IMG/VR virus record: IMGVR_UViG_2582581022_000016
Source: a virus
Lineage: Duplodnaviria > Heunggongvirae > Uroviricota > Caudoviricetes
Direction: 5' to 3' (one strand)
Length of the DNA: 27,569 nucleotides
Shown: in pieces, positions 1 to 27,569 of the stretch
How the letters are laid out: every line of letters begins with the position of its first letter
How positions within the stretch are numbered: position 1 is the stretch's first letter
Notes under the pieces: model-generated
Seen by the model: the letters and a program-made list of their open reading frames with translations, nothing else
What the model was told of the DNA's origin: nothing
Database searches by the model: none
Program-made: the position numbers and the translations under genes

Positions 1-87
1 TGGGTAGTCATGTGGGATGGCTGGTTCAGACTTCAGGATATGGTTGAGGGTTACCTGGTGATGAAGTCTCTTGATCAGGAGATCTGA
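1..87 (+). CDS. 3' end of an upstream ORF entering the window (C-terminal 28 codons, stop TGA 85..87); product unknown
   Basis: Frame 1 is open from base 1 to TGA at 85..87; the next gene starts 16 bp downstream on the same strand. No family recognised. Confidence 0.3.
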   Translation, partial: WVVMWDGWFRLQDMVEGYLVMKSLDQEI

Positions 88-95
88 TCAAGAGA
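67..95. repeat. Near-perfect 29-bp palindrome (11-bp arms TCTCTTGATCA / TGATCAAGAGA, spacer GGAGATC) carrying three GATC sites
   Basis: Read directly; the arms are exact reverse complements. GATC at 73..76, 81..84 and 86..89. Overlaps the stop codon of the partial ORF. Confidence 0.6.
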
Positions 96-102
96 CAGGT
101 TT

Positions 103-1008
103 ATGCAGGGGCGTGTCCTGCTGGAGCCTGAGCCGGAACGTTATTCATCTTTCGCCAGTGGTGCCGTTCCGGCGGCATCACAACCGCTGGCGGATGATCC
201 TGCCGTTCGGGCCGTGTTCCGCAATGAGGCAGTTATTCGTCGTGCGGGTGGCGTGGAATGTCTTGAAAGCTGGTTACTTCGTGAAAAGGGCTGTCAGTGG
301 CCTCATTCCGACTGGCACAGCGAGAACATGACCACAATGCGACACGCTCCGGGCGCAATCCGTCTGTGCTGGCACTGCGATAACCAGCTGCGCGATCAGT
401 TCACGGAACGGCTGGAATCAATGGCAACGGATAACTGTGCCCGCTGGGTGTTGTCTGTTGTGCGTCGGGATCTCGGTTTTGATGACAGTCACGTTGTGAC
501 AATGCCGGAACTGTGCTGGTGGCTGATTCGTAATGACCTGGCGGATGCCTTACCGGAAAGTGCAGCCCGTAAGGCACTGAGATTACCAAAGCCTGTTGTG
601 CCGTCTGTCACCCGGGAAAGTGACCTTGTGCCTTCGGTTCCTGCCACCAGCATCATCCAGGATAAAGCGAAAAAGGTGCTGGCGCTGAAAGTGGATCCGG
701 AGTCGCCGGAGTCTTTTATGTTACGCCCAAAACGTCGCCGCTGGGTTAATGAAAAGTACACGCGCTGGGTTAAGACACAGCCGTGTGCATGTTGTGGAAA
801 GCCCGCTGATGATCCCCACCACCTGATAGGTCACGGTCAGGGTGGAATGGGAACAAAAGCGCATGACCTTTTTGTGTTGCCTTTGTGCAGAAAGCATCAC
901 GACGAGCTGCATGCGGATACCGTGGCATTTGAAGAGAAGTATGGCTCCCAGCTGGAGCTGATATTTCGTTTTATCGATCGTGCGCTGGCAATTGGCGTAT
1001 TGGCGTAA
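103..1008 (+). CDS. Phage DUF968-like protein with a C-terminal Cys/His-rich motif (CACCGKPADDPHHLIGHGQGG...PLCRKHHDELH)
   Basis: 301-aa ORF. The C-terminal motif resembles the conserved region of prophage DUF968 proteins as I recall them. Sits directly upstream of a Q-like gene, as ydfU does next to quuQ in the E. coli Qin prophage. Family assignment is from memory, not a search. Confidence 0.5.
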   Translation: MQGRVLLEPEPERYSSFASGAVPAASQPLADDPAVRAVFRNEAVIRRAGGVECLESWLLREKGCQWPHSDWHSENMTTMRHAPGAIRLCWHCDNQLRDQFTERLESMATDNCARWVLSVVRRDLGFDDSHVVTMPELCWWLIRNDLADALPESAARKALRLPKPVVPSVTRESDLVPSVPATSIIQDKAKKVLALKVDPESPESFMLRPKRRRWVNEKYTRWVKTQPCACCGKPADDPHHLIGHGQGGMGTKAHDLFVLPLCRKHHDELHADTVAFEEKYGSQLELIFRFIDRALAIGVLA

Positions 1009-1021
1009 GTGGAGAACGAGC

Positions 1022-1774
1022 ATGAACCTTGAAGCCTTACCAAAATATTACTCCCCAAAATCTCCAAAATTGAGCGATGACGCACCGGCGACAGGCTCAG
1101 GTGGTTTAACGATTACGGATGTGATGGCTGCGCAGGGGATGGTGCAGTCGAAAGCACCGCTTGGGTTTGCCTTATTCCTGGCAAAAGTTGGTGTTCAGGA
1201 TCCTCAGTTTGCGATTGAAGGTCTGCTCAATTACGCGATGGCACTGGATAACCCGACATTGAACAAATTGAGTGAAGAAACCCGGTTACAGATCATCCCT
1301 TACCTTGTGAATTTTGCCTTTGCTGATTATTCCAGGTCTGCGGCAAGTAAGGCTCGCTGTGAGCATTGTGCTGGTACTGGATTTCATAATGTATTGCGCG
1401 AAGTAGTGAAACACTCCAGAAGCGGTGAATCTGTTATCAAGGAGGAGTGGGTGAAGGAACTATGTCAGCATTGTCATGGTAAGGGAGAAGTCAGCACAGC
1501 GTGCAGAGGGTGTAAGGGGAAAGGTATTGTCCTGGATGAAAAAAGGACCCGGCTTCATGGCACGCCTGTTTATAAGATTTGTGGGCGTTGCAATGGAAAC
1601 CGGTTTAGCCGTTTACCAACCACACTGGCGCGGCATCATGTCCAGAAGCTGGTACCGGATCTGACGGATTATCAGTGGTACAAAGGATATGCAGATGTCA
1701 TTGATAAACTGGTTACAAAGTGCTGGCAGGAAGAAGAATATGCAGAGACACAATTGAGAAAAGTGACAAGATAA
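1022..1774 (+). CDS. Putative late-gene antiterminator (Q-like) with four DnaJ-type CxxCxGxG zinc-finger repeats
   Basis: ORF track starts at GTG 980; ATG 1022 with GGAG at 1011..1014 is the more likely start, giving 250 aa. Repeats CEHCAGTG, CQHCHGKG, CRGCKGKG, CGRCNGNR. Position immediately before a promoter/terminator pair and the lysis cassette fits a Q-type regulator. Confidence 0.5.
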   Translation: MNLEALPKYYSPKSPKLSDDAPATGSGGLTITDVMAAQGMVQSKAPLGFALFLAKVGVQDPQFAIEGLLNYAMALDNPTLNKLSEETRLQIIPYLVNFAFADYSRSAASKARCEHCAGTGFHNVLREVVKHSRSGESVIKEEWVKELCQHCHGKGEVSTACRGCKGKGIVLDEKRTRLHGTPVYKICGRCNGNRFSRLPTTLARHHVQKLVPDLTDYQWYKGYADVIDKLVTKCWQEEEYAETQLRKVTR

Positions 1775-1805
1775 ATGATTTTCGCCGAAGATGGCGACAT
1801 GATGC

Positions 1806-1834
1806 TTGCATTTTTCAAAAAATCTGGTTAGGAT
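1806..1834 (+). promoter_or_regulatory. Candidate late promoter (PR'-like): -35 TTGCAT (1806..1811), 17-bp spacer, -10 TAGGAT (1829..1834)
   Basis: Hexamers and spacing read from sequence. Lies between the Q-like gene and a downstream intrinsic terminator, the arrangement seen for lambda PR'/qut/tR'. Confidence 0.35.
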
Positions 1835-1884
1835 TCTCCTAACGATGGGCTTTGTATGTCTGCCGTTAACGAAATCATAACAAA

Positions 1885-1910
1885 CCTCGCTTCGGCGGGG
1901 TTTTTGCTTT
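1885..1910 (+). terminator. Intrinsic terminator (stem CCTCGC / GCGGGG with one G-U pair, TTCG loop, then TTTTTGCTTTT); tR'-like
   Basis: Hairpin plus T-tract read directly. About 50-70 nt downstream of the candidate promoter, so it would define a short leader RNA unless antiterminated. Confidence 0.5.
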
Positions 1911-1924
1911 TCTGGAGGTCAATA

Positions 1925-2182
1925 ATGCAGGGCGAAAAGCAGCAGCCATATTTTTTTAACCCTGGTATGACTGTTGAACAGCTTGAAGACTGGCTGGAGC
2001 AGCAAAAGCTTCATCTAAGCCGCTATAACCGTCTGGTAAAAGAAAAAGCAGAGCTTGAAGAACGGCTCAGTGATATTTCTGTGGAAATTGAACGAATGTC
2101 TGCTGGTAGTTTTAACGGAAAGTTGAGTTTCCCCTGGGAGTCAAGTTCGCTTCTGAGAAATCATCAACAGGGTAGTATTTGA
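1925..2182 (+). CDS. Hypothetical small protein (85 aa) with predicted coiled-coil character
   Basis: ORF track gives 1856..2182, but that start overlaps the terminator. ATG 1925 follows GGAGG (1914..1918) with 6-nt spacing. No family recognised. Confidence 0.4.
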   Translation: MQGEKQQPYFFNPGMTVEQLEDWLEQQKLHLSRYNRLVKEKAELEERLSDISVEIERMSAGSFNGKLSFPWESSSLLRNHQQGSI

Positions 2183-2261
2183 CTGAAATAATAAACAGAC
2201 TGTCATTAAGATCCCTTCCCCTCATATCTGAGAGGACCAACAGCAATTAAGAGGGGGCTAA

Positions 2262-2648
2262 ATGTCCGATCCGATTTCCGGTACTGGGCTGGCTGGTGGT
2301 GCCCTGACGGGTGCCAGTGTTTATGGACTGCTGACCGGAACTGATTACGGCGTTGTATTTGGCGCATTTGCAGGGGCTGTATTCTACATAGCAACAGCAG
2401 CAGATCTGAGTGCATCGCGCCGACTGGCATATTTTATCGTGTCATATATTGCCGGGATTCTTTGCTCTGGGTTGGTTGGCTCCAAGCTGGCGAACTTGAC
2501 CGGATACAGTGATAAACCTCTGGATGCTATTGGTGCCGTAATCGTCTCTGCTTTAGCCGTTAAAATCCTGACGTTCCTGAATCATCAGGATATCGGCTCG
2601 CTGGTGGCGCTCATAACGCGCCGGGGAGGTTCAGGTGGAGCTAAATGA
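2262..2648 (+). CDS. Putative holin / lysis membrane protein (128 aa, 3-4 predicted TM helices, Gly/Ala-rich)
   Basis: Hydrophobic segments GLAGGALTGASVYGLL, VVFGAFAGAVFYIATA, LAYFIVSYIAGILCSGLVG, AIGAVIVSALAVKIL. First gene of a cassette ending in endolysin and spanins. Confidence 0.55.
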   Translation: MSDPISGTGLAGGALTGASVYGLLTGTDYGVVFGAFAGAVFYIATAADLSASRRLAYFIVSYIAGILCSGLVGSKLANLTGYSDKPLDAIGAVIVSALAVKILTFLNHQDIGSLVALITRRGGSGGAK

Positions 2649-2916
2649 CCCGACAGCAACTATAAATGCGCTGTTATGTGCTTGTGTTGTTATTACTCTG
2701 ATGTTTTATCGTCGTGGTGATTCGCGGCATCGTCCTTGGGTTTCACGTTTAGCCTGGCTGATTACTGTTACATACAGTGCTGTTCCGTTGGCCTATCTCT
2801 GTGGGATTTATCCTCATTCCTCATGGCCCATTATCGTGGCGAACACTATTTTTCTTTCCGTGCTGGTGGCCGTCAGAGGCAACGTTGCACGTCTGGTTGA
2901 TCATCTGAGGCACTAA
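2635..2916 (+). CDS. Second holin-like small membrane protein (93 aa, about 3 TM helices); holin or antiholin partner
   Basis: GTG start 2635 preceded by GGGGAGG (2624..2630). Overlaps the stop of the upstream gene and the endolysin ATG (2916). Hydrophobic segments ALLCACVVITLMFY, LAWLITVTYSAVPLAYLCGIY, IIVANTIFLSVLVAV. Confidence 0.5.
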   Translation: MELNDPTATINALLCACVVITLMFYRRGDSRHRPWVSRLAWLITVTYSAVPLAYLCGIYPHSSWPIIVANTIFLSVLVAVRGNVARLVDHLRH

Positions 2917-3530
2917 TGAACCAACAATTATTTCAAAAGGCGGCTGGTATTAGCGCCGGGCTGGCTGCGCGCTGGTTTCCGCACATTGATGCGGCGATGA
3001 AGGAATTCGGCATTACAGCACCAGCGGATCAGGCAATGTTTATCGCTCAGGTAGGCCATGAGTCGATGGGGTTTAGCGCCGTAGTTGAAAATTTTAACTA
3101 CACACCATCTGCGCTGGTGGCGACGTTCGGAAAGAGGATCACACAGCAGCAGGCTGATGCCCTTGGCAGAACATCCGGACATGCAGCTCGTCAGGATGCT
3201 ATTGCCAATCTGGTGTATAGCAACCGGCTGGGTAACAAAGCACCCGGTGATGGCTGGAAATATCGCGGTAGAGGATTAATTCAAATCACTGGCCTCCATA
3301 ATTATCGCATCTGTGGCGCGGCGTTGAAGTTAGATCTGGTGACCTCACCTGAACAACTGGAGCAGGAGCTACAGGCCGCGCGCTCAGCTGCATGGTTCTA
3401 CGCATCTAAAGGCTGCATGGTCTACGGTGCCGATATTAATCGTGTTACGCGCATCATTAACGGCGGTCTGAACGGTATTGAGGATCGTAAGATTCGATAC
3501 AACAAGGCGCGGGCGGCGCTGCTGGTATGA
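2916..3530 (+). CDS. Endolysin, glycoside hydrolase family 19 (chitinase-like) type
   Basis: 204 aa. Motifs FIAQVGHESMGF, YRGRGLIQITG, INGGLNGIEDR match the GH19 catalytic region as I recall it. Lies between holins and spanins. Confidence 0.8.
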   Translation: MNQQLFQKAAGISAGLAARWFPHIDAAMKEFGITAPADQAMFIAQVGHESMGFSAVVENFNYTPSALVATFGKRITQQQADALGRTSGHAARQDAIANLVYSNRLGNKAPGDGWKYRGRGLIQITGLHNYRICGAALKLDLVTSPEQLEQELQAARSAAWFYASKGCMVYGADINRVTRIINGGLNGIEDRKIRYNKARAALLV

Positions 3531-3988
3531 AGATGAGTTATTGGGCGCTCATTTTAACGTTTATTGCTTGTATTGCTGGTGGTCTTGTCTGGTCAGCTAA
3601 TCATTACCACAATAAAGCCATTGAATACAAAAAACAGCGCGACGAAAACGCTATGGCATTAGATTCGGCTATGGCGACGATCTCTGATATGCAGAAGCGT
3701 CAACGTGACGTAGCAGAACTCGATGCCAGATATACAAAGGAGCTTGCTGATGCTAACGCGACTATCGAAAGTCTCCGTGCTGATGTTTCTGCTGGTCGTA
3801 AGCGCCTGCAAGTCGCCGCCACCTGTGCAAAGTCAACGACCGGAGCCAGCGGCATGGGCGATGGAGAAAGCCCAGGACTTACAGCAGATGCTGAACTCAA
3901 TTATTACCGTCTCCGAAGTGGAATCGACAGGATAACCGCGCAGGTTAACTACCTGCAGGAGTACATCAGGACTCAGTGCTTAAAATAA
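3527..3988 (+). CDS. Rz-like i-spanin (N-terminal TM helix plus coiled-coil periplasmic domain)
   Basis: 153 aa. N-terminal TM ALILTFIACIAGGLVW, then charged helical sequence. Start overlaps the endolysin stop (ATGA). Contains an embedded +1 frame lipoprotein ORF. Confidence 0.75.
   Translation: MKMSYWALILTFIACIAGGLVWSANHYHNKAIEYKKQRDENAMALDSAMATISDMQKRQRDVAELDARYTKELADANATIESLRADVSAGRKRLQVAATCAKSTTGASGMGDGESPGLTADAELNYYRLRSGIDRITAQVNYLQEYIRTQCLK
3750..3935 (+). CDS. Rz1-like o-spanin (proline-rich outer-membrane lipoprotein) embedded in the +1 frame of Rz
   Basis: ORF track gives 3723..3935; ATG 3750 follows AAGGAG (3739..3744). Signal peptide MLTRLSKVSVLMFLLVVSA, lipobox VSA-C, then KSPPPVQSQRPEP. 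Fully nested in the Rz gene as in lambda Rz/Rz1. Confidence 0.7.
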   Translation: MLTRLSKVSVLMFLLVVSACKSPPPVQSQRPEPAAWAMEKAQDLQQMLNSIITVSEVESTG

Positions 3989-4030
3989 TTTTAACTTCAC
4001 TGAAATTTAACAAGTGACTTTCAGGAAAAT

Positions 4031-4054
4031 GCCTCGCAGAAGCGGGGCTTTTTT
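4031..4054 (+). terminator. Intrinsic terminator after the lysis cassette (GCCTCGC-AGAA-GCGGGGC then TTTTTT)
   Basis: 7-bp stem with one G-U pair, tetraloop, 6-T tract; read directly. Confidence 0.55.
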
Positions 4055-4201
4055 ATGTCCTCAGTAAATGCGCTTCACACGCGCGACTTATGAACACAGA
4101 GCCTTTCAGGATGACCCTTGAGGATGCCGGTTTGGTTATCGGTGCCTTTCTGTGGGCCGGAATCCTGTGTGACAAGGTTCATCACTAAAAGGTAATTACC
4201 G

Positions 4202-4744
4202 ATGAATTATCCAACTATCGTTGACGGCATTGATTTCAAAGAACTGGTTTTTATTACCAACAATGACCCTGTCACCGATTCATTTATGGTGGCGAAAGCA
4301 TTTCGTAAGCGACATGACAACGTTGTGCGTGATGTAGAAAGAACTATCGCTGCTTGTCCTGAAGAGTTTGATACAAAACTCAATTTTGAGGTTTGCTATA
4401 AAAACAATGAGTTACAGAATGGTAAGCCACAAAAATTCTATCGGCTACGTAAGGATGGGTTGATGCTTTTGGTTATGTCCTACACCAAAAAAGAAGCAAT
4501 GCGTATCAAAATTGCTTACATCAACGCATTCAACTGGATGTACGCCATGCTTCAGGTTGGTAATCGTCAATTTGAAGAAGAGCGAAATGCCGTAATGCTG
4601 GAGTACATGAAAGAGAAGGATGTTGCCAGCATGTCAGGTCGCCTGCTAAATCGCTGGGGAAAAATTAAGAAGCCACAGCTGCTGGCTAGAATTGAACGCC
4701 TTGAACAGCACGGGCAAACCGTAATCCCCGGACTCACCAATTAA
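4202..4744 (+). CDS. Rha-family phage regulatory protein
   Basis: 180 aa. N-terminal VTDSFMVAKAFRKRHDNVVRDVER matches the conserved Rha N-terminal signature as I recall it. Confidence 0.7.
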   Translation: MNYPTIVDGIDFKELVFITNNDPVTDSFMVAKAFRKRHDNVVRDVERTIAACPEEFDTKLNFEVCYKNNELQNGKPQKFYRLRKDGLMLLVMSYTKKEAMRIKIAYINAFNWMYAMLQVGNRQFEEERNAVMLEYMKEKDVASMSGRLLNRWGKIKKPQLLARIERLEQHGQTVIPGLTN

Positions 4745-4924
4745 CGGCAGCACCGCGAAACAACCCAAGCCAGTAAGTGGGGAAATAACACTGGCAGCCA
4801 CTGAAAGATGAACCTCCAGCCTTATGGCAAAAAAGATTCTTTGTGGTGGCGGACTGATGGAAAGACATCGGTTATTGCAGAGGCCATTCAATGAGTGGTC
4901 TCGACAATGGCTTATACCCTGCAC

Positions 4925-4950
4925 GGGATAACTTAACTGATATCCCTTTT
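4925..4950 (+). terminator. Terminator-like hairpin (GGGATA / TATCCC, 10-nt loop, then TTTT)
   Basis: Read directly. Lies in the 286-bp non-coding gap between the Rha gene and the HNH gene. Confidence 0.35.
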
Positions 4951-5030
4951 AACGGATAAACGGAGCCAATAATGGCAGAGAATGTCGGCATTATGGCAGT
5001 GAAATTTGGATAAATCGGAGATTAGTACAT

Positions 5031-5381
5031 ATGCCGCCACGAATCCCAAAAGCCTGCCGTGTTCGCGGTTGCCGCCATACCACCACAGATCCGTCAGGCT
5101 ATTGTGAAAGCCACAAAAGCGAAGGCTGGAAGCAATACAAGCCAGGCCAGTCCCGGCACCAGCGCGGTTATGGTTCGAAATGGGATGTTATCCGTGAACG
5201 TGTGCTCAAGCGTGACAAAGGCCTGTGTCAGTTATGTCTGCGTGCCGGTGTGGTGCGTGAGGCGAAAACCGTTGACCACATCATCCCTAAAGCGCATGGC
5301 GGCACAGATGCCGACAGCAATCTGCAGAGCCTGTGCTGGCCGTGCCATAAGGCGAAGACGGCCCGTGAACGGCTAAAGTGA
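5031..5381 (+). CDS. HNH endonuclease (packaging-associated, adjacent to terminase)
   Basis: 116 aa. HNH-type His/Asn/His pattern (DHIIPKAHGG...N...LCWPCHKAK) plus N-terminal CxxC...C...H. Immediately upstream of the small terminase, as in HK97-like cos phages. Confidence 0.85.
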   Translation: MPPRIPKACRVRGCRHTTTDPSGYCESHKSEGWKQYKPGQSRHQRGYGSKWDVIRERVLKRDKGLCQLCLRAGVVREAKTVDHIIPKAHGGTDADSNLQSLCWPCHKAKTARERLK

Positions 5382-5407
5382 TAATAATTCTCAACTGTCT
5401 GAGGGGA

Positions 5408-5467
5408 GGGGCGGGTCAAATCCCTGTGACCTGACGTCTTCCGGACTGCCCGCCCCATCGTTTTTTT
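5408..5467. other. GC-rich inverted repeat (GGGGCGGG at 5408..5415, CCCGCCCC at 5449..5456) followed by TTTTTTT; candidate terminator and/or cos-region element
   Basis: 8-bp perfect GC arms with a 33-nt loop, then a T7 tract at 5461..5467. Located between the HNH and small-terminase genes. Confidence 0.35.
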
Positions 5468-5506
5468 ATACCCGCGAAAAATGAAATTTAACCAGGAGTG
5501 CCGCAT

Positions 5507-6001
5507 ATGGCTGGAACGGCGGGGCGTTCCGGGCGTCGCCCCAAGCCAACGGCGCGCAAGGCGCTGGCCGGAAACCCCGGCAAGCGAGCCCTGAACAAAG
5601 ATGAACCTGTTTTTACGCCCATCAAAGGCGTTGAGCCACCGGAGTGGTTCGCAGAAGAAGATCTCCCTCTCGCCACGATCATGTGGCAACTGACAACCAA
5701 AGAACTCTGCGGTCAGGGCCTGCTGTGCGTGACTGACCTCGCGGTGCTTGAGCGGTGGTGCGTGGCCTATGAGTTCTGGCGACGTGCCGTGAAAAATATT
5801 GCCAGACAGGGCAACACCATCACCGGTGCAATGGGCGGCAGGGTCAAAAATCCGGAGCTGACCGCCAAAAAAGAACAGGAGTCCGAGATGAGCAGCACGG
5901 GGGCAATGCTCGGACTCGACCCCGGCAGCCGCCAGCGTCTGATTGGCCTGGCGGGGCAGAAGAAAGCCACTAACCCGTTTCTGAAAATCATCGAGTCATG
6001 A
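5507..6001 (+). CDS. Terminase small subunit (P27-family-like)
   Basis: ORF track starts at GTG 5498; ATG 5507 follows AGGAG (5493..5497). Basic N-terminus ([22 protein letters not shown]), directly upstream of and overlapping the large terminase. Confidence 0.75.
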
Positions 6002-7731
6002 GCCGGAAATCTTACCCCAACGTAAATGCTGCCAATCAGTATGCCCGTGATGTCGTGCGCGGAAAGATTGTGGCCTGCCAGTTTGTGATTCAGGCCTGCC
6101 AGCGCCATCTTGATGACCTGATGGCGGAAAAAAGTAAGTCGTTTCGTTACCGCTTCGACAAGGACCTGGCTGAACGGGCCGCCAAATTTATTCAGCTGTT
6201 GCCACACACCAAGGGGGAGTGGGCATTCAAACGGATGCCCATCACGCTGGAGCCGTGGCAGCTCTTTGTGATCTGCTGTGCGTTTGGCTGGGTCAATAAA
6301 GGTACCCGGCTGCGCCGCTTCCGGGAGGTGTATACCGAAATCCCCCGTAAGAACGGCAAATCGGCAATTTCTGCCGGTGTCGCCCTGTATTGTTTTGCCT
6401 GTGATAACGAGTTCGGCGCGGAAGTGTATTCCGGTGCCACGACGGAGAAACAGGCATGGGAAGTCTTTCGCCCGGCGCGACTGATGTGTAAACGCACACC
6501 CATGCTGACGGAAGCGTTCGGGATTGAGGTTAACGCCTCAAACATGAACCGTCCGGAGGATGGCGCGCGGTTTGAACCGCTGATCGGTAACCCCGGTGAT
6601 GGATCATCACCCCACTGTGCGGTGGTGGATGAATATCACGAGCACGCCACCGATGCGCTTTACACCACGATGCTTACCGGGATGGGGGCGCGACGTCAGC
6701 CACTGATGTGGGCCATTACTACTGCCGGGTACAACATTGAGGGGCCGTGCTACGACAAGCGGCGGGAAGTTATCGAGATGCTCAACGGGTCGGTACCCAA
6801 CGATGAACTGTTCGGGATCATCTATACCGTTGATGAAGGTGACGACTGGACCGACCCGCAGGTGCTGGAAAAAGCCAATCCAAATATTGGCGTGTCGGTT
6901 TATCGCGAATTTTTGTTAAGTCAGCAGCAGCGTGCGAAAAATAACGCCCGTCTGGCAAACGTCTTTAAAACAAAACACCTCAATATCTGGGTGTCGGCGC
7001 GTTCGGCGTATTTCAACCTGGTGAGCTGGCAGAGCTGCGAGGATAAATCACTGACCCTTGAGCAGTTCGAGGGGCAGCCGTGCATTCTGGCCTTTGACCT
7101 GGCGCGTAAGCTGGATATGAACAGCATGGCGCGACTTTATACCCGCGAGATTGACGGTAAAACGCATTACTACAGTGTGGCCCCGCGTTTCTGGGTACCG
7201 TATGACACGGTGTACAGCGTCGAGAAAAATGAAGAGCGACGGACAGCCGAACGCTTTCAGAAATGGGTGGAAATGGGCGTTCTGACCGTTACCGATGGTG
7301 CGGAGGTGGATTATCGCTACATCCTCGAGGAGGCCAAAGCGGCGAACAAAATCAGCCCGGTCAGTGAGTCACCCATCGACCCCTTCGGGGCGACCGGGTT
7401 GTCACATGACCTTGCTGATGAAGACCTGAACCCCATCACTATCATTCAGAACTACACCAACATGTCCGACCCGATGAAAGAGCTGGAAGCGGCAATTGAA
7501 TCGGGGCGCTTTCATCATGATGGCAATCCCATCATGACCTGGTGTATCGGCAACGTGGTCGGCAAAACCATTCCGGGTAACGATGATGTGGTGAAGCCCG
7601 TCAAAGAGCAGGCGGAAAACAAAATCGATGGTGCAGTTGCGCTGATTATGGCGGTTGGCAGAGCCATGCTGTACGAGAAAGAAGACACGCTGTCTGACCA
7701 CATTGAGTCCTATGGGATCCGCTCGCTTTAA
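5998..7731 (+). CDS. Terminase large subunit
   Basis: 577 aa. Walker-B-like segment ([11 protein letters not shown]) followed by a nuclease-domain-sized C-terminus. Start overlaps the small-terminase stop; portal gene follows. Confidence 0.9.
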
Positions 7732-7742
7732 CTGAGGTAATT

Positions 7743-7925
7743 ATGATCATGCTGATTCTCGCGCCTCTGGTGGGCGTGCTGGGGGCGCTTTTGCTGGCGT
7801 ATGGTGCCTGGCTGATTTATCCCCCGGCGGGGTTTGTTGTTGCCGGGGCGTTGTGCCTGTTCTGGTCGTGGCTGGTGGCGCGATATCTCGACCGTACACA
7901 GTCGTCTGTCGGCGGAGGTAAATAG
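7743..7925 (+). CDS. Small hydrophobic protein (60 aa, 2 predicted TM helices), unknown function
   Basis: Tightly packed between terminase and portal genes; almost entirely hydrophobic. Could be a short real gene or a translated spacer. Confidence 0.35.
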
Positions 7926-9166
7926 TGTTCTTTTCGGGATTATTTCAACGAAAAAGTGACGCACCGGTGACCACGCCAGCAGAGCTGGCGGATGCTATCG
8001 GGTTGTCCTACGACACCTATACCGGAAAGCAGATCAGCAGCCAGCGGGCCATGCGACTGACGGCGGTTTTTTCCTGTGTCAGGGTGCTGGCGGAGTCGGT
8101 CGGGATGTTGCCCTGCAATCTGTATCACCTGAACGGCAGCCTTAAACAGAGAGCCACCGGCGAACGTCTGCATAAGCTGATCTCCACGCATCCCAATGGC
8201 TATATGACGCCGCAGGAGTTCTGGGAGCTGGTGGTCACCTGTCTGTGCCTGCGGGGAAACTTTTACGCCTACAAAGTGAAAGCATTTGGCGAAGTGGCTG
8301 AACTGCTGCCCGTCGATCCCGGCTGTGTGGTACCGAAGCTTAACAGTAGCTGGGAGCCGATCTATCAGGTCACATTCCCGGATGGCTCCACGGATGTACT
8401 GAGCCAGGAGGATATCTGGCATGTGCGCACGCTGACGCTGGACGGACTGGTGGGGCTGAATCCCATCGCCTATGCCCGCGAGGCAATATCGCTGGCAGCT
8501 GCGACCGAAGAGCACGGGGCCAGACTGTTCAGCAATGGCGCGGTGACGTCGGGTGTGTTGCGTACAGAGCAGACGCTGTCAGATCAGGCTTATGAGCGCC
8601 TGAAGAAAGATTTTGAGGAGCGTCACACCGGGCTTGGCAATGCTCACCGCCCGATGATCCTTGAGATGGGGCTGGACTGGAAGTCGATGGCGCTGAACGC
8701 CGAGGACAGCCAGTTCCTGGAAACCCGCAAGTTTCAGCTTGAAGAAATCTGTCGTCTGTTCCGGGTGCCGTTGCACATGGTGCAGAACACCGATCGCGCC
8801 ACCTTCAACAATATCGAAGAGCTGGGGCTGGGATTTATCAACTATTCACTGGTGCCGTATCTGACCCGCATCGAGCAGCGGATCAACACCGGACTGGTTC
8901 GAAAAAGTAAGCAGGGCGTTTATTACGCCAAATTTAACGCCGGGGCGTTACTGCGCGGGGATATGAAGTCCCGTTTTGAAGCCTACGCCACCGGGATTAA
9001 CTGGGGAATTTACTCTCCCAATGACTGCCGCGACCTGGAAGATATGAATCCGCGTCCCGGTGGTGATGTCTATCTCACACCGATGAACATGACCACGAAA
9101 CCCTCCGATGGCAGTAAAGCCGGTAAGCAGAAGGATAACGCCAATGCAGACGAAACAACGTCTTGA
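7925..9166 (+). CDS. Portal protein (HK97-family type)
   Basis: 413 aa. GTG start 7925 preceded by GGAGGT (7913..7918). Size and gene order (terminase, portal, protease, capsid) typical of HK97-like heads; sequence character fits portal proteins as I recall them. Confidence 0.85.
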   Translation: MFFSGLFQRKSDAPVTTPAELADAIGLSYDTYTGKQISSQRAMRLTAVFSCVRVLAESVGMLPCNLYHLNGSLKQRATGERLHKLISTHPNGYMTPQEFWELVVTCLCLRGNFYAYKVKAFGEVAELLPVDPGCVVPKLNSSWEPIYQVTFPDGSTDVLSQEDIWHVRTLTLDGLVGLNPIAYAREAISLAAATEEHGARLFSNGAVTSGVLRTEQTLSDQAYERLKKDFEERHTGLGNAHRPMILEMGLDWKSMALNAEDSQFLETRKFQLEEICRLFRVPLHMVQNTDRATFNNIEELGLGFINYSLVPYLTRIEQRINTGLVRKSKQGVYYAKFNAGALLRGDMKSRFEAYATGINWGIYSPNDCRDLEDMNPRPGGDVYLTPMNMTTKPSDGSKAGKQKDNANADETTS

Positions 9167-9794
9167 TGTACCGCTGAGTCTGAAATCTGTCAGTGACTCC
9201 GGTGAGTTTGAAGGGTATGGCTCCGTCTTTGGTGTAAAGGACAGCCACGATGATGTGGTGATGTCCGGGGCATTTGCTGCTTCCCTGCGGGCGTGGAGTG
9301 ACAGAAAAGCGTTACCTGCGCTGCTCTGGCAGCACCGCATGGATGAACCCATCGGTGTTTACACCGAAATGAAGGAAGACGATGTCGGGCTTTACGTCAG
9401 GGGGCGGTTGCTCATTGATGATGATCCCCTGGCAAAACGCGCACATGCACACATGAAGGCCGGTTCGTTAACCGGCCTTTCTATTGGGTACGTCCTGAAG
9501 GACTGGGAATACGACCGGACGAAAGAAGCCTTTCTGCTGAAAGAAATCGACCTCTGGGAAGTCAGTCTGGTGACGTTTCCGGCTAACGACGAGGCGCGGA
9601 TCAGCGACGTCAAGAACGCGCTGGCCCGCGGGGAAATCCCCGAACAGAAAAAAATCGAAAGAGTCCTGCGTGATGTCGGACTCTCCCGTACCCAGGCCAA
9701 AGCATTCATGGCCGGGGGCTATGGCGCACTGTCCCTGCGCGACGCTGAGGATGTGGGCTCTGCACTGAATGCACTGAAAAATCTGAACTTCTAA
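9144..9794 (+). CDS. Prohead maturation protease (HK97-type)
   Basis: ORF track gives 9108..9794; ATG 9144 follows AAGGA. Motif GYGSVFGVKDSHDDVV resembles the HK97-type prohead protease active-site region. Overlaps the portal 3' end. Confidence 0.8.
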   Translation: MQTKQRLDVPLSLKSVSDSGEFEGYGSVFGVKDSHDDVVMSGAFAASLRAWSDRKALPALLWQHRMDEPIGVYTEMKEDDVGLYVRGRLLIDDDPLAKRAHAHMKAGSLTGLSIGYVLKDWEYDRTKEAFLLKEIDLWEVSLVTFPANDEARISDVKNALARGEIPEQKKIERVLRDVGLSRTQAKAFMAGGYGALSLRDAEDVGSALNALKNLNF

Positions 9795-9808
9795 TCAGGA
9801 GAAATACG

Positions 9809-11014
9809 ATGGCGGTTGATATTAAAGATGTCGAACAGGTCGCGCAGGAGCTGCAGCAGAAGTTTGACGACTTCAAAGCAAAGAACGACAAGCGCGTGGA
9901 TGCGATTGAGCAGGAAAAAGGCAAGCTTGCCGGGAAGGTGGAAACCCTGAACGGGAAACTCAGCGAGCTGGAAAATCTCAAAAGCGACCTTGAAAAAGAG
10001 CTGCTTGAGCTGAAACGTCCGGCAGGTGGAGCGCAAAATAAACTGGCCACCGAGCATAAAGAGGCGTTTGTGGGCTTCCTGCGTAAAGGCCGTGAAGACG
10101 GTCTGCGCGATCTGGAGCGTAAGGCATTGCAGGTGGGTACCGATGAAGACGGTGGCTACGCCGTGCCGGAAGAACTGGATCGCAACATTCTTAACCTGCT
10201 GAAAGATGAAGTGGTGATGCGTCAGGAAGCCACGGTGATCACCGTTGGCGGTTCCGACTACAAAAAACTGGTGAATCTGGGCGGTACGGCTTCCGGATGG
10301 GTGGGGGAAACGGATACGCGATCCCAGACTGCCACCTCCAGACTGGAGCTGATTGAACCTCTCATGGGGGAAATCTACGGCAACCCGCAGGCTACCCAGA
10401 AAATGCTGGACGATGCCTTCTTCAACGTGGAGGCCTGGATCAACAGCGAGCTGGCAACCGAATTTGCCGAACAGGAAGAAATTGCCTTTACCTCAGGCAA
10501 TGGCACCAAGAAGCCGAAAGGGTTCCTGGCGTATGAATCCACTGATGAAACCGACAAGGTCCGGGCGTTCGGCAAACTTCAGCATATTGTATCCGGCGAA
10601 GCGACCGCGGTGACCGCAGACGCCATTATCAAACTGATTTACACGCTGCGTAAGGCACACCGCACTGGCGCGAAGTTCATGATGAACAACAACAGCCTGT
10701 TTGCCATACGTTTGCTGAAAGACACCGAGGGTAACTATCTGTGGCGTCCGGGGCTGGAACTGGGGCAGCCGTCCTCTCTGGCGGGTTACGGTATCGCTGA
10801 AAACGAACAGATGCCGGATATCGCCGCTGATGCGAAAGCCATTGCATTTGGTAACTTCAAACGGGGTTACACCATCGTTGACCGTATCGGCACCCGCATT
10901 CTGCGTGACCCGTACACCAATAAACCGTTTGTCGGTTTTTATACCACCAAGCGCACCGGCGGGATGCTGGTCGATTCGCAGGCCATCAAACTGCTGAAGA
11001 TTGCAGCGGCGTAA
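9809..11014 (+). CDS. Major capsid protein (HK97 fold) with N-terminal coiled-coil delta/scaffold domain
   Basis: 401 aa. N-terminal about 100 residues are charged and coiled-coil-like. Followed by a GC-rich hairpin. Confidence 0.9.
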   Translation: MAVDIKDVEQVAQELQQKFDDFKAKNDKRVDAIEQEKGKLAGKVETLNGKLSELENLKSDLEKELLELKRPAGGAQNKLATEHKEAFVGFLRKGREDGLRDLERKALQVGTDEDGGYAVPEELDRNILNLLKDEVVMRQEATVITVGGSDYKKLVNLGGTASGWVGETDTRSQTATSRLELIEPLMGEIYGNPQATQKMLDDAFFNVEAWINSELATEFAEQEEIAFTSGNGTKKPKGFLAYESTDETDKVRAFGKLQHIVSGEATAVTADAIIKLIYTLRKAHRTGAKFMMNNNSLFAIRLLKDTEGNYLWRPGLELGQPSSLAGYGIAENEQMPDIAADAKAIAFGNFKRGYTIVDRIGTRILRDPYTNKPFVGFYTTKRTGGMLVDSQAIKLLKIAAA

Positions 11015-11021
11015 TCACTCA

Positions 11022-11042
11022 GGGGCGCGGAACCGCGCCCCC
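11022..11042 (+). terminator. Stable GC hairpin after the capsid gene (GGGGCGCGG-AAC-CCGCGCCCC); stabiliser or partial terminator
   Basis: 9-bp perfect GC stem read directly. No strong T-tract follows, so termination efficiency is uncertain. Confidence 0.4.
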
Positions 11043-11063
11043 TGTTCTGACGGGTGAAGAATC

Positions 11064-11264
11064 ATGATCCTGAAACAAGATCTGAAATGGTCACCGGACG
11101 GTATGCGTGTTGAGGTCATTCGGGCCGGTGAGTATGACGACGGGGCGCTTCCTGCCCGGGTGCAGGAGATTGCACTTCAGGCCGGGTTAGCAGAGCGCGG
11201 AATCAGTGCAAAAAGCAGTAAAGCGGCAAAAGAGAAAAAAGCCACGACCAGTAAAGAGGGCTGA
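11064..11264 (+). CDS. Hypothetical small protein (66 aa) with Lys/Ala-rich tail
   Basis: ORF between capsid and connector genes; no family recognised. Confidence 0.4.
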   Translation: MILKQDLKWSPDGMRVEVIRAGEYDDGALPARVQEIALQAGLAERGISAKSSKAAKEKKATTSKEG

Positions 11265-11266
11265 GT

Positions 11267-11590
11267 ATGCTTCTGACAATGGAAGAGATTAAAGCCCAAC
11301 TCCGGCTGGATGAGGATTTCGATGCTGATGACCGCCATCTGCAACTGCTGGCCTGTGCGGCACAAAAGCGGACGGAAACGTATCTGAACCGGAAGCTCTA
11401 TGCACCGGATGAAACCATTCCGGACAGCGATCCGGACGGGCTGCACCTGCCGGATGATATTCGTCTGGGGATGCTGATGCTTATCAGCCATTTTTACGAA
11501 AACCGCTCGTCGGTTACGGAAGTGGAGAAACTCGACATGCCGCAGAGTTTTGGCTGGCTTGTCGGCCCGTACAGGTACTTTCCGCAATGA
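11267..11590 (+). CDS. Head-tail connector / DNA-packaging protein (gp6-like)
   Basis: 107 aa; position and size. Family assignment from memory. Confidence 0.6.
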   Translation: MLLTMEEIKAQLRLDEDFDADDRHLQLLACAAQKRTETYLNRKLYAPDETIPDSDPDGLHLPDDIRLGMLMLISHFYENRSSVTEVEKLDMPQSFGWLVGPYRYFPQ

Positions 11591-11997
11591 AAATTCGTCA
11601 GGCGCAGACCAGCGCAACCTACATTCTGCCGGACCCCGGTGAACTGAATAAACGCGTCCTGATCCGCCAGCGGGTGGATATGCCCGCGGATAACTTTGGC
11701 GTGGAGCCTCAATACCCGGTTACGTTCCGGACATGGGCGAAGGTTATCCAGACCAGTGCCACCACCTGGCAGGAAACCGCGCAGACCGGGGACGCCATCA
11801 CCCATTACATCACCATTCGTTACCGCCGGGGGATCACTGCTGATTATGAGGTGGTCTGTGATGACAGTGTGTACCGGGTGAAACGTCAGCGTGATCTGAA
11901 CGGGGCGCGGCGCTTTCTGCTGCTGGAGTGTACGGAGCTGGGCGAATGTAGGCAGAGTCACGGAGGCAGCAATGGCGACTTCCTTTTTGCACGTTGA
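11587..11997 (+). CDS. Head closure / head-tail adaptor protein
   Basis: 136 aa, overlapping start with the upstream gene; typical position after the connector. Confidence 0.55.
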   Translation: MKIRQAQTSATYILPDPGELNKRVLIRQRVDMPADNFGVEPQYPVTFRTWAKVIQTSATTWQETAQTGDAITHYITIRYRRGITADYEVVCDDSVYRVKRQRDLNGARRFLLLECTELGECRQSHGGSNGDFLFAR

Positions 11998-12478
11998 TTT
12001 TCAGCAGCCTGCGGAGATGCGCTTTAACCGCGCCCGTGTCCGGCGGGCGTTTGTCACGATTGGTCAGCGTCATATGCGTGATGCCCGTCGGCTGGTGATG
12101 CGCCGTGCGCGGTCGGCACCGGGTGAAAACCCCGGTTATCAGACCGGACGCCTGGCTCGTTCGATTGGTTACATGGTACCCAGAGCCAGTAAACATCGCC
12201 CTGGTTTTATGGCACGTATAGCCCCTAACCAGCGTAATGGAGAGGGAAACCGCCGTATCACCGGTGATTTTTATCCGGCTTTTTTGTTCTATGGCGTGAG
12301 GCGAGGGGCAAAGCGTCGTCGCAGCCATCATCGTGGTGCATCCGGTGGCAGCGGCTGGCGACTGGCTCCACGTAATAACTTCATGGTGGAAACTCTTGAA
12401 AAGAACCGCAGCTGGACACGCTATTTTCTGGCGCGGGAATTGCGTAAATCACTGAAGCCGGAGCGACGACACAGATGA
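11972..12478 (+). CDS. HK97 gp10-like head-tail joining protein
   Basis: 168 aa, basic. Segment ENPGYQTGRLARSIGY resembles the conserved gp10-family motif as I recall it. Confidence 0.6.
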   Translation: MATSFLHVDFQQPAEMRFNRARVRRAFVTIGQRHMRDARRLVMRRARSAPGENPGYQTGRLARSIGYMVPRASKHRPGFMARIAPNQRNGEGNRRITGDFYPAFLFYGVRRGAKRRRSHHRGASGGSGWRLAPRNNFMVETLEKNRSWTRYFLARELRKSLKPERRHR

Positions 12479-13035
12479 AACTGACGCCTGTTATTGCTGC
12501 GCTGCGTGCCCGCTGCCCGTATTTTGAAAACCGGGTGGCAGGCGCGGCACAGTTCAAAAATCTGCCGGAGGTCGGAAAGCTGAGACTCCCGGCGGCGTAT
12601 GTGGTACCGGGTGATGACTCTCCGGGAGAAAACAAAAGCCAGACCGACTACTGGCAGGAGCTGAAAGAGGGCTTCTCCGTGGTTGTCATACTGAGTAACG
12701 GGCGTGATGAGCGCGGTCAGTTTGCTTCGTATGATGTGGTGGACGATGTCCGGCAGATGATCTTTAAGGCCCTGCTGGGCTGGAACCCGGAAGCGTGCGG
12801 TAACCCGATTAACTATGACGGCGGCACGCTGCTGGATCTGAATCGTCATGAGCTGATTTATCAGTTCGATTTTTCGATCATCAGCGAGCTGACCGAAGAC
12901 GATACCCGCCAGCAGGATGACCTGAACAGTCTGGATGAACTGCGAACGCTGGCGATTGATGTTGATTATCTCGATCCCGGTAACGGGCCTGACGGCGATA
13001 TCGAACATCACACCGAAATAACCCTTCCTTCCTGA
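12475..13035 (+). CDS. Putative tail completion / neck protein preceding the sheath gene
   Basis: 186 aa acidic protein; assignment by position only. Confidence 0.4.
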   Translation: MKLTPVIAALRARCPYFENRVAGAAQFKNLPEVGKLRLPAAYVVPGDDSPGENKSQTDYWQELKEGFSVVVILSNGRDERGQFASYDVVDDVRQMIFKALLGWNPEACGNPINYDGGTLLDLNRHELIYQFDFSIISELTEDDTRQQDDLNSLDELRTLAIDVDYLDPGNGPDGDIEHHTEITLPS

Positions 13036-13043
13036 GAATCTTC

Positions 13044-13214
13044 ATGTTTGTGAAACCTGTTAAAGGGCGGTCAGTGCCTGACCCTGCCCGCGGCGACCTT
13101 TTGCCAGCCGAAGGGCGAAATGTTGACGAGAACAACTACTGGCTGCGCCGTGAAGCAGCGGGTGATATCCGGCGCGTGAATAAAAAGGTGAATACCGATG
13201 ACGATAAGCTTTAA
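13044..13214 (+). CDS. Small conserved phage protein (56 aa, DUF2635-like), missing from the ORF track
   Basis: ATG 13044 to TAA 13212..13214, read manually: MFVKPVKGRSVPDPARGDLLPAEGRNVDENNYWLRREAAGDIRRVNKKVNTDDDKL. Resembles the small proteins found just upstream of sheath genes in Mu-like tail modules. Overlaps the sheath start. Confidence 0.5.
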   Translation: MFVKPVKGRSVPDPARGDLLPAEGRNVDENNYWLRREAAGDIRRVNKKVNTDDDKL

Positions 13215-14694
13215 CACCATTCCGTCGAATACGCTGGTTCCGTTGTTTTATGCGGAAATGGATAACCAGGCGGCGAATACTGCACAGGACAGCGGAGCAT
13301 CGCTGCTGATTGGTCATGCCAATAACGGTGCAGAAATTGTTGCCAACAGTCTGGTACTGATGCCGTCGGCAGACTATGCCCGCCAGATTTGTGGTGCGGG
13401 AAGTCAGCTGGCGCGTATGGTCGAGGCTTATCGCCAGACTGACCCGTTTGGTGAACTGTATGTGATTGCCGTTCCTGAATCCACAGGCGCGGCGGCAACG
13501 GTTACGCTGACGGTGACCGGGGCGGCAACCGAAACCGGCACGGTGAATGTGTATGTGGGACGTACCCGCGTGCAGGCACCGGTGACCAACGGCGATAACG
13601 TCACGATGATTGCCAGTAGTATTCAGGATGCCATCAATGCCGTTCCGACCCTGCCGTTTACGGCTTCATCTTCGGCAGGCGTGGTCACACTGACCGCGCG
13701 TCATAAGGGGCTTTGCGGGAATGAAATTCCTGTCAGCCTCAATTACTACGGCTTTGGTGGGGGCGAAGTGCTGCCAGCGGGCGTACAGATTGCCGTGGCG
13801 ACGGGTACCGCCGGAACGGGTGCTCCGGTTCTCACCGGCGCGGTGGCTGCAATGGCGGATGAGCCGTTTGATTATATCGGCCTGCCGTTCAACGACACGG
13901 CCTCCGTTAACACGCTGGTGACCGAGATGAACGATACCAGCGGTCGCTGGAGCTATGCGCGTCAGCTGTATGGTCATGTGTATACGGCAAAGATCGGCAC
14001 GCTGTCAGAACTGGTGACCGCAGGTGACCAGTTTAACCAGCAGCACATTACCCTGGCGGGGTACGAAAAAGACACCCAGACGCCTGCCGACGAGCTGGCG
14101 GCAAGCCGTACCGCCCGCGCAGCGGTGTTTATCCGCAACGATCCGGCACGTCCCACGCAGACCGGTGAGCTGGTGGGTATGCTGCCTGCGCCGAAGGGGA
14201 AACGGTTCACGATGACCGAACAACAGACCCTGCTGTCTCATGGCGTGGCAACGGCGTATGTCGAAAGCGGGGTACTGCGCATTCAGCGTGATGTCACCAC
14301 GTACAGGAAAAACGCTTACGGGGTTGCGGATAACAGCTACCTCGACAGCGAGACGCTGCATACCAGCGCGTATGTACTGCGCAAACTGAAATCCGTCATT
14401 ACCAGTAAGTACGGGCGTCACAAGCTTGCCAGTGATGGTACCCGCTTTGGTCCCGGTCAGGCGATTGTCACCCCGGCGGTGATCAAAGGGGAACTGCTGG
14501 CAACCTACCGTCAGCTCGAGCGTGCGGGGATCGTGGAAAACTACGAACTGTTCAAGCAGTACCTGGTTGTGGAGCGTGATGCCAGCGATCCGAACCGCCT
14601 GAACACGCTGTTCCCGCCTGACTATGTTAACCAGTTGCGTGTCTTTGCCGTGGTTAACCAGTTCCGTCTTCAGTATTCAGAGGAGTCTGCATAA
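13198..14694 (+). CDS. Contractile tail sheath protein (Mu gpL-like)
   Basis: 498 aa, directly followed by a tube-sized gene, a frameshifted chaperone and a tape-measure gene. Confidence 0.85.
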   Translation: MTISFNTIPSNTLVPLFYAEMDNQAANTAQDSGASLLIGHANNGAEIVANSLVLMPSADYARQICGAGSQLARMVEAYRQTDPFGELYVIAVPESTGAAATVTLTVTGAATETGTVNVYVGRTRVQAPVTNGDNVTMIASSIQDAINAVPTLPFTASSSAGVVTLTARHKGLCGNEIPVSLNYYGFGGGEVLPAGVQIAVATGTAGTGAPVLTGAVAAMADEPFDYIGLPFNDTASVNTLVTEMNDTSGRWSYARQLYGHVYTAKIGTLSELVTAGDQFNQQHITLAGYEKDTQTPADELAASRTARAAVFIRNDPARPTQTGELVGMLPAPKGKRFTMTEQQTLLSHGVATAYVESGVLRIQRDVTTYRKNAYGVADNSYLDSETLHTSAYVLRKLKSVITSKYGRHKLASDGTRFGPGQAIVTPAVIKGELLATYRQLERAGIVENYELFKQYLVVERDASDPNRLNTLFPPDYVNQLRVFAVVNQFRLQYSEESA

Positions 14695-15050
14695 TGGCCC
14701 GTATCGGGGGAACCTGTTATTTCAAAATTGACGGTCAGCAGCTATCGCTGACCGGCGGCATTGAGGTGCCCATGAACAGGACGGTCAATGATGACATCAT
14801 CGGCCTGGACGGCTCAGTGGACCGCAAGGAAACTCACCGTGCGCCTTATGTCAAAGGGACCTTCAAGGTGCCGAAGAATTTTCCGGTGAACAAAATCACC
14901 TCGTCTGATGAGATGACAATCACTGCCGAGCTGGCGAACGGTCAGGTCTATGTACTGTCGTCTGCCTGGCTGCACGGCGAAGCGAACCATAATGCCGAAG
15001 AAGGCACGGTTGATCTTGAGTTCCACGGTGAAGAAGGGGATTACCAGTAA
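14694..15050 (+). CDS. Tail tube protein (Mu gpM-like)
   Basis: 118 aa; start overlaps the sheath stop (ATAATGG). Confidence 0.8.
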   Translation: MARIGGTCYFKIDGQQLSLTGGIEVPMNRTVNDDIIGLDGSVDRKETHRAPYVKGTFKVPKNFPVNKITSSDEMTITAELANGQVYVLSSAWLHGEANHNAEEGTVDLEFHGEEGDYQ

Positions 15051-15319
15051 TGAAAGAGCTTGAGTTAAAGAAACCGATTACCGCTCATGGCGAGACACTC
15101 TCCGTACTGGAGTTTGATGAGCCCACCGGGAAAGATGTCCGCGAGCTGGGATATCCCTACCAGATGAATCAGGATGAGTCCGTCAGACTTCTGGCGCATG
15201 TGGTATCGAAATACATCGTGCGGCTGGCGAAAGTGCCGCAAAGCTCTGTCGACCAGATGTCTCCGGCAGATCTGAATGCAGCGGCGTGGCTTGTGGCCGG
15301 TTTTTTCCTCCAGGCCTGA
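15050..15319 (+). CDS. Tail assembly chaperone, short (G-like) form
   Basis: 89 aa; overlapping start with the tube gene. Ends at TGA 15317..15319 just after a slippery heptamer. Confidence 0.7.
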   Translation: MKELELKKPITAHGETLSVLEFDEPTGKDVRELGYPYQMNQDESVRLLAHVVSKYIVRLAKVPQSSVDQMSPADLNAAAWLVAGFFLQA

Positions 15320-15468
15320 CGGCTGAATACCTCACTGATCGCTTCTTTGACTGCGCCAGTTACTGGCGCATTAATCCTTTCGAATTGCTGAATATGCCGA
15401 TCAGTGAAATTCCCTTACTGGTCAGTCAGGCAAACAGGATAGAGCAGGAGAAACGCACACATGGCTGA
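15050..15468 (+). CDS. Tail assembly chaperone, long (GT-like) form made by -1 programmed frameshift at 15301..15307
   Basis: The -1 frame ORF (15286..15468) is open across the zero-frame stop and ends just inside the tape-measure start (15461). Predicted fusion about 139 aa. Confidence 0.6.
15301..15307 (+). other. Slippery heptamer T TTT TTC for -1 ribosomal frameshifting
   Basis: Zero-frame codons GGT TTT TTC CTC CAG GCC TGA; after a -1 slip the reading is F F P P G L T A E Y, matching the downstream ORF. Confidence 0.6.
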
Positions 15469-17293
15469 ATTTGAGCTTAAGGCGTTGATCACCGGTGTCG
15501 ACAGGCTTTCTCCCGCGCTGTCGAAAATGCAAAAGAAAATCCGGGGATTTAAACGCCAGGCGGAAGAAGCGTCACAGGGTGGGCTGGCGCTTGGTGGCGG
15601 ACTGGCAGCGGGTCTGACGCTTTCCCTGAAATCTTATGCCGATCAGGAAAACGCCGCCACCGGGCTGAAAGTCGCCATGATGGATGCGAACGGCGAGGTT
15701 GGAAAGAGCTTTCAGGACATCAATAAACTGGCTATTGGCCTGGGTAACCAGCTACCTGGTACAACGGCTGATTTCCAGAACATGATGCAGATGCTGGTGC
15801 GTCAGGGGATCCCGGCAGAAAACATTCTGGGTGGTGTGGGTAAAGCGACAGCTTATCTTGCGGTACAACTGAAAAAAACACCGGAAGCGGCTGCTGAGTT
15901 TGCTGCAAAGATGCAGGATGCTACCGGAACGGCGTCAGAAGACATGATGGGGCTGTTCGACACTATCCAGAAGGCGTTTTATCTGGGCGTTGACGATACC
16001 AACATGTTGTCCTTCTTCACTAAAACCAGTTCTGTTCTGAAGATGGTGAACAAGGATGGTCTTCAGGCTGCGCAGAGCCTTGCCCCCATCAGCGTCATGA
16101 TGGATCAGATGGGGATGAACGGGGAGTCGGCAGGTAATGCCCTGCGAAAAGTTATCCAGTCCGGATTAAGCGTTAAGAAAATCAGGGACGTTAATAAAGT
16201 TATGGCCCGCCAGAAACTCGGGGTACAGCTCGATTTTACTGACGGCAAAGGAAGTTTTGGCGGTCTTGATAACATGTTCAGGCAACTGGCAAAGCTGCGA
16301 AAACTGACCGACGTTAAGCGAACAGGTGTACTTAAGGCAATATTTGGTGATGATGCCGAAACCCTTCAGGTGGTCAATGCACTAATCGATAAAGGAAAGG
16401 ATGGCTACGATCAGATCCAGCAGAAGATGAATAAACAGGCCAGCCTGAATAAACGTGTTCAGGCACAGCTTGGTACGCTGTCCAACCTGTGGGAGGCAAT
16501 GACAGGGACCGCAACTAACGGCCTTGCGGCTATTGGCGGCGCATTTTCTGGTGACGCTAAAAATATCACACAATGGCTGGGGGAGTTGGGGGAGAAATTC
16601 ACGAAGTTTGCGGATGAAAATCCCCGGGTTATTCGCGGCGTCGTCGGGCTTGCTGCCGGTCTTGCGATTCTGAAACTGGGATTGATGGGCGTGGGCAGTG
16701 CCATCAGTATTGTCAGCAGGATTATGTCGATGACGCCGATTGGCATGATTGCGACGGCGATTGCTCTGGCTGCGGGATTAATTATCACTAACTGGGATGT
16801 TGTCGGACCTTATTTTAAGAAGCTCTGGGAAACCATTGGTCCTTATTTTGAGGCTGGCTGGGAACTTCTGAAGAAAGTTTTTGCCTGGTCGCCGCTGGGA
16901 ATGGTGATCAATAACTGGGGACCGGTTGTTAAGTGGTTTCAGGATATGTGGGACAAGCTGAAGCCAATTATTGAGTGGTTTACCGACAGTTCCGGTGACA
17001 CGGTCGATGCCATTAACTCTGCGCAGTGGGGCGCGGGTGCTTATGATGCTTATGGGACGGGAATACCGGCGCGGGGATACACACCTTATCCGGCGGTGGA
17101 TCCGGCTCAGTCAAACAACGCCTCCGATGCCACAGGCTCGAATCCCTTCATGATTAACAAAGCTTCTGTGCCAAAAGTTGATGGTGAGATCAAGGTATCT
17201 TTTGTGAATTCGCCTCCGGGTATGCGGGTTATGGAAACGCGATCCAGCGGTTTTGATGTCAGCCATGATGTTGGCTATACGCGGTTCAGGTAG
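15461..17293 (+). CDS. Tail tape measure protein
   Basis: 610 aa. Ala/Gly-rich helical N-half, hydrophobic segment (VIRGVVGLAAGLAILKLGLMGVGSAISIV...), Trp-rich C-terminal part. Sits after the frameshifted chaperone. Confidence 0.85.
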   Translation: MAEFELKALITGVDRLSPALSKMQKKIRGFKRQAEEASQGGLALGGGLAAGLTLSLKSYADQENAATGLKVAMMDANGEVGKSFQDINKLAIGLGNQLPGTTADFQNMMQMLVRQGIPAENILGGVGKATAYLAVQLKKTPEAAAEFAAKMQDATGTASEDMMGLFDTIQKAFYLGVDDTNMLSFFTKTSSVLKMVNKDGLQAAQSLAPISVMMDQMGMNGESAGNALRKVIQSGLSVKKIRDVNKVMARQKLGVQLDFTDGKGSFGGLDNMFRQLAKLRKLTDVKRTGVLKAIFGDDAETLQVVNALIDKGKDGYDQIQQKMNKQASLNKRVQAQLGTLSNLWEAMTGTATNGLAAIGGAFSGDAKNITQWLGELGEKFTKFADENPRVIRGVVGLAAGLAILKLGLMGVGSAISIVSRIMSMTPIGMIATAIALAAGLIITNWDVVGPYFKKLWETIGPYFEAGWELLKKVFAWSPLGMVINNWGPVVKWFQDMWDKLKPIIEWFTDSSGDTVDAINSAQWGAGAYDAYGTGIPARGYTPYPAVDPAQSNNASDATGSNPFMINKASVPKVDGEIKVSFVNSPPGMRVMETRSSGFDVSHDVGYTRFR

Positions 17294-17356
17294 TGTACAA
17301 AATGATTAATGTGTTTTTGTCTGGCATAATTTGGGTTTTCAGCTTTAAGTAGTTAA

Positions 17357-17362
17357 TATAAT
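17357..17362 (+). promoter_or_regulatory. Perfect -10 hexamer TATAAT, 30 bp upstream of the insertion gene's likely start; candidate autonomous promoter
   Basis: Read directly; no convincing -35 identified, so this is only a candidate. Confidence 0.3.
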
Positions 17363-17392
17363 CATTCCTTACAAATGATTGAAGGGATGATT

Positions 17393-17887
17393 ATGCGTAT
17401 CTTTGTTTTTTTTATATCTGCACTTTTATCTTTTAACTTGGCTGCGGAAGAGTGTAAGTTCAGCTTTAATGAGTCAGAATTAATCTCTTCTATAGGTATT
17501 GCACCAGTTAAGCAAGAGATAATAAAGGATGAAGGAATAACTAAGCGGCAATATGAATTCAGAAGAGAATTATCTTCTGAAGAAATGCTTAGTGATGACG
17601 CTGATGAAAAATATGAGCCGCAGTTTTATATATCTGTTTATAATCCATCATGCCCACAAAAGGTTATTGTTTGGTTTTTCAAAGACAATAAAAACACAAT
17701 GGATTTAAGTAATGAGGTCCTTGCTGGTAGAGCGTTCAAGTATTTAACTGGTGTTAATGAAAGTATTTTTGAAAATAAAATGAAAAAGTTTTTAAAGGTA
17801 CAGTCATTTGAATCTTTTGATGAAAGGACAGATTCTAAATTTATAAAGAGTGGTGATATTTATTCCATTGATGTTCAACTCAGATAG
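17393..17887 (+). CDS. AT-rich cargo gene encoding a signal-peptide-bearing secreted/periplasmic protein of unknown function (about 164 aa)
   Basis: ORF track gives 17375..17887; ATG 17393 follows GAAGGGA (17381..17387). Predicted signal peptide MRIFVFFISALLSFNLA|AEE. Two Cys in the mature part. Base composition is visibly far more A/T-rich than flanking tail genes. No family recognised. Confidence 0.6.
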   Translation: MRIFVFFISALLSFNLAAEECKFSFNESELISSIGIAPVKQEIIKDEGITKRQYEFRRELSSEEMLSDDADEKYEPQFYISVYNPSCPQKVIVWFFKDNKNTMDLSNEVLAGRAFKYLTGVNESIFENKMKKFLKVQSFESFDERTDSKFIKSGDIYSIDVQLR

Positions 17888-17906
17888 TAATTAAAAATAT
17901 TAGGTT

Positions 17907-17963
17907 CCCGCCACATCTTCTGCGATGTAAATAACTGACAAAGCAGATTTGGCGGGTTTTTTT
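17907..17963 (+). terminator. Terminator-like element after the cargo gene (CCCGCCA ... TGGCGGG then TTTTTTT)
   Basis: GC arms at 17907..17913 and 17950..17956 with a long loop containing a nested ACATC/GATGT hairpin, then a 7-T tract at 17957..17963. Confidence 0.4.
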
Positions 17964-17978
17964 GTATCCGGAGTTTAT

Positions 17979-19307
17979 ATGACGTGGAAAGACAGGCTTC
18001 AGGATGCGTCATTTCGCGGCGTACCGTTTAAGGTTGAAGAAGAAAGTGCGGGAACCGGTCGCCGTGTGGAAACACACGAATATCCGAACCGCGACAAGCC
18101 CTATACCGAAGATCTGGGAAAAGTCACTTTCCGCCCGTCCATCACAGCTTATGTGGTGGGAGATGACTGCTTTGACCAGCGCGATCGCCTGATTGAAGCG
18201 CTGAATAAACCCGGTCCCGGCACGCTTGTCCACCCGACATATGGTGAGCTGAAAGTCTGTGTTGACGGGGAAGTTCGGGTCAGCACATCGAAAAGTGAAG
18301 GGCGTATTGTCCGCTTTGACCTGAAGTTTGTCGAAGCAGGAGAACTCTCTTACCCCACATCAGGTGCGGCGACGGCGCAAACGCTGATGTCATCCTGTTC
18401 TGCACTGGATGACTGCATCAGTGACAGCTTCAGCGGTTTCAGTATCGATGGTGTGGCGGATTTCGTGCAGAACGACGTCGTCGGTAATGCCAGCACAATG
18501 CTTGGGTATGTTTCTGATGCGATGAAAGTGGTGGATTCTGCCGTATCGGATGCCGCCAGGCTGTTGCAGGGGGATATCTCGGTACTTCTGCCGCCGCCAT
18601 CGTCAGGCAAAAATTTCGTTGAGCAGGTGCAGAAAATGTGGCGTACCGGGAAACGCCTTTATGGTAACGCCAGCGACCTGGTCACCATGATCAAAACGCT
18701 TTCCGGTGTCAGCCTCGGCAGCGATCTGCAACCGCGCGGCGTCTGGAAAACGGACAGTAAAACCACCGCCACGGCGACGCAGCAGCGTAACGTGGTTGCC
18801 AGCACCCTTCGTACGACCGCAATCAGCGAAGCGGCGTATGCCGTCACCCGATTGCCTGCGCCAACAATTTCTGCGGTGATGCAGAATGCCGCAGTGGGGC
18901 AGGCAACAACACCCGCGCAGAGCACTGGCTGGCCTTCCGTCACGCATCCGGCACTGAACAATGCACCGGCGGTGAAAAACACGGTTGACCTGCCGACGTG
19001 GGAAGAACTGACTGACATTCGCGACACACTGAATACGGCAATTGATAAGGAGTTGTCCCGTACAACCAGTGATGCGCTGTTTCTGGCGCTGCGCCGGGTG
19101 AAAGCAGATCTGAATGCGGATATCAACACGCGCCTTGAACAGTCTGCACGGATCATTCAGCGCACGCCGGATGAGGTTTTACCCGCGCTGGTGCTGGCGG
19201 CGACCTGGTTTGATAACGCGGCGCGTGACGCGGACATTATCCGGCGTAATGCCATTACACATCCCGGCTTTGTGCCGGTGATCCCTCTGAAGGTGCCAGT
19301 GCAATGA
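17979..19307 (+). CDS. DNA circulation protein (Mu gpN-like) of the baseplate/tail tip
   Basis: ORF track gives 17949; ATG 17979 follows GGAG (17971..17974). N-terminus MTWKDRLQDASFRGVPF...THEYPNRDKPYTEDLG matches the Mu N-like DNA-circulation N-terminal domain as I recall it. Confidence 0.75.
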   Translation: MTWKDRLQDASFRGVPFKVEEESAGTGRRVETHEYPNRDKPYTEDLGKVTFRPSITAYVVGDDCFDQRDRLIEALNKPGPGTLVHPTYGELKVCVDGEVRVSTSKSEGRIVRFDLKFVEAGELSYPTSGAATAQTLMSSCSALDDCISDSFSGFSIDGVADFVQNDVVGNASTMLGYVSDAMKVVDSAVSDAARLLQGDISVLLPPPSSGKNFVEQVQKMWRTGKRLYGNASDLVTMIKTLSGVSLGSDLQPRGVWKTDSKTTATATQQRNVVASTLRTTAISEAAYAVTRLPAPTISAVMQNAAVGQATTPAQSTGWPSVTHPALNNAPAVKNTVDLPTWEELTDIRDTLNTAIDKELSRTTSDALFLALRRVKADLNADINTRLEQSARIIQRTPDEVLPALVLAATWFDNAARDADIIRRNAITHPGFVPVIPLKVPVQ

Positions 19308-20383
19308 ACGACAATGTCACGCTACGGGTAAATGGCCGGGAGTGGAATGGCTGGACATCGGTGCGCATCGGTGCCGGTATTGAACGGCTGGCGCGGGATT
19401 TCAGTGTGGAGATCACTCGCCAGTGGCCGGGAGATGAGGGTATCACCACGCTTCAGCCGCGCATTAAAAACGGTTCAAAAGTGGAAGTGCTGATTGGTGA
19501 TGAGCTGGTGATCACCGGCTGGGTGGAGGCGACTCCCGTTCGTTACGATGCCCGTTCGGTCAGCACCGGTATTGCCGGACGTAGTCTGACGGCTGACCTG
19601 ATTGACTGTGCAGCCGAACCGACACAGTTTAACGGACGCTCGCTGGTGCAGATTGCGCAGGCGCTTGCTGCGCCTTTCGGCATTGAGGTGGTGAACAGCG
19701 GTGCGCCGTCGGGTGTTATTCCTGATGTTCAGCCTGATCACGGTGAAACGGTGATTGAGGTAATCAACAAAATACTCGGTCAGCAGCAGGCGCTGGCTTA
19801 CGACGACCCGCACGGCAGGCTGGTGATTGGCGGTATTGGCTCAACGCGGGCACATACCGCGCTGGTACTTGGGGAAAACATCCTTTCCTGTGATACGGAG
19901 AAGAGTATCCGGGAGCGGTTTTCTGTTTACCAGGTGGCGGGGCAGCGTGCCGGAAACGACGATGATTTCGGTGAGGCCACCACCACCGCGCTGCGGGCCC
20001 GCACAGAGGACGCATTTATTGCCCGTTACCGTCCGATGTATATCAGGCAGACAGGGCAGGCTACGGGGGCAGGCTGTATTGCCCGTGCGGACTTTGAAGC
20101 CCGACAACGGGCGGCGCGGACGGATGAAACCACCTATGTGGTGCAGGGCTGGCGACAGGGTAACGGTACGCTGTGGCAGCCAAACCAGCGGGTGATTGTC
20201 TTTGATCCGGTCTGTGGTTTCGACAATACCGAACTGCTTGTTTCGGAAGTCACGTTTACTCAGGACCAGAACGGCACCCTGACGGAAATCCGTGTCGGCC
20301 CACCTGATGCTTATCTGCCTGAGCCCGAAGCCCCCGGCGCGCGGAAAAAGAAAAAAGCCAGAGTACAGGAGGACCCGTTCTGA
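19304..20383 (+). CDS. Baseplate hub protein (Mu gpP-like / P2 gpD-like)
   Basis: 359 aa; overlapping start; position after the DNA-circulation protein. Confidence 0.75.
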   Translation: MNDNVTLRVNGREWNGWTSVRIGAGIERLARDFSVEITRQWPGDEGITTLQPRIKNGSKVEVLIGDELVITGWVEATPVRYDARSVSTGIAGRSLTADLIDCAAEPTQFNGRSLVQIAQALAAPFGIEVVNSGAPSGVIPDVQPDHGETVIEVINKILGQQQALAYDDPHGRLVIGGIGSTRAHTALVLGENILSCDTEKSIRERFSVYQVAGQRAGNDDDFGEATTTALRARTEDAFIARYRPMYIRQTGQATGAGCIARADFEARQRAARTDETTYVVQGWRQGNGTLWQPNQRVIVFDPVCGFDNTELLVSEVTFTQDQNGTLTEIRVGPPDAYLPEPEAPGARKKKKARVQEDPF

Positions 20384-20931
20384 TGAGGACGATTGAAGCC
20401 ATGCAGCGACAACTTCTCGGCCTGATTGGGCGGGCCGTTGTGAAAAGCATCAGTGCCGCCACGAAATGTCAGACCGTGGATGTGTCCCTGATTGCCGGTG
20501 AACCCAAAGCAGGGGTTGAACATCTTGAACCCTACGGTTTTACCGCAAGGGCAAACAGCGGTGCGGAAGCGGTGGTGTTGTTTCCGGATGGCGACCGTTC
20601 TCATGCGGTGGTTGTTACGGTGTCGGACCGGCGCTACCGCCTGAAAGGGCTGCAGACGGGTGAGGTGGCTGTCTATGACGATCAGGGGCAGTCCGTGACG
20701 CTGACCCGGGAGGGGATCGTGGTGGACGGTGCAGGTAAAACGATCACGTTTCGCAATTCACCTAAAGCACGTTTTGAAATGGACCTGGAAGTGACAGGAC
20801 AGGTGAAAGACCTGTGCGACTCCGGCGGCACCACCATGTCAGCGATGCGGCTTGCCTATAACGGGCATCGTCACAGAGAGAACGGTCAGGGCAGTAATAC
20901 CGACAAACCTGATAAAGCGATGGAGGCATGA
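20383..20931 (+). CDS. Baseplate assembly/spike protein (Mu gp45-like, gpV-like)
   Basis: 182 aa; overlapping start (TGATGA); position in the conserved baseplate order. Confidence 0.75.
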   Translation: MRTIEAMQRQLLGLIGRAVVKSISAATKCQTVDVSLIAGEPKAGVEHLEPYGFTARANSGAEAVVLFPDGDRSHAVVVTVSDRRYRLKGLQTGEVAVYDDQGQSVTLTREGIVVDGAGKTITFRNSPKARFEMDLEVTGQVKDLCDSGGTTMSAMRLAYNGHRHRENGQGSNTDKPDKAMEA

Positions 20932-21356
20932 TGGAACTGTGGCTGACGGTGAACGGTAAACGCACCTGCGCCAGCGCACCGCTGGATCCGCTGACCCGCG
21001 CCGTGGTGATTTCCCTGTTTACCTGGCGGCGGGCGGAGCCTGATGACAACGCCGACGTCCCGATGGGATGGTGGGGGGATACCTGGCCTGCGGTACAGAA
21101 TGACCGTTACGGCTCCCGACTGTGGCTGCTTCAGCGCAGCAAACTGACCAATCAGCTGGTGCAGACGGTAAGGGGGTATATCCGCGAATGCCTGCAATGG
21201 ATGATTGATGATGGCGTGGTGTCCCGTATTGATCTGGATATCCGCCGCACCGGGATTAATGAACTGGGTAACAGTATCACTCTCTGGCGTCGTGACGGAC
21301 CGGTAATGATTTCTTTTGATGATCTGTGGAGTGCGATAACGCATGGCGGACAGTGA
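20928..21356 (+). CDS. Baseplate wedge protein (Mu gp46-like, gp25/W-like)
   Basis: 142 aa; overlapping start; position in the conserved baseplate order. Confidence 0.65.
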   Translation: MMELWLTVNGKRTCASAPLDPLTRAVVISLFTWRRAEPDDNADVPMGWWGDTWPAVQNDRYGSRLWLLQRSKLTNQLVQTVRGYIRECLQWMIDDGVVSRIDLDIRRTGINELGNSITLWRRDGPVMISFDDLWSAITHGGQ

Positions 21357-22401
21357 ATTTCAGCGCCCGACGCTGGCAGAAAATATCAGTATGCTCCGTA
21401 ACGATTTATTCGCCAGGCTGGACGTCAGCGACACGCTCCGGCGCATGGATGAAGACGTGCGGGCAAAGGTGTATGCGGCGGCGCTGCATACGGTTTACGG
21501 GTACATCGATTATCTGGCAATGAACATGCTGCCTGACCTGTGCGATGAGTCCTGGCTGGCGCGACATGCTGCGATGAAACGGTGTCCGCGCAAGGGGGCC
21601 ACGGCTGCCAGCGGGTATATGCGCTGGGAAGGTGTCAGCGATGGCCTGAAGGTGACCGCCGGGAGTGTTATTCAGCGCGATGACCTGGTTCAGTACACGG
21701 CAACTGCCGATGCAACCAGCTCCGGTGGTGTCCTGCGCGTGCCGATCGCCTGCTCAAGTGCAGGCGCGGTCGGTAACGCTGACGACGGTACGTCATTAAT
21801 CCTGGTCACGCCGGTGAATGGTCTGCCGTCTTCCGGCGTGGCAGATACACTGACAGGTGGATTTGATACTGAAGAGCTGGAAACGTGGCGCGCCCGCGTC
21901 ATTGAGCGGTATTACTGGACGCCTCAGGGCGGGGCTGACGGGGACTATGTCGTCTGGGCTAAAGAAGTTCCCGGCATTACCCGCGCATGGACATACCGAC
22001 ACTGGATGGGAACGGGGAATGTCGGTGTGATGATTGCCAGCAGCGACCTGATTAATCCCATTCCGGAAGAATCAACGGAAACGGCGGCAAGACAACATAT
22101 CGGGCCACTGGCCCCGGTGGCAGGCTCTGATTTGTATGTGTTCAGGCCGGTGGCGCATACGGTGGATTTTCATATCCGTGTGACGCCGGATACACCAGAA
22201 ATACGGGCTGCCATCACCGCCGAGTTGCGTTCGTTCCTGCTGCGTGATGGTTATCCGCAGGGAGAACTGAAGGTGTCGCGTATCAGTGAAGCGATTTCCG
22301 GTGCGAACGGGGAATACAGCCATCAGTTGCTTGCACCGGCAGACAATATCTCCATTGCAAAAAATGAACTGGCGGTACTGGGGACGATTTCATGGACGTG
22401 A
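21343..22401 (+). CDS. Baseplate J-like protein (Mu gp47-like)
   Basis: 352 aa; size and position; I recognise the jayE-like arrangement of the e14 prophage. Confidence 0.8.
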
Positions 22402-22976
22402 CAAACGATGATTACATCCGTCTGTTGTCGGCACTGTTGCCCCCCGGTCCGGCGTGGTCAGCCAGCGATCCGGCGATTGCCGGTGCGGCACCGTCATTAA
22501 CCCGCGTTCATCAGCGTGCGGATGCCCTGATGCGGGAGCTGGATCCGCGCACCACCACTGAACTGATAAACCGCTGGGAGCGTCTGTGCGGTCTGCCGGA
22601 TGAATGTATTCCCGCAGGGACACAGACCCTTCGCCAGCGTCAGCAACGGCTGGATGCGAAGGTTAACCTGGCGGGCGGCATCAACGAGAATTTTTATCTT
22701 GCACAGCTTGCTGCCCTGGGCAGACCAGACGCCACCATCACGCGATACGATAAAAGCACGTTCACCTGCTCATCTGCCTGTACTGACGCGGTGAATGCGC
22801 CGGAATGGCGGTATTACTGGCAGGTCAACATGCCAGCCGCCACCAACACCACCTGGATGACATGTGGCGATCCCTGTGATTCCGCACTGCGTATCTGGGG
22901 CGACACCGTTGTCGAGTGTGTGCTTAACAAACTCTGCCCTTCGCATACCTACGTAATTTTTAAATATCCGGAGTAA
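22392..22976 (+). CDS. Baseplate/tail protein (Mu gp48-like; DUF2313, YmfQ-like)
   Basis: 194 aa; resembles e14 prophage YmfQ in length and sequence character; directly upstream of the tail fibre gene. Confidence 0.75.
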
Positions 22977-22979
22977 TCC

Positions 22980-23960
22980 ATGCATCGTATAGACACGAAA
23001 ACCGCGCAGAAGGATAAGTTCGGCGCGGGTAAGAACGGTTTTACCCGTGGTAACCCCCAGACCGGCACGCCTGCCACCGATCTGGATGATGACTACTTTG
23101 ACATGTTGCAGGAAGAACTCTGCAGCGTGGTGGAGGCATCCGGTGCCAGTCTGGAGAAGGCGCGGCACGACCAGTTGCTTACCGCGCTTCGTGCTCTGCT
23201 GTTAAGCCGCAAGAATCCGTTTGGCGATATCAAATCGGATGGCACTGTGCAAACGGCTCTCGAAAACCTTGGTATTAAAAACGCATCAACAACACAGGTG
23301 GGTTTAGTCCGGTTAACGTCATCGCGGGTATCGGGTGCAGAGGATATTGCAGCCACAGCTAATGCTGTCGCGCAAAACTATACGGACATAAAATCTTTGC
23401 AAAACAAAACTCAGGATTCAACTACGACACAGAAAGGAATTGTTCAACTTACATCATCAAGGGTATCCGAATCTGAAACGCTTGCTGCAACAGCAAAAGC
23501 GGCAGCGATGAATTATGCGGATATACAGGCGTTGCAAGGCAAGACCAATGATGCGACCCCAACAAACAAGGGAATTATCCGCGTATCTGATTCCAGAACA
23601 TCGACGGAATCTGGTGTTGCTGCATCATCACTTGCTGCATCACAAAACTATTCAGATATGAAAGGGTTGTTTGGTCAATGCGGAATGAAATATAGAAATC
23701 TCGGTGTCGTATACACCAACAGCCAGTCTTTCGCCATATTTGTAAGCGTCAATGCGGTGCTGTCTGACGGTAGTTCATTTCTGAGCGCCAACGTTAATGT
23801 GGATGGTAATTCGGCTAATTTTCGCGGCTCTCAGACAACAAATCTTGCAGGGCAAAGAGCAACTATCGCATTCATGGTTCCTGCCGGTGCGACCTATATT
23901 GTGCAGCAGTTTTCAGGAACAGTGTCAGATGTTACCTGGGTAGAGGTGGATAAAAAATGA
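22980..23960 (+). CDS. Tail fibre protein with three tandem repeats of about 40 aa and a C-terminal receptor-binding region
   Basis: 326 aa. Conserved-looking N-terminus, repeats [40 protein letters not shown] / [40 protein letters not shown] / [37 protein letters not shown], then a divergent C-terminus. Confidence 0.85.
23286..23669 (+). repeat. Three tandem copies of a ~120-bp coding repeat inside the tail fibre gene (phage fibre repeat)
   Basis: Seen at protein level (residues about 103-230) and reflected in the DNA. Confidence 0.7.
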
Positions 23961-24325
23961 TAACAATGATGAAGTATTACAAAGATGAAAATAACGTCGT
24001 ATATGCCTACGATGCGTATGGCACACAGGATGCTTTTATCAAAGAAGGGCTTGTGCCAATCACCAGAAGTGAGGTTATGGCAATTATTAATCCCCCACCG
24101 ACTCATGAACAACTCATCCAGGCTGCTGAAAATGAGCGACAGCGATTACTGTCCGCCGCTGATGCAATTATGCTCGACTGGCGCACAGAGCTGATGCTGG
24201 GTGAAATCAGCGATGCCAACAGAGCTAAACTTTCGGCGTGGCTTTTATATAAGAATCAGGTTAAGGCTGTTGATGTAACAACCGACCCTGAGCATGTTAA
24301 CTGGCCTGTCATCCCGGAACTTTAG
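23957..24325 (+). CDS. Tail fibre assembly protein (Tfa/U-like chaperone)
   Basis: 122 aa; start overlaps the fibre stop (ATGA). Conserved-looking N-terminus (YAYDAYG...) and C-terminus resemble tail fibre assembly proteins as I recall them. Confidence 0.8.
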
Positions 24326-24516
24326 CTGGTTTGGCTATTGCCAGATCCAAAGGCCGGATTGGTGGGCGTAGACCGAAGTTTAGCGACGAGCAGTGGCAAC
24401 AGATGGGAGCGCTCATAGCGGCAGGGAAATCACGGCGTTATGTTGCACGTATCTATAACGTTGGGCTATCAACCCTATATAAACGATTTCCTGTTACTGG
24501 CATTCAAACGAAATAA
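24319..24516 (+). pseudogene. C-terminal remnant of a serine invertase (Gin/Pin/Cin/Hin family): helix-turn-helix DNA-binding domain only, catalytic domain missing
   Basis: Translation [56 protein letters not shown] matches the C-terminal end of Hin/Gin-type invertases as I recall them. Similarity begins around 24319, overlapping the tfa stop. The frame is open back to a TAA at 24298..24300, with no room for the ~130-aa catalytic domain. ORF track reports a TTG-initiated 61-aa ORF at 24331..24516. Confidence 0.7.
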
Positions 24517-24659
24517 TTTAAAAGCAATTTAAAGAGTTATTTGTCTAATGTTGGAAGCCGCAGCCACGTCGTATGCAAGAACGTGCTGCGGCTGGCTGGC
24601 GAACTTTCGATAGTGCGATTATTGAATGATTTCCAGCCGTTACCGATTTTACGTGTTAA

Positions 24660-24908
24660 TTAGTGAACAAACCACTCGTCAGCAGATTCCCAGGTATCTT
24701 TCAGAGTCTCCTGAACAAAAGTTTTTGCAGAATCCTTATCTGCGGTGCGTGTAACAGAAAGGCCATCGTTGCTGGTGGCTTTTACGATCACCTCTACATC
24801 GTCATAACGTTTACTGATGCGTCGGGTTAATTCTTCCTTTAACGCATCCACAGCACCGGTTGGCATTTTAGTCATTTTTTCTTTGGCTATGCAGATTTCA
24901 ATACGCAT
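24660..24908 (-). CDS. dinI: DinI-family protein (DNA-damage-inducible protein I homolog, prophage-encoded)
   Basis: 82 aa. MRIEICIAK...LKEELTRRI...[16 protein letters not shown] matches E. coli DinI closely as I recall it. GAGGGA Shine-Dalgarno 5 nt upstream of the ATG on the minus strand; two LexA boxes upstream. Confidence 0.85.
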
Positions 24909-24921
24909 AAAAGTCCCTCTA

Positions 24922-24941
24922 TACTGTGTTTGTATACAGTA
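24922..24941 (-). promoter_or_regulatory. LexA (SOS) box 1: TACTGTGTTTGTATACAGTA
   Basis: Matches CTGT-N8-ACAG with TA-rich flanks; lies in the promoter/5' UTR of the dinI homolog. Confidence 0.75.
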
Positions 24942-24949
24942 TTATTTTT

Positions 24950-24969
24950 AACTGTATGGATAAACAGTG
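24950..24969 (-). promoter_or_regulatory. LexA (SOS) box 2: AACTGTATGGATAAACAGTG
   Basis: Second CTGT-N8-ACAG match, 28 bp from box 1 centre to centre; abuts the integrase stop codon (24970). Confidence 0.65.
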
Positions 24970-26067
24970 TCAAGGGGTCTTATTTCTGCTCCTTTGGAGC
25001 TCTTCAAAACGATTATGTAAAGATTTCGGATACAGTTCGGTATATACCTGCCATAGCACGTTTAATGAACGATGCCCTGTAACCTGGGCCACTTCCTCAA
25101 TACTAAAACCAGCCTCAAATAAGCGACTTGCCCCTTCTCTACGCAAATCATGGTATCGCAGATCCTTAATACCTAATTTGCTTCTTACCCTCTGAAATCC
25201 CGCAGTAACAGAAGTGCTGTTATATGGAAAAATGAATTCCGATTTTTTGGGCTGTCGTTGGACGATATCCCAGGCTTCCCCAAGCAAGGCTACTTTCATG
25301 TGGTTGCCTTCCTTTTTGCGTGGATCTTTCCTGTCTCTTACGAGTATAGATTTTTGTTCCTGGTCGAGATCTTCCCATCGTAACCGGCATACTTCTCCGA
25401 TTCGCATACAGGACCACACAGAAAATTTGAGGATATCAACGAACGGAATTTTTGAGCATTTATGAGTAGATCGTTGTTGAAGGCCTTCAATGAGCATGTC
25501 CAGTTCATCAGATGCTGGTCTACGATTACGACGGTTTGATTTACCAATCAAACCAAGTTTAAGTAGATATGGACGAGCACTTTTCGCCGGGTTTGATGTG
25601 TAATTAATTCCGTATACAGGTTTGGCCGCATCCAGAACACTGCCAAGATAACTAACATCGTGGCTGACTGTTGCTGGACCTGCGCCAGCGTTGTTTCTTA
25701 GCCTGCAATGTTCAATTACGTCATTTTCTGTCAGTTCAGATAGTTTGATCGCGGAGATGTCACTATCCATAAGCAGTTCCAGCACATATCTTTTAGTACG
25801 GCCTGCTTTACCTCCGGCATTTGGGTCATTTAAATATTTGTGTAGTAAGTCACGGACTGTAAGTCCGTCAACTGCATTTGATGATGGAATGCCATATAGA
25901 TCTAATTCCATCACTTTCTGTGTGCCCCATGTTTTGGCATGAGCATGTTTAGGGAATGTTTTGCTTTCCCTGTAAGTGATAACACCTTTTTCTTTGATAA
26001 TCACATTACAGCGATAGCGTGGTGTGCCATCGGATTTTAGTCGTTTCTCTATGTTATAGTACGCCAT
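24970..26067 (-). CDS. int: Tyrosine recombinase / phage integrase, dusA-associated type
   Basis: 365 aa with the catalytic signature of tyrosine recombinases (R in CMRIGEVCRLR, H-x-x-R in YHDLRREG, GHRS, Tyr near the C-terminus). Lower GC than tail genes. Divergently adjacent to the dusA 5' end. Confidence 0.9.
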   Translation of the reverse strand: MAYYNIEKRLKSDGTPRYRCNVIIKEKGVITYRESKTFPKHAHAKTWGTQKVMELDLYGIPSSNAVDGLTVRDLLHKYLNDPNAGGKAGRTKRYVLELLMDSDISAIKLSELTENDVIEHCRLRNNAGAGPATVSHDVSYLGSVLDAAKPVYGINYTSNPAKSARPYLLKLGLIGKSNRRNRRPASDELDMLIEGLQQRSTHKCSKIPFVDILKFSVWSCMRIGEVCRLRWEDLDQEQKSILVRDRKDPRKKEGNHMKVALLGEAWDIVQRQPKKSEFIFPYNSTSVTAGFQRVRSKLGIKDLRYHDLRREGASRLFEAGFSIEEVAQVTGHRSLNVLWQVYTELYPKSLHNRFEELQRSRNKTP

Positions 26068-26086
26068 TACACGACCTCGTTATTTC

Positions 26087-26122
26087 GGGTTCCCATAAAA
26101 CGTGGGAACCTGTGCGGGAACC
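26087..26122. repeat. Three copies of GGGAACC (one inverted at 26088..26094, two direct at 26104..26110 and 26116..26122) in the int-dusA intergenic region; candidate operator or recombinase-binding sites
   Basis: Read directly; GGGTTCCCA-TAAAACG-TGGGAACC forms an 8-bp inverted repeat, followed by a third direct copy. Confidence 0.35.
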
Positions 26123-26155
26123 TAATGCGAGAAAAATAGCCTGAAATGTTCAAAA

Positions 26156-27193
26156 ATGCACGATAATCATGAAACACAAAAAATTAATCAAACCAGCGTG
26201 ATGCCTGAAAAAACTGGTGTTTACTGGAATTCTCGGTTTAGCATTGCTCCTATGCTTGACTGGACGGACAGACATTGCCGTTATTTCTTGCGTCTGCTTT
26301 CCCGCAATACGTTGCTGTATACCGAAATGGTGACCACAGGGGCGATTATTCACGGTAAAGGTGATTACCTGGCGTACAGTGAAGAAGAACATCCGGTAGC
26401 GTTGCAACTCGGGGGTAGCGATCCGGCGGCGCTGGCACAGTGTGCGAAGCTGGCAGAAGCGCGTGGATACGATGAGATCAACCTGAATGTCGGCTGCCCG
26501 TCTGACCGGGTGCAGAACGGCATGTTTGGTGCGTGTCTGATGGGTAATGCGCAGCTGGTTGCCGACTGCGTGAAAGCGATGCGCGATGTGGTGTCGATTC
26601 CGGTGACGGTGAAAACGCGTATTGGCATCGATGATCAGGACAGCTATGAATTTCTCTGCGATTTCATCAACACCGTTTCCGGCAAAGGTGAGTGTGAGAT
26701 GTTCATCATCCACGCACGTAAAGCCTGGCTTTCTGGGTTAAGTCCGAAAGAAAACCGTGAGATCCCGCCGCTCGATTATCCGCGTGTGTATCAACTGAAG
26801 CGTGACTTTCCGCATCTGACGATGTCGATTAACGGTGGTATCAAGTCGCTGGAAGAAGCTAAAGCGCATTTGCAACATATGGATGGCGTGATGGTCGGGC
26901 GCGAGGCGTATCAGAATCCGGGTATTCTGGCGGCGGTAGACCGAGAGATTTTTGGTTCCTCGGATACTGATGCTGATCCGGTGGCGGTAGTGCGCGCCAT
27001 GTATCCGTACATTGAGCGTGAACTCAGCCAGGGTACGTATCTCGGCCATATTACCCGGCATATGCTGGGCTTGTTCCAGGGTATTCCTGGCGCGCGGCAG
27101 TGGCGGCGTTATTTAAGTGAAAATGCCCATAAAGCGGGTGCAGACATTAATGTGCTGGAACACGCGCTCAAACTGGTGGCGGATAAGCGTTAA
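26156..27193 (+). CDS. dusA: tRNA-dihydrouridine synthase A (host gene, integration target of the prophage)
   Basis: 345 aa. Dus-family motifs ([28 protein letters not shown]) and overall sequence match E. coli DusA as I recall it. Confidence 0.9.
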
Positions 27194-27230
27194 CTTTTCA
27201 CCAAAAAGTAGTCAAATTCACCACGCCCTG

Positions 27231-27251
27231 CGCCCCGTCGCGGGGCGTTTT
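27231..27251 (+). terminator. Intrinsic terminator after dusA (CGCCCCG-TCG-CGGGGCG then TTTT)
   Basis: 7-bp perfect GC stem, 3-nt loop, T-tract; read directly. Confidence 0.6.
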
Positions 27252-27274
27252 GCTGTTAAATCAATAGATTATTT

Positions 27275-27291
27275 TTGGCATGATTCTTGTA
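27275..27291 (+). promoter_or_regulatory. Candidate sigma-54 promoter for pspG (TGGCAT-N6-TTGT; GG and GT spaced as the -24/-12 elements)
   Basis: GG at 27277..27278 and a TTG(T) element 10 nt downstream. pspG is known to be sigma-54/PspF dependent. The -12 element is GT rather than the consensus GC. Confidence 0.45.
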
Positions 27292-27326
27292 ATGCCAGCA
27301 AGAGATTTCATATTTGGGAGAGCATC

Positions 27327-27569
27327 ATGCTGGAACTACTTTTTGTAATTGGCTTTTTTGTCATGCTGATGGTCACCGGTGTTTCGTTGCTGGGTATTAT
27401 CGCCGCGCTGATTGTGGCGACGGCCTTTATGTTCCTCGGCGGTATGCTGGCATTGATGATTAAGTTGCTGCCGTGGCTGCTGTTGGCGGTTGCGGTGGTG
27501 TGGGTGATCAGGGCGATAAAAGCACCAAAAGTGCCGAAATATCAGCGTTATGACCGCTGGCGTTACTAA
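27327..27569 (+). CDS. pspG: Phage shock protein G (small inner-membrane protein)
   Basis: ATG 27327 with GGGAGAG upstream; 80 aa; MLELLFVIGFFVMLMVTGVSLLGIIAAL...KAPKVPKYQRYDRWRY matches E. coli PspG as I recall it. ORF track's longer 27117 start is an upstream in-frame extension. Stop TAA is the last codon of the window. Confidence 0.85.
   Translation: MLELLFVIGFFVMLMVTGVSLLGIIAALIVATAFMFLGGMLALMIKLLPWLLLAVAVVWVIRAIKAPKVPKYQRYDRWRY

Follow-up and report, generated by a model that had tools for sequence, protein, structure and literature searches.

From 1925 to ~24.5 kb, all the genes of the stretch of DNA analysed here (27,569 nt, called the window below) lie on the + strand, and they cover lysis, terminase, portal, capsid, sheath, tape-measure and baseplate. 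A gene for a Q antiterminator stands ahead of this train, and between the two lies a gap, 1775-1924, in which the first-pass annotation had read a promoter, TTGCAT-17-TAGGAT, and a hairpin, CCTCGC-TTCG-GCGGGG, followed by a T-tract; both are where it had put them (1806-1834 and 1885-1913, respectively). What, then, does this gap do, and which of its letters carry the function? The features that bear on these questions are collected in Table 1.

Table 1. Features of the late-gene control region and of the late unit downstream of it
Feature	Position	Strand	Basis or description
Q antiterminator gene, 250 aa, Q-lambda family, enlarged zinc "arm"	1022..1774	+	Pfam, PHROG, lambda Q alignment
-35 hexamer TTGCAT of the predicted late promoter (PR' equivalent)	1806..1811	+	in register with lambda TTGACT; identity 0.97 in 55 distinct clade sequences
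17-nt spacer TTTTCAAAAAATCTGGT	1812..1828	+	clade identity 0.88
Candidate Q-binding element TTCAAAAAATCTG	~1814-1826	+	suggested by spacer pattern and phi80 record
-10 hexamer TAGGAT	1829..1834	+	in register with lambda TAAATT
6-nt segment TCTCCT, -10 to +1	1835..1840	+	lowest identity of the module, 0.63
Predicted +1 (1841) and sigma-dependent pause element AACGATGGG (-10-like AACGAT, discriminator-like GGG)	1841..1849	+	identical to lambda pR' +1..+9
Conserved initial transcribed region, +10..+27	1850..1867	+	identity 0.88; Q/promoter module ends at 1867
Intrinsic terminator (tR' equivalent): stem 1882-1890 / 1895-1903, UUCG loop, T-tract 1901-1913	1882..1913	+	fold, scan, relatives
Shine-Dalgarno GGAGG (1914-1918), then first late ORF, 85 aa, ATG 1925	1925-2182	+	phrog_3501 (function unknown), 2.6e-54
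Lysis cassette: two holin-family genes, endolysin, Rz spanin	2262..3988	+	Pfam Phage_holin_8, Phage_holin_3_7, Glyco_hydro_19, Phage_lysis
Canonical intrinsic terminator inside late unit, after lysis cassette	4031..4054	+	GCCTCGC-AGAA-GCGGGGC, six T
Weak hairpin/T element	4925-4950	+	-8.3 kcal/mol, 10-nt loop, only four T
cos region: inverted repeat GGGGCGGG 5408-5415 / CCCGCCCC 5449-5456; seven T 5461-5467	5408..5467	+	SfV/SfIV record ends
Terminator-like hairpin CCCGCCA...TGGCGGG and seven T (long-range GC stem)	17907..17963	+	-21.2 kcal/mol, z = -3.36

The identity of the Q gene is plain: its product matches PF03589 (Antiterm, 1.6e-53), matches phrog_127 (“anti-termination protein Q-like”) over its full length at 6e-109, is 35% identical to lambda Q from end to end, and finds the solved Q-lambda chains 7ubm and 4mo1. 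In the Pfam search, neither PF06530 nor PF06323 (the Q21-type and Q82-type Q proteins) was matched, PF03589 being the only family above threshold, with a sub-threshold DnaJ zinc-finger match beside it. Where the protein departs most visibly from lambda Q is its arm, which has an insertion of ~48 aa with two extra CxxC pairs (two-zinc). The lambda arm contacts DNA and sigma region 4 (PMC9388147), so an insertion of this kind, placed there, means that details of Q loading may differ from those of lambda.

The promoter is less easily recognised. Its hexamers are weak (TTGCAT agrees with the consensus at 3/6 positions and TAGGAT at 4/6, for a total of 7/12, which is under the threshold of the promoter scanner), and matches at least as good occur at 339 sites when both strands of the window are counted (~6 per kb per strand). 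The consensus match by itself is not beyond chance, and because comparably good ones are so common, the promoter call has to rest on homology. The composite of a -35, 16-18 nt, a -10, 5-7 nt and AACGATGGG is another matter: it occurs once in the window, at 1806, and this combination of promoter and pause motif, conserved in relatives, is the significant part. At the level of sequence, then, a sigma-70-type promoter does appear to occupy the gap after Q. Its register with known late promoters is ungapped, the window reading TTGCAT-17-TAGGAT-6-AACGATGGG and lambda TTGACT-17-TAAATT-6-AACGATGGG, with P22 Plate collinear; within the clade, the -10 hexamer varies (TAAGAT, TAAAAT, TAGTAT and TAGCAT are found), T1, A2 and T6 being kept in all.

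In lambda pR', AACGAT occupies +1..+6 (PMC4005639) and together with GGG makes up the pause element, the pause falling at +16 (PMC4005639; PMC5001585). The 9-mer AACGATGGG matches that element from +1 to +9, and we therefore place the predicted +1 at 1841, in agreement with the collinear starts of lambda and P22 (the first A of AACGAT is marked in the P22 record as the 5' nucleotide of its late RNA) and with the start near 1841 that had been proposed. Does the pattern of substitution fit an element that is read by sigma? We anchored the hexamer statistics on the -35 and spacer only, so that A2 and T6 were not imposed, and found variation confined to +3/+4, with A2, A5, T6 and GGG nearly invariant, which is the pattern expected for recognition by sigma region 2. 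Farther on, TATG at 1855-1858 (+15..+18) fits the TNYG pause consensus (PMC9191641) with a predicted RNA 3' end at +17 (1857), and TATG or TGTG stands at +15..+18 in nearly all clade members. A pause near +16/+17 (1857) is thus what we would predict; Q-dependent escape is sensitive to +17..+36 (PMC4005639).

One part of the lambda anatomy is degenerate here. In lambda, a -35-like TTGACT, separated by 1 bp from the pause element that follows it, is the target of the repositioned sigma region 4 (PMC9388147), whereas the window has TTCTCC at the same place (1834-1839), agreeing with TTGACA at 3/6 positions.

The spacer, in turn, is conserved within the clade more than one would expect of a plain spacer. 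The 5' half of it differs by Q clade (the window has TTTTCAAA, lambda TATTGAAT, phi80 TTCGCGGA, SEN22 AAGTGGCG and YeP3 AAGTTGCC), and TGG/TTG at its 3' end is common to the clades compared. The phi80 record annotates a Q-binding site at the equivalent position, and the lambda element is one that we take to lie between -35 and -10; the exact 13-mer 1814-1826 is our predicted Q-binding element. That is, both members of the pair that had been suggested for a search near the -10, a pause site and a Q-binding site, now have positions, the second of them as a candidate.

The terminator needs no such help from relatives. The hairpin core (CCTCGC 1885-1890, TTCG 1891-1894, GCGGGG 1895-1900) is extended by AAA/TTT to 1882-1903 and followed on its 3' side by TTTTTGCTTTT (1901-1911); the 9-bp stem, with 5 G-C and 1 G-U pairs, its UUCG loop and the UUUUUGCUUUU that comes next make this an intrinsic terminator by the usual definition. 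It folds at -13.1 kcal/mol with z = -4.18 (0/200 shuffles were as good), it ranks second among + strand sites in a terminator scan of 1-6000, and it is beyond chance. Initiation at 1841 would yield a terminated leader of ~65-71 nt, into which the short RNA ending near 1906 that had been foreseen fits well. The SKA5 record annotates the first late ORF with the identical start (1925). We did consider ATG 1856 as the start of a leader peptide or of a longer first ORF, and rejected it: it is in frame with 1925 only in the window, has no Shine-Dalgarno, opens a 7-codon ORF in SfV, and is absent in the relatives L005 and L007. A search of the whole window against Rfam gave no family at gathering score, and the permissive matches within 1700-2000 (istR, Trp leader and others) are far below threshold and driven by the terminator.

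How these elements have fared in evolution can be read from 55 distinct clade sequences, which supply the conservation profile, and from 88 related loci surveyed for terminators. The -35 (0.97) and +1..+9 (0.99) are nearly fixed, the spacer and +10..+27 follow at 0.88 each, and beyond +27 identity among the 55 relatives falls to 0.52-0.57. Yet a canonical terminator is found in 85 of the 88 loci, with its T-tract ending at +54..+73 and in 23 different hairpin sequences, and degenerate terminators only in the other 3/88. A terminator kept so regularly in so many forms implies selection on function, not on sequence. The break at +27 recurs in both the phage and the E. coli collections: in megablast alignments, SfV, mEp460, 15 Stx2c phages and the majority of 730 E. 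coli genomes are homologous to the window up to 1867 and no farther. The 730 are those, out of 5426 complete E. coli genomes, with a match to some part of the query, for the most part its first 93 nt only, and 109 of them reach at least 80% query coverage, including the window terminator. E. coli AMSHJX01 is 100% identical over 1775-1924. In other words, relatives present us with a natural experiment in which the loading region is frozen, terminators are freely swapped, and the pause hexamer varies at two positions that sigma tolerates.

Lambda Q/PR'/qut/tR' is like the window in Q family (PF03589), in its 17/6-nt spacing, in an identical AACGATGGG, and in having the terminator before the lysis genes; its leader, the 6S RNA, is 194 nt, far longer than the ~65-71 nt predicted here. 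P22 gene 23/Plate/qut/tlate shares the Q family, the AACGAT start and a short leader (its record annotates Plate, qut, +1 and tlate, the last at +31..+59), although gp23 is the short, lambda-like form of Q and the P22 spacer is lambda-like, both unlike the window. The phi80 cassette, gene 17 (Q)/pR', has a long Q with the arm insertion (269 aa), a TTGCAT -35, pR' hexamers and spacer Q site annotated in the record, and a terminator ~50 nt downstream, as in the window; it differs in its pause element (AACGCTGGG), in its spacer (TTCGCGGAAAAACTGGA), and in a Q identity of ~37-40%. Closest of all are SfV, mEp460 and the Stx2c-converting phages, whose Q gene, promoter and +1..+27 DNA are 96-98% identical to the window. 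Past +27 they differ, with a terminator of the form ACCCGCC(G/A)CTGAGCGGGT against CCTCGCTTCGGCGGGG in the window, and their cargo differs as well (morons, methylase, and tRNA preceding the Stx2c cargo that record titles mention). Terminators are annotated at the matching place in the SfV (“putative rho-independent terminator” in GenBank), P22 and phi80 records; annotation of a promoter or pause element is absent from the records of SfV, mEp460 and the Stx2c phages.

The order found here, Q gene, promoter, pause element and terminator, is that of Q-lambda-type cassettes (PMC9388147). Cassettes of the Q21 and Q82 types share the logic, combining a sigma-dependent pause close to the promoter with a Q-binding element and a terminator, but their Q families (PF06530 and PF06323) are unrelated to the Q of the window, and for Q21 two protomers read a binding element built as a tandem direct repeat (PMC9388147).

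Taken together, these comparisons make 1775-1924 very probably the late-gene control cassette of an SfV-like lambdoid E. coli prophage, homologous to lambda PR'-qut-tR'. The assignment goes beyond consensus matching because it comes from homology to experimentally defined systems, and the lambda-like arrangement first proposed for this gap, a promoter and a short terminated leader after a Q-like gene, is borne out by the likeness to lambda PR' and P22 Plate. The arrangement is a textbook late switch, and this cassette leaves the textbook model unchanged; the start, the pause position, the extent of the Q-binding element and read-through by Q are predictions from sequence.

Could the hairpin and T-tract instead simply serve the early rightward operon, terminating the Q mRNA at its 3' end, with the promoter a chance match and the late genes reached by read-through from upstream? 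The terminator does lie 111 nt past the Q stop codon, where it would also stop unmodified polymerase arriving from upstream, and the weakness of the hexamers, with their 339 equals, also speaks for this reading. But no part of the gap is better conserved than -35 to +27, which agrees base for base with lambda and P22, pause element included, and a plain terminator leaves unexplained both an invariant AACGATGGG 45 nt upstream of it and variation confined to +3/+4; we regard this reading as very improbable. The two roles of the terminator, for the early operon and for the late leader, are compatible. Still harder to credit is that the palindrome GTTAGGA-ttc-TCCTAAC (1827-1843), a perfect 7-bp inverted repeat that overlaps the -10 hexamer and the start, serves as the operator of a dimeric repressor of the late promoter. 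SfV reads GGATAAGATTTTTCCAACG there, and the Stx2c phages and the relatives L004-L008 are without the symmetry and yet have the promoter and the pause element; we reject the operator, since the palindrome is not conserved and is a by-product of a TAGGAT -10 adjoining CCTAACGAT.

A different kind of addition would make the leader, besides its place in the switch, a trans-acting, Hfq-binding sRNA produced constitutively in lysogens. The precedent is StxS of Stx1/Stx2a phages, a terminated late-promoter leader made in lysogens, whose transcription runs from PR' to tR' and which regulates host genes (PMC7547250), and the predicted leader of the window has a layout typical of sRNAs: a stem-loop at the 5' end, then a single-stranded, A-rich linker (1868-1881), and last the terminator hairpin and its U tail. 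The resemblance is to sRNA layout in general; StxS itself is 258 nt and is processed to 74 nt. Against an sRNA also stand the poor conservation of its possible seed (+28..+45, 0.52), the free swapping of terminators among relatives, and the lack of an Rfam family at threshold, so that by analogy with StxS such a role is conceivable and, in our judgment, improbable.

We return to the late-switch cassette and to its abrupt end at +27. Once transcribed, the pause element (+1..+5) may base-pair with a segment at +19..+27 into a stem-loop at the very 5' end of the RNA, and the Q/PR' module may have its true 3' limit in this stem-loop, an idea that we hold tentatively and would not bet on. The comparison drew on 515 related loci. 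Pairing of +1..+5 with its partner is 100% as AACGA/UCGUU in lambda, P22 and SEN-A and as AAUGA/UCAUU in SEN-B; the other pairs are AAGAA/UUCUU (L192), AACAG/UUGUU (SEN22) and, in the Fels-1 group, AAUCA/UGAUU and GAUUAU/AUAAUU, and own partners set against swapped ones give a permutation p of ~6e-5. Counting against the pairing, the window clade has one-sided changes only, the L018 clade varies at +3/+4 without compensation, and stems predicted from single sequences are not above shuffles. Support is mixed. If the hairpin is real, the late mRNA and the short leader might gain stability from it, or it might assist in threading RNA through the Q nozzle.

With the late switch as the preferred reading, events would run as follows. 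Host sigma-70 RNA polymerase would start at 1841 from TTGCAT-17-TAGGAT, and sigma region 2 would re-bind the non-template-strand AACGAT (+1..+6, backed by GGG), the initial complex scrunching and pausing near +16/+17. Without Q, polymerase would escape and terminate at the UUCG hairpin and T-tract, releasing a leader that stops immediately short of the first late gene's ribosome-binding site. Q, made from the early operon, would bind the promoter-spacer site at ~1814-1826 and load onto the paused complex, and the modified polymerase would then pass the 1882-1913 terminator, the one at 4031, the cos-region hairpin and the 17907 moron terminator, yielding a single late transcript for lysis, packaging, head and tail genes. 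The Q/promoter module being 96-98% identical up to +27 in the records of SfV, mEp460 and 15 Stx2c phages, the mapped elements should hold for the control of Stx2c and moron cargo as well. What the window offers is thus a base-level anatomy, from +1, pause element and candidate Q site to the +27 boundary and terminator, for a widespread late switch.

The first-pass annotation had also listed four further hairpin/T-tract elements within the late gene train, in keeping with an antiterminated operon. All four are present, and they are of different kinds. The one at 4031-4054 is canonical (-15.4 kcal/mol, z = -4.57), and the one at 4925-4950 is weak and marginal. The third, 5408-5467, has to be relabelled, for it brackets the cos genome end 5439|5440 and is not primarily a terminator: the SfV record ends on the equivalent of 5439 and begins on that of 5440, where the SfIV record also begins, and the fold (z = -1.98) has a long-range GC stem with a gap of 4 nt before the T-tract. 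According to the SfIV paper, SfI, SfII, SfIV and SfV have one and the same cos site, and the linear map of SfIV places the small terminase gene first and cos last (PMC3851460). The fourth, at 17907-17963, keeps its terminator-like character under a more specific label. It closes a moron, 17375-17887, that is inserted between the tape-measure and baseplate-hub genes and is low in GC (0.28-0.33 between 17300 and 17900, where the window as a whole has 0.52), its neighbours being a phrog_8976 gene (function unknown) and then the baseplate hub.

The gap that separates the Q stop codon (TAA, 1772-1774) from the start codon after it (ATG, 1925) is an ordinary lambda-type late control region, as the first-pass annotation had correctly spotted, and it adds one more case to a known class of such regions. 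Both elements claimed for it, a TTGCAT-17-TAGGAT promoter and a TTCG-loop hairpin terminator, are found in the sequence where they had been placed. The terminator is a strong call on its own; the site at 1882-1913 ranks second among plus-strand sites in a terminator scan of 1-6000, and its fold (-13.1 kcal/mol, z = -4.18) was matched by none of 200 shuffles. The promoter, taken alone, is not a strong call: its hexamers score 7/12, below the threshold of the consensus scanner, and 339 sites in the window, both strands counted, score at least as well. Because such matches are common, the promoter half of the observation needs outside evidence.

Elements of the region after Q, and spacer 5' halves by Q clade. 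Identity is ungapped identity to the window over 55 distinct sequences of its own clade.
Feature	Position	Strand	Sequence	Identity
-35 hexamer	1806-1811	+	TTGCAT	0.97
Spacer, 17 nt	1812-1828	+	TTTTCAAAAAATCTGGT	0.88
-10 hexamer	1829-1834	+	TAGGAT	0.85
Six bases before +1				0.63
+1 to +9				0.99
+10 to +27				0.88
+28 to +45				0.52
+46 to +72				0.57
Hairpin	1885-1890, 1895-1900	+	CCTCGC, loop TTCG, GCGGGG	
Stem with three more A-T pairs	1882-1903	+	then TTTTTGCTTTT	
Shine-Dalgarno	1914-1918	+	GGAGG	
Spacer 5' half, window clade			T(T/A)TTCAAA	
Spacer 5' half, lambda/P22			TATTGAAT	
Spacer 5' half, phi80			TTCGCGGA	
Spacer 5' half, SEN22 group			AAGTGGCG	
Spacer 5' half, YeP3			AAGTTGCC	

Set ungapped against lambda, the window reads TTGCAT / TTTTCAAAAAATCTGGT / TAGGAT / TCTCCT / AACGATGGG and lambda reads TTGACT / TATTGAATAAAATTGGG / TAAATT / TGACTC / AACGATGGG, the last segment being the same in both. 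In lambda, +1 to +6 of pR' (AACGAT) form a -10-like pause-inducing element, followed by a "discriminator-like" GGG and a pause at +16 (PMC4005639; PMC5001585). The P22-pbi record marks Plate, a qut site, tlate and the 5'-terminal base of the late RNA; checked on the sequence, that base is the first A of AACGAT, and tlate lies at +31 to +59. In the phi80 record, pR' hexamers are annotated, along with a Q-binding site inside the spacer and, about 50 nt downstream, a terminator; the published cassette consists of a Q gene, PR', a sigma-dependent pause element, a terminator and late genes (PMC9388147). By homology, +1 would be 1841 and a leader of about 65-71 nt would end at about 1905-1911, in agreement with the start near 1841 and the short RNA ending near 1906 that had been proposed. 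A second exact copy of AACGATGGG lies in the cos region (5454-5462, minus strand; about 0.22 copies expected by composition, both strands); it is probably a coincidence, since no convincing promoter was found upstream of it. Two candidates were rejected by comparison with relatives, namely ATG at 1856 as a start codon (the start is not conserved) and a palindrome across the -10 and +1 (its symmetry is not conserved).

The gene before the gap (1022-1774, 250 aa) matches Pfam PF03589 (1.6e-53), phrog_127 over its full length, solved Q-lambda chains and, at 35% identity end to end, lambda Q; judged by these matches, it is a Q-lambda-family antiterminator. Relative to lambda Q, its zinc-ribbon arm carries an insertion of about 48 aa with two extra CxxC pairs (window 1355-1600, Q residues about 113-190; 8 Cys in total, with a sub-threshold DnaJ CXXCXGXG match). 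This long form is common to phi80, SEN22, Fels-1 and YeP3, and the short form occurs in lambda and P22. A DUF968/YdfU-family gene precedes Q; after the gap, the plus strand carries an 85-aa ORF (no assigned function), two holin-family genes, endolysin and Rz and then, further downstream and still all on that strand, Rha-like, HNH endonuclease, terminase, portal, capsid, sheath, tape-measure and baseplate genes. The window is an SfV/SfII/SKA5-like prophage. Just 5' of the holin gene (2262), a sigma-70-like TCAACA-17-AATAAT with an extended-10 TG (2164-2192) may have arisen by chance or may serve as a Q-independent promoter. A Mangrovibacter plantisponsor contig (L015) encodes a Q 67% identical to the window's; the promoter/pause module is absent after this gene, and in its place there is other sequence containing a hairpin that looks bidirectional. 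Rearrangement or decay of a prophage may account for this.

Relatives were drawn from one-genome-per-species contigs (17 loci, Q 39-98% identical), IMG/VR viral contigs (seven scans) and phage records. In megablast, the match to SfV, mEp460, 15 Stx2c-converting phages and others ends at 1867, or +27; of 5426 complete E. coli genomes, 730 align to part of the query, in most cases to just its first 93 nt, and at least 80% of it, including the window's terminator, is covered in only 109. A module boundary at +27 fits the Q-dependent pause escape described for lambda, which proceeds through a scrunched complex out to about +24 to +28 and depends on post-pause sequence (PMC4005639). The Q/PR' module is common to SfV, mEp460 and Stx2c phages and, in the window, is joined to a UUCG-loop terminator.

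For statistics on the pause hexamer, loci were anchored on the -35 and spacer only, independently of the hexamer itself. Variation (AATGAT, AACAAT, AAAGAT, AATAAT, AACTAT) is centered on +3 and +4 in the window clade (35 distinct) and in that of the related locus L018 (27 distinct), with A2, A5, T6 and GGG nearly invariant in both, as would be expected if sigma region 2 reads this element. Within the L018 clade, many E. coli prophage copies (L436-L515) are nearly identical and differ only at +3/+4 (AACGAT, AATGAT, AATAAT, AACAAT, AAAGAT, AACTAT); in effect, they are a naturally occurring mutational scan of the pause element. TATG or TGTG, conserved at +15 to +18, fits the pause consensus TNYG (PMC9191641) and would place the RNA 3' end of a predicted pause at +17. 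At Fels-1-type Q loci (L197-L276), a -10-like hexamer (AATCAT, GATTAT or AATCGT) and then GG stand only 3 nt past the apparent -10 (TATGCT), so start site or pause geometry must differ from lambda.

The spacer of the clade is far more conserved than a plain spacer would need; its 5' half differs with the Q clade, and its 3' TGG/TTG is common to all. The lambda QBE is a 13-bp asymmetric site read by a helix-turn-helix at positions 1-4 and by the zinc arm, which also contacts sigma region 4, at 11-13 (PMC9388147). We infer a candidate Q-binding element at 1814-1826, TTCAAAAAATCTG, consistent with the phi80 annotation. In lambda, the -35-like TTGACT is occupied by sigma region 4 in the loading complex, whereas the window has TTCTCC, the least conserved stretch of the module; this degenerate sequence and the enlarged Q arm could be where the mechanism departs from lambda's.

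Might the start of the leader also fold? The predicted fold pairs +1 to +4 with +24 to +27 and +6 to +10 with +18 to +22. Partner segments are AACGA/TCGTT in lambda, P22 and the SEN-A group and AATGA/TCATT in SEN-B, and ungapped comparison of the lambda/P22/SEN sequences gives 100% pairing (slid controls, 17-55%), with pair 3:21 being C-G in 12 and U-A in 9. Elsewhere they are AAGGA/TTCTT (YeP3), AAGAA/TTCTT (locus L192), AACAG/TTGTT (SEN22) and, in the Fels-1 group, AATCA/TGATT, GATTAT/ATAATT and TCGTG/CACGA; permutation of own against swapped partners across clades gives p ~6e-5. Taken one sequence at a time, the stems do not outperform shuffles (404 of 1000 match the window's), compensating changes were not found in the window clade, where all changes are one-sided, and none accompanies the +3/+4 variation in the L018 clade. 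Selection on this pairing is unproven, and we hold it to be a doubtful proposition.

What, then, is the terminator for? A canonical intrinsic terminator is present in 85 of 88 clade loci, though sequence past +27 is not conserved, and the other 3 have degenerate versions; core stems start at +32 to +50, T-tracts end at +54 to +73, and 23 different hairpin sequences occur. In GenBank, the SfV version is already labelled a putative rho-independent terminator. Were the hairpin purely the end of an early operon, the frozen block from -35 to +27 would be left unexplained, and we consider such a role very improbable. That the leader doubles as a trans-acting sRNA, for which StxS is a precedent (PMC7547250), is unlikely, given that the probable seed region is its least conserved part. 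The late-control mechanism as a whole is, in our judgment, highly probable.

Four further hairpin/T-tract elements had been named. The one at 4031-4054, which folds at -15.4 kcal/mol (z = -4.57), stands as a canonical terminator past the lysis cassette. At 4925-4950 the case is marginal, since the AT-rich stem has 6 bp, the loop 10 nt and the T-tract only four T. The hairpin at 5408-5467 is better explained as the cos region; its fold reaches z = -1.98 only, and a 4-nt gap lies between the stem and its seven T. In window coordinates, the SfV record has its last base at 5439 and its first at 5440, where the SfIV record also starts, and the inverted repeat GGGGCGGG/CCCGCCCC flanks this physical genome end (5439|5440). 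The cos is identical in SfI, SfII, SfIV and SfV, and the SfIV linear map runs from the small terminase gene to cos (PMC3851460). Between the tape-measure and baseplate-hub genes, an insertion at 17375-17887 (GC 0.28-0.33 against 0.52 for the window) holds one gene (phrog_8976, no assigned function) and resembles a moron carried within the tail operon; the terminator-like hairpin at 17907-17963 is read as the moron terminator because it closes this low-GC, single-gene insertion. Late transcription would have to pass through all of these hairpins and so needs a processive antiterminator, which bears out the general claim of a Q-antiterminated operon. Intra-operon terminators of unknown role have also been noted in P22-like phages (PMC8022706). 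Beginning 8 nt past the Q stop codon, there is also a small hairpin, TCGCC-GAAGAT-GGCGA (1782-1797); it is kept through G-U pairs in some relatives (such as locus L005) and broken in others (such as L004). At the equivalent place, the hairpin of lambda and P22 is TTGCCA-CGGA-TGGCAA, and the two versions differ by a T-A to C-G change.

What the first reader, a model, noticed from the sequence alone, without database searches (positions are those of the whole stretch)
15050..15468. Programmed -1 frameshift (T TTT TTC) generating a G/GT-type tail assembly chaperone pair
The chaperone ORF ends at TGA 15317..15319. Sixteen nucleotides before the stop is the canonical slippery heptamer T TTT TTC in the right phase (zero-frame codons TTT TTC). 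The -1 frame is open from there to 15468, ending just inside the tape-measure start. This is the conserved translational recoding between tube and tape-measure genes of long-tailed phages, here in a Mu-like contractile tail module.
Basis: partly seen in the sequence, partly recalled or inferred. Interest (0 to 1): 0.45.

Follow-up and report, generated by a model that had tools for sequence, protein, structure and literature searches.

The report
Phage tail chaperone programmed frameshift
This is the usual ribosomal -1 frameshift that lets a tailed phage make a short and a long tail-assembly chaperone from one gene; it is real and strongly conserved, but it is a known mechanism that public annotations of this prophage family omit.

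Summary
An 89-codon ORF (15050-15319, Pfam PF10109 tail assembly chaperone) lies between the tail tube and tape-measure genes of an SfV/SfI/SfII-like prophage. It carries an in-phase T_TTT_TTC at 15301-15307. The -1 frame runs open from there to TGA 15466-15468, overlapping the tape-measure ATG (15461) by 8 nt.

In-phase heptamers alone are common: 22 in this window. The comparative evidence is what decides the case.
- 96 distinct relatives, down to 36% protein identity, keep an in-phase T6N run at the same codons.
- In a 29-sequence set the two synonymous positions needed for slippage are invariant, while other conserved residues use 2-5 codons.
- The -1 extension is under purifying selection (dN/dS 0.02-0.49).
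- 55 of 91 loci have no start codon for it.
- The fused protein aligns full-length with phage P2 E+E' (95.7% probability), with the slip site at the same position. P2 is annotated with a -1 frameshift at TTTTTTG.

No conserved stimulatory structure lies next to the site.

Verdict: real, and a new member of a known kind. SfV RefSeq, the one E. coli RefSeq genome inspected and the other phage records inspected do not annotate the fusion. Low interest.

Side observation: a hairpin at 15352-15370 with strongly constrained codon choice, function unknown.

The parts
14694..15050 (+). Tail tube gene (118 aa). Its stop TAA overlaps the chaperone ATG (TAATG).
   Evidence: PF10618 Tail_tube, E=3.3e-33. 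Annotated as tail tube / Mup40 M in related phages.
15050..15319 (+). Zero-frame tail assembly chaperone ORF ('G', equivalent to P2 gpE), 89 aa, ending ...VAGFFLQA*.
   Evidence: PF10109 Phage_TAC_7, E=1.9e-16. Annotated 'phage tail assembly protein' / 'small tail protein E' in relatives.
15301..15307 (+). Slippery heptamer T_TTT_TTC. Zero-frame codons are GGT TTT TTC. tRNA-Phe in the P and A sites re-pairs to TTT TTT.
   Evidence: An in-phase T6N run is kept in 96 distinct relatives. The wobble T of the preceding codon and the TTT codon are invariant in 29/29 sequences.
15307..15468 (+). -1-frame extension ('T', equivalent to P2 E'): 53 codons (PPGLTAEYLTDRFFDCASYWRINPFELLNMPISEIPLLVSQANRIEQEKRTHG) plus TGA. 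With residues 1-86 of the chaperone it gives the 139-aa GT fusion.
   Evidence: Translation. Conserved peptide in all relatives. dN/dS 0.02-0.49 and third-position variability. hhalign against P2 E': probability 89%, E=2.3e-6. PHROG 32181 'unknown function'.
15461..17293 (+). Tape measure protein gene (610 aa). Its ATG overlaps the T stop by 8 nt. The Shine-Dalgarno AGGAG is at 15446-15450.
   Evidence: PF10145, E=9.8e-27. The 8-nt overlap is present in 21 of the 29 relatives and in P2.
15352..15370 (+). Perfect hairpin/palindrome TGCGCCAG-TTA-CTGGCGCA inside the T extension, 44 nt after the heptamer. Clade-specific, role unknown. It is not required for the frameshift across the family.
   Evidence: Codon choice is strongly constrained: GCC 35/36 against 24% elsewhere, CGC 33/36 against 23% elsewhere. 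Only the loop varies. One G-C to A-U compensatory change is seen in L137/L143.
15314..15320 (+). 5' arm (GCCTGAC) of a predicted long-range helix that starts 6 nt after the heptamer. A candidate stimulator, not an established one.
   Evidence: MFE fold of 15296-15480: -58.4 kcal/mol, z=-2.96. Kept in the nearest clade, with the 5-bp core in 14-16 of 16 group-I sequences. No covariation, and not family-wide.
15425..15431 (+). 3' arm (GTCAGGC) of the same predicted long-range helix.

Best explanation
Ribosomes translating the 89-codon chaperone gene mostly terminate at TGA 15317, giving the short chaperone G (about 10 kDa).

A minority slip back one base when tRNA-Phe occupies both the P site (UUU) and the A site (UUC) on U_UUU_UUC (15301-15307), re-pairing to UUU_UUU. 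These ribosomes then read CCT CCA GGC... in the -1 frame as far as TGA 15466. The result is a 139-aa fusion, GT, with the same N-terminal 86 residues and a 53-residue C-terminal T domain.

By analogy with lambda G/GT and P2 E/E+E', both products coat the tape-measure protein through the shared G part. The T domain recruits the tube subunit so that the tail polymerises to the correct length. Neither protein stays in the virion. The frameshift frequency fixes the G:GT ratio.

Shown here: the signal, its phase, its conservation, the protein-coding nature of the -1 extension, its dependence on upstream translation, and homology to P2 E+E'.

Inferred: that slippage is ribosomal, its efficiency (probably a few per cent), and the binding partners.
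For: - **Sequence and phase:**
- **Family and synteny:** PF10109 chaperone, flanked by sheath (PF04984), tube (PF10618), tape measure (PF10145) and a Mu-N-like DNA_circ_N protein.
- **Heptamer conservation:** an in-phase T_TTT_TTY/G at the same G/R/N/S/P/D-F-F/L codons in 29 + 4 + 63 distinct loci. These span Enterobacterales, Pseudomonas, Burkholderia, Bordetella, Derxia and a Methylococcales MAG, down to 36% identity.
- **Synonymous sites:** in the 29-sequence set the codon before is always NNT (GGT 22, CGT 3, AAT 4) and the first Phe codon is always TTT (29/29). Eleven other near-invariant residues use 2-5 synonymous codons.
- **Coding signature of the -1 frame:** column entropy by codon position is 1.03/0.82/1.45 bits, like the G ORF at 0.86/0.70/1.51. 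Pairwise dN/dS is 0.02-0.49 with dS near or at saturation. The zero-frame tail after the heptamer varies from 3 to 21 residues and is not conserved.
- **No independent start:** 55 of 91 loci have no ATG/GTG/TTG in the -1 frame before the conserved motif.
- **Homology to P2:** the GT profile against P2 E+E' gives hhalign probability 95.7%, E=9.3e-9, over 120 columns with GF[FL] aligned. T alone against E' gives 89%, E=2.3e-6.
- **P2 annotation:** the P2 RefSeq record annotates a -1 frameshift at its GGT TTT TTG, products of 91 and 142 aa, and the same 8-nt overlap with its tape-measure gene (PMC3091744).
- **Motif competence:** U_UU.U_UU.C and U_UU.U_UU.U are frameshift-prone in E. coli without stimulators (PMC4066793).
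- **tblastn:** the fusion matches 23 phage records, always as two pieces.
Against: - There are no expression data for this element, so the two products have not been observed.
- No conserved stimulatory structure lies 5-9 nt downstream. The local fold has z=0.11 and relatives give nothing consistent. P2 is reported to lack one too (PMC3091744).
- Three of 80 near-identical prophage copies (L030, L061, L067) have GGG instead of GGT. That reduces the heptamer to a U_UUY tetramer.
- One distant, UNVERIFIED phage record (L116) lacks the T run altogether, although a T-like domain is present further downstream.
- Conservation of a T run cannot by itself separate ribosomal slippage from RNA-polymerase slippage.
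Confidence: 0.9

Rival explanations
1. The same GT protein arises by transcriptional slippage. RNA polymerase inserts one extra U at the T6 run, and standard translation of that minority mRNA gives the fusion.
For: - The signal is a homopolymer run: T6 here, T7 in the SfIV/ST64B/phiP27 group.
- A weak hairpin immediately upstream scores as terminator-like, which recalls hairpin-stimulated slippage.
- Sequence conservation alone cannot tell the two mechanisms apart.
Against: - Efficient bacterial RNAP slippage needs runs of about 9 A or T, matching the 9-10 bp hybrid. It is undetectable at T5C5 without context features (PMC5009743).
- The upstream hairpin is not conserved: 62.5% of cells paired against 61.3% in shuffles.
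- The run is kept in X_XXY_YYZ phase in all 96 loci that have it, and in P2-type members it ends in G (T6G).
- In three near-identical prophage copies the run is shortened (T5 in two of them) or shifted by one base out of the heptamer phase, yet an in-phase U_UUY tetramer remains, which is a ribosomal motif (PMC4066793).
- The homologous P2 site is annotated and described as translational (PMC3091744).
Confidence: 0.05
2. The -1 ORF is an independent small gene (60 aa) initiated at GTG 15286, as annotated in phage vB_EcoM-689R6 and collected as PHROG 32181.
For: A GTG lies in the -1 frame 15 nt before the heptamer. One GenBank record calls it a 'hypothetical protein'. PHROG 32181 matches at E=4e-40.
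Against: - 55 of 91 relatives have no ATG/GTG/TTG anywhere in the -1 frame before the conserved motif.
- Where an NTG exists, it is a by-product of the invariant zero-frame Trp codon.
- There is no Shine-Dalgarno sequence upstream of 15286.
- Peptide conservation in the -1 frame begins at the heptamer, not at the GTG.
Confidence: 0.01
3. No recoding takes place. The 141-nt stretch is a non-coding spacer or a decayed remnant, and the open -1 frame and heptamer are coincidental.
For: In-phase slippery heptamers are frequent by chance: 22 in this window. SfV RefSeq, the one E. coli RefSeq (PGAP) record inspected and most phage records inspected leave the stretch unannotated.
Against: - Purifying selection acts on the -1 frame.
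- The T peptide is conserved across proteobacterial classes.
- Nucleotide-level conservation of the heptamer.
- Homology of T to P2 E'.
- The T stop and tape-measure start overlap by 8 nt in 21 of 29 relatives.
Confidence: 0.02

Closest known systems
Phage P2 gpE / gpE+E' (-1 frameshift at T_TTT_TTG in the FETUD tail operon)
   Same: - Same Pfam family for the short product: PF10109.
- Same position between the tube and tape-measure genes.
- Same slip codons (GGT TTT TTN) at the homologous alignment column.
- Nearly the same sizes: 89/139 aa here, 91/142 aa in P2.
- Same 8-nt overlap of the extension's stop with the tape-measure ATG.
- The extension is distantly homologous.
- No nearby stimulatory hairpin (PMC3091744).
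   Different: - The last base of the heptamer is C here and G in P2, so the A-site tRNA is Phe rather than Leu.
- The surrounding tail module has Mu/SfV-type sheath, tube and DNA-circulation genes, not P2 FI/FII/U/D.
- The T extension does not reach Pfam PF06528 (Phage_P2_GpE) by hmmscan.
- Sequence identity to P2 E+E' is only about 21%.
Phage lambda gpG / gpGT (-1 frameshift at G_GGA_AAG)
   Same: Same logic and genomic position. Two products share an N terminus at a fixed ratio, act as chaperones for the tape-measure protein and tube polymerisation, and are absent from virions (PMC5009743).
   Different: - Different slippery sequence and tRNAs (Gly/Lys).
- No detectable sequence similarity was tested or found.
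- Lambda has a non-contractile tail.
- The reported G:GT ratio is about 30:1, with P2-type sites 2-3 times more efficient (PMC5009743).
Phage Mu gp41 and its frameshift extension
   Same: Same Mu-like gene order (gp38-L-M-chaperone-tape measure-N). Mu gp41 hits PF10109 just below its cut-off (E=2.5e-5; 24.7 bits against 25) as well as PF23746.
   Different: In Mu the extension lies in the +1/-2 frame and the -1 frame is closed. The literature describes a -2 shift (PMC2628397, PMC5009743). Mu gp41 is 144 aa and has no T6 run at the site.
E. coli dnaX and IS911/IS3 -1 frameshift signals
   Same: An X_XXY_YYZ heptamer with tandem tRNA slippage in E. coli.
   Different: Those signals use an upstream Shine-Dalgarno-like element and/or a downstream hairpin or pseudoknot at 5-9 nt. 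No such conserved stimulator was found here.

Membership tests
Tail assembly chaperone pair made by programmed frameshift (lambda G/GT, P2 E/E+E' type) | The gene lies between the major tail/tube gene and the tape-measure gene. | tested here: met
   Tube 14694-15050, chaperone 15050-15319, tape measure 15461-17293.
Tail assembly chaperone pair made by programmed frameshift (lambda G/GT, P2 E/E+E' type) | [quoted passage not shown] | tested here: met
   T_TTT_TTC at 15301-15307, in phase, 16 nt before the stop. Conserved in 96 distinct loci.
Tail assembly chaperone pair made by programmed frameshift (lambda G/GT, P2 E/E+E' type) | An overlapping downstream ORF in the shifted frame that codes for protein, lacks its own start, and ends at or near the tape-measure start. 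| tested here: met
   dN/dS 0.02-0.49 and codon periodicity. 55/91 loci have no start codon. The stop overlaps the tape-measure ATG by 8 nt.
Tail assembly chaperone pair made by programmed frameshift (lambda G/GT, P2 E/E+E' type) | Both the short and the frameshifted long product are made in vivo at a fixed ratio, and both are needed for tail assembly. | not testable with these tools
   Needs western blot or mass spectrometry, plus genetics.
Pfam PF10109 Phage_TAC_7 (P2 gpE, gp41, gp14 family) | Score above the curated gathering threshold (25 bits). | tested here: met
   60.3 bits, E=1.9e-16, covering model positions 2-78 of 79.
P2 E+E' homologue, including the E' extension (PF06528) | The C-terminal extension is homologous to P2 E'. 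| tested here: inconclusive
   hmmscan against PF06528 gives no hit for the window sequence; one distant member reaches E=0.0098. Profile-sequence hhalign gives 89% probability, E=2.3e-6 for T against E', and 95.7% for the whole fusion.
Stimulated -1 PRF signals (dnaX / IS3 type) | A conserved stem-loop or pseudoknot 5-9 nt downstream, or a Shine-Dalgarno-like element 6-17 nt upstream. | tested here: not met
   The local downstream fold has z=0.11 and there is no consistent structure across 29 relatives. The upstream helix is no better than shuffles. A long-range helix at 6-nt spacing is predicted only in the nearest clade, without covariation.

The most novel reading that the evidence does not exclude
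In the SfV/E. coli clade, the rarely translated T region (15308-15460) may be an organised RNA domain that tunes the G:GT ratio or tape-measure expression. It is closed by a helix starting 6 nt after the slip site (15314-15320 with 15425-15431) and contains a hairpin with strongly constrained codon choice (15352-15370). That would be a long-range frameshift stimulator, or a stability or processing element, in a phage chaperone gene where none has been described. The hairpin could instead be a DNA-level palindrome bound by a protein.
Probability: 0.12. Interest if true: 0.5.

Novelty: new member of a known kind. Interest (0 to 1): 0.22.

Why it matters
The practical value is for annotation. Similar sequence occurs in 1,089 of 5,426 complete E. 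coli genomes. In every close-relative record inspected here (one E. coli RefSeq genome and the reference phages SfV, SfIV, phiP27 and ST64B, among others), the essential 139-aa GT product is missing. The 141-nt stretch is left as a gap, or called a 60-aa 'hypothetical protein' that seeded PHROG 32181 ('unknown function').

The analysis also shows that one slip site (NNT TTT TTN at the G-F-F/L codons) is shared between P2-type and SfV/Mu-type contractile tail modules across several proteobacterial classes. The site is therefore old. Mu itself has moved to a -2 solution.

Mechanistically nothing new is claimed.

Tried and rejected
- **Local stimulatory hairpin 5-9 nt downstream.** The 38-nt fold has z=0.11. 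Folds of 45 nt in 29 relatives show no common element.
- **Upstream hairpin plus T run as an intrinsic terminator or slippage stimulator** (scan hit at 15287-15299). Across 21 relatives 62.5% of cells pair, against 61.3% in shuffles. Rejected.
- **Independent initiation at GTG 15286.** Rejected.
- **Fused G-T proteins in the protein database** (P0001-P0006). Their junctions differ and carry several indels. They look like assembly errors, not natural in-frame fusions, and were not used as evidence.
- **The hairpin 15352-15370 as a repeated operator.** There is only one copy in the window.
- **Rfam.** No match above noise in 15200-15520.
- **The hairpin pausing a leading ribosome so that a trailing ribosome collides at the slip site.** The geometry is off by about 5-8 nt, and leading ribosomes are rare in this stretch. 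Not pursued.
- **A universal long-range helix closing the T region.** Predicted partners differ between clades.
- **Solved structures.** No sequence relative in the PDB. Structure prediction was not run because it would not bear on the recoding question.
- **Papers not held.** The SfV genome paper and the P2 frameshift paper (PMC134923, PMC135442) could not be read. Xu et al. 2004 was not looked up and is known here only through papers that cite it. I therefore could not check whether SfV is listed there.

Full report
**1. What is in the sequence**

- An ORF runs from ATG 15050 to TGA 15317-15319 (89 aa). Its last codons are GGT TTT TTC CTC CAG GCC TGA.
- T_TTT_TTC therefore occupies 15301-15307 in the X_XXY_YYZ phase, and its first base is 16 nt before the stop.
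- The -1 frame is open from 15178 to TGA 15466-15468.
- After a -1 slip the ribosome would read CCT CCA GGC CTG..., producing a 139-aa fusion: residues 1-86 of the ORF plus 53 new residues.
- The next gene starts at ATG 15461, so the two overlap by 8 nt (ATGGCTGA).
- The +1 frame is closed within 10 nt of the stop.

**2. Context**

Pfam identifies the neighbouring genes:
- a tail sheath (13198-14694)
- a tail tube (14694-15050)
- the ORF itself, as PF10109 'Phage tail assembly chaperone proteins, E, or 41 or 14' (60.3 bits)
- a tape-measure protein (15461-17293)
- a Mu-N-like DNA-circulation protein (17949-19307)

The DNA is 98-99% identical to the Shigella serotype-converting phages SfI, SfV and SfII and to E. 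coli phages SKA5 and vB_EcoM-689R6. Similar sequence is present in 1,089 of 5,426 complete E. coli genomes.

None of the inspected records annotates a frameshift. SfV RefSeq and one E. coli RefSeq (PGAP) genome leave a 141-nt gap. One phage record calls the -1 ORF a 60-aa hypothetical protein, which is what PHROG 32181 'unknown function' consists of.

**3. Is it more than chance?**

An in-phase slippery heptamer is not rare. One search counts 22 in the ORFs of this window. Among them, the one at 15301 has by far the longest -1 frame run past the zero-frame stop: 55 codons, 149 nt beyond it. One other motif, in a minus-strand ORF at 20886-21344, runs 47 nt past its stop and was not examined.

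The decisive evidence is comparative. I collected the region from four sources:
- nine phage records
- 25 loci from one-genome-per-species bacterial assemblies
- five more distant phages
- 80 viral contigs related to a divergent subgroup

After removing duplicates, 96 distinct loci carry an in-phase T_TTT_TT(C/T/G) at the same alignment position, which encodes [G/R/N/S/P/D]-F-[F/L]. They come from Escherichia, Shigella, Salmonella, Yersinia, Edwardsiella, Pantoea, Citrobacter, Pseudomonas, Burkholderia, Bordetella, Derxia and a Methylococcales MAG, with chaperone identity down to 36%.

In a 29-sequence set, the wobble base of the preceding codon is T in 29/29 whatever the amino acid (GGT 22, CGT 3, AAT 4). 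The first Phe codon is TTT in 29/29. Eleven other near-invariant residues of the same protein use 2-5 synonymous codons each. That is selection on the nucleotide sequence, not on the protein.

**4. Is the -1 ORF coding, and does it depend on the upstream ORF?**

- Translated in the -1 frame, all loci give an alignable 50-63-residue domain (consensus ...L....F..A.FWRINP.E.L..P.S...LL..QA.RI..E) that ends at or within a few bases of the tape-measure start.
- Column entropy by codon position is 1.03/0.82/1.45 bits, against 0.86/0.70/1.51 for the chaperone ORF.
- Nei-Gojobori dN/dS for 15 pairs is 0.02-0.49, with synonymous sites near or at saturation.
- The zero-frame continuation after the heptamer, by contrast, is 3 to 21 residues long and unconserved.
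- In 55 of 91 loci there is no ATG, GTG or TTG anywhere in the -1 frame before the conserved motif.
- The GTG at 15286 in this window is a by-product of the invariant zero-frame Trp codon, and it has no Shine-Dalgarno sequence.

The extension can therefore only be reached from the chaperone's reading frame.

**5. Relation to known systems**

The P2 RefSeq record annotates E (91 aa) and E+E' (142 aa, joined CDS, 'site of -1 translational frameshift'), followed by the tape-measure gene T, which overlaps E' by 8 nt. The P2 slip site is GGT TTT TTG, in phase.

A profile of 21 fused sequences from this family aligns with P2 E+E' over 120 columns (hhalign probability 95.7%, E=9.3e-9), with GF[FL] in the same column. 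The T-only profile aligns with E' alone at 89%, E=2.3e-6. Hmmscan against PF06528 does not reach significance for the window sequence.

This is therefore the P2-type recoding site sitting in a Mu/SfV-type tail module. In Mu itself the extension lies in the +1/-2 frame, in agreement with the -2 shift described in the literature (PMC2628397, PMC5009743).

The function is taken from lambda and P2. G and the G part of GT bind the tape-measure protein, T binds the tube subunit, and the ratio matters. P2-type sites are reported to be 2-3 times more efficient than lambda's (PMC5009743). U_UU.U_UU.C and U_UU.U_UU.U are among the heptamers that shift in E. coli without stimulators (PMC4066793).

One further observation fits a chaperone-tape measure partnership. 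Similarity to SfIV-type phages ends at about 15087, just inside the chaperone gene. PMC3851460 reports under 50% identity for both the chaperone (its ORF-12) and the tape-measure protein (ORF-13) between SfIV and SfI/SfII/SfV.

**6. Stimulators**

- The 38 nt after the heptamer fold no better than shuffles (z=0.11), and 29 relatives show nothing in common there.
- A terminator-like hairpin just upstream is not conserved.
- Folding the whole stretch 15296-15480 gives -58.4 kcal/mol, z=-2.96. The fold includes a 7-bp helix, 15314-15320 with 15425-15431, that starts 6 nt after the heptamer.
- That helix is kept in the nearest clade. Its 5-bp core is present in 14-16 of 16 group-I sequences, but both arms are constrained by overlapping coding and none of the seven pairs of that helix shows a change on both sides.
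- Other clades predict other partners.
- T regions are on average somewhat more structured than the upstream chaperone region: mean z -1.27 against -0.60 in 30 loci.

I treat the long-range helix as a lead, not a finding.

**7. A side observation**

The hairpin TGCGCCAG-TTA-CTGGCGCA (15352-15370) lies 44 nt after the heptamer.
- It is invariant in group I except for the loop base.
- Among 36 distinct loci encoding C-A-x-[YF]-W-R, Ala is GCC in 35/36 (24% elsewhere in the same genes), Arg is CGC in 33/36 (23% elsewhere) and Tyr is TAC in 29/31 (47% elsewhere).
- Two loci (L137, L143) replace the loop-closing G-C with A-U.
- Lineages that lost the Arg codon also relax the Cys and Ala codons.
- No G-U variants occur, so a DNA-level palindrome cannot be excluded.
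- The hairpin is absent from the SfIV/ST64B group, the Pseudomonas clade and P2, so the frameshift does not require it.

**8. Exceptions and caveats**

- Three of 80 near-identical prophage copies carry GGG instead of GGT. That leaves only a U_UUY tetramer. They may be decaying prophages or lower-efficiency variants.
- One UNVERIFIED Paraburkholderia phage record lacks the T run.
- Full-length 'fused' proteins in the metagenomic protein database are error-laden assemblies.
- Ribosomal and transcriptional slippage cannot be separated by sequence. I favour ribosomal slippage for four reasons: the run is only 6 nt, the phase is conserved, P2-type members end in G, and the homologous P2 site is described as translational.

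**9. Verdict**

The element is a well-understood kind of recoding. What is new is only that the fusion is not annotated in any of the records inspected for this widespread prophage lineage, and that the slip site is homologous to P2's. Confidence in a programmed -1 ribosomal frameshift producing G and GT is 0.9. Interest is low (0.22).

Noticed in passing
window 15352-15370: A perfect 8-bp hairpin/palindrome (TGCGCCAG-TTA-CTGGCGCA) inside the -1-frame extension. Its codon choice is strongly constrained: GCC 35/36 against 24% elsewhere, CGC 33/36 against 23% elsewhere. Only the loop varies, and one G-C to A-U compensatory change is seen. It is clade-specific, absent from the SfIV/ST64B/P2 types, and its function is unknown. 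It could act at the RNA or the DNA level.
   Followed up: partly
window 15296-15480: The whole stretch from the chaperone stop to the tape-measure start folds unusually well (-58.4 kcal/mol, z=-2.96). The fold includes a long-range helix, 15314-15320 with 15425-15431, that begins 6 nt after the slip site. It is conserved only in the nearest clade and its seven pairs show no change on both sides.
   Followed up: partly
window 17294-17948 (ORF 17375-17887): An AT-rich insert (30-32% GC against about 52%) between the tape-measure and DNA-circulation genes. It encodes a 170-aa protein with a hydrophobic N terminus and no Pfam hit. Among phage records it is present only in SKA5, and it is absent from SfV, SfI, SfII and vB_EcoM-689R6. 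It looks like a moron.
   Followed up: partly
L030, L061, L067 (positions about 1449-1458 of each locus): Three of 80 near-identical prophage copies have GGG instead of GGT before the Phe codons (GGG TTT TTC, or GGG TTT TTT C). This reduces the heptamer to a tetramer. They may be decaying prophages or tolerated low-efficiency variants.
   Followed up: no
L116 (Paraburkholderia phage IPK, UNVERIFIED record), about 840-1090: The chaperone ends ...GGC TTC TTC GGC... with no T run, and the -1 frame has stops just after it. A T-like domain (VFDLAHFWNVSP...) still lies in the -1 frame further downstream. The recoding site must be elsewhere, or the record has errors.
   Followed up: no
window about 15087 (similarity break with the SfIV/phiP27/ST64B group): The tube gene stays about 96% identical to SfIV, but similarity stops just inside the chaperone gene. 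PMC3851460 reports under 50% identity for both the chaperone and the tape-measure protein between SfIV and SfI/SfII/SfV, which fits a co-adapted pair exchanged together.
   Followed up: partly
proteins P0001-P0006: The metagenomic protein database holds singleton 'fused' or extended versions of this chaperone. Their junctions differ and carry several indels. They are probably noisy assemblies at the homopolymer, and could mislead a search for natural in-frame GT fusions.
   Followed up: yes
L201 (phage Mu) 3553-4131: In Mu the chaperone extension is open only in the +1/-2 frame, near a G-rich stretch (ACGGGGGCGAG). This agrees with the published -2 frameshift and contrasts with the P2-type -1 site in this Mu-like module.
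   Followed up: partly

What the first reader, a model, noticed from the sequence alone, without database searches (positions are those of the whole stretch)
17294..17963. AT-rich single-gene cargo insertion encoding an uncharacterised secreted protein, inside the tail operon
A roughly 670-bp block between the tape-measure gene and the Mu N-like DNA-circulation gene is compositionally foreign: visibly A/T-rich against GC-rich, tightly overlapping tail genes. It has its own candidate promoter (perfect TATAAT at 17357..17362), a Shine-Dalgarno, one ORF (17393..17887) with a clear Sec-type signal peptide (MRIFVFFISALLSFNLA|AEE) and two cysteines in a mature domain of about 145 aa, and a GC-stem plus T7 terminator-like element. 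This is the classic architecture of a phage moron, a lysogen-expressed accessory gene. I recognise no known family. Exported prophage morons of this kind often act in superinfection exclusion, receptor masking, envelope defence or host fitness. It is the best candidate in this window for an undescribed function.
Basis: partly seen in the sequence, partly recalled or inferred. Interest (0 to 1): 0.8.

Follow-up and report, generated by a model that had tools for sequence, protein, structure and literature searches.

The report
Exported accessory gene in prophage tail-operon hotspot
An optional, AT-rich gene for a small exported protein of unknown function sits in a swap-in/swap-out slot between two tail genes of an E. 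coli prophage; it is a genuine but fairly ordinary phage "moron", most plausibly involved in blocking other phages at the cell envelope.

Summary
Window 17294-17963 is the lowest-GC 670-bp stretch of the whole 27.5-kb window (0.31 against 0.52). It contains one real gene, 17393-17887 (dN/dS 0.17-0.20). The product has a Sec-type signal peptide and two invariant cysteines.

The window is an SfV-like E. coli prophage with a Mu-type tail, integrated at dusA. The gene is optional: SfV, SfI, SfII and SfIV and about half of the related E. coli prophages have an empty junction between the tape-measure gene and the N gene. At least five unrelated, equally AT-rich single-gene cassettes occupy the same slot elsewhere. 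Four of those five also carry export or membrane-anchor signals. One matches a PHROG annotated "superinfection exclusion Sie-like".

The family is tiny (12 clusters among 1.84 billion representatives), limited to Enterobacterales, and always found at this junction. It has no Pfam, NCBIfam or PADLOC match and no convincing match to a solved structure, although the AlphaFold model is confident (pLDDT 88).

- The terminator hairpin belongs to the junction backbone, not to the cargo.
- The promoter is only a -10 hexamer.
- The signal peptide is probably cleaved at A18|E19.

The moron architecture is well supported. The function is inferred: periplasmic superinfection exclusion, about 0.35. This is a new member of a known kind, of moderate interest.

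The parts
980..1774 (+). Q-type late antiterminator gene. Context only: it explains how late transcription can read through hairpins inside the tail operon.
   Evidence: Pfam PF03589 Antiterm, E = 2e-53. Read-through of internal terminators is inferred from established lambdoid Q biology.
15461..17293 (+). Tail tape-measure gene, the left border of the slot. Its last ~300 nt are the most allele-differentiated part of the flank.
   Evidence: PF10145, E = 9.8e-27; RefSeq annotation. Identity of the last 300 nt to this window is 99.5 % in loci with this cassette, 96.5 % in empty loci and 89.7 % in loci with cassettes B or D. Further upstream all classes are 97-99 % identical.
17294..17392 (+). 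Upstream intergenic region with two weak promoter candidates and the ribosome-binding site: an extended -10 TGgCATAAT at 17322-17330, TATAAT at 17357-17362 with a poor -35, and the SD AAGGGA at 17382-17387.
   Evidence: Sequence. Best sigma-70 match is 8 of 12. The consensus scan finds no + strand promoter. Positions 17298-17316 resemble the start of the empty-site spacer.
17393..17446 (+). Signal-peptide coding part (residues 1-18, MRIFVFFISALLSFNLAA; predicted cleavage A18|E19).
   Evidence: The n/h/c-region pattern is conserved in 13 of 14 family members. SignalP was not available.
17447..17887 (+). Mature 146-aa periplasmic alpha+beta domain with conserved C21 and C87 (likely a disulfide), plus the stop codon.
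   Evidence: AlphaFold2 pLDDT 88.0, pTM 0.80. dN/dS 0.17-0.20. phrog_8976, unknown function, E = 2.8e-107. No Pfam, NCBIfam, PADLOC or PDB sequence match.
17907..17963 (+). Junction hairpin (stem 17907-17913 / 17950-17956) plus T7 (17957-17963). It is a backbone terminator-like element. Here its loop carries a 40-nt insert (17912-17951) in place of the TTCG tetraloop seen in other family members.
   Evidence: Fold -21.5 kcal/mol, z = -3.3. The compact homologue CCCGCTTCGGCGGG + T-run occurs in diverged relatives. A similar hairpin occurs in the empty site and behind cassettes C and E. It is annotated 'putative rho-independent terminator' in phage SfII.
17970..19307 (+). SD (GGAG, 17970-17973) and the Mu N / gp43-like DNA-circulation (baseplate hub) gene, the right border of the slot. 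The motif CGGAGTTTATATG is shared by empty sites and by + strand cassettes C and E, with B carrying a one-base variant (CGGAGTGTATATG).
   Evidence: PF07157 DNA_circ_N, E = 3.7e-34. Border comparison. The N protein N-terminus is nearly invariant across cassette types.

Best explanation
Window 17294-17963 is one allele of a cassette slot (hotspot) between the tape-measure gene and the Mu-N-like baseplate gene of SfV-like, Mu-tail-type temperate phages of Enterobacterales.

Shown here. The slot is either empty or holds one of at least six unrelated, AT-rich single genes. The cassette in this window encodes a protein with a Sec signal peptide, giving a roughly 146-aa soluble periplasmic alpha+beta protein. 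Two conserved cysteines probably form a DsbA-made disulfide. The gene is dispensable for making virions and has no detectable relative of known function.

Inferred. The protein is made at a low level in lysogens, either from a weak AT-rich promoter or by read-through. It is made strongly during late transcription, when Q-modified polymerase reads through the junction hairpin. In the periplasm it acts on the entry step of incoming phages, that is, superinfection exclusion. It would do this by binding a tail-tip component that crosses the periplasm (tape measure, spike or hub) or a periplasmic host factor needed for DNA injection. This protects the lysogen, or the already infected cell, without altering outer-membrane receptors.

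Alternative cassettes are exchanged by homologous recombination in the conserved flanking tail genes. They are probably maintained by diversifying selection.
For: Architecture (shown):
- Presence/absence: 85 of 5,426 complete E. coli genomes carry the block, while 1,097 carry the junction.
- The empty site is a 66-nt spacer. SfV, SfI and SfII are empty and SfIV has a 24-nt gap.
- Five other cassettes occupy the same slot, with GC 0.34-0.42. They occur in 178, 28, 72, 55 and 101 genomes.
- Among 80 IMG/VR prophages whose N protein is at least 99 % identical, 38 are empty, 16 carry this cassette, 18 carry B and 5 carry D.
- Silent divergence peaks at the junction, as expected for an old, maintained polymorphism.

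Exported protein:
- The signal peptide and the cysteine pair are conserved from E. coli to Yersinia.
- The model is confident.
- The gene is under purifying selection.

Towards an envelope or anti-phage role (inferred):
- Five of the six cassette types carry export signals: two Sec signal peptides, two N-terminal membrane anchors and one lipobox.
- Cassette D matches phrog_8545, 'superinfection exclusion Sie-like', E = 1.5e-49.
- The cargo evolves faster than the tail genes. It is 59-62 % identical where the tape measure is 77 %, N 71-74 % and the sheath 85 %.
- Precedents: the HK97 gp15 moron lies next to the tape-measure gene and blocks genome entry in a tail-dependent way (PMC3594210). T4 Spackle is a soluble periplasmic exclusion protein (PMC7677548). 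TP-J34 Ltp targets the tape-measure protein (Bebeacua 2013, cited in PMC3952083).
- A Q antiterminator is present in the window.
Against: - There is no experimental or homology evidence for any function. PADLOC gives no hit for this or any sister cassette. PHROG labels this family 'unknown'.
- Expression in lysogens is unproven, because no convincing promoter was found. The Yersinia relatives are packed 10-25 nt behind the tape-measure gene, which points to late co-transcription.
- There is no cassette-specific co-variation with the neighbouring proteins. The N-terminus of N is nearly invariant, and cassettes B and D share one tape-measure C-terminal allele.
- The PHROG label on cassette D is an annotation, not a tested function, and membrane-anchored OB-fold proteins elsewhere act by abortive infection (PMC10127798).
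Confidence: 0.4

Rival explanations
1. Lysogenic-conversion or host-fitness factor unrelated to phages. The periplasmic protein would help the bacterium in its niche, for example by protecting the envelope against host lysozyme, complement, bile or other stress, or by binding a small ligand, in the way lambda Bor and Lom benefit the host.
Against: The family occurs nowhere outside this one phage junction. Typical virulence morons have chromosomal or plasmid homologues. There is no similarity to known lysozyme inhibitors or serum-resistance proteins. The sister cassette D carries a Sie-like label.
Confidence: 0.25
2. Lytic-cycle accessory protein. It would be co-transcribed with the tail genes late in infection and exported, to act during or after lysis. 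Possible roles are stopping progeny from wasting themselves on debris or on already infected cells, or tuning cell-wall breakdown. It would not be a lysogen-expressed moron.
For: It has the same orientation as the operon and sits inside it. No convincing promoter of its own was found. In the Yersinia relatives it starts 10-25 nt after the tape-measure stop. It is always at the same position and diverges together with the tail module. A Q antiterminator would carry late transcription through the junction hairpin. T5 Llp is a precedent for protecting progeny by inactivating the receptor (PMC9586334).
Against: Many fully functional relatives lack it. The slot also takes a cassette on the opposite strand (D), which cannot be part of the late transcript. 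The strong AT bias and cassette turnover are typical of prophage-expressed morons.
Confidence: 0.2
3. A tail structural or assembly component, such as a minor baseplate protein or chaperone, that is simply poorly conserved.
For: Its position is between the tape-measure and baseplate-hub genes, on the same strand.
Against: Its cleavable Sec signal peptide would take it out of the cytoplasm, where tails assemble. It is absent from SfV, SfI, SfII and SfIV and from about half of near-identical prophages. Unrelated proteins replace it in the same slot.
Confidence: 0.02
4. No functional gene: a chance ORF or decaying remnant in AT-rich filler DNA.
For: There is no known domain. AT-rich DNA gives chance TATAAT hexamers and hairpins.
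Against: dN/dS is 0.17-0.20. Length, signal peptide and cysteines are conserved from 100 % down to 36 % identity across six genera. The fold prediction is confident.
Confidence: 0.01

Closest known systems
HK97 gp15 moron (superinfection exclusion; Juhala 2000, Cumby 2012; reviewed in PMC3594210)
   Same: It is a single extra gene inside the tail operon, directly beside the tape-measure gene. It differs in GC from its neighbours, is absent from related phages and makes an envelope-located product. For gp15, exclusion acts at genome entry and depends on the tail region of the incoming phage.
   Different: gp15 is a small inner-membrane protein related to host YebO, in a siphovirus, lying upstream of the tape-measure gene. 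This protein is a soluble periplasmic 146-aa alpha+beta domain with no host homologue, lying downstream of the tape-measure gene in a contractile-tail phage. Its expression and function are untested.
T4 Spackle (Sp), a periplasmic inhibitor of the gp5 tail lysozyme (PMC7677548)
   Same: It is a small Sec-exported soluble periplasmic phage protein, and the only well-understood soluble periplasmic exclusion factor. It acts on a tail-tip component crossing the periplasm.
   Different: There is no sequence or fold similarity; no PDB match was found at all. Spackle is an early gene of a virulent phage. No lysozyme domain was detected in this phage's tape-measure or N proteins.
Lipoprotein exclusion factors: TP-J34 Ltp (targets the tape-measure protein), T5 Llp and lambdoid Cor (block FhuA) (PMC3952083, PMC9586334, PMC3594210)
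   Same: They are envelope-exposed, phage-encoded proteins that block entry. Llp and Cor genes lie next to tail or receptor-binding genes. Ltp's target is the tape measure.
   Different: They are lipoproteins. This protein has no lipobox, since its Cys is at +3 after an SPase-I-type site. There is no homology. A lipoprotein cassette (E) does occur in the same slot, but it is unrelated to this one.
Prophage and satellite hotspots of anti-phage systems (P2/P4 hotspots; Rousset 2022, cited in PMC10884400)
   Same: A fixed position between conserved phage genes holds many alternative, unrelated, low-GC cargo genes. They are exchanged by recombination in the flanks.
   Different: P2/P4 hotspots carry mainly cytoplasmic, often multi-gene defence systems recognised by PADLOC or DefenseFinder. 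This slot carries single small genes, five of six with export or anchor signals, and none is recognised by PADLOC.
phrog_8545 'superinfection exclusion Sie-like' / PF12869 membrane-anchored OB-fold proteins (alternative occupant D of the same slot)
   Same: It occupies exactly the same slot in sister prophages, is similar in size and is targeted to the envelope.
   Different: It is unrelated in sequence, encoded on the opposite strand and membrane-anchored rather than soluble. Its Sie label is an annotation only.

Membership tests
Phage moron (Juhala/Hendrix definition, as summarised in PMC3594210) | An extra gene between two genes that are adjacent in related phages | tested here: met
   The empty junction is a 66-nt spacer in about half of related E. 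coli prophages and in SfV, SfI and SfII.
Phage moron (Juhala/Hendrix definition, as summarised in PMC3594210) | Base composition differs from the surrounding genes | tested here: met
   GC is 0.31 against 0.51-0.58. GC3 is 0.25 against 0.56-0.65. This is the lowest-GC 670-bp window of the whole sequence.
Phage moron (Juhala/Hendrix definition, as summarised in PMC3594210) | Its own promoter | tested here: inconclusive
   There is a perfect TATAAT (17357-17362) with no -35, or TGgCATAAT (17322-17330). The best match is 8 of 12. The scan finds none on the + strand. The region is not conserved in the family and there is no space for a promoter in the Yersinia relatives.
Phage moron (Juhala/Hendrix definition, as summarised in PMC3594210) | Its own terminator | tested here: inconclusive
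   A hairpin plus T7 is present. However, a homologous hairpin is part of the empty junction and of other cassettes, so it belongs to the backbone.
Phage moron (Juhala/Hendrix definition, as summarised in PMC3594210) | Expressed from the repressed prophage | not testable with these tools
   This needs RNA-seq, 5' RACE or a reporter in a lysogen, for example strains M8 or ECOR29, which carry an identical block.
Phage moron (Juhala/Hendrix definition, as summarised in PMC3594210) | Spread by horizontal transfer among otherwise unrelated phage genomes | tested here: not met
   All 48 IMG/VR loci and the Kosakonia and metagenome loci have the gene at the same tape-measure/N junction of the same tail type. 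Exchange is seen only among relatives.
Superinfection-exclusion proteins (functional class) | Located in the cell envelope | tested here: met
   This rests on sequence only: a conserved Sec-type signal peptide and a conserved cysteine pair. There is no experimental localisation.
Superinfection-exclusion proteins (functional class) | Expression blocks infection at or after adsorption | not testable with these tools
   This needs plating-efficiency and injection assays.
Superinfection-exclusion proteins (functional class) | Homology to a characterised exclusion protein (Sp, Imm, SieA, gp15, Cor, Llp, Ltp) | tested here: not met
   PHROG gives only phrog_8976, 'unknown function'. There are no Pfam, NCBIfam or PADLOC hits and no PDB sequence or fold match.
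Known anti-phage defence systems (PADLOC-DB v2) | Match to a defence-system protein model | tested here: not met
   There were no hits at E <= 10 for this protein, and none at E <= 0.1 for cassettes B-E; F was not scanned.
Tail structural or assembly proteins of Mu-type tails | Present in all functional relatives, and cytoplasmic | tested here: not met
   It is absent from SfV, SfI, SfII and SfIV, and it carries an export signal. That these four phages are viable and plaque-forming or inducible rests on my own knowledge of the literature, not on a tool result.

The most novel reading that the evidence does not exclude
The junction between the tape-measure gene and the N gene of Mu-tail-type temperate phages is a dedicated hotspot for envelope-acting anti-phage cassettes. 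This family (phrog_8976) would be the founding member of a new class of soluble periplasmic exclusion proteins. It would intercept the tail tip (tape measure or hub) of incoming contractile-tail phages during periplasmic transit. That mechanism is so far known only from T4 Spackle, and not from any temperate phage of Enterobacterales.
Probability: 0.25. Interest if true: 0.6.

Novelty: new member of a known kind. Interest (0 to 1): 0.35.

Why it matters
If the inference is right, this small protein and its five slot-mates would be a compact set of single-gene, envelope-level phage-exclusion factors. They are carried by about 10 % of complete E. coli genomes (519 cassette matches in 5,426 genomes, summed over the six types and not corrected for genomes that carry two). 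Current defence-finding tools miss them. That matters for predicting phage host range and the success of phage therapy in E. coli, Salmonella, Shigella and Yersinia.

The slot would also be a convenient natural place to look for more such genes. Even if the function turns out differently, the slot is a clean example of cassette exchange inside an essential operon. It has a conserved hairpin at the border and a peak of silent divergence in the flanks.

As it stands, it is a well-documented but functionally uncharacterised moron.

Tried and rejected
- Known-family searches on the protein found only phrog_8976 (unknown function). Searched: Pfam, NCBIfam, PADLOC, PHROGs, and PDB by sequence, both single sequence and profile.
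- The profile search of 1.84 billion representatives added only fragments and four distant full-length relatives, all unnamed.
- The AlphaFold-database library was not available.
- Remote homology between this cassette and cassettes B and F was rejected (BLASTP for B, hhalign for B and F; probabilities below 2 %).
- Rfam found no RNA family in 17200-18100.
- Co-evolution with neighbouring proteins was rejected. The N-terminus of N is nearly invariant across cassette types, and cassettes B and D share one tape-measure C-terminal allele. The flank differentiation is therefore linkage, not cargo-specific adaptation.
- Literature searches for the accession, or for a described hotspot at this junction, found nothing.
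- One dN/dS calculation, for the N gene, was out of frame and is discarded.
Full report
**1. The observation**

Sliding windows inside 17300-18049 have GC 0.29-0.35, against 0.50-0.55 on either side. The lowest-GC 670-bp window of the entire 27,569-bp sequence starts at 17294 (0.313; overall mean 0.524; nothing else falls below 0.407). The bias is strongest at third codon positions: GC3 is 0.25, against 0.56 in the tape-measure gene and 0.60 in N.

- The ORF 17393-17887 encodes 164 aa.
- AAGGGA lies 5 nt upstream of the ATG, and TATAAT lies at 17357-17362.
- A 7-bp GC stem (17907-17913 / 17950-17956) is followed by seven T. It folds at -21.5 kcal/mol, z = -3.3.
- The ORF is a real gene. Against 94-95 % identical alleles, dN/dS is 0.17-0.20. 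Length, N-terminal signal and cysteines are kept down to 28 % identity.

**2. Where it sits**

The window is an E. coli prophage of the SfV type. It has lambdoid early and lysis genes and a Q-type antiterminator (980-1774, PF03589). It has an HK97-type head and a Mu-type contractile tail. Its integrase lies next to dusA.

The left neighbour is the tape-measure gene (15461-17293, PF10145). The right neighbour is the Mu N / gp43-like DNA-circulation gene (17979-19307, PF07157). RefSeq calls the ORF WP_001219112.1, 'hypothetical protein'. The one phage record that has it, Escherichia phage SKA5, does the same.

**3. It is an optional cassette in a hotspot**

The 670-bp block occurs in 85 of 5,426 complete E. 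coli genomes, always on the chromosome. A 1.86-kb query spanning the junction hits 1,097 genomes.

In an evenly spaced sample of those hits, about half have a 622-bp shorter interval. The tape-measure and N genes are then separated by a 66-nt spacer. Phages SfV, SfI and SfII have this empty form, and SfIV has only a 24-nt gap. The gene is therefore not needed to build the virion. That these are viable phages is from my own knowledge.

Other genomes carry a different single gene in the same place.

| Cassette | Product | Strand | Key features | E. coli genomes |
|---|---|---|---|---|
| A (this window) | 164 aa | + | Sec-type signal peptide | 85 |
| B | 176 aa | + | N-terminal membrane anchor | 178 |
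| C | 125 aa | + | bacterial PH domain (PF08000) | 28 |
| D | 148 aa | opposite strand | membrane-anchored OB-fold protein (PF12869) | 72 |
| E | 225 aa | + | lipoprotein with an LLGGC lipobox | 55 |
| F | 162 aa | + | Sec-type signal peptide | 101 |

(Cassette descriptions. Genome counts.)

- All six are AT-rich (GC 0.31-0.42).
- This cassette is unrelated to B and F. The other pairs were not compared directly, but all six fall in different PHROG families.
- Among 80 IMG/VR prophages whose N protein is at least 99 % identical to this one, 38 are empty, 16 have this cassette, 18 have B and 5 have D. Cassette turnover is therefore much faster than divergence of the flanks.
- Nucleotide identity to this window dips right at the junction. 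Over the last 300 nt of the tape-measure gene it is 99.5 % in loci with this cassette, 96.5 % in empty loci and 89.7 % in B and D loci. It returns to 97-99 % a few hundred bases away. That is the pattern expected for an old polymorphism exchanged by recombination in the flanks.
- The dip is not cargo-specific co-evolution. The N-terminus of the N protein is nearly invariant, and B and D share the same tape-measure end.

**4. The family**

A search of 5.8 billion proteins gave 16 hits. A profile search of 1.84 billion cluster representatives gave 12 clusters. Members come from E. coli, Shigella, Salmonella, Atlantibacter, Kosakonia and Yersinia, and all are unnamed.

- In every locus examined the gene lies between the tape-measure gene and N of the same tail type. 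This covers 48 IMG/VR contigs plus the Kosakonia and metagenome contigs, and includes relatives at 36-38 % identity.
- The gene diverges faster than the tail proteins. It is 59-62 % identical where the tape measure is about 77 %, N 71-74 % and the sheath about 85 %.
- It stays AT-rich in all lineages: GC 0.33-0.41 against 0.46-0.59 in the flanks.

So this is not a recent import from an unrelated source. It is a long-standing, facultative resident of this slot.

**5. The protein**

The N-terminus has a basic start, a strongly hydrophobic core and a small-residue cleavage region in 13 of 14 aligned members. The alignment puts cleavage after A18 (LAA|EEC), not after A17. C87 is invariant, and C21 is present wherever the signal peptide is. 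Together with export, this suggests a periplasmic disulfide (inference).

AlphaFold2 with the 13-sequence alignment gives a confident alpha+beta model, with pLDDT 88.0 and pTM 0.80. It has three beta-hairpin-like units and four longer helices.

- There is no Pfam, NCBIfam, PADLOC or PDB sequence match.
- PHROGs places it in phrog_8976, 'unknown function'.
- Foldseek against PDB finds nothing at E <= 1e-3.
- BFVD gives a single uninformative viral match, TM 0.63 and 13 % identity.
- The AlphaFold-database library was unavailable.

**6. Regulatory elements**

The hairpin plus T-run is not the cargo's own terminator.

- The empty site has TCCCACTCCGGTGGGA + T6 at the same distance from the N start.
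- Cassettes C and E are followed by near-identical hairpins.
- Diverged members of this family have a compact CCCGCTTCGGCGGG + T6-7.
- The SfII record annotates the element as a putative rho-independent terminator.
- In the E. coli form of this cassette, a 40-nt insert (17912-17951) replaces the tetraloop.

The promoter is weak evidence. TATAAT has GGTTTT where a -35 should be. An alternative, TGgCATAAT (17322-17330), scores 8 of 12. The consensus scan finds no + strand site. Upstream regions are not conserved across the family. In the Yersinia relatives the gene starts 10-25 nt after the tape-measure stop.

Late transcription from the Q-dependent promoter would be expected to read through the junction hairpin. 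This is established lambdoid biology, and Q is present in the window. The gene is therefore almost certainly expressed late. Whether it is also expressed in lysogens is open.

**7. What it most likely does**

Shown: it is an optional cassette in a recombination hotspot, it encodes an exported soluble protein, and it is not structural.

Inferred: it acts in the envelope, most likely against incoming phages. The reasons are as follows.

- Five of the six cassette types in the slot are targeted to the envelope.
- One of them (D) falls in a PHROG annotated 'superinfection exclusion Sie-like', E = 1.5e-49.
- The cargo evolves faster than its neighbours.
- Cassette diversity with deep flank divergence fits diversifying selection.
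- There are direct precedents. The HK97 gp15 moron beside the tape-measure gene blocks genome entry (PMC3594210). T4 Spackle is a soluble periplasmic protein that blocks the tail-tip lysozyme (PMC7677548). TP-J34 Ltp targets the tape-measure protein (cited in PMC3952083).

I put this at about 0.35-0.4. The rivals are:

- a host-fitness factor unrelated to phages (0.25);
- a late-expressed lytic-cycle accessory (0.2), which the tight packing in Yersinia relatives and the lack of a clear promoter favour;
- a structural role or a non-gene, both effectively excluded.

**8. Comparison with known systems, and verdict**

It works like, and is organised like, a classical tail-operon moron. It meets the presence/absence and composition criteria. 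The promoter and terminator criteria are inconclusive. It fails the 'spread among unrelated phages' criterion. It is not a member of any characterised exclusion or defence family.

The slot resembles the P2/P4 defence hotspots in logic. However, it carries single small envelope proteins that PADLOC does not recognise. I found no paper describing this protein or this slot.

Novelty: a new member of a known kind. Interest is moderate (0.35). A specialist would not be surprised by a moron in a tail operon. But the envelope-biased cassette slot, and a confident fold with no known relative, make a cheap and well-defined experimental target.

Noticed in passing
window 17912-17951: In all E. coli/Salmonella-type copies of this cassette, a 40-nt insert replaces the TTCG tetraloop of the junction hairpin (CCCGC-TTCG-GCGGG in diverged relatives). 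The insert can form its own small stem (TCTGC/GCAGA). The T-run after it varies between T6 and T7 among copies. The effect on termination is unknown.
   Followed up: partly
window 17294-17978 and loci L002-L006, L013: The slot between the tape-measure gene and N holds at least six unrelated single-gene cassettes. Five have export or anchor signals. The opposite-strand cassette D (PF12869 OB-fold, phrog_8545 'Sie-like') has its hairpin on the tape-measure side instead. Together the six cassette types match 519 times in 5,426 complete E. coli genomes (summed over types, not corrected for genomes that carry two).
   Followed up: partly
window 16994-17293 and 17979-18278: Nucleotide divergence between prophages with different cassettes peaks in the last 300 nt of the tape-measure gene (down to 89.7 % identity) and the first 300 nt of N. 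It returns to 97-99 % further away. In N the differences are almost all silent.
   Followed up: yes
window 3938-4744: This is the second-lowest-GC region of the window (0.41). ORF 4202-4744 is a Rha/ORF11CD3-type regulator (PF09669 + PF10549) lying between the lysis genes and the HNH/terminase genes. Strain M8's prophage, which matches this window almost exactly across the tape-measure/N junction (99.9 % over 1.86 kb), has an Rz1-like LysC and a GrlR-family regulator there instead, so this looks like another variable slot.
   Followed up: partly
window 15286-15468: A 60-codon ORF overlaps the end of the tail-assembly-chaperone gene (15050-15319, PF10109) and runs up to the tape-measure start. 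It probably represents the frameshift-extended chaperone (P2 E/E' type).
   Followed up: no
window 24970-27193: The prophage end consists of a tyrosine integrase (24970-26067, minus strand) directly abutting dusA (26156-27193), with a DinI-like gene at 24660-24908. Strain M8 carries a related prophage at dusA.
   Followed up: partly
window 22980-24516, compared with L001 23686-26436: The tail-fibre module in this window (326-aa fibre plus a 122-aa assembly protein) differs from that of strain M8. M8 has a shorter gp53-like fibre, two opposed fibre-assembly genes and a DNA invertase. This window appears to lack the invertible segment.
   Followed up: no
window 17558-17581: A 9-bp inverted repeat inside the coding sequence was flagged as terminator-like on the minus strand. 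It is most likely chance in AT-rich DNA.
   Followed up: no

Follow-up and report, generated by a model that had tools for sequence, protein, structure and literature searches.

Does the short open reading frame (ORF) that directly follows the tail fibre and chaperone genes of this prophage still belong to a working tail-fibre switch, does it encode a DNA-binding peptide in its own right, or is it dead? We addressed this question within the whole stretch of DNA that was analysed, 27,569 nucleotides long and here called the window. Our reading, which we hold with high confidence, is that the frame is the non-functional remnant of a serine DNA invertase gene in an otherwise complete SKA5-like dusA prophage, and that the tail-fibre switch of this prophage is fixed in one state.

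The window holds the right end of a dusA prophage

The prophage in the window is integrated in dusA, and the window covers its late region and right end. Its genes run in the order Q antiterminator, lysis, terminase, head, Mu-type tail and baseplate, fibre, chaperone, remnant ORF, DinI-like protein, tyrosine integrase, dusA and pspG, and over most of positions 99-26259 it matches Escherichia phage SKA5 at 96-99.8% identity. The fibre and chaperone genes directly upstream of the remnant are both intact in the window, as are the ORFs in the rest of the late region. The right-end order of dinI, integrase and dusA is the same in SKA5, 19-5, EcPF16 and TF5. The features around the remnant are as follows.

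22980-23960, plus strand: tail fibre gene, chimeric, 326 aa (Pfam Phage_fiber_2, E=5.7e-14)
23957-24325, plus strand: tail fibre assembly chaperone, intact, 122 aa (Pfam Caudo_TAP, E=1.7e-18; the match reaches the profile end)
24317-24516, plus strand: invertase remnant (end of helix E, GRIGGRRPK arm, helix-turn-helix)
24331-24516, plus strand: mechanical ORF with a TTG start at 24331, 61 aa
24556-24593, no strand: strong GC-rich hairpin between the convergent remnant and dinI, in the conserved right arm
24660-24908, minus strand: DinI-like gene (Pfam DinI, E=1.1e-19)
24970-26067, minus strand: tyrosine integrase (Pfam Phage_integrase, E=1.1e-20)
26156-27193: dusA, adjoining the conserved right end of the prophage

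The region around the hairpin (24510-24640) folds at -45.1 kcal/mol, with z=-4.8 against shuffles. The terminator scan did not call the hairpin and no T-run follows it; judged by its predicted fold, it is probably a transcription stop.

Identity to SKA5 runs about 100 nt into the dusA frame (window 26156-26259), so the prophage would supply a replacement 5' end of dusA, as expected for dusA-specific integrases; at the same spot, SKA5 is annotated with a 123-nt 'tRNA-dihydrouridine' CDS. Two stretches of the window have no match in SKA5: 3609-5031, which encodes a Rha/ORF11CD3 regulatory protein (4202-4744), and 7653-11480, which replaces the portal, protease and capsid module. An Rfam scan of the whole window gave no match.

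The reading frame is the 3' third of an invertase gene

As the mark of the catalytic domain of a serine DNA invertase we took the N-terminal Resolvase domain (PF00239), with its nucleophilic serine near residue 9-10. A Pfam search with the translation of 24301-24516 returned HTH_7 (PF02796; E=1.2e-12, 48 bits against a cut-off of 23.8), and the remnant peptide had no Resolvase match. The remnant aligns to residues 123-181 of the 193 residues of Gin (3uj3; E=1.9e-17) and to the 52-residue DNA-binding domain of Hin (1hcr; E=3.2e-5). It keeps the C-terminal HTH_7 domain together with the preceding GR-GGR minor-groove arm, its GRIGGRRPK being aligned to GRIGGRPPK of Gin. The original prediction was right that the ORF encodes the C-terminal helix-turn-helix domain of a Gin/Pin/Hin-type invertase and that the catalytic N-terminal domain is absent, homology beginning at codon 122.

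At the nucleotide level, BLAST gave 684 of 684 identical bases from 24317 on against the invertase 3' end and downstream DNA of SKA5 and 19-5. Position 24317 is the second base of codon 122 in the 187-aa invertase of these prophages, and 24317-24516 make up the 3' third of the gene (codons 122-187) plus the stop codon. The remnant is, base for base, the last 200 nt of the sister prophages' invertase gene; the first 363 nt, catalytic serine included, are gone at the window locus. The peptide that had been placed at 24301-24516 is present as quoted, but the invertase DNA begins at 24317 and not at 24301. Positions 24301-24316 are chaperone coding sequence in another frame, read as 'LACHPG'. The resemblance is real and far beyond chance. 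In summary, the ORF is what remains of a member of the Gin/Hin/Pin/Cin family, and it is no working invertase or switch, because neither the catalytic domain nor the paired sites nor the alternative genes remain.

Sister prophages retain the full switch

SKA5 (OR670062.1) and the prophage of E. coli 19-5 (NZ_CP047010.1), both at the dusA site, retain a full switch, arranged as fibre, chaperone, inverted chaperone, inverted fibre tip, invertase, dinI and integrase. The intact SKA5 invertase (187 aa) begins MIYGYVRVST and carries a Resolvase domain (2-135) and an HTH_7 domain (138-179), and the alternative genes on the minus strand of SKA5 have Caudo_TAP and Collar-domain matches in Pfam. The earlier proposal that this position is the home of an invertase switch is thus borne out by two intact examples.

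Both prophages share with the window their family and integration site, the constant fibre part, the outer crossover half-site, the invertase 3' end, dinI and the integrase. In them the fibre tip, the chaperone and the crossover site each occur twice, and the 187-aa invertase is complete. In the window only invertase codons 122-187 remain, the single crossover site is half-degenerate, and the one fibre tip and chaperone are unrelated to theirs. Relative to SKA5, the window locus reads as a cassette replacement plus a truncation.

The window locus is without the invertase promoter region, the second crossover site and the opposite-strand fibre and chaperone genes. Minus-strand ORFs under 22770-24219 (at most 132 aa) gave no Pfam match, in agreement with the earlier observation that inverted alternative fibre and chaperone genes are lacking. 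With no catalytic domain, second site or alternative genes, the locus appears unable to invert on its own, and the phage would make one fibre type only, because it has neither a recombinase nor a partner site.

One crossover site survives and marks the left boundary

23257-23282, no strand: sole remaining crossover (gix/pix-like) site, CTCTCGAAAACC TT GGTATTAAAAAC

The search for gix/hix-like sites returned this one site in the window. It scores 15/20 against the consensus TTCTCNNAAACCNNGGTTTNNGAGAA, and no second site of at least 14/20 was found in the 27.5-kb window, which leaves it without a partner. Degeneration is confined to the inner half-site (GGTATTAAAAAC versus GGTTTGGGAGAA), while the outer half-site and the central TT are preserved. 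The intact relatives have two sites each, scoring 19/20 and 15/20 in SKA5 and 18/20 and 15/20 in 19-5. In SKA5 these form a 20-nt inverted repeat, the site within the fibre gene reading CTCTCGAAAACC TT GGTTTGGGAGAA and the one just upstream of the invertase TTCTCCCAAACC AA CCTTTCAAATAT. The repeat of e14 and Mu-type switches, AAACCTTGGTTTGGGAGAA, has the same first 10 bases as the window's crossover site (PMC4272514 Table S1).

The constant N-terminal part of the fibre (to 23273) is that of the dusA-prophage family, with positions 22902-23273 being 96.5-97.6% identical to SKA5, 19-5 and TF5. Identity between the window and the SKA5 family stops at 23273, within the crossover site. From about 23258/23274 on, the variable C-terminal part of the fibre is encoded by a cassette that P2-like prophages also have. 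The left boundary of this cassette is the core of the crossover site.

The fibre cassette is shared with P2-like prophages

Over 23258-24324 (fibre tip and chaperone) the cassette is 99.5% identical to the P2-like prophage of 23AR0998 and 98.8% identical to that of EcPF16. On its left side the cassette adjoins a crossover core of the same kind in these prophages as in the window. Unlike the window, both have a P2-type fibre N-terminus. Between the chaperone and an intact invertase of another allele, both copies also have the same 105-bp spacer, whose end falls within a second crossover-like site.

No inverted alternative genes lie beside the cassette in the P2-like prophages of 23AR0998 and EcPF16. 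When we searched for an intact two-cassette switch containing the window's fibre tip, the cassette occurred in only 15 genomes, none of them with inverted partners. The alternative genes were probably already missing from the cassette before the invertase was truncated. The proposal that a deletion froze the locus therefore survives in part: the invertase N-terminus, the second site and the alternative genes are indeed gone, but a single deletion that took the alternative genes together with the N-terminus is unsupported and need not have occurred, because the cassette of the P2-like relatives already has one gene set.

In these P2-like prophages (extracted locus 2992-4229 in 23AR0998 and 2468-3700 in EcPF16), the intact invertase adjoins a segment between two crossover-like cores with weak inner half-sites, and this segment contains one fibre tip, one chaperone and the 105-bp spacer only. 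Either inversion there would uncouple the fibre tip and not swap it, or the switch is dead despite its intact enzyme. Within the window's fibre tip, positions 23290-23680 encode three tandem diverged copies of a Phage_fiber_2 repeat of about 40 aa (T-x-x-G-I/L-V-x-L-T/S-S...). Strain differences cluster in the fibre tip, which holds 27-28 of the 34-36 differences in the E2348/69 and EcPF16 copies.

The right junction lies at an eight-base microhomology

24317-24324, no strand: deletion or illegitimate-recombination junction, 8-bp microhomology GAACTTTA

Mapping the end-points against intact relatives placed the right junction at 24317-24324, opposite the left boundary at the crossover core. 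The octamer GAACTTTA is common to the 3' end of the chaperone gene and to invertase codons 122-124, and a three-way alignment resolves the junction as follows.

23AR0998 (chaperone side): ...CATCCCG GAACTTTA AACCATAC...
SKA5 (invertase side): ...AGCGAGC GAACTTTA GCTGGTTT...
Window: ...CATCCCG GAACTTTA GCTGGTTT...

The chaperone C-terminus (...PVIPEL*) is the same in the window and in 23AR0998. Its stop codon is TAA in 23AR0998 and TAG in the window, where the last base comes from invertase-derived DNA. We then used a junction-spanning probe on our survey set of 5,426 complete E. coli genomes; partial matches end at base 85 or begin at base 78, which corresponds to an 8-base overlap. The microhomology could be coincidental to a break-and-join event.

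Distribution of the junction and of the intact allele

Among the 5,426 genomes, the 200-bp remnant sequence is present in 83, nearly always within an intact 'recombinase family protein' gene, and the N-terminal part of the invertase in 92; the intact allele occurs in about 75-80. The exact junction is found in five records from two strains, EPEC E2348/69 (four assemblies) and EcPF16. It also occurs in three Logan contigs with the same 326-aa fibre, one of which is 100% identical to window 19000-27569. In both strains RefSeq lists the junction ORF as a pseudogene, 'helix-turn-helix domain-containing protein, incomplete, missing N-terminus' (E2348C_RS27245 in E2348/69 and HR074_RS20790 in EcPF16). 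These loci match the window's junction base for base and have a fibre-tip cassette that is 97-98% identical; unlike in the window, where the fibre is intact, their fibre genes are annotated as pseudogenes. The fibre gene of the EcPF16 dusA prophage has an internal deletion alongside this annotation.

The recurrence of the junction bears on the possibility that the truncation is an assembly artefact, in which assembly collapsed a repeat-bounded invertible region and so hid an intact switch in the real genome. Short reads can mis-assemble invertible regions with inverted repeats. However, the identical junction appears in closed genomes (four independent assemblies of E2348/69, and EcPF16) as well as in three independent read-set assemblies, and, instead of coinciding with the inverted repeats, it falls at a microhomology within coding sequences. 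We regard an artefact as next to impossible.

In E2348/69 the same junction sits in a different, unrelated prophage, with an intS integrase, an argW site and other baseplate genes, and homology to the window spans 23205 to 24669. Because this unrelated argW prophage carries the same junction, the block appears to have moved between prophages. An identical chaperone protein (WP_112039112.1) is encoded in both the P2-like and the dusA prophages of EcPF16 (extracted loci 3168-3536 and 3598-3966), and the comparison suggests fibre-module exchange between these co-resident prophages. Remnant copies differ by 0-1 substitutions in 200 bp, so a test of conservation or selection on the remnant has no power. 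By this measure the remnant appears young, and its conservation is uninformative either way.

A homology search with the 61-aa ORF returned eight short HTH-only clusters, the full-length family not being among them. The same invertase, or a related one, is also truncated in TF5 (extracted locus 3228-3647), in a 94-aa E. coli cluster and in several Salmonella fragments, and the HTH-only fragments of E. coli and Salmonella have different end-points and lengths of 49-94 aa. Since these truncations are independent, decay of invertase switches appears to be recurrent. TF5 retains a fragment of the inverted chaperone gene.

The ECONIH5 prophage next to torT has a mosaic, frameshifted invertase (extracted locus 4138-4700) beside an otherwise complete two-cassette switch. 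This gene led us to reject codon 122 of the invertase as a recombination hot spot: its identity to the SKA5 allele rises from about 78% to 100% at about nt 273, not at nt 364.

Could the locus still rearrange?

Invertases of the Gin/Hin family need two inverted sites on one supercoiled domain and a nearby enhancer. In Gin and Hin systems the Fis-dependent recombinational enhancer sits in the 5' part of the invertase gene; because the whole 5' 363 nt of this gene are absent from the window, the enhancer at its canonical place is gone. Rearrangement would depend on a trans-acting invertase that uses the surviving crossover site with a distant site, and the outcome would be large inversions or deletions, not a local flip. 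The outer half-site and core of the surviving site, AAACCTTGGT, match repeats of active e14 and Mu-type switches, and E2348/69 has active invertases with repeats sharing AAACCTTGGTTTGGGAGAA, including AAACCTTGGT... (PMC4272514 Table S1). Trans action by the Pin family is documented as well (PMC12529663). Against this stand the degenerate inner half-site of the window's site, described above, and a genome-wide inversion scan of E2348/69, which detected inversions only at 1.89, 2.75 and 2.98 Mb (PMC4272514 Table S1). The E2348/69 junction lies at 2.588 Mb in locus coordinates, where that scan, with limited sensitivity and on a sister allele, reports no inversion. The negative scan is supportive of a lost switch, as seen in a sister allele and not in the window strain itself, and we consider continued rearrangement of the locus highly improbable.

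Is the remnant expressed?

The original prediction had also allowed that the leftover ORF is made as a stand-alone DNA-binding peptide. Such a peptide, if its translation were coupled to the chaperone stop or began at the internal ATG (24403), would bind crossover sites and might, for example, block the invertases of co-resident prophages or repress a promoter. The frame is uninterrupted, and in the late operon the chaperone stop precedes its TTG by 5 nt; read-through or re-initiation is conceivable. The GRIGGRRPK arm and the complete helix-turn-helix are kept. Structures of the 52-residue Hin domain on its own have been solved (1hcr and related entries); in them the domain is bound to hix half-site DNA. 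HTH-only invertase fragments recur in E. coli and Salmonella. Invertases are also documented to act in trans between prophages, as PinQ does on e14 (PMC12529663).

The signals that such a peptide would need are missing. The promoter scan called no sigma-70-like or other promoter-like site on the plus strand of 22800-25000, no clear Shine-Dalgarno lies in the 20 nt before the TTG (24331) or the internal ATG (24403), and the exact 61-aa product is absent from the gene-call collection. A product from the internal ATG would, moreover, lack the minor-groove arm. The variable end-points of the recurring HTH-only fragments (49-94 aa) are as expected from random decay and not from a selected form. The junction is rare (2/5,426 strains), and the remnant is too young, at 0-1 changes, for conservation to inform. 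With its promoter region deleted, no clear Shine-Dalgarno, no called product and a pseudogene label in RefSeq, the proposed peptide finds no support, and we judge it very unlikely. Argued from these missing signals, the remnant is probably not expressed.

It would likewise be a long shot that the remnant is not inert, either through a read-through product that acts as an anti-inversion factor on co-resident switches or through its DNA, as a right-hand homology arm by which the block hops between unrelated prophages. The homology-arm role, if true, would explain why the block is found at both dusA and argW.

A proposed history of the locus

The reading that we prefer, a dead invertase remnant beside a switch fixed in one state, can be cast as three steps. 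A cassette of P2-like type, consisting of fibre tip and chaperone, would have entered the dusA prophage at the core of the crossover site. The octamer GAACTTTA would have been present twice, at the chaperone stop and at invertase codon 122, and illegitimate recombination or a deletion between these two copies would then have removed the intervening DNA. The resulting block of crossover core, fibre tip, chaperone, remnant and about 150 bp of downstream DNA may later have spread between prophages by recombination.

If the ancestor consisted of the cassette, the spacer and an SKA5-type invertase, about 0.54 kb was lost, and the truncating event may have removed only about 0.5 kb. A synthetic chimeric probe for this predicted intermediate (cassette, 105-bp spacer and SKA5-type invertase) gave no high-identity full-length match in the 5,426 complete E. 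coli genomes. No intact ancestor that pairs the cassette with the window's invertase allele was found, so in what order the events took place, and how large they were, is only inferred.

Comparison with known invertase switches

The window locus shares its layout with the Gin/G segment of Mu, Cin/C of P1, Pin/P of e14 and Hin of Salmonella: the invertase sequence comes right after the fibre and chaperone genes, and the crossover site marks the boundary between the constant and variable fibre parts. Unlike these systems, it is without the catalytic domain, the enhancer region, the second site and the alternative genes, and is unable to work as a switch. The remnant is an ordinary, recently formed and already-annotated kind of pseudogene. 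The ORF is better labelled an invertase pseudogene than a gene, and the prophage is better read as one of fixed tail-fibre specificity; beyond annotation, the result matters little. Fibre-module swapping at crossover cores and switch loss by deletion are well established for the fibre regions of Mu, P1, P2 and e14 type, and this locus adds a base-resolved example in which a module swap at a crossover core is joined to the loss of the switch by microhomology deletion.

Follow-up and report, generated by a model that had tools for sequence, protein, structure and literature searches.

The stretch of DNA analyzed here, which we call the window, is 27,569 nucleotides long. It covers the right two-thirds of an E. 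coli prophage whose integration site is the 5' end of dusA. Its first genes, in order, encode late regulation and lysis functions, a terminase, an HK97-type head, and a Mu-type contractile tail with its baseplate. Genes for the tail fibre and its assembly come next, and then what remains of a pin-type invertase, a dinI-like gene and int (both on the minus strand), dusA, and pspG. The int gene (24970..26067, minus strand) codes for a tyrosine integrase targeting dusA, as identified with Pfam PF00589 and the RefSeq annotation of near-identical loci. On the minus strand its stop codon, TGA, is at 24972-24970 and the ATG of dinI at 24908-24906, leaving 61 bp between the two genes. The 1.9-kb segment with pin, dinI, int, and dusA (24317-26200) is 99.9% identical to its counterparts in phage SKA5 and in many E. 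coli chromosomes.

The prophage is colinear with that of strain 19-5 outside the lysis region, where positions 1868-5029 have no megablast match in strain 19-5. With both sides 98% identical to strain 19-5, this stretch reads as a mosaic replacement. At 26153-26256 the prophage supplies a replacement dusA 5' end. The native fragment that it displaced is found at the other prophage end (strain 19-5, record L180, 5882-5985), and the two are 83% identical over 104 bp. Replacement of the dusA 5' end matches the description of dusA-specific integrases in Farrugia 2015 (PMC4482086). In strain 19-5, about 4 kb separate the host lexA-dinF locus (L180 1326-1934) from the far end of the prophage, attL (5885-5989), probably a coincidence of the dusA integration site. 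Just upstream of int, the int-dusA intergenic region (26080-26125) contains short repeats in inverted and direct orientation, GGGTTCCCA and then TGGGAACCT and GGGAACCTA. They could be a binding site for a regulator or for recombination directionality, or part of the int promoter. The invertase remnant (24331-24516) is the C-terminal HTH part alone of a pin/gin-type DNA invertase (61 aa), while SKA5 and strain 19-5 encode the full invertase along with an invertible tail-fibre segment. The window instead has at 23274-24316 a different tail-fibre C-terminus and tfa cassette, without homology to strain 19-5. As this cassette replaces the invertible segment and the catalytic half of the invertase, tail-fibre switching is frozen in the window. 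Both SKA5 and strain 19-5 encode a LexA-family repressor with an S24 self-cleavage domain, the gene for which is outside the window. The nin region of related prophages also codes for a 108-aa protein annotated as 'LexA family transcriptional regulator' or 'LexA-like' (L180 15945-16271; a second record, L083, 8484-8810).

The minus-strand gene at 24660..24908 was originally predicted to encode a DinI-family protein, and profile searches with its 82-aa product agree. The protein matches Pfam PF06183 (E = 1.1e-19; 70.9 bits against a cut-off of 24.2) and the PDB DinI structures 1ghh/7ywa over the full length (residues 1-81; E = 3.7e-13). It also matches PHROG 189, 'RecA filament binding protein DinI', at positions 71-149 of the 151 in the profile (E = 6e-31). 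PGAP uses the name 'DinI-like family protein' for the gene. The protein is 49% identical to K-12 DinI and scores 73 bits against the NCBIfam equivalog model NF007893. The cut-off of that model is 111, indicating the protein is a paralogue and not the housekeeping DinI. In the RecA-DinI cryo-EM structure, L13, L21, W71, W77, and F78 of DinI form a pocket for F203 of RecA, with E24, E69, and D76 making up the acidic patch of DinI (PMC9926225). In an alignment, the pocket equivalents in the window protein are M15, L23, W73, W79, and F80, and those of the acidic patch are E26, D71, and E78. All eight contact residues are thus identical or conservatively replaced, from which it is reasonable to infer that the window protein may bind RecA filaments.

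The 61-bp gap upstream of dinI had been predicted to contain two CTGT-N8-ACAG sites, and both are there with the exact sequences and coordinates proposed. Box 1, TACTGTGTTTGTATACAGTA, is at 24922-24941 with its core at 24924-24939 and reads TACTGTATACAAACACAGTA on the dinI strand. Box 2, AACTGTATGGATAAACAGTG, is at 24950-24969 with its core at 24952-24967 and reads CACTGTTTATCCATACAGTT on that strand. The two cores have 12 bp between them and are 28 bp apart centre to centre. On the dinI strand, the whole gap is CC-TTGACA-CTGTTTATCCATACAG-T-TAAAAA-TAATA-CTGTATACAAACACAG-TATA-GAGGGA-CTTTT-ATG.

To rate the two boxes, a heterology index (HI) was calculated for all 20-mers of the window, using a matrix of 25 E. 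coli LexA operators; absolute HI values are approximate. Box 1 has an HI of 2.95, the best in the window, and box 2 an HI of 6.07, with the third-best site at 12.8. The training operators range in HI from 0.8 to 9.6 with a leave-one-out median of 6.9, so both boxes score within the range of the operators used for training, in line with the original prediction that they are LexA sites. In the entire 37.6-kb genome of phage SKA5, they are the only sites with an HI of 12 or lower, which leaves dinI as the only gene of an SKA5-type phage with a candidate LexA operator.

With a motif as short as CTGT-N8-ACAG, the palindromes could in principle be chance A+T-rich or promoter-spacer sequence to which LexA does not bind in vivo, with dinI expressed constitutively or by read-through from int. 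Such read-through is physically possible as the int-dinI gap has no terminator. The motif occurs twice in the 27.5-kb window, both times in the int-dinI gap, against 0.39 occurrences expected window-wide, and at least two matches anywhere were found in 5 of 100 whole-window shuffles. The full 20-mers, however, score like proven operators, and none of 300 dinucleotide-preserving shuffles of the window contained any site with an HI of 6.1 or lower. Both sites also fit within 48 bp, on the promoter of a gene whose homologues nearly all have LexA control (73 of 80 loci, see below).

The -35 hexamer of that promoter, TTGACA (24968..24973, minus strand), is a perfect match to the consensus and contains the TGA stop codon of int. 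A promoter scan placed the -10 element at 24944..24950 (minus strand), either as TAAAAA after a 17-nt spacer or as AAAAAT after an 18-nt spacer. TTGACA with the 18-nt spacer and AAAAAT matches the consensus at 10 of 12 positions, giving a predicted sigma-70 promoter, and the depositors of the phage mEp460 record independently annotated the same promoter. This promoter has a weak -10, and its transcription start is a predicted one. The Shine-Dalgarno sequence, GAGGGA (24914..24919, minus strand), was read from the sequence and is 5-6 nt before the dinI ATG; relatives have GAGGGA or GGAGGG. Box 2 fills the whole spacer between -35 and -10. Box 1 is 3-4 nt past the -10, over the predicted transcription start, and its 20-mer ends 13 nt before the ATG. 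Both sites are thus in the predicted regulatory region of dinI, as had been proposed.

The E. coli recA promoter has one LexA operator in its -35/-10 spacer (TTGATA-CTGT...ACAG-TATAAT) and a consensus -10. The window promoter is like it in having a LexA box exactly in the spacer (TTGACA-CTGT...ACAG-T-TAAAAA) but has a second operator over the start site and a weak -10. In an anchored alignment of 15 distinct promoters, column identity is 20-60% upstream of the -35. It reaches at least 90% in TTGA-ACTG and in the distal CAG of box 2, while most of the -10 region is at 80-90%. The -10 is kept as TAAAxx across genera.

To determine how widely the two boxes are kept, we compared the region upstream of dinI among relatives. 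About 60 IMG/VR and phage loci have upstream sequence, and all 28 distinct variants among them keep both CTGT/ACAG cores. Fourteen named phages encode a DinI with 38-95% protein identity, and all but Yersinia YeP1 have a strong box 13-19 nt from the ATG. In YeP1, dinI is the second gene and the box is 305 nt upstream. Among the named phages, those of the E. coli 82-aa class have the double box, down to 60% identity. Stx2_95, Stx1_499, and BP-4795 have kept box 1, but their box 2 has decayed (CTGG...ACAG or ACAA, HI of about 10). The decay in some Stx-phage lineages indicates that box 2 is not indispensable and that double occupancy is not universally required.

We also surveyed 80 dinI loci from different species for boxes with an HI of 11 or lower within 120 nt upstream of the gene. 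At least one LexA box is present in 73 of the 80 and two or more sites in 15. Only the 81/82-aa 'IAKEK..MP' subfamily has a regular double layout, in which one box ends about 13-15 nt from the ATG and the other about 40-42 nt. Within the subfamily, this layout is found in Escherichia, Shigella, Erwinia, and Mixta. TTGACA is fused to CTGT in all four genera. In Erwinia and Mixta (56-59% protein identity), the box sequences have diverged while the order TTGACA, CTGT-N8-xCAG, -10, CTGT-N8-xCAG is kept. Every 81/82-aa-class relative examined has box 1 except for two Rosenbergiella loci (L113 and L116), which have the spacer box only. In the chromosomal dinI genes (81 aa) and in the Gifsy class (74-79 aa), only one box is strong. 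It is 15-23 nt from the ATG, mostly at 18-19 nt, and a few of these loci have an additional weak second site (HI of about 10). The gap between the two boxes ranges from 10 to 13 bp among relatives, so each box seems placed relative to the promoter elements and not to the other box. We considered fixed helical phasing or cooperativity between the boxes, but the variable gap argues against it and we make no such claim. Klebsiella phage P18-100 has a near-consensus LexA box, TGCTGTATTTATATACAGTA (record L090, 945-964; HI of 1.2), about 525 bp downstream of its dinI-like gene. This box is flanked on either side by a small hypothetical ORF of the opposite strand and closely precedes one of the two, which suggests a second SOS-controlled unit at the prophage end.

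Among the relatives, the cores of the two boxes are invariant while flanking and spacer bases vary. Together, the statistics and the conservation exclude a chance occurrence, making it highly improbable that the palindromes are sequence LexA ignores. The boxes have the features of E. coli-type LexA operators, namely palindromes with an HI in the range of proven operators, overlap with a predicted promoter, and conservation among orthologs. We therefore read them as a real SOS operator pair that is probably functional. SOS induction of dinI is very likely given the operator-grade sequence of the sites, their position on the promoter, and their evolutionary conservation.

The promoter, the operators, dinI, and the terminator appear from their boundaries to be a mobile cassette of about 420 bp (approximately 24555-24976, minus strand) that is independent of int. 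In blastn comparisons with the int-carrying relatives mEp460 and 1720a-02, homology continues through int. With the Stx1, Stx2, and Stx2c phages, P-EibC, BP-4795, PhiR12_2, and several IMG/VR prophages, it starts at 24973-24976, at the -35, upstream of which there is no conservation. At the other side, homology with these int-less contexts ends at 24565, inside a 3' hairpin, or at the stop codon of dinI; the downstream limit of the cassette is at 24555-24566. The last codon and the stop codon of int overlap the start of the cassette, with int itself an upstream neighbour outside of it. In Stx phages no int gene separates the cassette from the att duplication, which is 200-270 bp away. In Erwinia and Mixta the unit of promoter, operators, and dinI directly follows smpB. 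The gene normally found after smpB is that for tmRNA, a common integration site, suggesting that the smpB position is the edge of an integrated element.

These boundaries bear on whether the operators might serve int, with LexA acting as a roadblock, as a 3'-end signal, or on an antisense promoter, and so coupling integration and excision to SOS. The -35 and box 2 do abut the int stop codon, and int and dinI travel together in mEp460, SKA5, and several Stx phages (96-99.9% identity). The operator pair and promoter nonetheless occur without an upstream int, next to Stx att repeats and Erwinia and Mixta smpB, and the promoter scan found no promoter-like site on the plus strand toward int. The boxes are unlikely to be Int arm sites either, as the att region, near 26153-26256, is over 1.1 kb away. 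A role for the operators in int control is accordingly very unlikely. The original prediction had attached significance to the position of dinI next to int; with the cassette boundary exactly at the -35, that proximity is incidental and the operators are best assigned to dinI.

The 3' hairpin, a terminator stem-loop at 24556..24593 (minus strand), is the downstream end of the cassette and folds better than shuffled sequences (z = -3.1). It is kept in six phages with some compensatory changes. The U-tract after it is canonical in mEp460 and has been lost in the window at the junction with the invertase remnant. Downstream of dinI, no minus-strand ORF of at least 20 aa was found at 24417-24660. 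With no ORF after it on its strand and a hairpin following, dinI is monocistronic. [quoted passage not shown] The cassette has the features of a phage moron, with its own predicted promoter, a terminator (without U-tract in the window), and a presence in unrelated genomic contexts.

Between dinI and the hairpin is a conserved 3' UTR of about 65 nt, longer than in K-12, where the dinI terminator stem is about 20 nt after the stop codon. The 3' end of the Klebsiella dinI mRNA yields an Hfq-dependent small RNA, DinR, which represses ftsZ (PMC10907235). By that precedent, the window cassette could matter for an SOS-induced small RNA from its 3' UTR and not for its protein. The 3' UTR is as conserved as the coding sequence among cassettes, and its fold is more stable than shuffles, as noted above. 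The best duplex with E. coli ftsZ (-60 to +30), however, is at -24.2 kcal/mol, equal to the mean of shuffles, 44% of which did as well, and an Rfam scan of 24000-26300 gave no relevant match. The divergent cassettes of 1720a-02, PhiR12_2, P-EibC, and BP-4795 have unrelated 3' UTRs, and the pairing region of DinR is described as Klebsiella-specific. We therefore regard a small RNA as an unlikely purpose of the cassette.

To determine how common the cassette is, we searched 5,426 complete E. coli genomes. At least 80% of its 421 bp is present in 1,408 of them (about 26%), with up to 9 matching places per genome; one sampled O157:H7 genome has 7. The carriers are Stx, Cdt, and other lambdoid phages. 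Some match to the cassette is found in 5,122 of the 5,426 genomes, most of which carry an unannotated fossil of 150 bp, about 85% identical, made up of the 3' part of dinI and the 3' UTR. In E. coli DA61218, the one genome inspected (record L181, 3001-3152), the fossil is between ecpE and ykgJ and has neither promoter nor LexA boxes. Neighbours of the cassette differ among phages. In BP-4795 (record L092), the LexA-boxed dinI is at 248-496, and 155 bp downstream on the same strand is a gene for a 'putative avirulence protein' (652-1908) that could be SOS-responsive through read-through. Stx2_95 and Stx1_499 instead have nleC, in convergent orientation to dinI.

The Salmonella Gifsy prophages already provide an example of phage dinI homologues under LexA control, and the window cassette is a well-defined addition to this known kind, with a promoter whose two-operator layout is kept across genera. 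A LexA box and a promoter precede dinI in Gifsy-1, -2, and -3, and mitomycin C causes DinI to accumulate (Lemire et al. 2011, PMC3121763). When the Gifsy box region is replaced, the operon, with its genes for prophage-inducing antirepressors, is no longer under damage control. Non-polar deletions of Gifsy dinI had no significant effect on induction (PMC3121763). All three Gifsy dinI genes are induced 4.6- to 23-fold by nalidixate, and each has one box 19 nt from the ATG with an HI of 3.9-5.3 (Merida-Floriano et al., PMC8072944). It is by analogy with these genes that we would expect LexA to bind the window boxes and DNA damage to induce the window dinI.

Like the Gifsy genes, the window dinI encodes a prophage DinI paralogue and has, a short way upstream of its ATG, a LexA box that overlaps the promoter of the gene. 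The proteins of the Gifsy class are shorter (74-79 aa), that of Gifsy-1 being about 42% identical to the window protein, and the Gifsy genes have one box at 18-19 nt from the ATG where the window has two. The Gifsy dinI is in the nin region as the first gene of a dinI-gfoA/gftA-irsA operon, whereas the window dinI stands alone between tail-fibre genes and int. We looked for a Gifsy-type dinI-antirepressor-irsA operon in the window and rejected it, as dinI is followed by the hairpin and not by a small antirepressor ORF. The chromosomal E. coli dinI (b1061) shares with the window gene the fold family, the RecA-contact residues, and a LexA box close upstream of the Shine-Dalgarno sequence. It differs, beyond the 49% protein identity, in its single box and short 3' UTR.

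Other phages also have LexA-controlled genes with a DinI module. Tum of coliphage 186 and the split tum/dinI of PSP3 and Fels-2 are grouped in PHROG 189 with the window protein. Tum is a LexA-controlled antirepressor with a DinI-like C-terminal half. A Tum-type fusion was rejected for the window, where the 82-aa protein covers positions 71-149 of PHROG 189 alone and lacks the N-terminal antirepressor half. No antirepressor ORF adjoining the window dinI was found. In Serratia phage OS31, a DinI-like gene has a LexA box 14 bp upstream (PMC7556043), and the DinI-like gene of Klebsiella phiKO2 is reported to be LexA-regulated in the same article, which cites Casjens 2004. As in the window, the DinI-like gene of these phages is downstream of tail genes and in opposite orientation. 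They differ in that one box is described and that OS31 has a second gene translationally coupled downstream. A 'dinI-like' gene of CFT073 (c0943), a candidate relative, reportedly fell in expression together with sulA, umuD, recN, and dinI in an evolved strain (PMC2817434). In the searchable literature, the precedents for a LexA-boxed phage dinI are from Salmonella, Serratia, and Klebsiella only, and we found no description of the two-operator promoter of the E. coli 82-aa class there, nor EMSA, ChIP, or transcript data on it.

From the sites, scores, promoter geometry, cassette boundaries, and conservation computed here, we are confident that the region is an autonomous, monocistronic dinI moron cassette, LexA-repressed and damage-induced, with a product that would bind RecA filaments. 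The sigma-70 promoter, with its perfect -35 and weak -10, would give rise to a monocistronic dinI mRNA that ends at the 3' hairpin and has a good ribosome-binding site after a 5' UTR about 30 nt long. As long as the lysogen is undamaged, LexA dimers bound to the two boxes would exclude RNA polymerase, though either site alone should occlude it. On DNA damage, RecA filaments would lead LexA to cleave itself and the dinI promoter would fire. As both sites are strong, firing would probably have to wait until LexA is well depleted. With two low-HI operators on one promoter, tight repression, as originally proposed, and late firing are a plausible outcome.

The 82-aa product should attach to RecA filaments, stabilise them, and compete with the substrates of the co-protease. 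Lambda cI, LexA, UmuD, and DinI share one groove of RecA (PMC9926225). With the contact residues of E. coli DinI kept, the window protein is expected in this groove used by LexA, UmuD, and lambda-type repressors. Competition between the protein and a prophage repressor is mechanistically plausible because the LexA-family S24 repressor of the relatives would use the same groove. A part for the gene in tuning induction, as originally suggested, may follow from such competition, but the sole genetic test in a related system, deletion of the Gifsy dinI genes, was negative. Candidate benefits to the phage include gating the cleavage of its own LexA-family repressor, limiting UmuD' mutagenesis, and helping the host.

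It is possible, if less probable than not, that the regulation is as we propose while the gene is one of lysogenic conversion that benefits the host, the extra DinI restraining UmuD' mutagenesis or stabilising RecA with no role in the phage switch. The unchanged induction of Gifsy prophages after dinI deletion (PMC3121763) fits such a role, as do the independent mobility of the moron at prophage edges, in up to 9 places of one genome, and the fixation of a cassette fossil in the E. coli core genome. Against it, an effect on induction is plausible for a protein sharing the RecA groove with an S24 repressor, and our data do not separate benefit to the host from benefit to the phage. More speculatively, the two-operator, att-adjacent 82-aa DinI cassette might be a gate on the RecA co-protease, released in deep SOS only. 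The protein would then occupy the groove and delay or set a threshold for cleavage of the LexA-family repressors of its own and of co-resident prophages, with cassette copy number tuning prophage and Shiga-toxin induction and prophage competition. We consider this a long shot.

For the autonomous LexA-repressed dinI cassette that we favour, the importance is that LexA-controlled prophage genes decide how mobile elements read the DNA damage of their host. Our results mainly add a well-defined two-operator promoter, belonging to dinI and not to int, to the accessory SOS regulon of E. coli. If the encoded protein alters RecA-driven cleavage of prophage repressors or of UmuD, then both the induction of toxin phages by antibiotics and SOS mutagenesis would be affected.

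Follow-up and report, generated by a model that had tools for sequence, protein, structure and literature searches.

The 27,569-nt stretch of viral DNA analysed here (the window) very probably carries attR, the right junction of a temperate phage similar to mEp460, integrated in the 5′ end of the Escherichia coli dusA gene by a tyrosine integrase of the dusA-specific family (DAI). Integrases at the dusA 5′ end were described by Farrugia et al. 2015 (NAR 43:4547, PMC4482086) in more than 200 genomes, Escherichia included; the element sequence replaces the 5′ end of dusA, semi-conserved 21-bp repeats mark attL and attR, and of 94 islands studied closely, about half were prophages. The observation of the preliminary description is confirmed and its interpretation supported, and the locus is a typical and very frequent example of this published system. 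Among 5426 complete E. coli genomes, 741 (~14%) have the int–dusA junction, and the same divergent arrangement occurs in the representatives of five other enterobacterial species. The gene identities, the anatomy of the junction, the origin of its segments, the position of the directionality factor gene and the conserved placing of the repeats are direct observations.

Two features may, on balance, be undescribed. The first is a rigid blueprint of probable arm-type sites in attP, whose recognition word has been swapped repeatedly among the dusA-specific integrases of Entero-, Pseudo-, Burkholderia-, Ralstonia- and Rhizobium-infecting phages. The second is a probably chimeric dusA in E. coli K-12, which would contain a fossil attR, with yjbL/yjbM as leftover cargo.

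Table 1. Features of the int–dusA region, with positions in the window
Feature	Position	Strand	Remarks
C-terminal HTH fragment of a DNA invertase (61 aa, pI 11.6)	24331-24516		PF02796; phrog_125 positions 147-207 of 254
DinI-like gene	24660-24908		immediate neighbour of int
dusA-specific tyrosine integrase, by homology (365 aa)	24970-26067	-	PF00589 E=1.1e-20, residues 189-346
int–dusA spacer (88 bp)	26068-26155	.	outer part of the int-proximal attP arm, kept in attR
Putative arm-type site 1, GGGAACC inverted	26088-26094	-	164 bp from core
Putative arm-type site 2, GGGAACC	26104-26110	+	148 bp from core
Putative arm-type site 3, GGGAACC	26116-26122	+	136 bp from core, 12 bp from site 2
dusA (345 aa)	26156-27193	+	PF01207 E=7.8e-105; NCBIfam DusA equivalog E=1.1e-168
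Phage-supplied dusA 5′ end, codons 1-32 of the longest ORF	26156-26251	+	present in the attP of free phage mEp460
attR crossover core ATGCTTGA, dusA codons 33-35	26252-26259	+	attP/attB/attR alignment; attL of MS1679 and strain 6409
Host-derived remainder of dusA	26260-27193	+	98-99% identical to prophage-free alleles; PF01207, NCBIfam DusA equivalog

Junction anatomy and attachment core

The coordinates of the divergent int and dusA genes are confirmed (table 1), and the distance of 88 bp between their starts is counted from the longest dusA ORF. Met16 (26201) of this ORF corresponds to the native DusA start, and the alignment of the NCBIfam DusA equivalog model (NF008774) begins at residue 19. 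The gene is followed by pspG, as in E. coli. The spacer shows a single substitution relative to the attP of mEp460.

The attR of the window was aligned with the attP of free phage mEp460 (NC_019716), the attB of the prophage-free strains BL21 and AREA_R504 (R504), and the attL of related lysogens. In mEp460, the DNA beside int includes 96 nt that resemble the dusA 5′ end; this segment extends to ...ATTGCTCCT-ATGCTCGA and is followed by phage DNA, TAGGATGTACCG... The window consists of mEp460-type phage sequence up to ATGCTTGA and of host dusA thereafter. Upstream of the core, it agrees with the prophage-free alleles at 78 of 96 positions (K-12 type) or 38 of 96 (zur-adjacent type), and downstream at 98–99 of 100 positions with both types. 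The C/T difference between ATGCTCGA and ATGCTTGA is a synonymous host polymorphism, and native attB sites show the same variation.

The opposite junction was located in two lysogens of different background, MS1679 and strain 6409. Their attL is composed of a native dusA 5′ fragment, ATGCTYGA and the phage sequence TAGGATGTACCG; in closely related lysogens, the native fragment adjoins zur or yjbM. The imperfect attL/attR repeat spans 27 bp (26243-26269; 21 of 27 identical) and is centred on the perfect 8-mer ATGCTTGA, compared with the ~21 bp of the published description (Farrugia et al. 2015). A core of the form CCnATG(C/A)TnGA is common to nine phage attPs.

By these alignments, the crossover is at ATGCTTGA; this core codes for residues M-L-D of the conserved segment APMLDWTD, and the preceding dusA codons (1-32) are therefore of phage origin. 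The preliminary description had expected the core within the first ~100 bp of the dusA ORF and about 30 phage-derived codons; the core occupies nt 97-104, and the exact figure is 32 codons, with the same 5′ segment carried by the attP of mEp460. Identity to the prophage-free alleles falls upstream of 26252, and the 5′ end is not identical to theirs. In MS1679 and strain 6409, the other prophage end, for which a search by direct repeat had been proposed, falls at a dusA 5′ fragment instead of a tRNA gene; the attL of the prophage in the window is outside the sequence analysed. A base-exact att core and phage/host boundary aid the annotation of prophage boundaries.

Integration most likely proceeds as follows. 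The phage attP brings, beside int, a 96-nt copy-like substitute for the dusA 5′ end. Strand exchange takes place in or beside ATGCTYGA, at presumed cleavage positions, and the host's own dusA 5′ fragment is left stranded at attL. The dusA body is joined in frame to the phage-borne 5′ end, presumably with a phage-borne promoter, and DusA therefore stays intact. A scan of the spacer for a sigma-70 promoter of dusA or int gave no convincing candidate, the best matches being 8/12. For IMEVchUSA3, experiments showed that the island brings a promoter and re-establishes the reading frame of dusA (Durand et al. 2021, PLoS Genet, PMC8409611). Nothing essential separates the locus from the DAIs of Farrugia et al. 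2015, with which it shares the divergent tyrosine integrase, the conserved 5′ insertion, the new 5′ end and the imperfect att repeats.

Integrase, prophage and directionality factor

The integrase protein is 98.6–100% identical to five phage integrases, those of mEp460 and SKA5 (OR670062) among them. At the DNA level, int as well as the whole int–attP region is 99.8% identical to SKA5 and 99.0% to mEp460. Ten sequenced E. coli phage records (including SKA5, mEp460, Lys8385Vzw, PhiR40_1 and relatives, phiSTEC1575-Stx2k and 1720a-02) show 97.7–99.8% DNA identity over the int region. In a tblastn search of phage records, the homologues span 27–100% protein identity, and those at 27–69% are integrases of Yersinia, Vibrio, Pseudomonas, Burkholderia, Ralstonia and Acinetobacter phages. 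A dusA 5′ mimic is present in every attP of these homologues that was examined, as in the class of Farrugia et al. 2015, and this bears out the earlier suggestion that the integrase targets the dusA 5′ end. Judged by its phage homologues and by the anatomy of the locus, the ORF at 24970-26067 very probably belongs to the dusA-specific integrases of that study. A scan of viral contigs with Int kept 80 loci, of which 79 are 98–100% identical and the remaining one 89%; since these are too alike for comparative work, the diverged relatives were taken from the tblastn search.

Phages mEp460 and SKA5 have the same order of int, dinI-like gene, attP and a PrtN-family 'excisionase'. However, mEp460 has siphovirus late genes and a tail fibre like that of lambda, while the window, which includes only late genes and the right end of the prophage, has a contractile-tail and baseplate module. 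The int–att module is a mosaic cassette common to different phage bodies. In strain MS1679, a near-identical junction (99.8%) belongs to a prophage of ~39 kb between zur and dusA, with which the window is 97–99% collinear over most of its length.

The absence of a xis beside int, noted in the preliminary description, stands, but the accompanying statement that no small basic ORF is found there does not. The basic HTH ORF at 24331-24516 is ruled out as a Xis, being the C-terminal fragment of a DNA invertase. No xis accompanies int because the directionality factor, RdfN, is encoded on the opposite side of attP, that is, at the far left end of the prophage. The search of the rest of the prophage, which had been proposed earlier, revealed a PrtN-family RdfN across attP from int in both the MS1679 prophage and mEp460. 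In detail, PF11112 (PrtN family) matches proteins of the MS1679 prophage, mEp460, YeP1, GP4 and Haddon with E-values of 3e-23 to 7e-32. The protein of the MS1679 prophage and mEp460 also matches phrog_1300 'excisionase' and is encoded 1.3–1.5 kb past attP; in the near-identical prophage, the gene is at 38481-38762 (L004; E=3e-23), and its mEp460 counterpart is gp25. Neither attL nor rdfN was found inside the 27.6-kb window, because the window ends in the prophage regulatory region, upstream of the late genes.

RdfN is the experimentally shown RDF of a dusA-specific integrase and is located across attP (Durand et al. 2021), and a prtN homologue was reported in 60 of the 94 islands (64%), its role being left open (Farrugia et al. 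2015). By homology, excision of the present phage would require RdfN, encoded across attP from int; in the prophage, its gene would sit at the left end, ~37 kb off. This placement accounts for the failure of searches for an int-adjacent excisionase in dusA-specific integrases. The IMEVchUSA3 Int/RdfN system is similar in its dusA 5′ target, in the absence of a xis beside int and in a PrtN-family RdfN across attP. On the contrary, IMEVchUSA3 is an IncC-mobilisable island with rdfN driven by AcaCD, and the phage described here is lambdoid-regulated with a Mu-like contractile tail module.

It is unlikely that this copy is a defective, immobile prophage remnant, with a fossil junction that no longer works in recombination. 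Some decay is seen in the truncated invertase gene (24331-24516), the related prophage of MS1679 contains pseudogenes, and the left end lies beyond the window. Nevertheless, int is full length and 99.7–100% identical to the integrases of SKA5 and Lys8385Vzw, whose named hosts are E. coli strains, the three arm repeats and the core are all intact, and the late region keeps its 97–99% collinearity with a complete 39-kb prophage.

The GGGAACC repeats on the two arms of attP

The inverted pair and the third, direct copy of GGGAACC, which had been described in the spacer as possible operators or arm-type sites, are present at 26088 (-), 26104 (+) and 26116 (+). They are three of the six copies in the whole window and lie 21–55 bp upstream of the int start codon. 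Only two places in the window contain any 7-mer at least three times within 40 bp, namely the GGGAACC cluster and ATTTTGG at 1040-1064, and first-order Markov resamples in this motif-unbiased test have a mean of 0.08 such places. The cluster is non-random. The far attP arm, the one that ends up in attL after integration, carries GGGAGCC and GGGAACC 51 and 62 bp beyond the core, 11 bp apart, and both distal repeats are seen at attL in MS1679 and strain 6409. Thus attP has five sites relative to the core, at -164 (inverted), -148, -136, +51 and +62, and these are distinct from the core sequence.

The five-site layout recurs in nine diverged dusA-targeting lineages, each with its own 7–8-mer. The diverged attPs come from the tblastn relatives, with Int identities from 69% down to 32%, and in each of them a dusA 5′ mimic is present whose end reads APM(L/M/I)D. 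The repeated word is GGGAACC (GGGARCC) in the window and mEp460, GGGGTGCT in YeP1, AGGGTGAC in C5a, GGAGCAC in AS1, GTAGCAA in BcepIL02 and GP4, TTACCAC in Haddon, TCGTACC in RHph_Y3_56_1 and GGTGTMC in a Pluralibacter prophage. These words were picked post hoc as the most repeated k-mers, which makes the shuffle statistics optimistic, and the argument rests on the conservation of position.

Within each group, the offsets of the sites from the core are kept to 1–2 bp. Inverted outer copies, one or two per lineage, are positioned at -164 to -199 from the core ATG; the counterpart of site 1 is an inverted copy at the same place in YeP1 and falls within that range in AS1, BcepIL02, GP4 and Haddon. 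In seven lineages the counterpart of site 2 lies at -147 to -149, whereas BcepIL02 and GP4 have it at -158/-159; that of site 3 lies at -136 to -138 or at -146/-147. The int-side pair is thus placed at -148/-136, or, in BcepIL02 and GP4, at -158/-146 and -159/-147. The far pair lies at +50/+61 or +71/+82, depending on the lineage.

Between the two options raised in the preliminary description, this conservation of position across nine lineages favours arm-type sites, and the GGGAACC repeats are likely to be sites of this kind for the integrase. A fixed geometry with a changing word fits arm sites which co-evolve with the arm-binding domain of the integrase. If so, the swapped words would constitute a natural series for arm-site specificity co-evolving with the integrase N-terminal domain, and a confirmed blueprint could lead to orthogonal Int/arm/core sets for recombinase engineering. 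The N-terminal domain would presumably bind the three GGGAACC copies, and bridging between arms and core would assemble a lambda-like intasome. Arm sites are not mentioned in Farrugia et al. 2015 or Durand et al. 2021, and a full-text literature search on dusA arm-type sites returned general papers only.

The protein evidence, consisting of the model of the N-terminal domain and the alignment with lambda Int, is weaker and agrees with arm sites. In the AlphaFold (AF2) model of Int (overall pLDDT 84.8), residues 2–58 are predicted to form a three-strand sheet and a helix (pLDDT 94.9), followed by a flexible low-confidence linker, a helical core-binding domain and a catalytic domain. Foldseek matched the model to full-length lambda Int and Tn1549 Int, and the fold also to XerA and Cre. 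The alignment with lambda Int covers the entire length, with a structural-alignment identity of only ~17%. When the N-terminus was compared with Pfam for a known arm-binding family, a sub-threshold Int_N match in the core-binding region was the sole result.

The predicted three-domain layout resembles that of the heterobivalent lambda Int, with its arm sites P1, P2 and P′1-3 in attP. Further similarities are the short non-core repeats on both arms, ~50–165 bp from the core here, and the separate small RDF. Unlike in lambda, the RDF belongs to the PrtN fold family and its gene is separated from int by attP, the insertion target is the 5′ end of a protein-coding gene which needs rebuilding, and arm binding is putative.

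A less favoured possibility, decidedly improbable, is that the repeats are not arm sites and serve as operators of a transcription factor or of RdfN for divergent int and dusA promoters. Their place in the 88-bp divergent spacer, so close to the int start codon, is where regulation would be expected, and RdfN and PrtN proteins bind DNA (Durand et al. 2021). Moreover, RdfN varies by lineage as Int does, and the turnover of the motif alone cannot discriminate between the two. However, the motif appears again 51–62 bp past the core on the far arm, beside an unrelated gene and distant from any promoter of int or dusA. Irrespective of the flanking genes, nine lineages preserve the two-arm layout, the 11–12-bp spacing and the fixed distances from the core. 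The Xis sites of lambda-type systems are limited to one arm. With the repeats taken as arm sites, a dual use in which they also autoregulate int is plausible, because of their location 21–55 bp upstream of its start codon.

The dusA 5′ end in E. coli K-12 and other enterobacteria

Across 80 enterobacterial species, the native N-terminus of DusA is short (M-x-x-E-S-Q-...), and in Escherichia zur is located 209 bp upstream. Of the five genomes with an adjacent dusA-specific integrase, four (L090, L105, L148 and L149) have a long N-terminus (MH-x-N-x-E...PE...W-x-GRFS), and the fifth (L138) has a hybrid N-terminus with a native-like C-terminal part. The long type is also found with no integrase within 3 kb in L102, L147 and L150, and partly in L122. 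In E. coli K-12 and BL21, dusA is of the long type, is not accompanied by an integrase and has yjbL/yjbM between itself and zur. By identity classes, roughly two-thirds of complete E. coli genomes carry this K-12-type gene. It shows 86% DNA identity to the element-borne version in Kosakonia, and its divergence from the short type starts exactly at the att core. The left boundary in K-12 is a deletion reaching towards zur.

To judge from these comparisons, the dusA 5′ end of K-12 is of the element-borne type and probably represents a fossil attR. A fossil attL or a remnant of int was searched for upstream of K-12 dusA and none was found; since neither survives, the evidence consists of the right boundary and the N-terminus type. 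If confirmed, a chimeric dusA would alter the reading of the annotated N-terminus and of the promoter of this reference gene.

That the unusual dusA 5′ end of the window is a mere host allele, with the upstream int having replaced nothing, is hardly credible: the similar long 5′ end of about two-thirds of the E. coli genomes, which have no integrase, speaks for it, but it is refuted by the attP of the free phage mEp460, which holds the segment followed by phage DNA, and it is further contradicted by the second, native 5′ fragment which lysogens retain at attL, by the full long type or (once) the hybrid in all five integrase-adjacent genomes, and by the different, short N-terminus of zur-adjacent Escherichia alleles.

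In reviews, 'yjbM', 'zur' and 'dusA' are treated as distinct insertion sites of Stx phages. The arrangement of the locus suggests that these are one site, named after different neighbour genes.

Element-type 5′ ends of dusA and the attachment core

The long, element-type 5′ end (MHGNSEMQKINQTSAMPEKTDVHWSGRFSVAPMLD) is also found on the dusA gene of K-12/BL21-type strains, where no integrase is present. Loci L001 and L089, with the BL21-type order zur-yjbL/M-dusA in E. coli, were compared with the prophage-free strain AREA_R504 (L003) and loci L091-L095 over the equivalent of the first segment of dusA in the window (26156-26259). The point at which the K-12/BL21-type allele diverges from the native, zur-adjacent allele is exactly the att core. 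Long-type dusA without an integrase occurs in about two-thirds of the complete E. coli genomes. In sequence, the K-12/BL21-type dusA 5′ end has the appearance of a fossil attR, left by a dusA-specific element that has since decayed, and yjbL and yjbM (DUF2713) look like cargo left over from such an element.

The core reads ATGCTTGA in attR of the window and attL of the related lysogen MS1679, and ATGCTCGA in attP of the free phage mEp460, in BL21, in AREA_R504 and in attL of lysogen 6409. The difference is a synonymous Leu polymorphism, and the T at this position is also present in many native zur-type attB sites.

In the literature, "yjbM," "zur," and "dusA" are given as separate insertion sites of Stx phages (PMC8065619). 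These are probably one site, the dusA 5′ end, with the three names probably derived from whichever gene flanks attL in the two E. coli backgrounds; the loci considered were L004, from MS1679, and L173.

The element-borne extension opens with AAAATGCACGRTAAT, which encodes M-H-x-N. This start is kept at the same position in the window, in L085, in three enterobacterial genomes with an adjacent dusA-specific integrase (L105, L148, and L149) and in the BL21-type L089, with the integrases of the elements sharing it being only 64-83% identical. Met16 is the equivalent of the start of native DusA, yet the extension start upstream of it is conserved. The conservation may reflect a translated extension, an opposite-strand promoter for int, or a site for an accessory protein.

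Genes and repeats of the window

Features of the window considered in this part
Feature	Position	Strand	Remark
ATTTTGG x3	1040-1064		at junction of early/regulatory-region ORFs 103-1008 and 980-1774
DNA-invertase C-terminal HTH ORF, 61 aa	24331-24516	+	PF02796; phrog_125 positions 147-207 of 254
DinI-like gene	24660-24908	-	PF06183; adjoins int
Start of dusA extension	26156-26170		AAAATGCACGRTAAT
Core polymorphism	26257		ATGCTTGA/ATGCTCGA

The HTH ORF, immediately preceded by a tail-fibre assembly gene, starts with TTG, encodes a very basic product and lacks the invertase catalytic domain. Its sequence identifies it as what is left, after truncation, of a Gin/Cin/Pin-type switch for tail-fibre inversion.

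The DinI-like gene adjoins int in mEp460 as well, and in the diverged dusA-targeting phage YeP1 a gene for "DNA-damage-inducible protein I" lies a few genes away from int. Among enterobacterial members, this gene appears to move with the int-att cassette, despite their differing late-gene modules.

Besides the GGGAACC cluster, only the ATTTTGG cluster packs three copies of a single 7-mer into 40 bp or less of the window.

Host range of the integrase family

The dusA-specific integrase family has been described as restricted to Proteobacteria. In the search of phage records, members were found in three phages assigned to nonproteobacterial hosts: the Elizabethkingia phage EKP1 (OM284015) carries an integrase of the family at 67% identity, and two Bacillus phages (OR820920 and MW749009) carry members at 34-38%. 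These occurrences could represent misassigned hosts or a genuine spread of the family.
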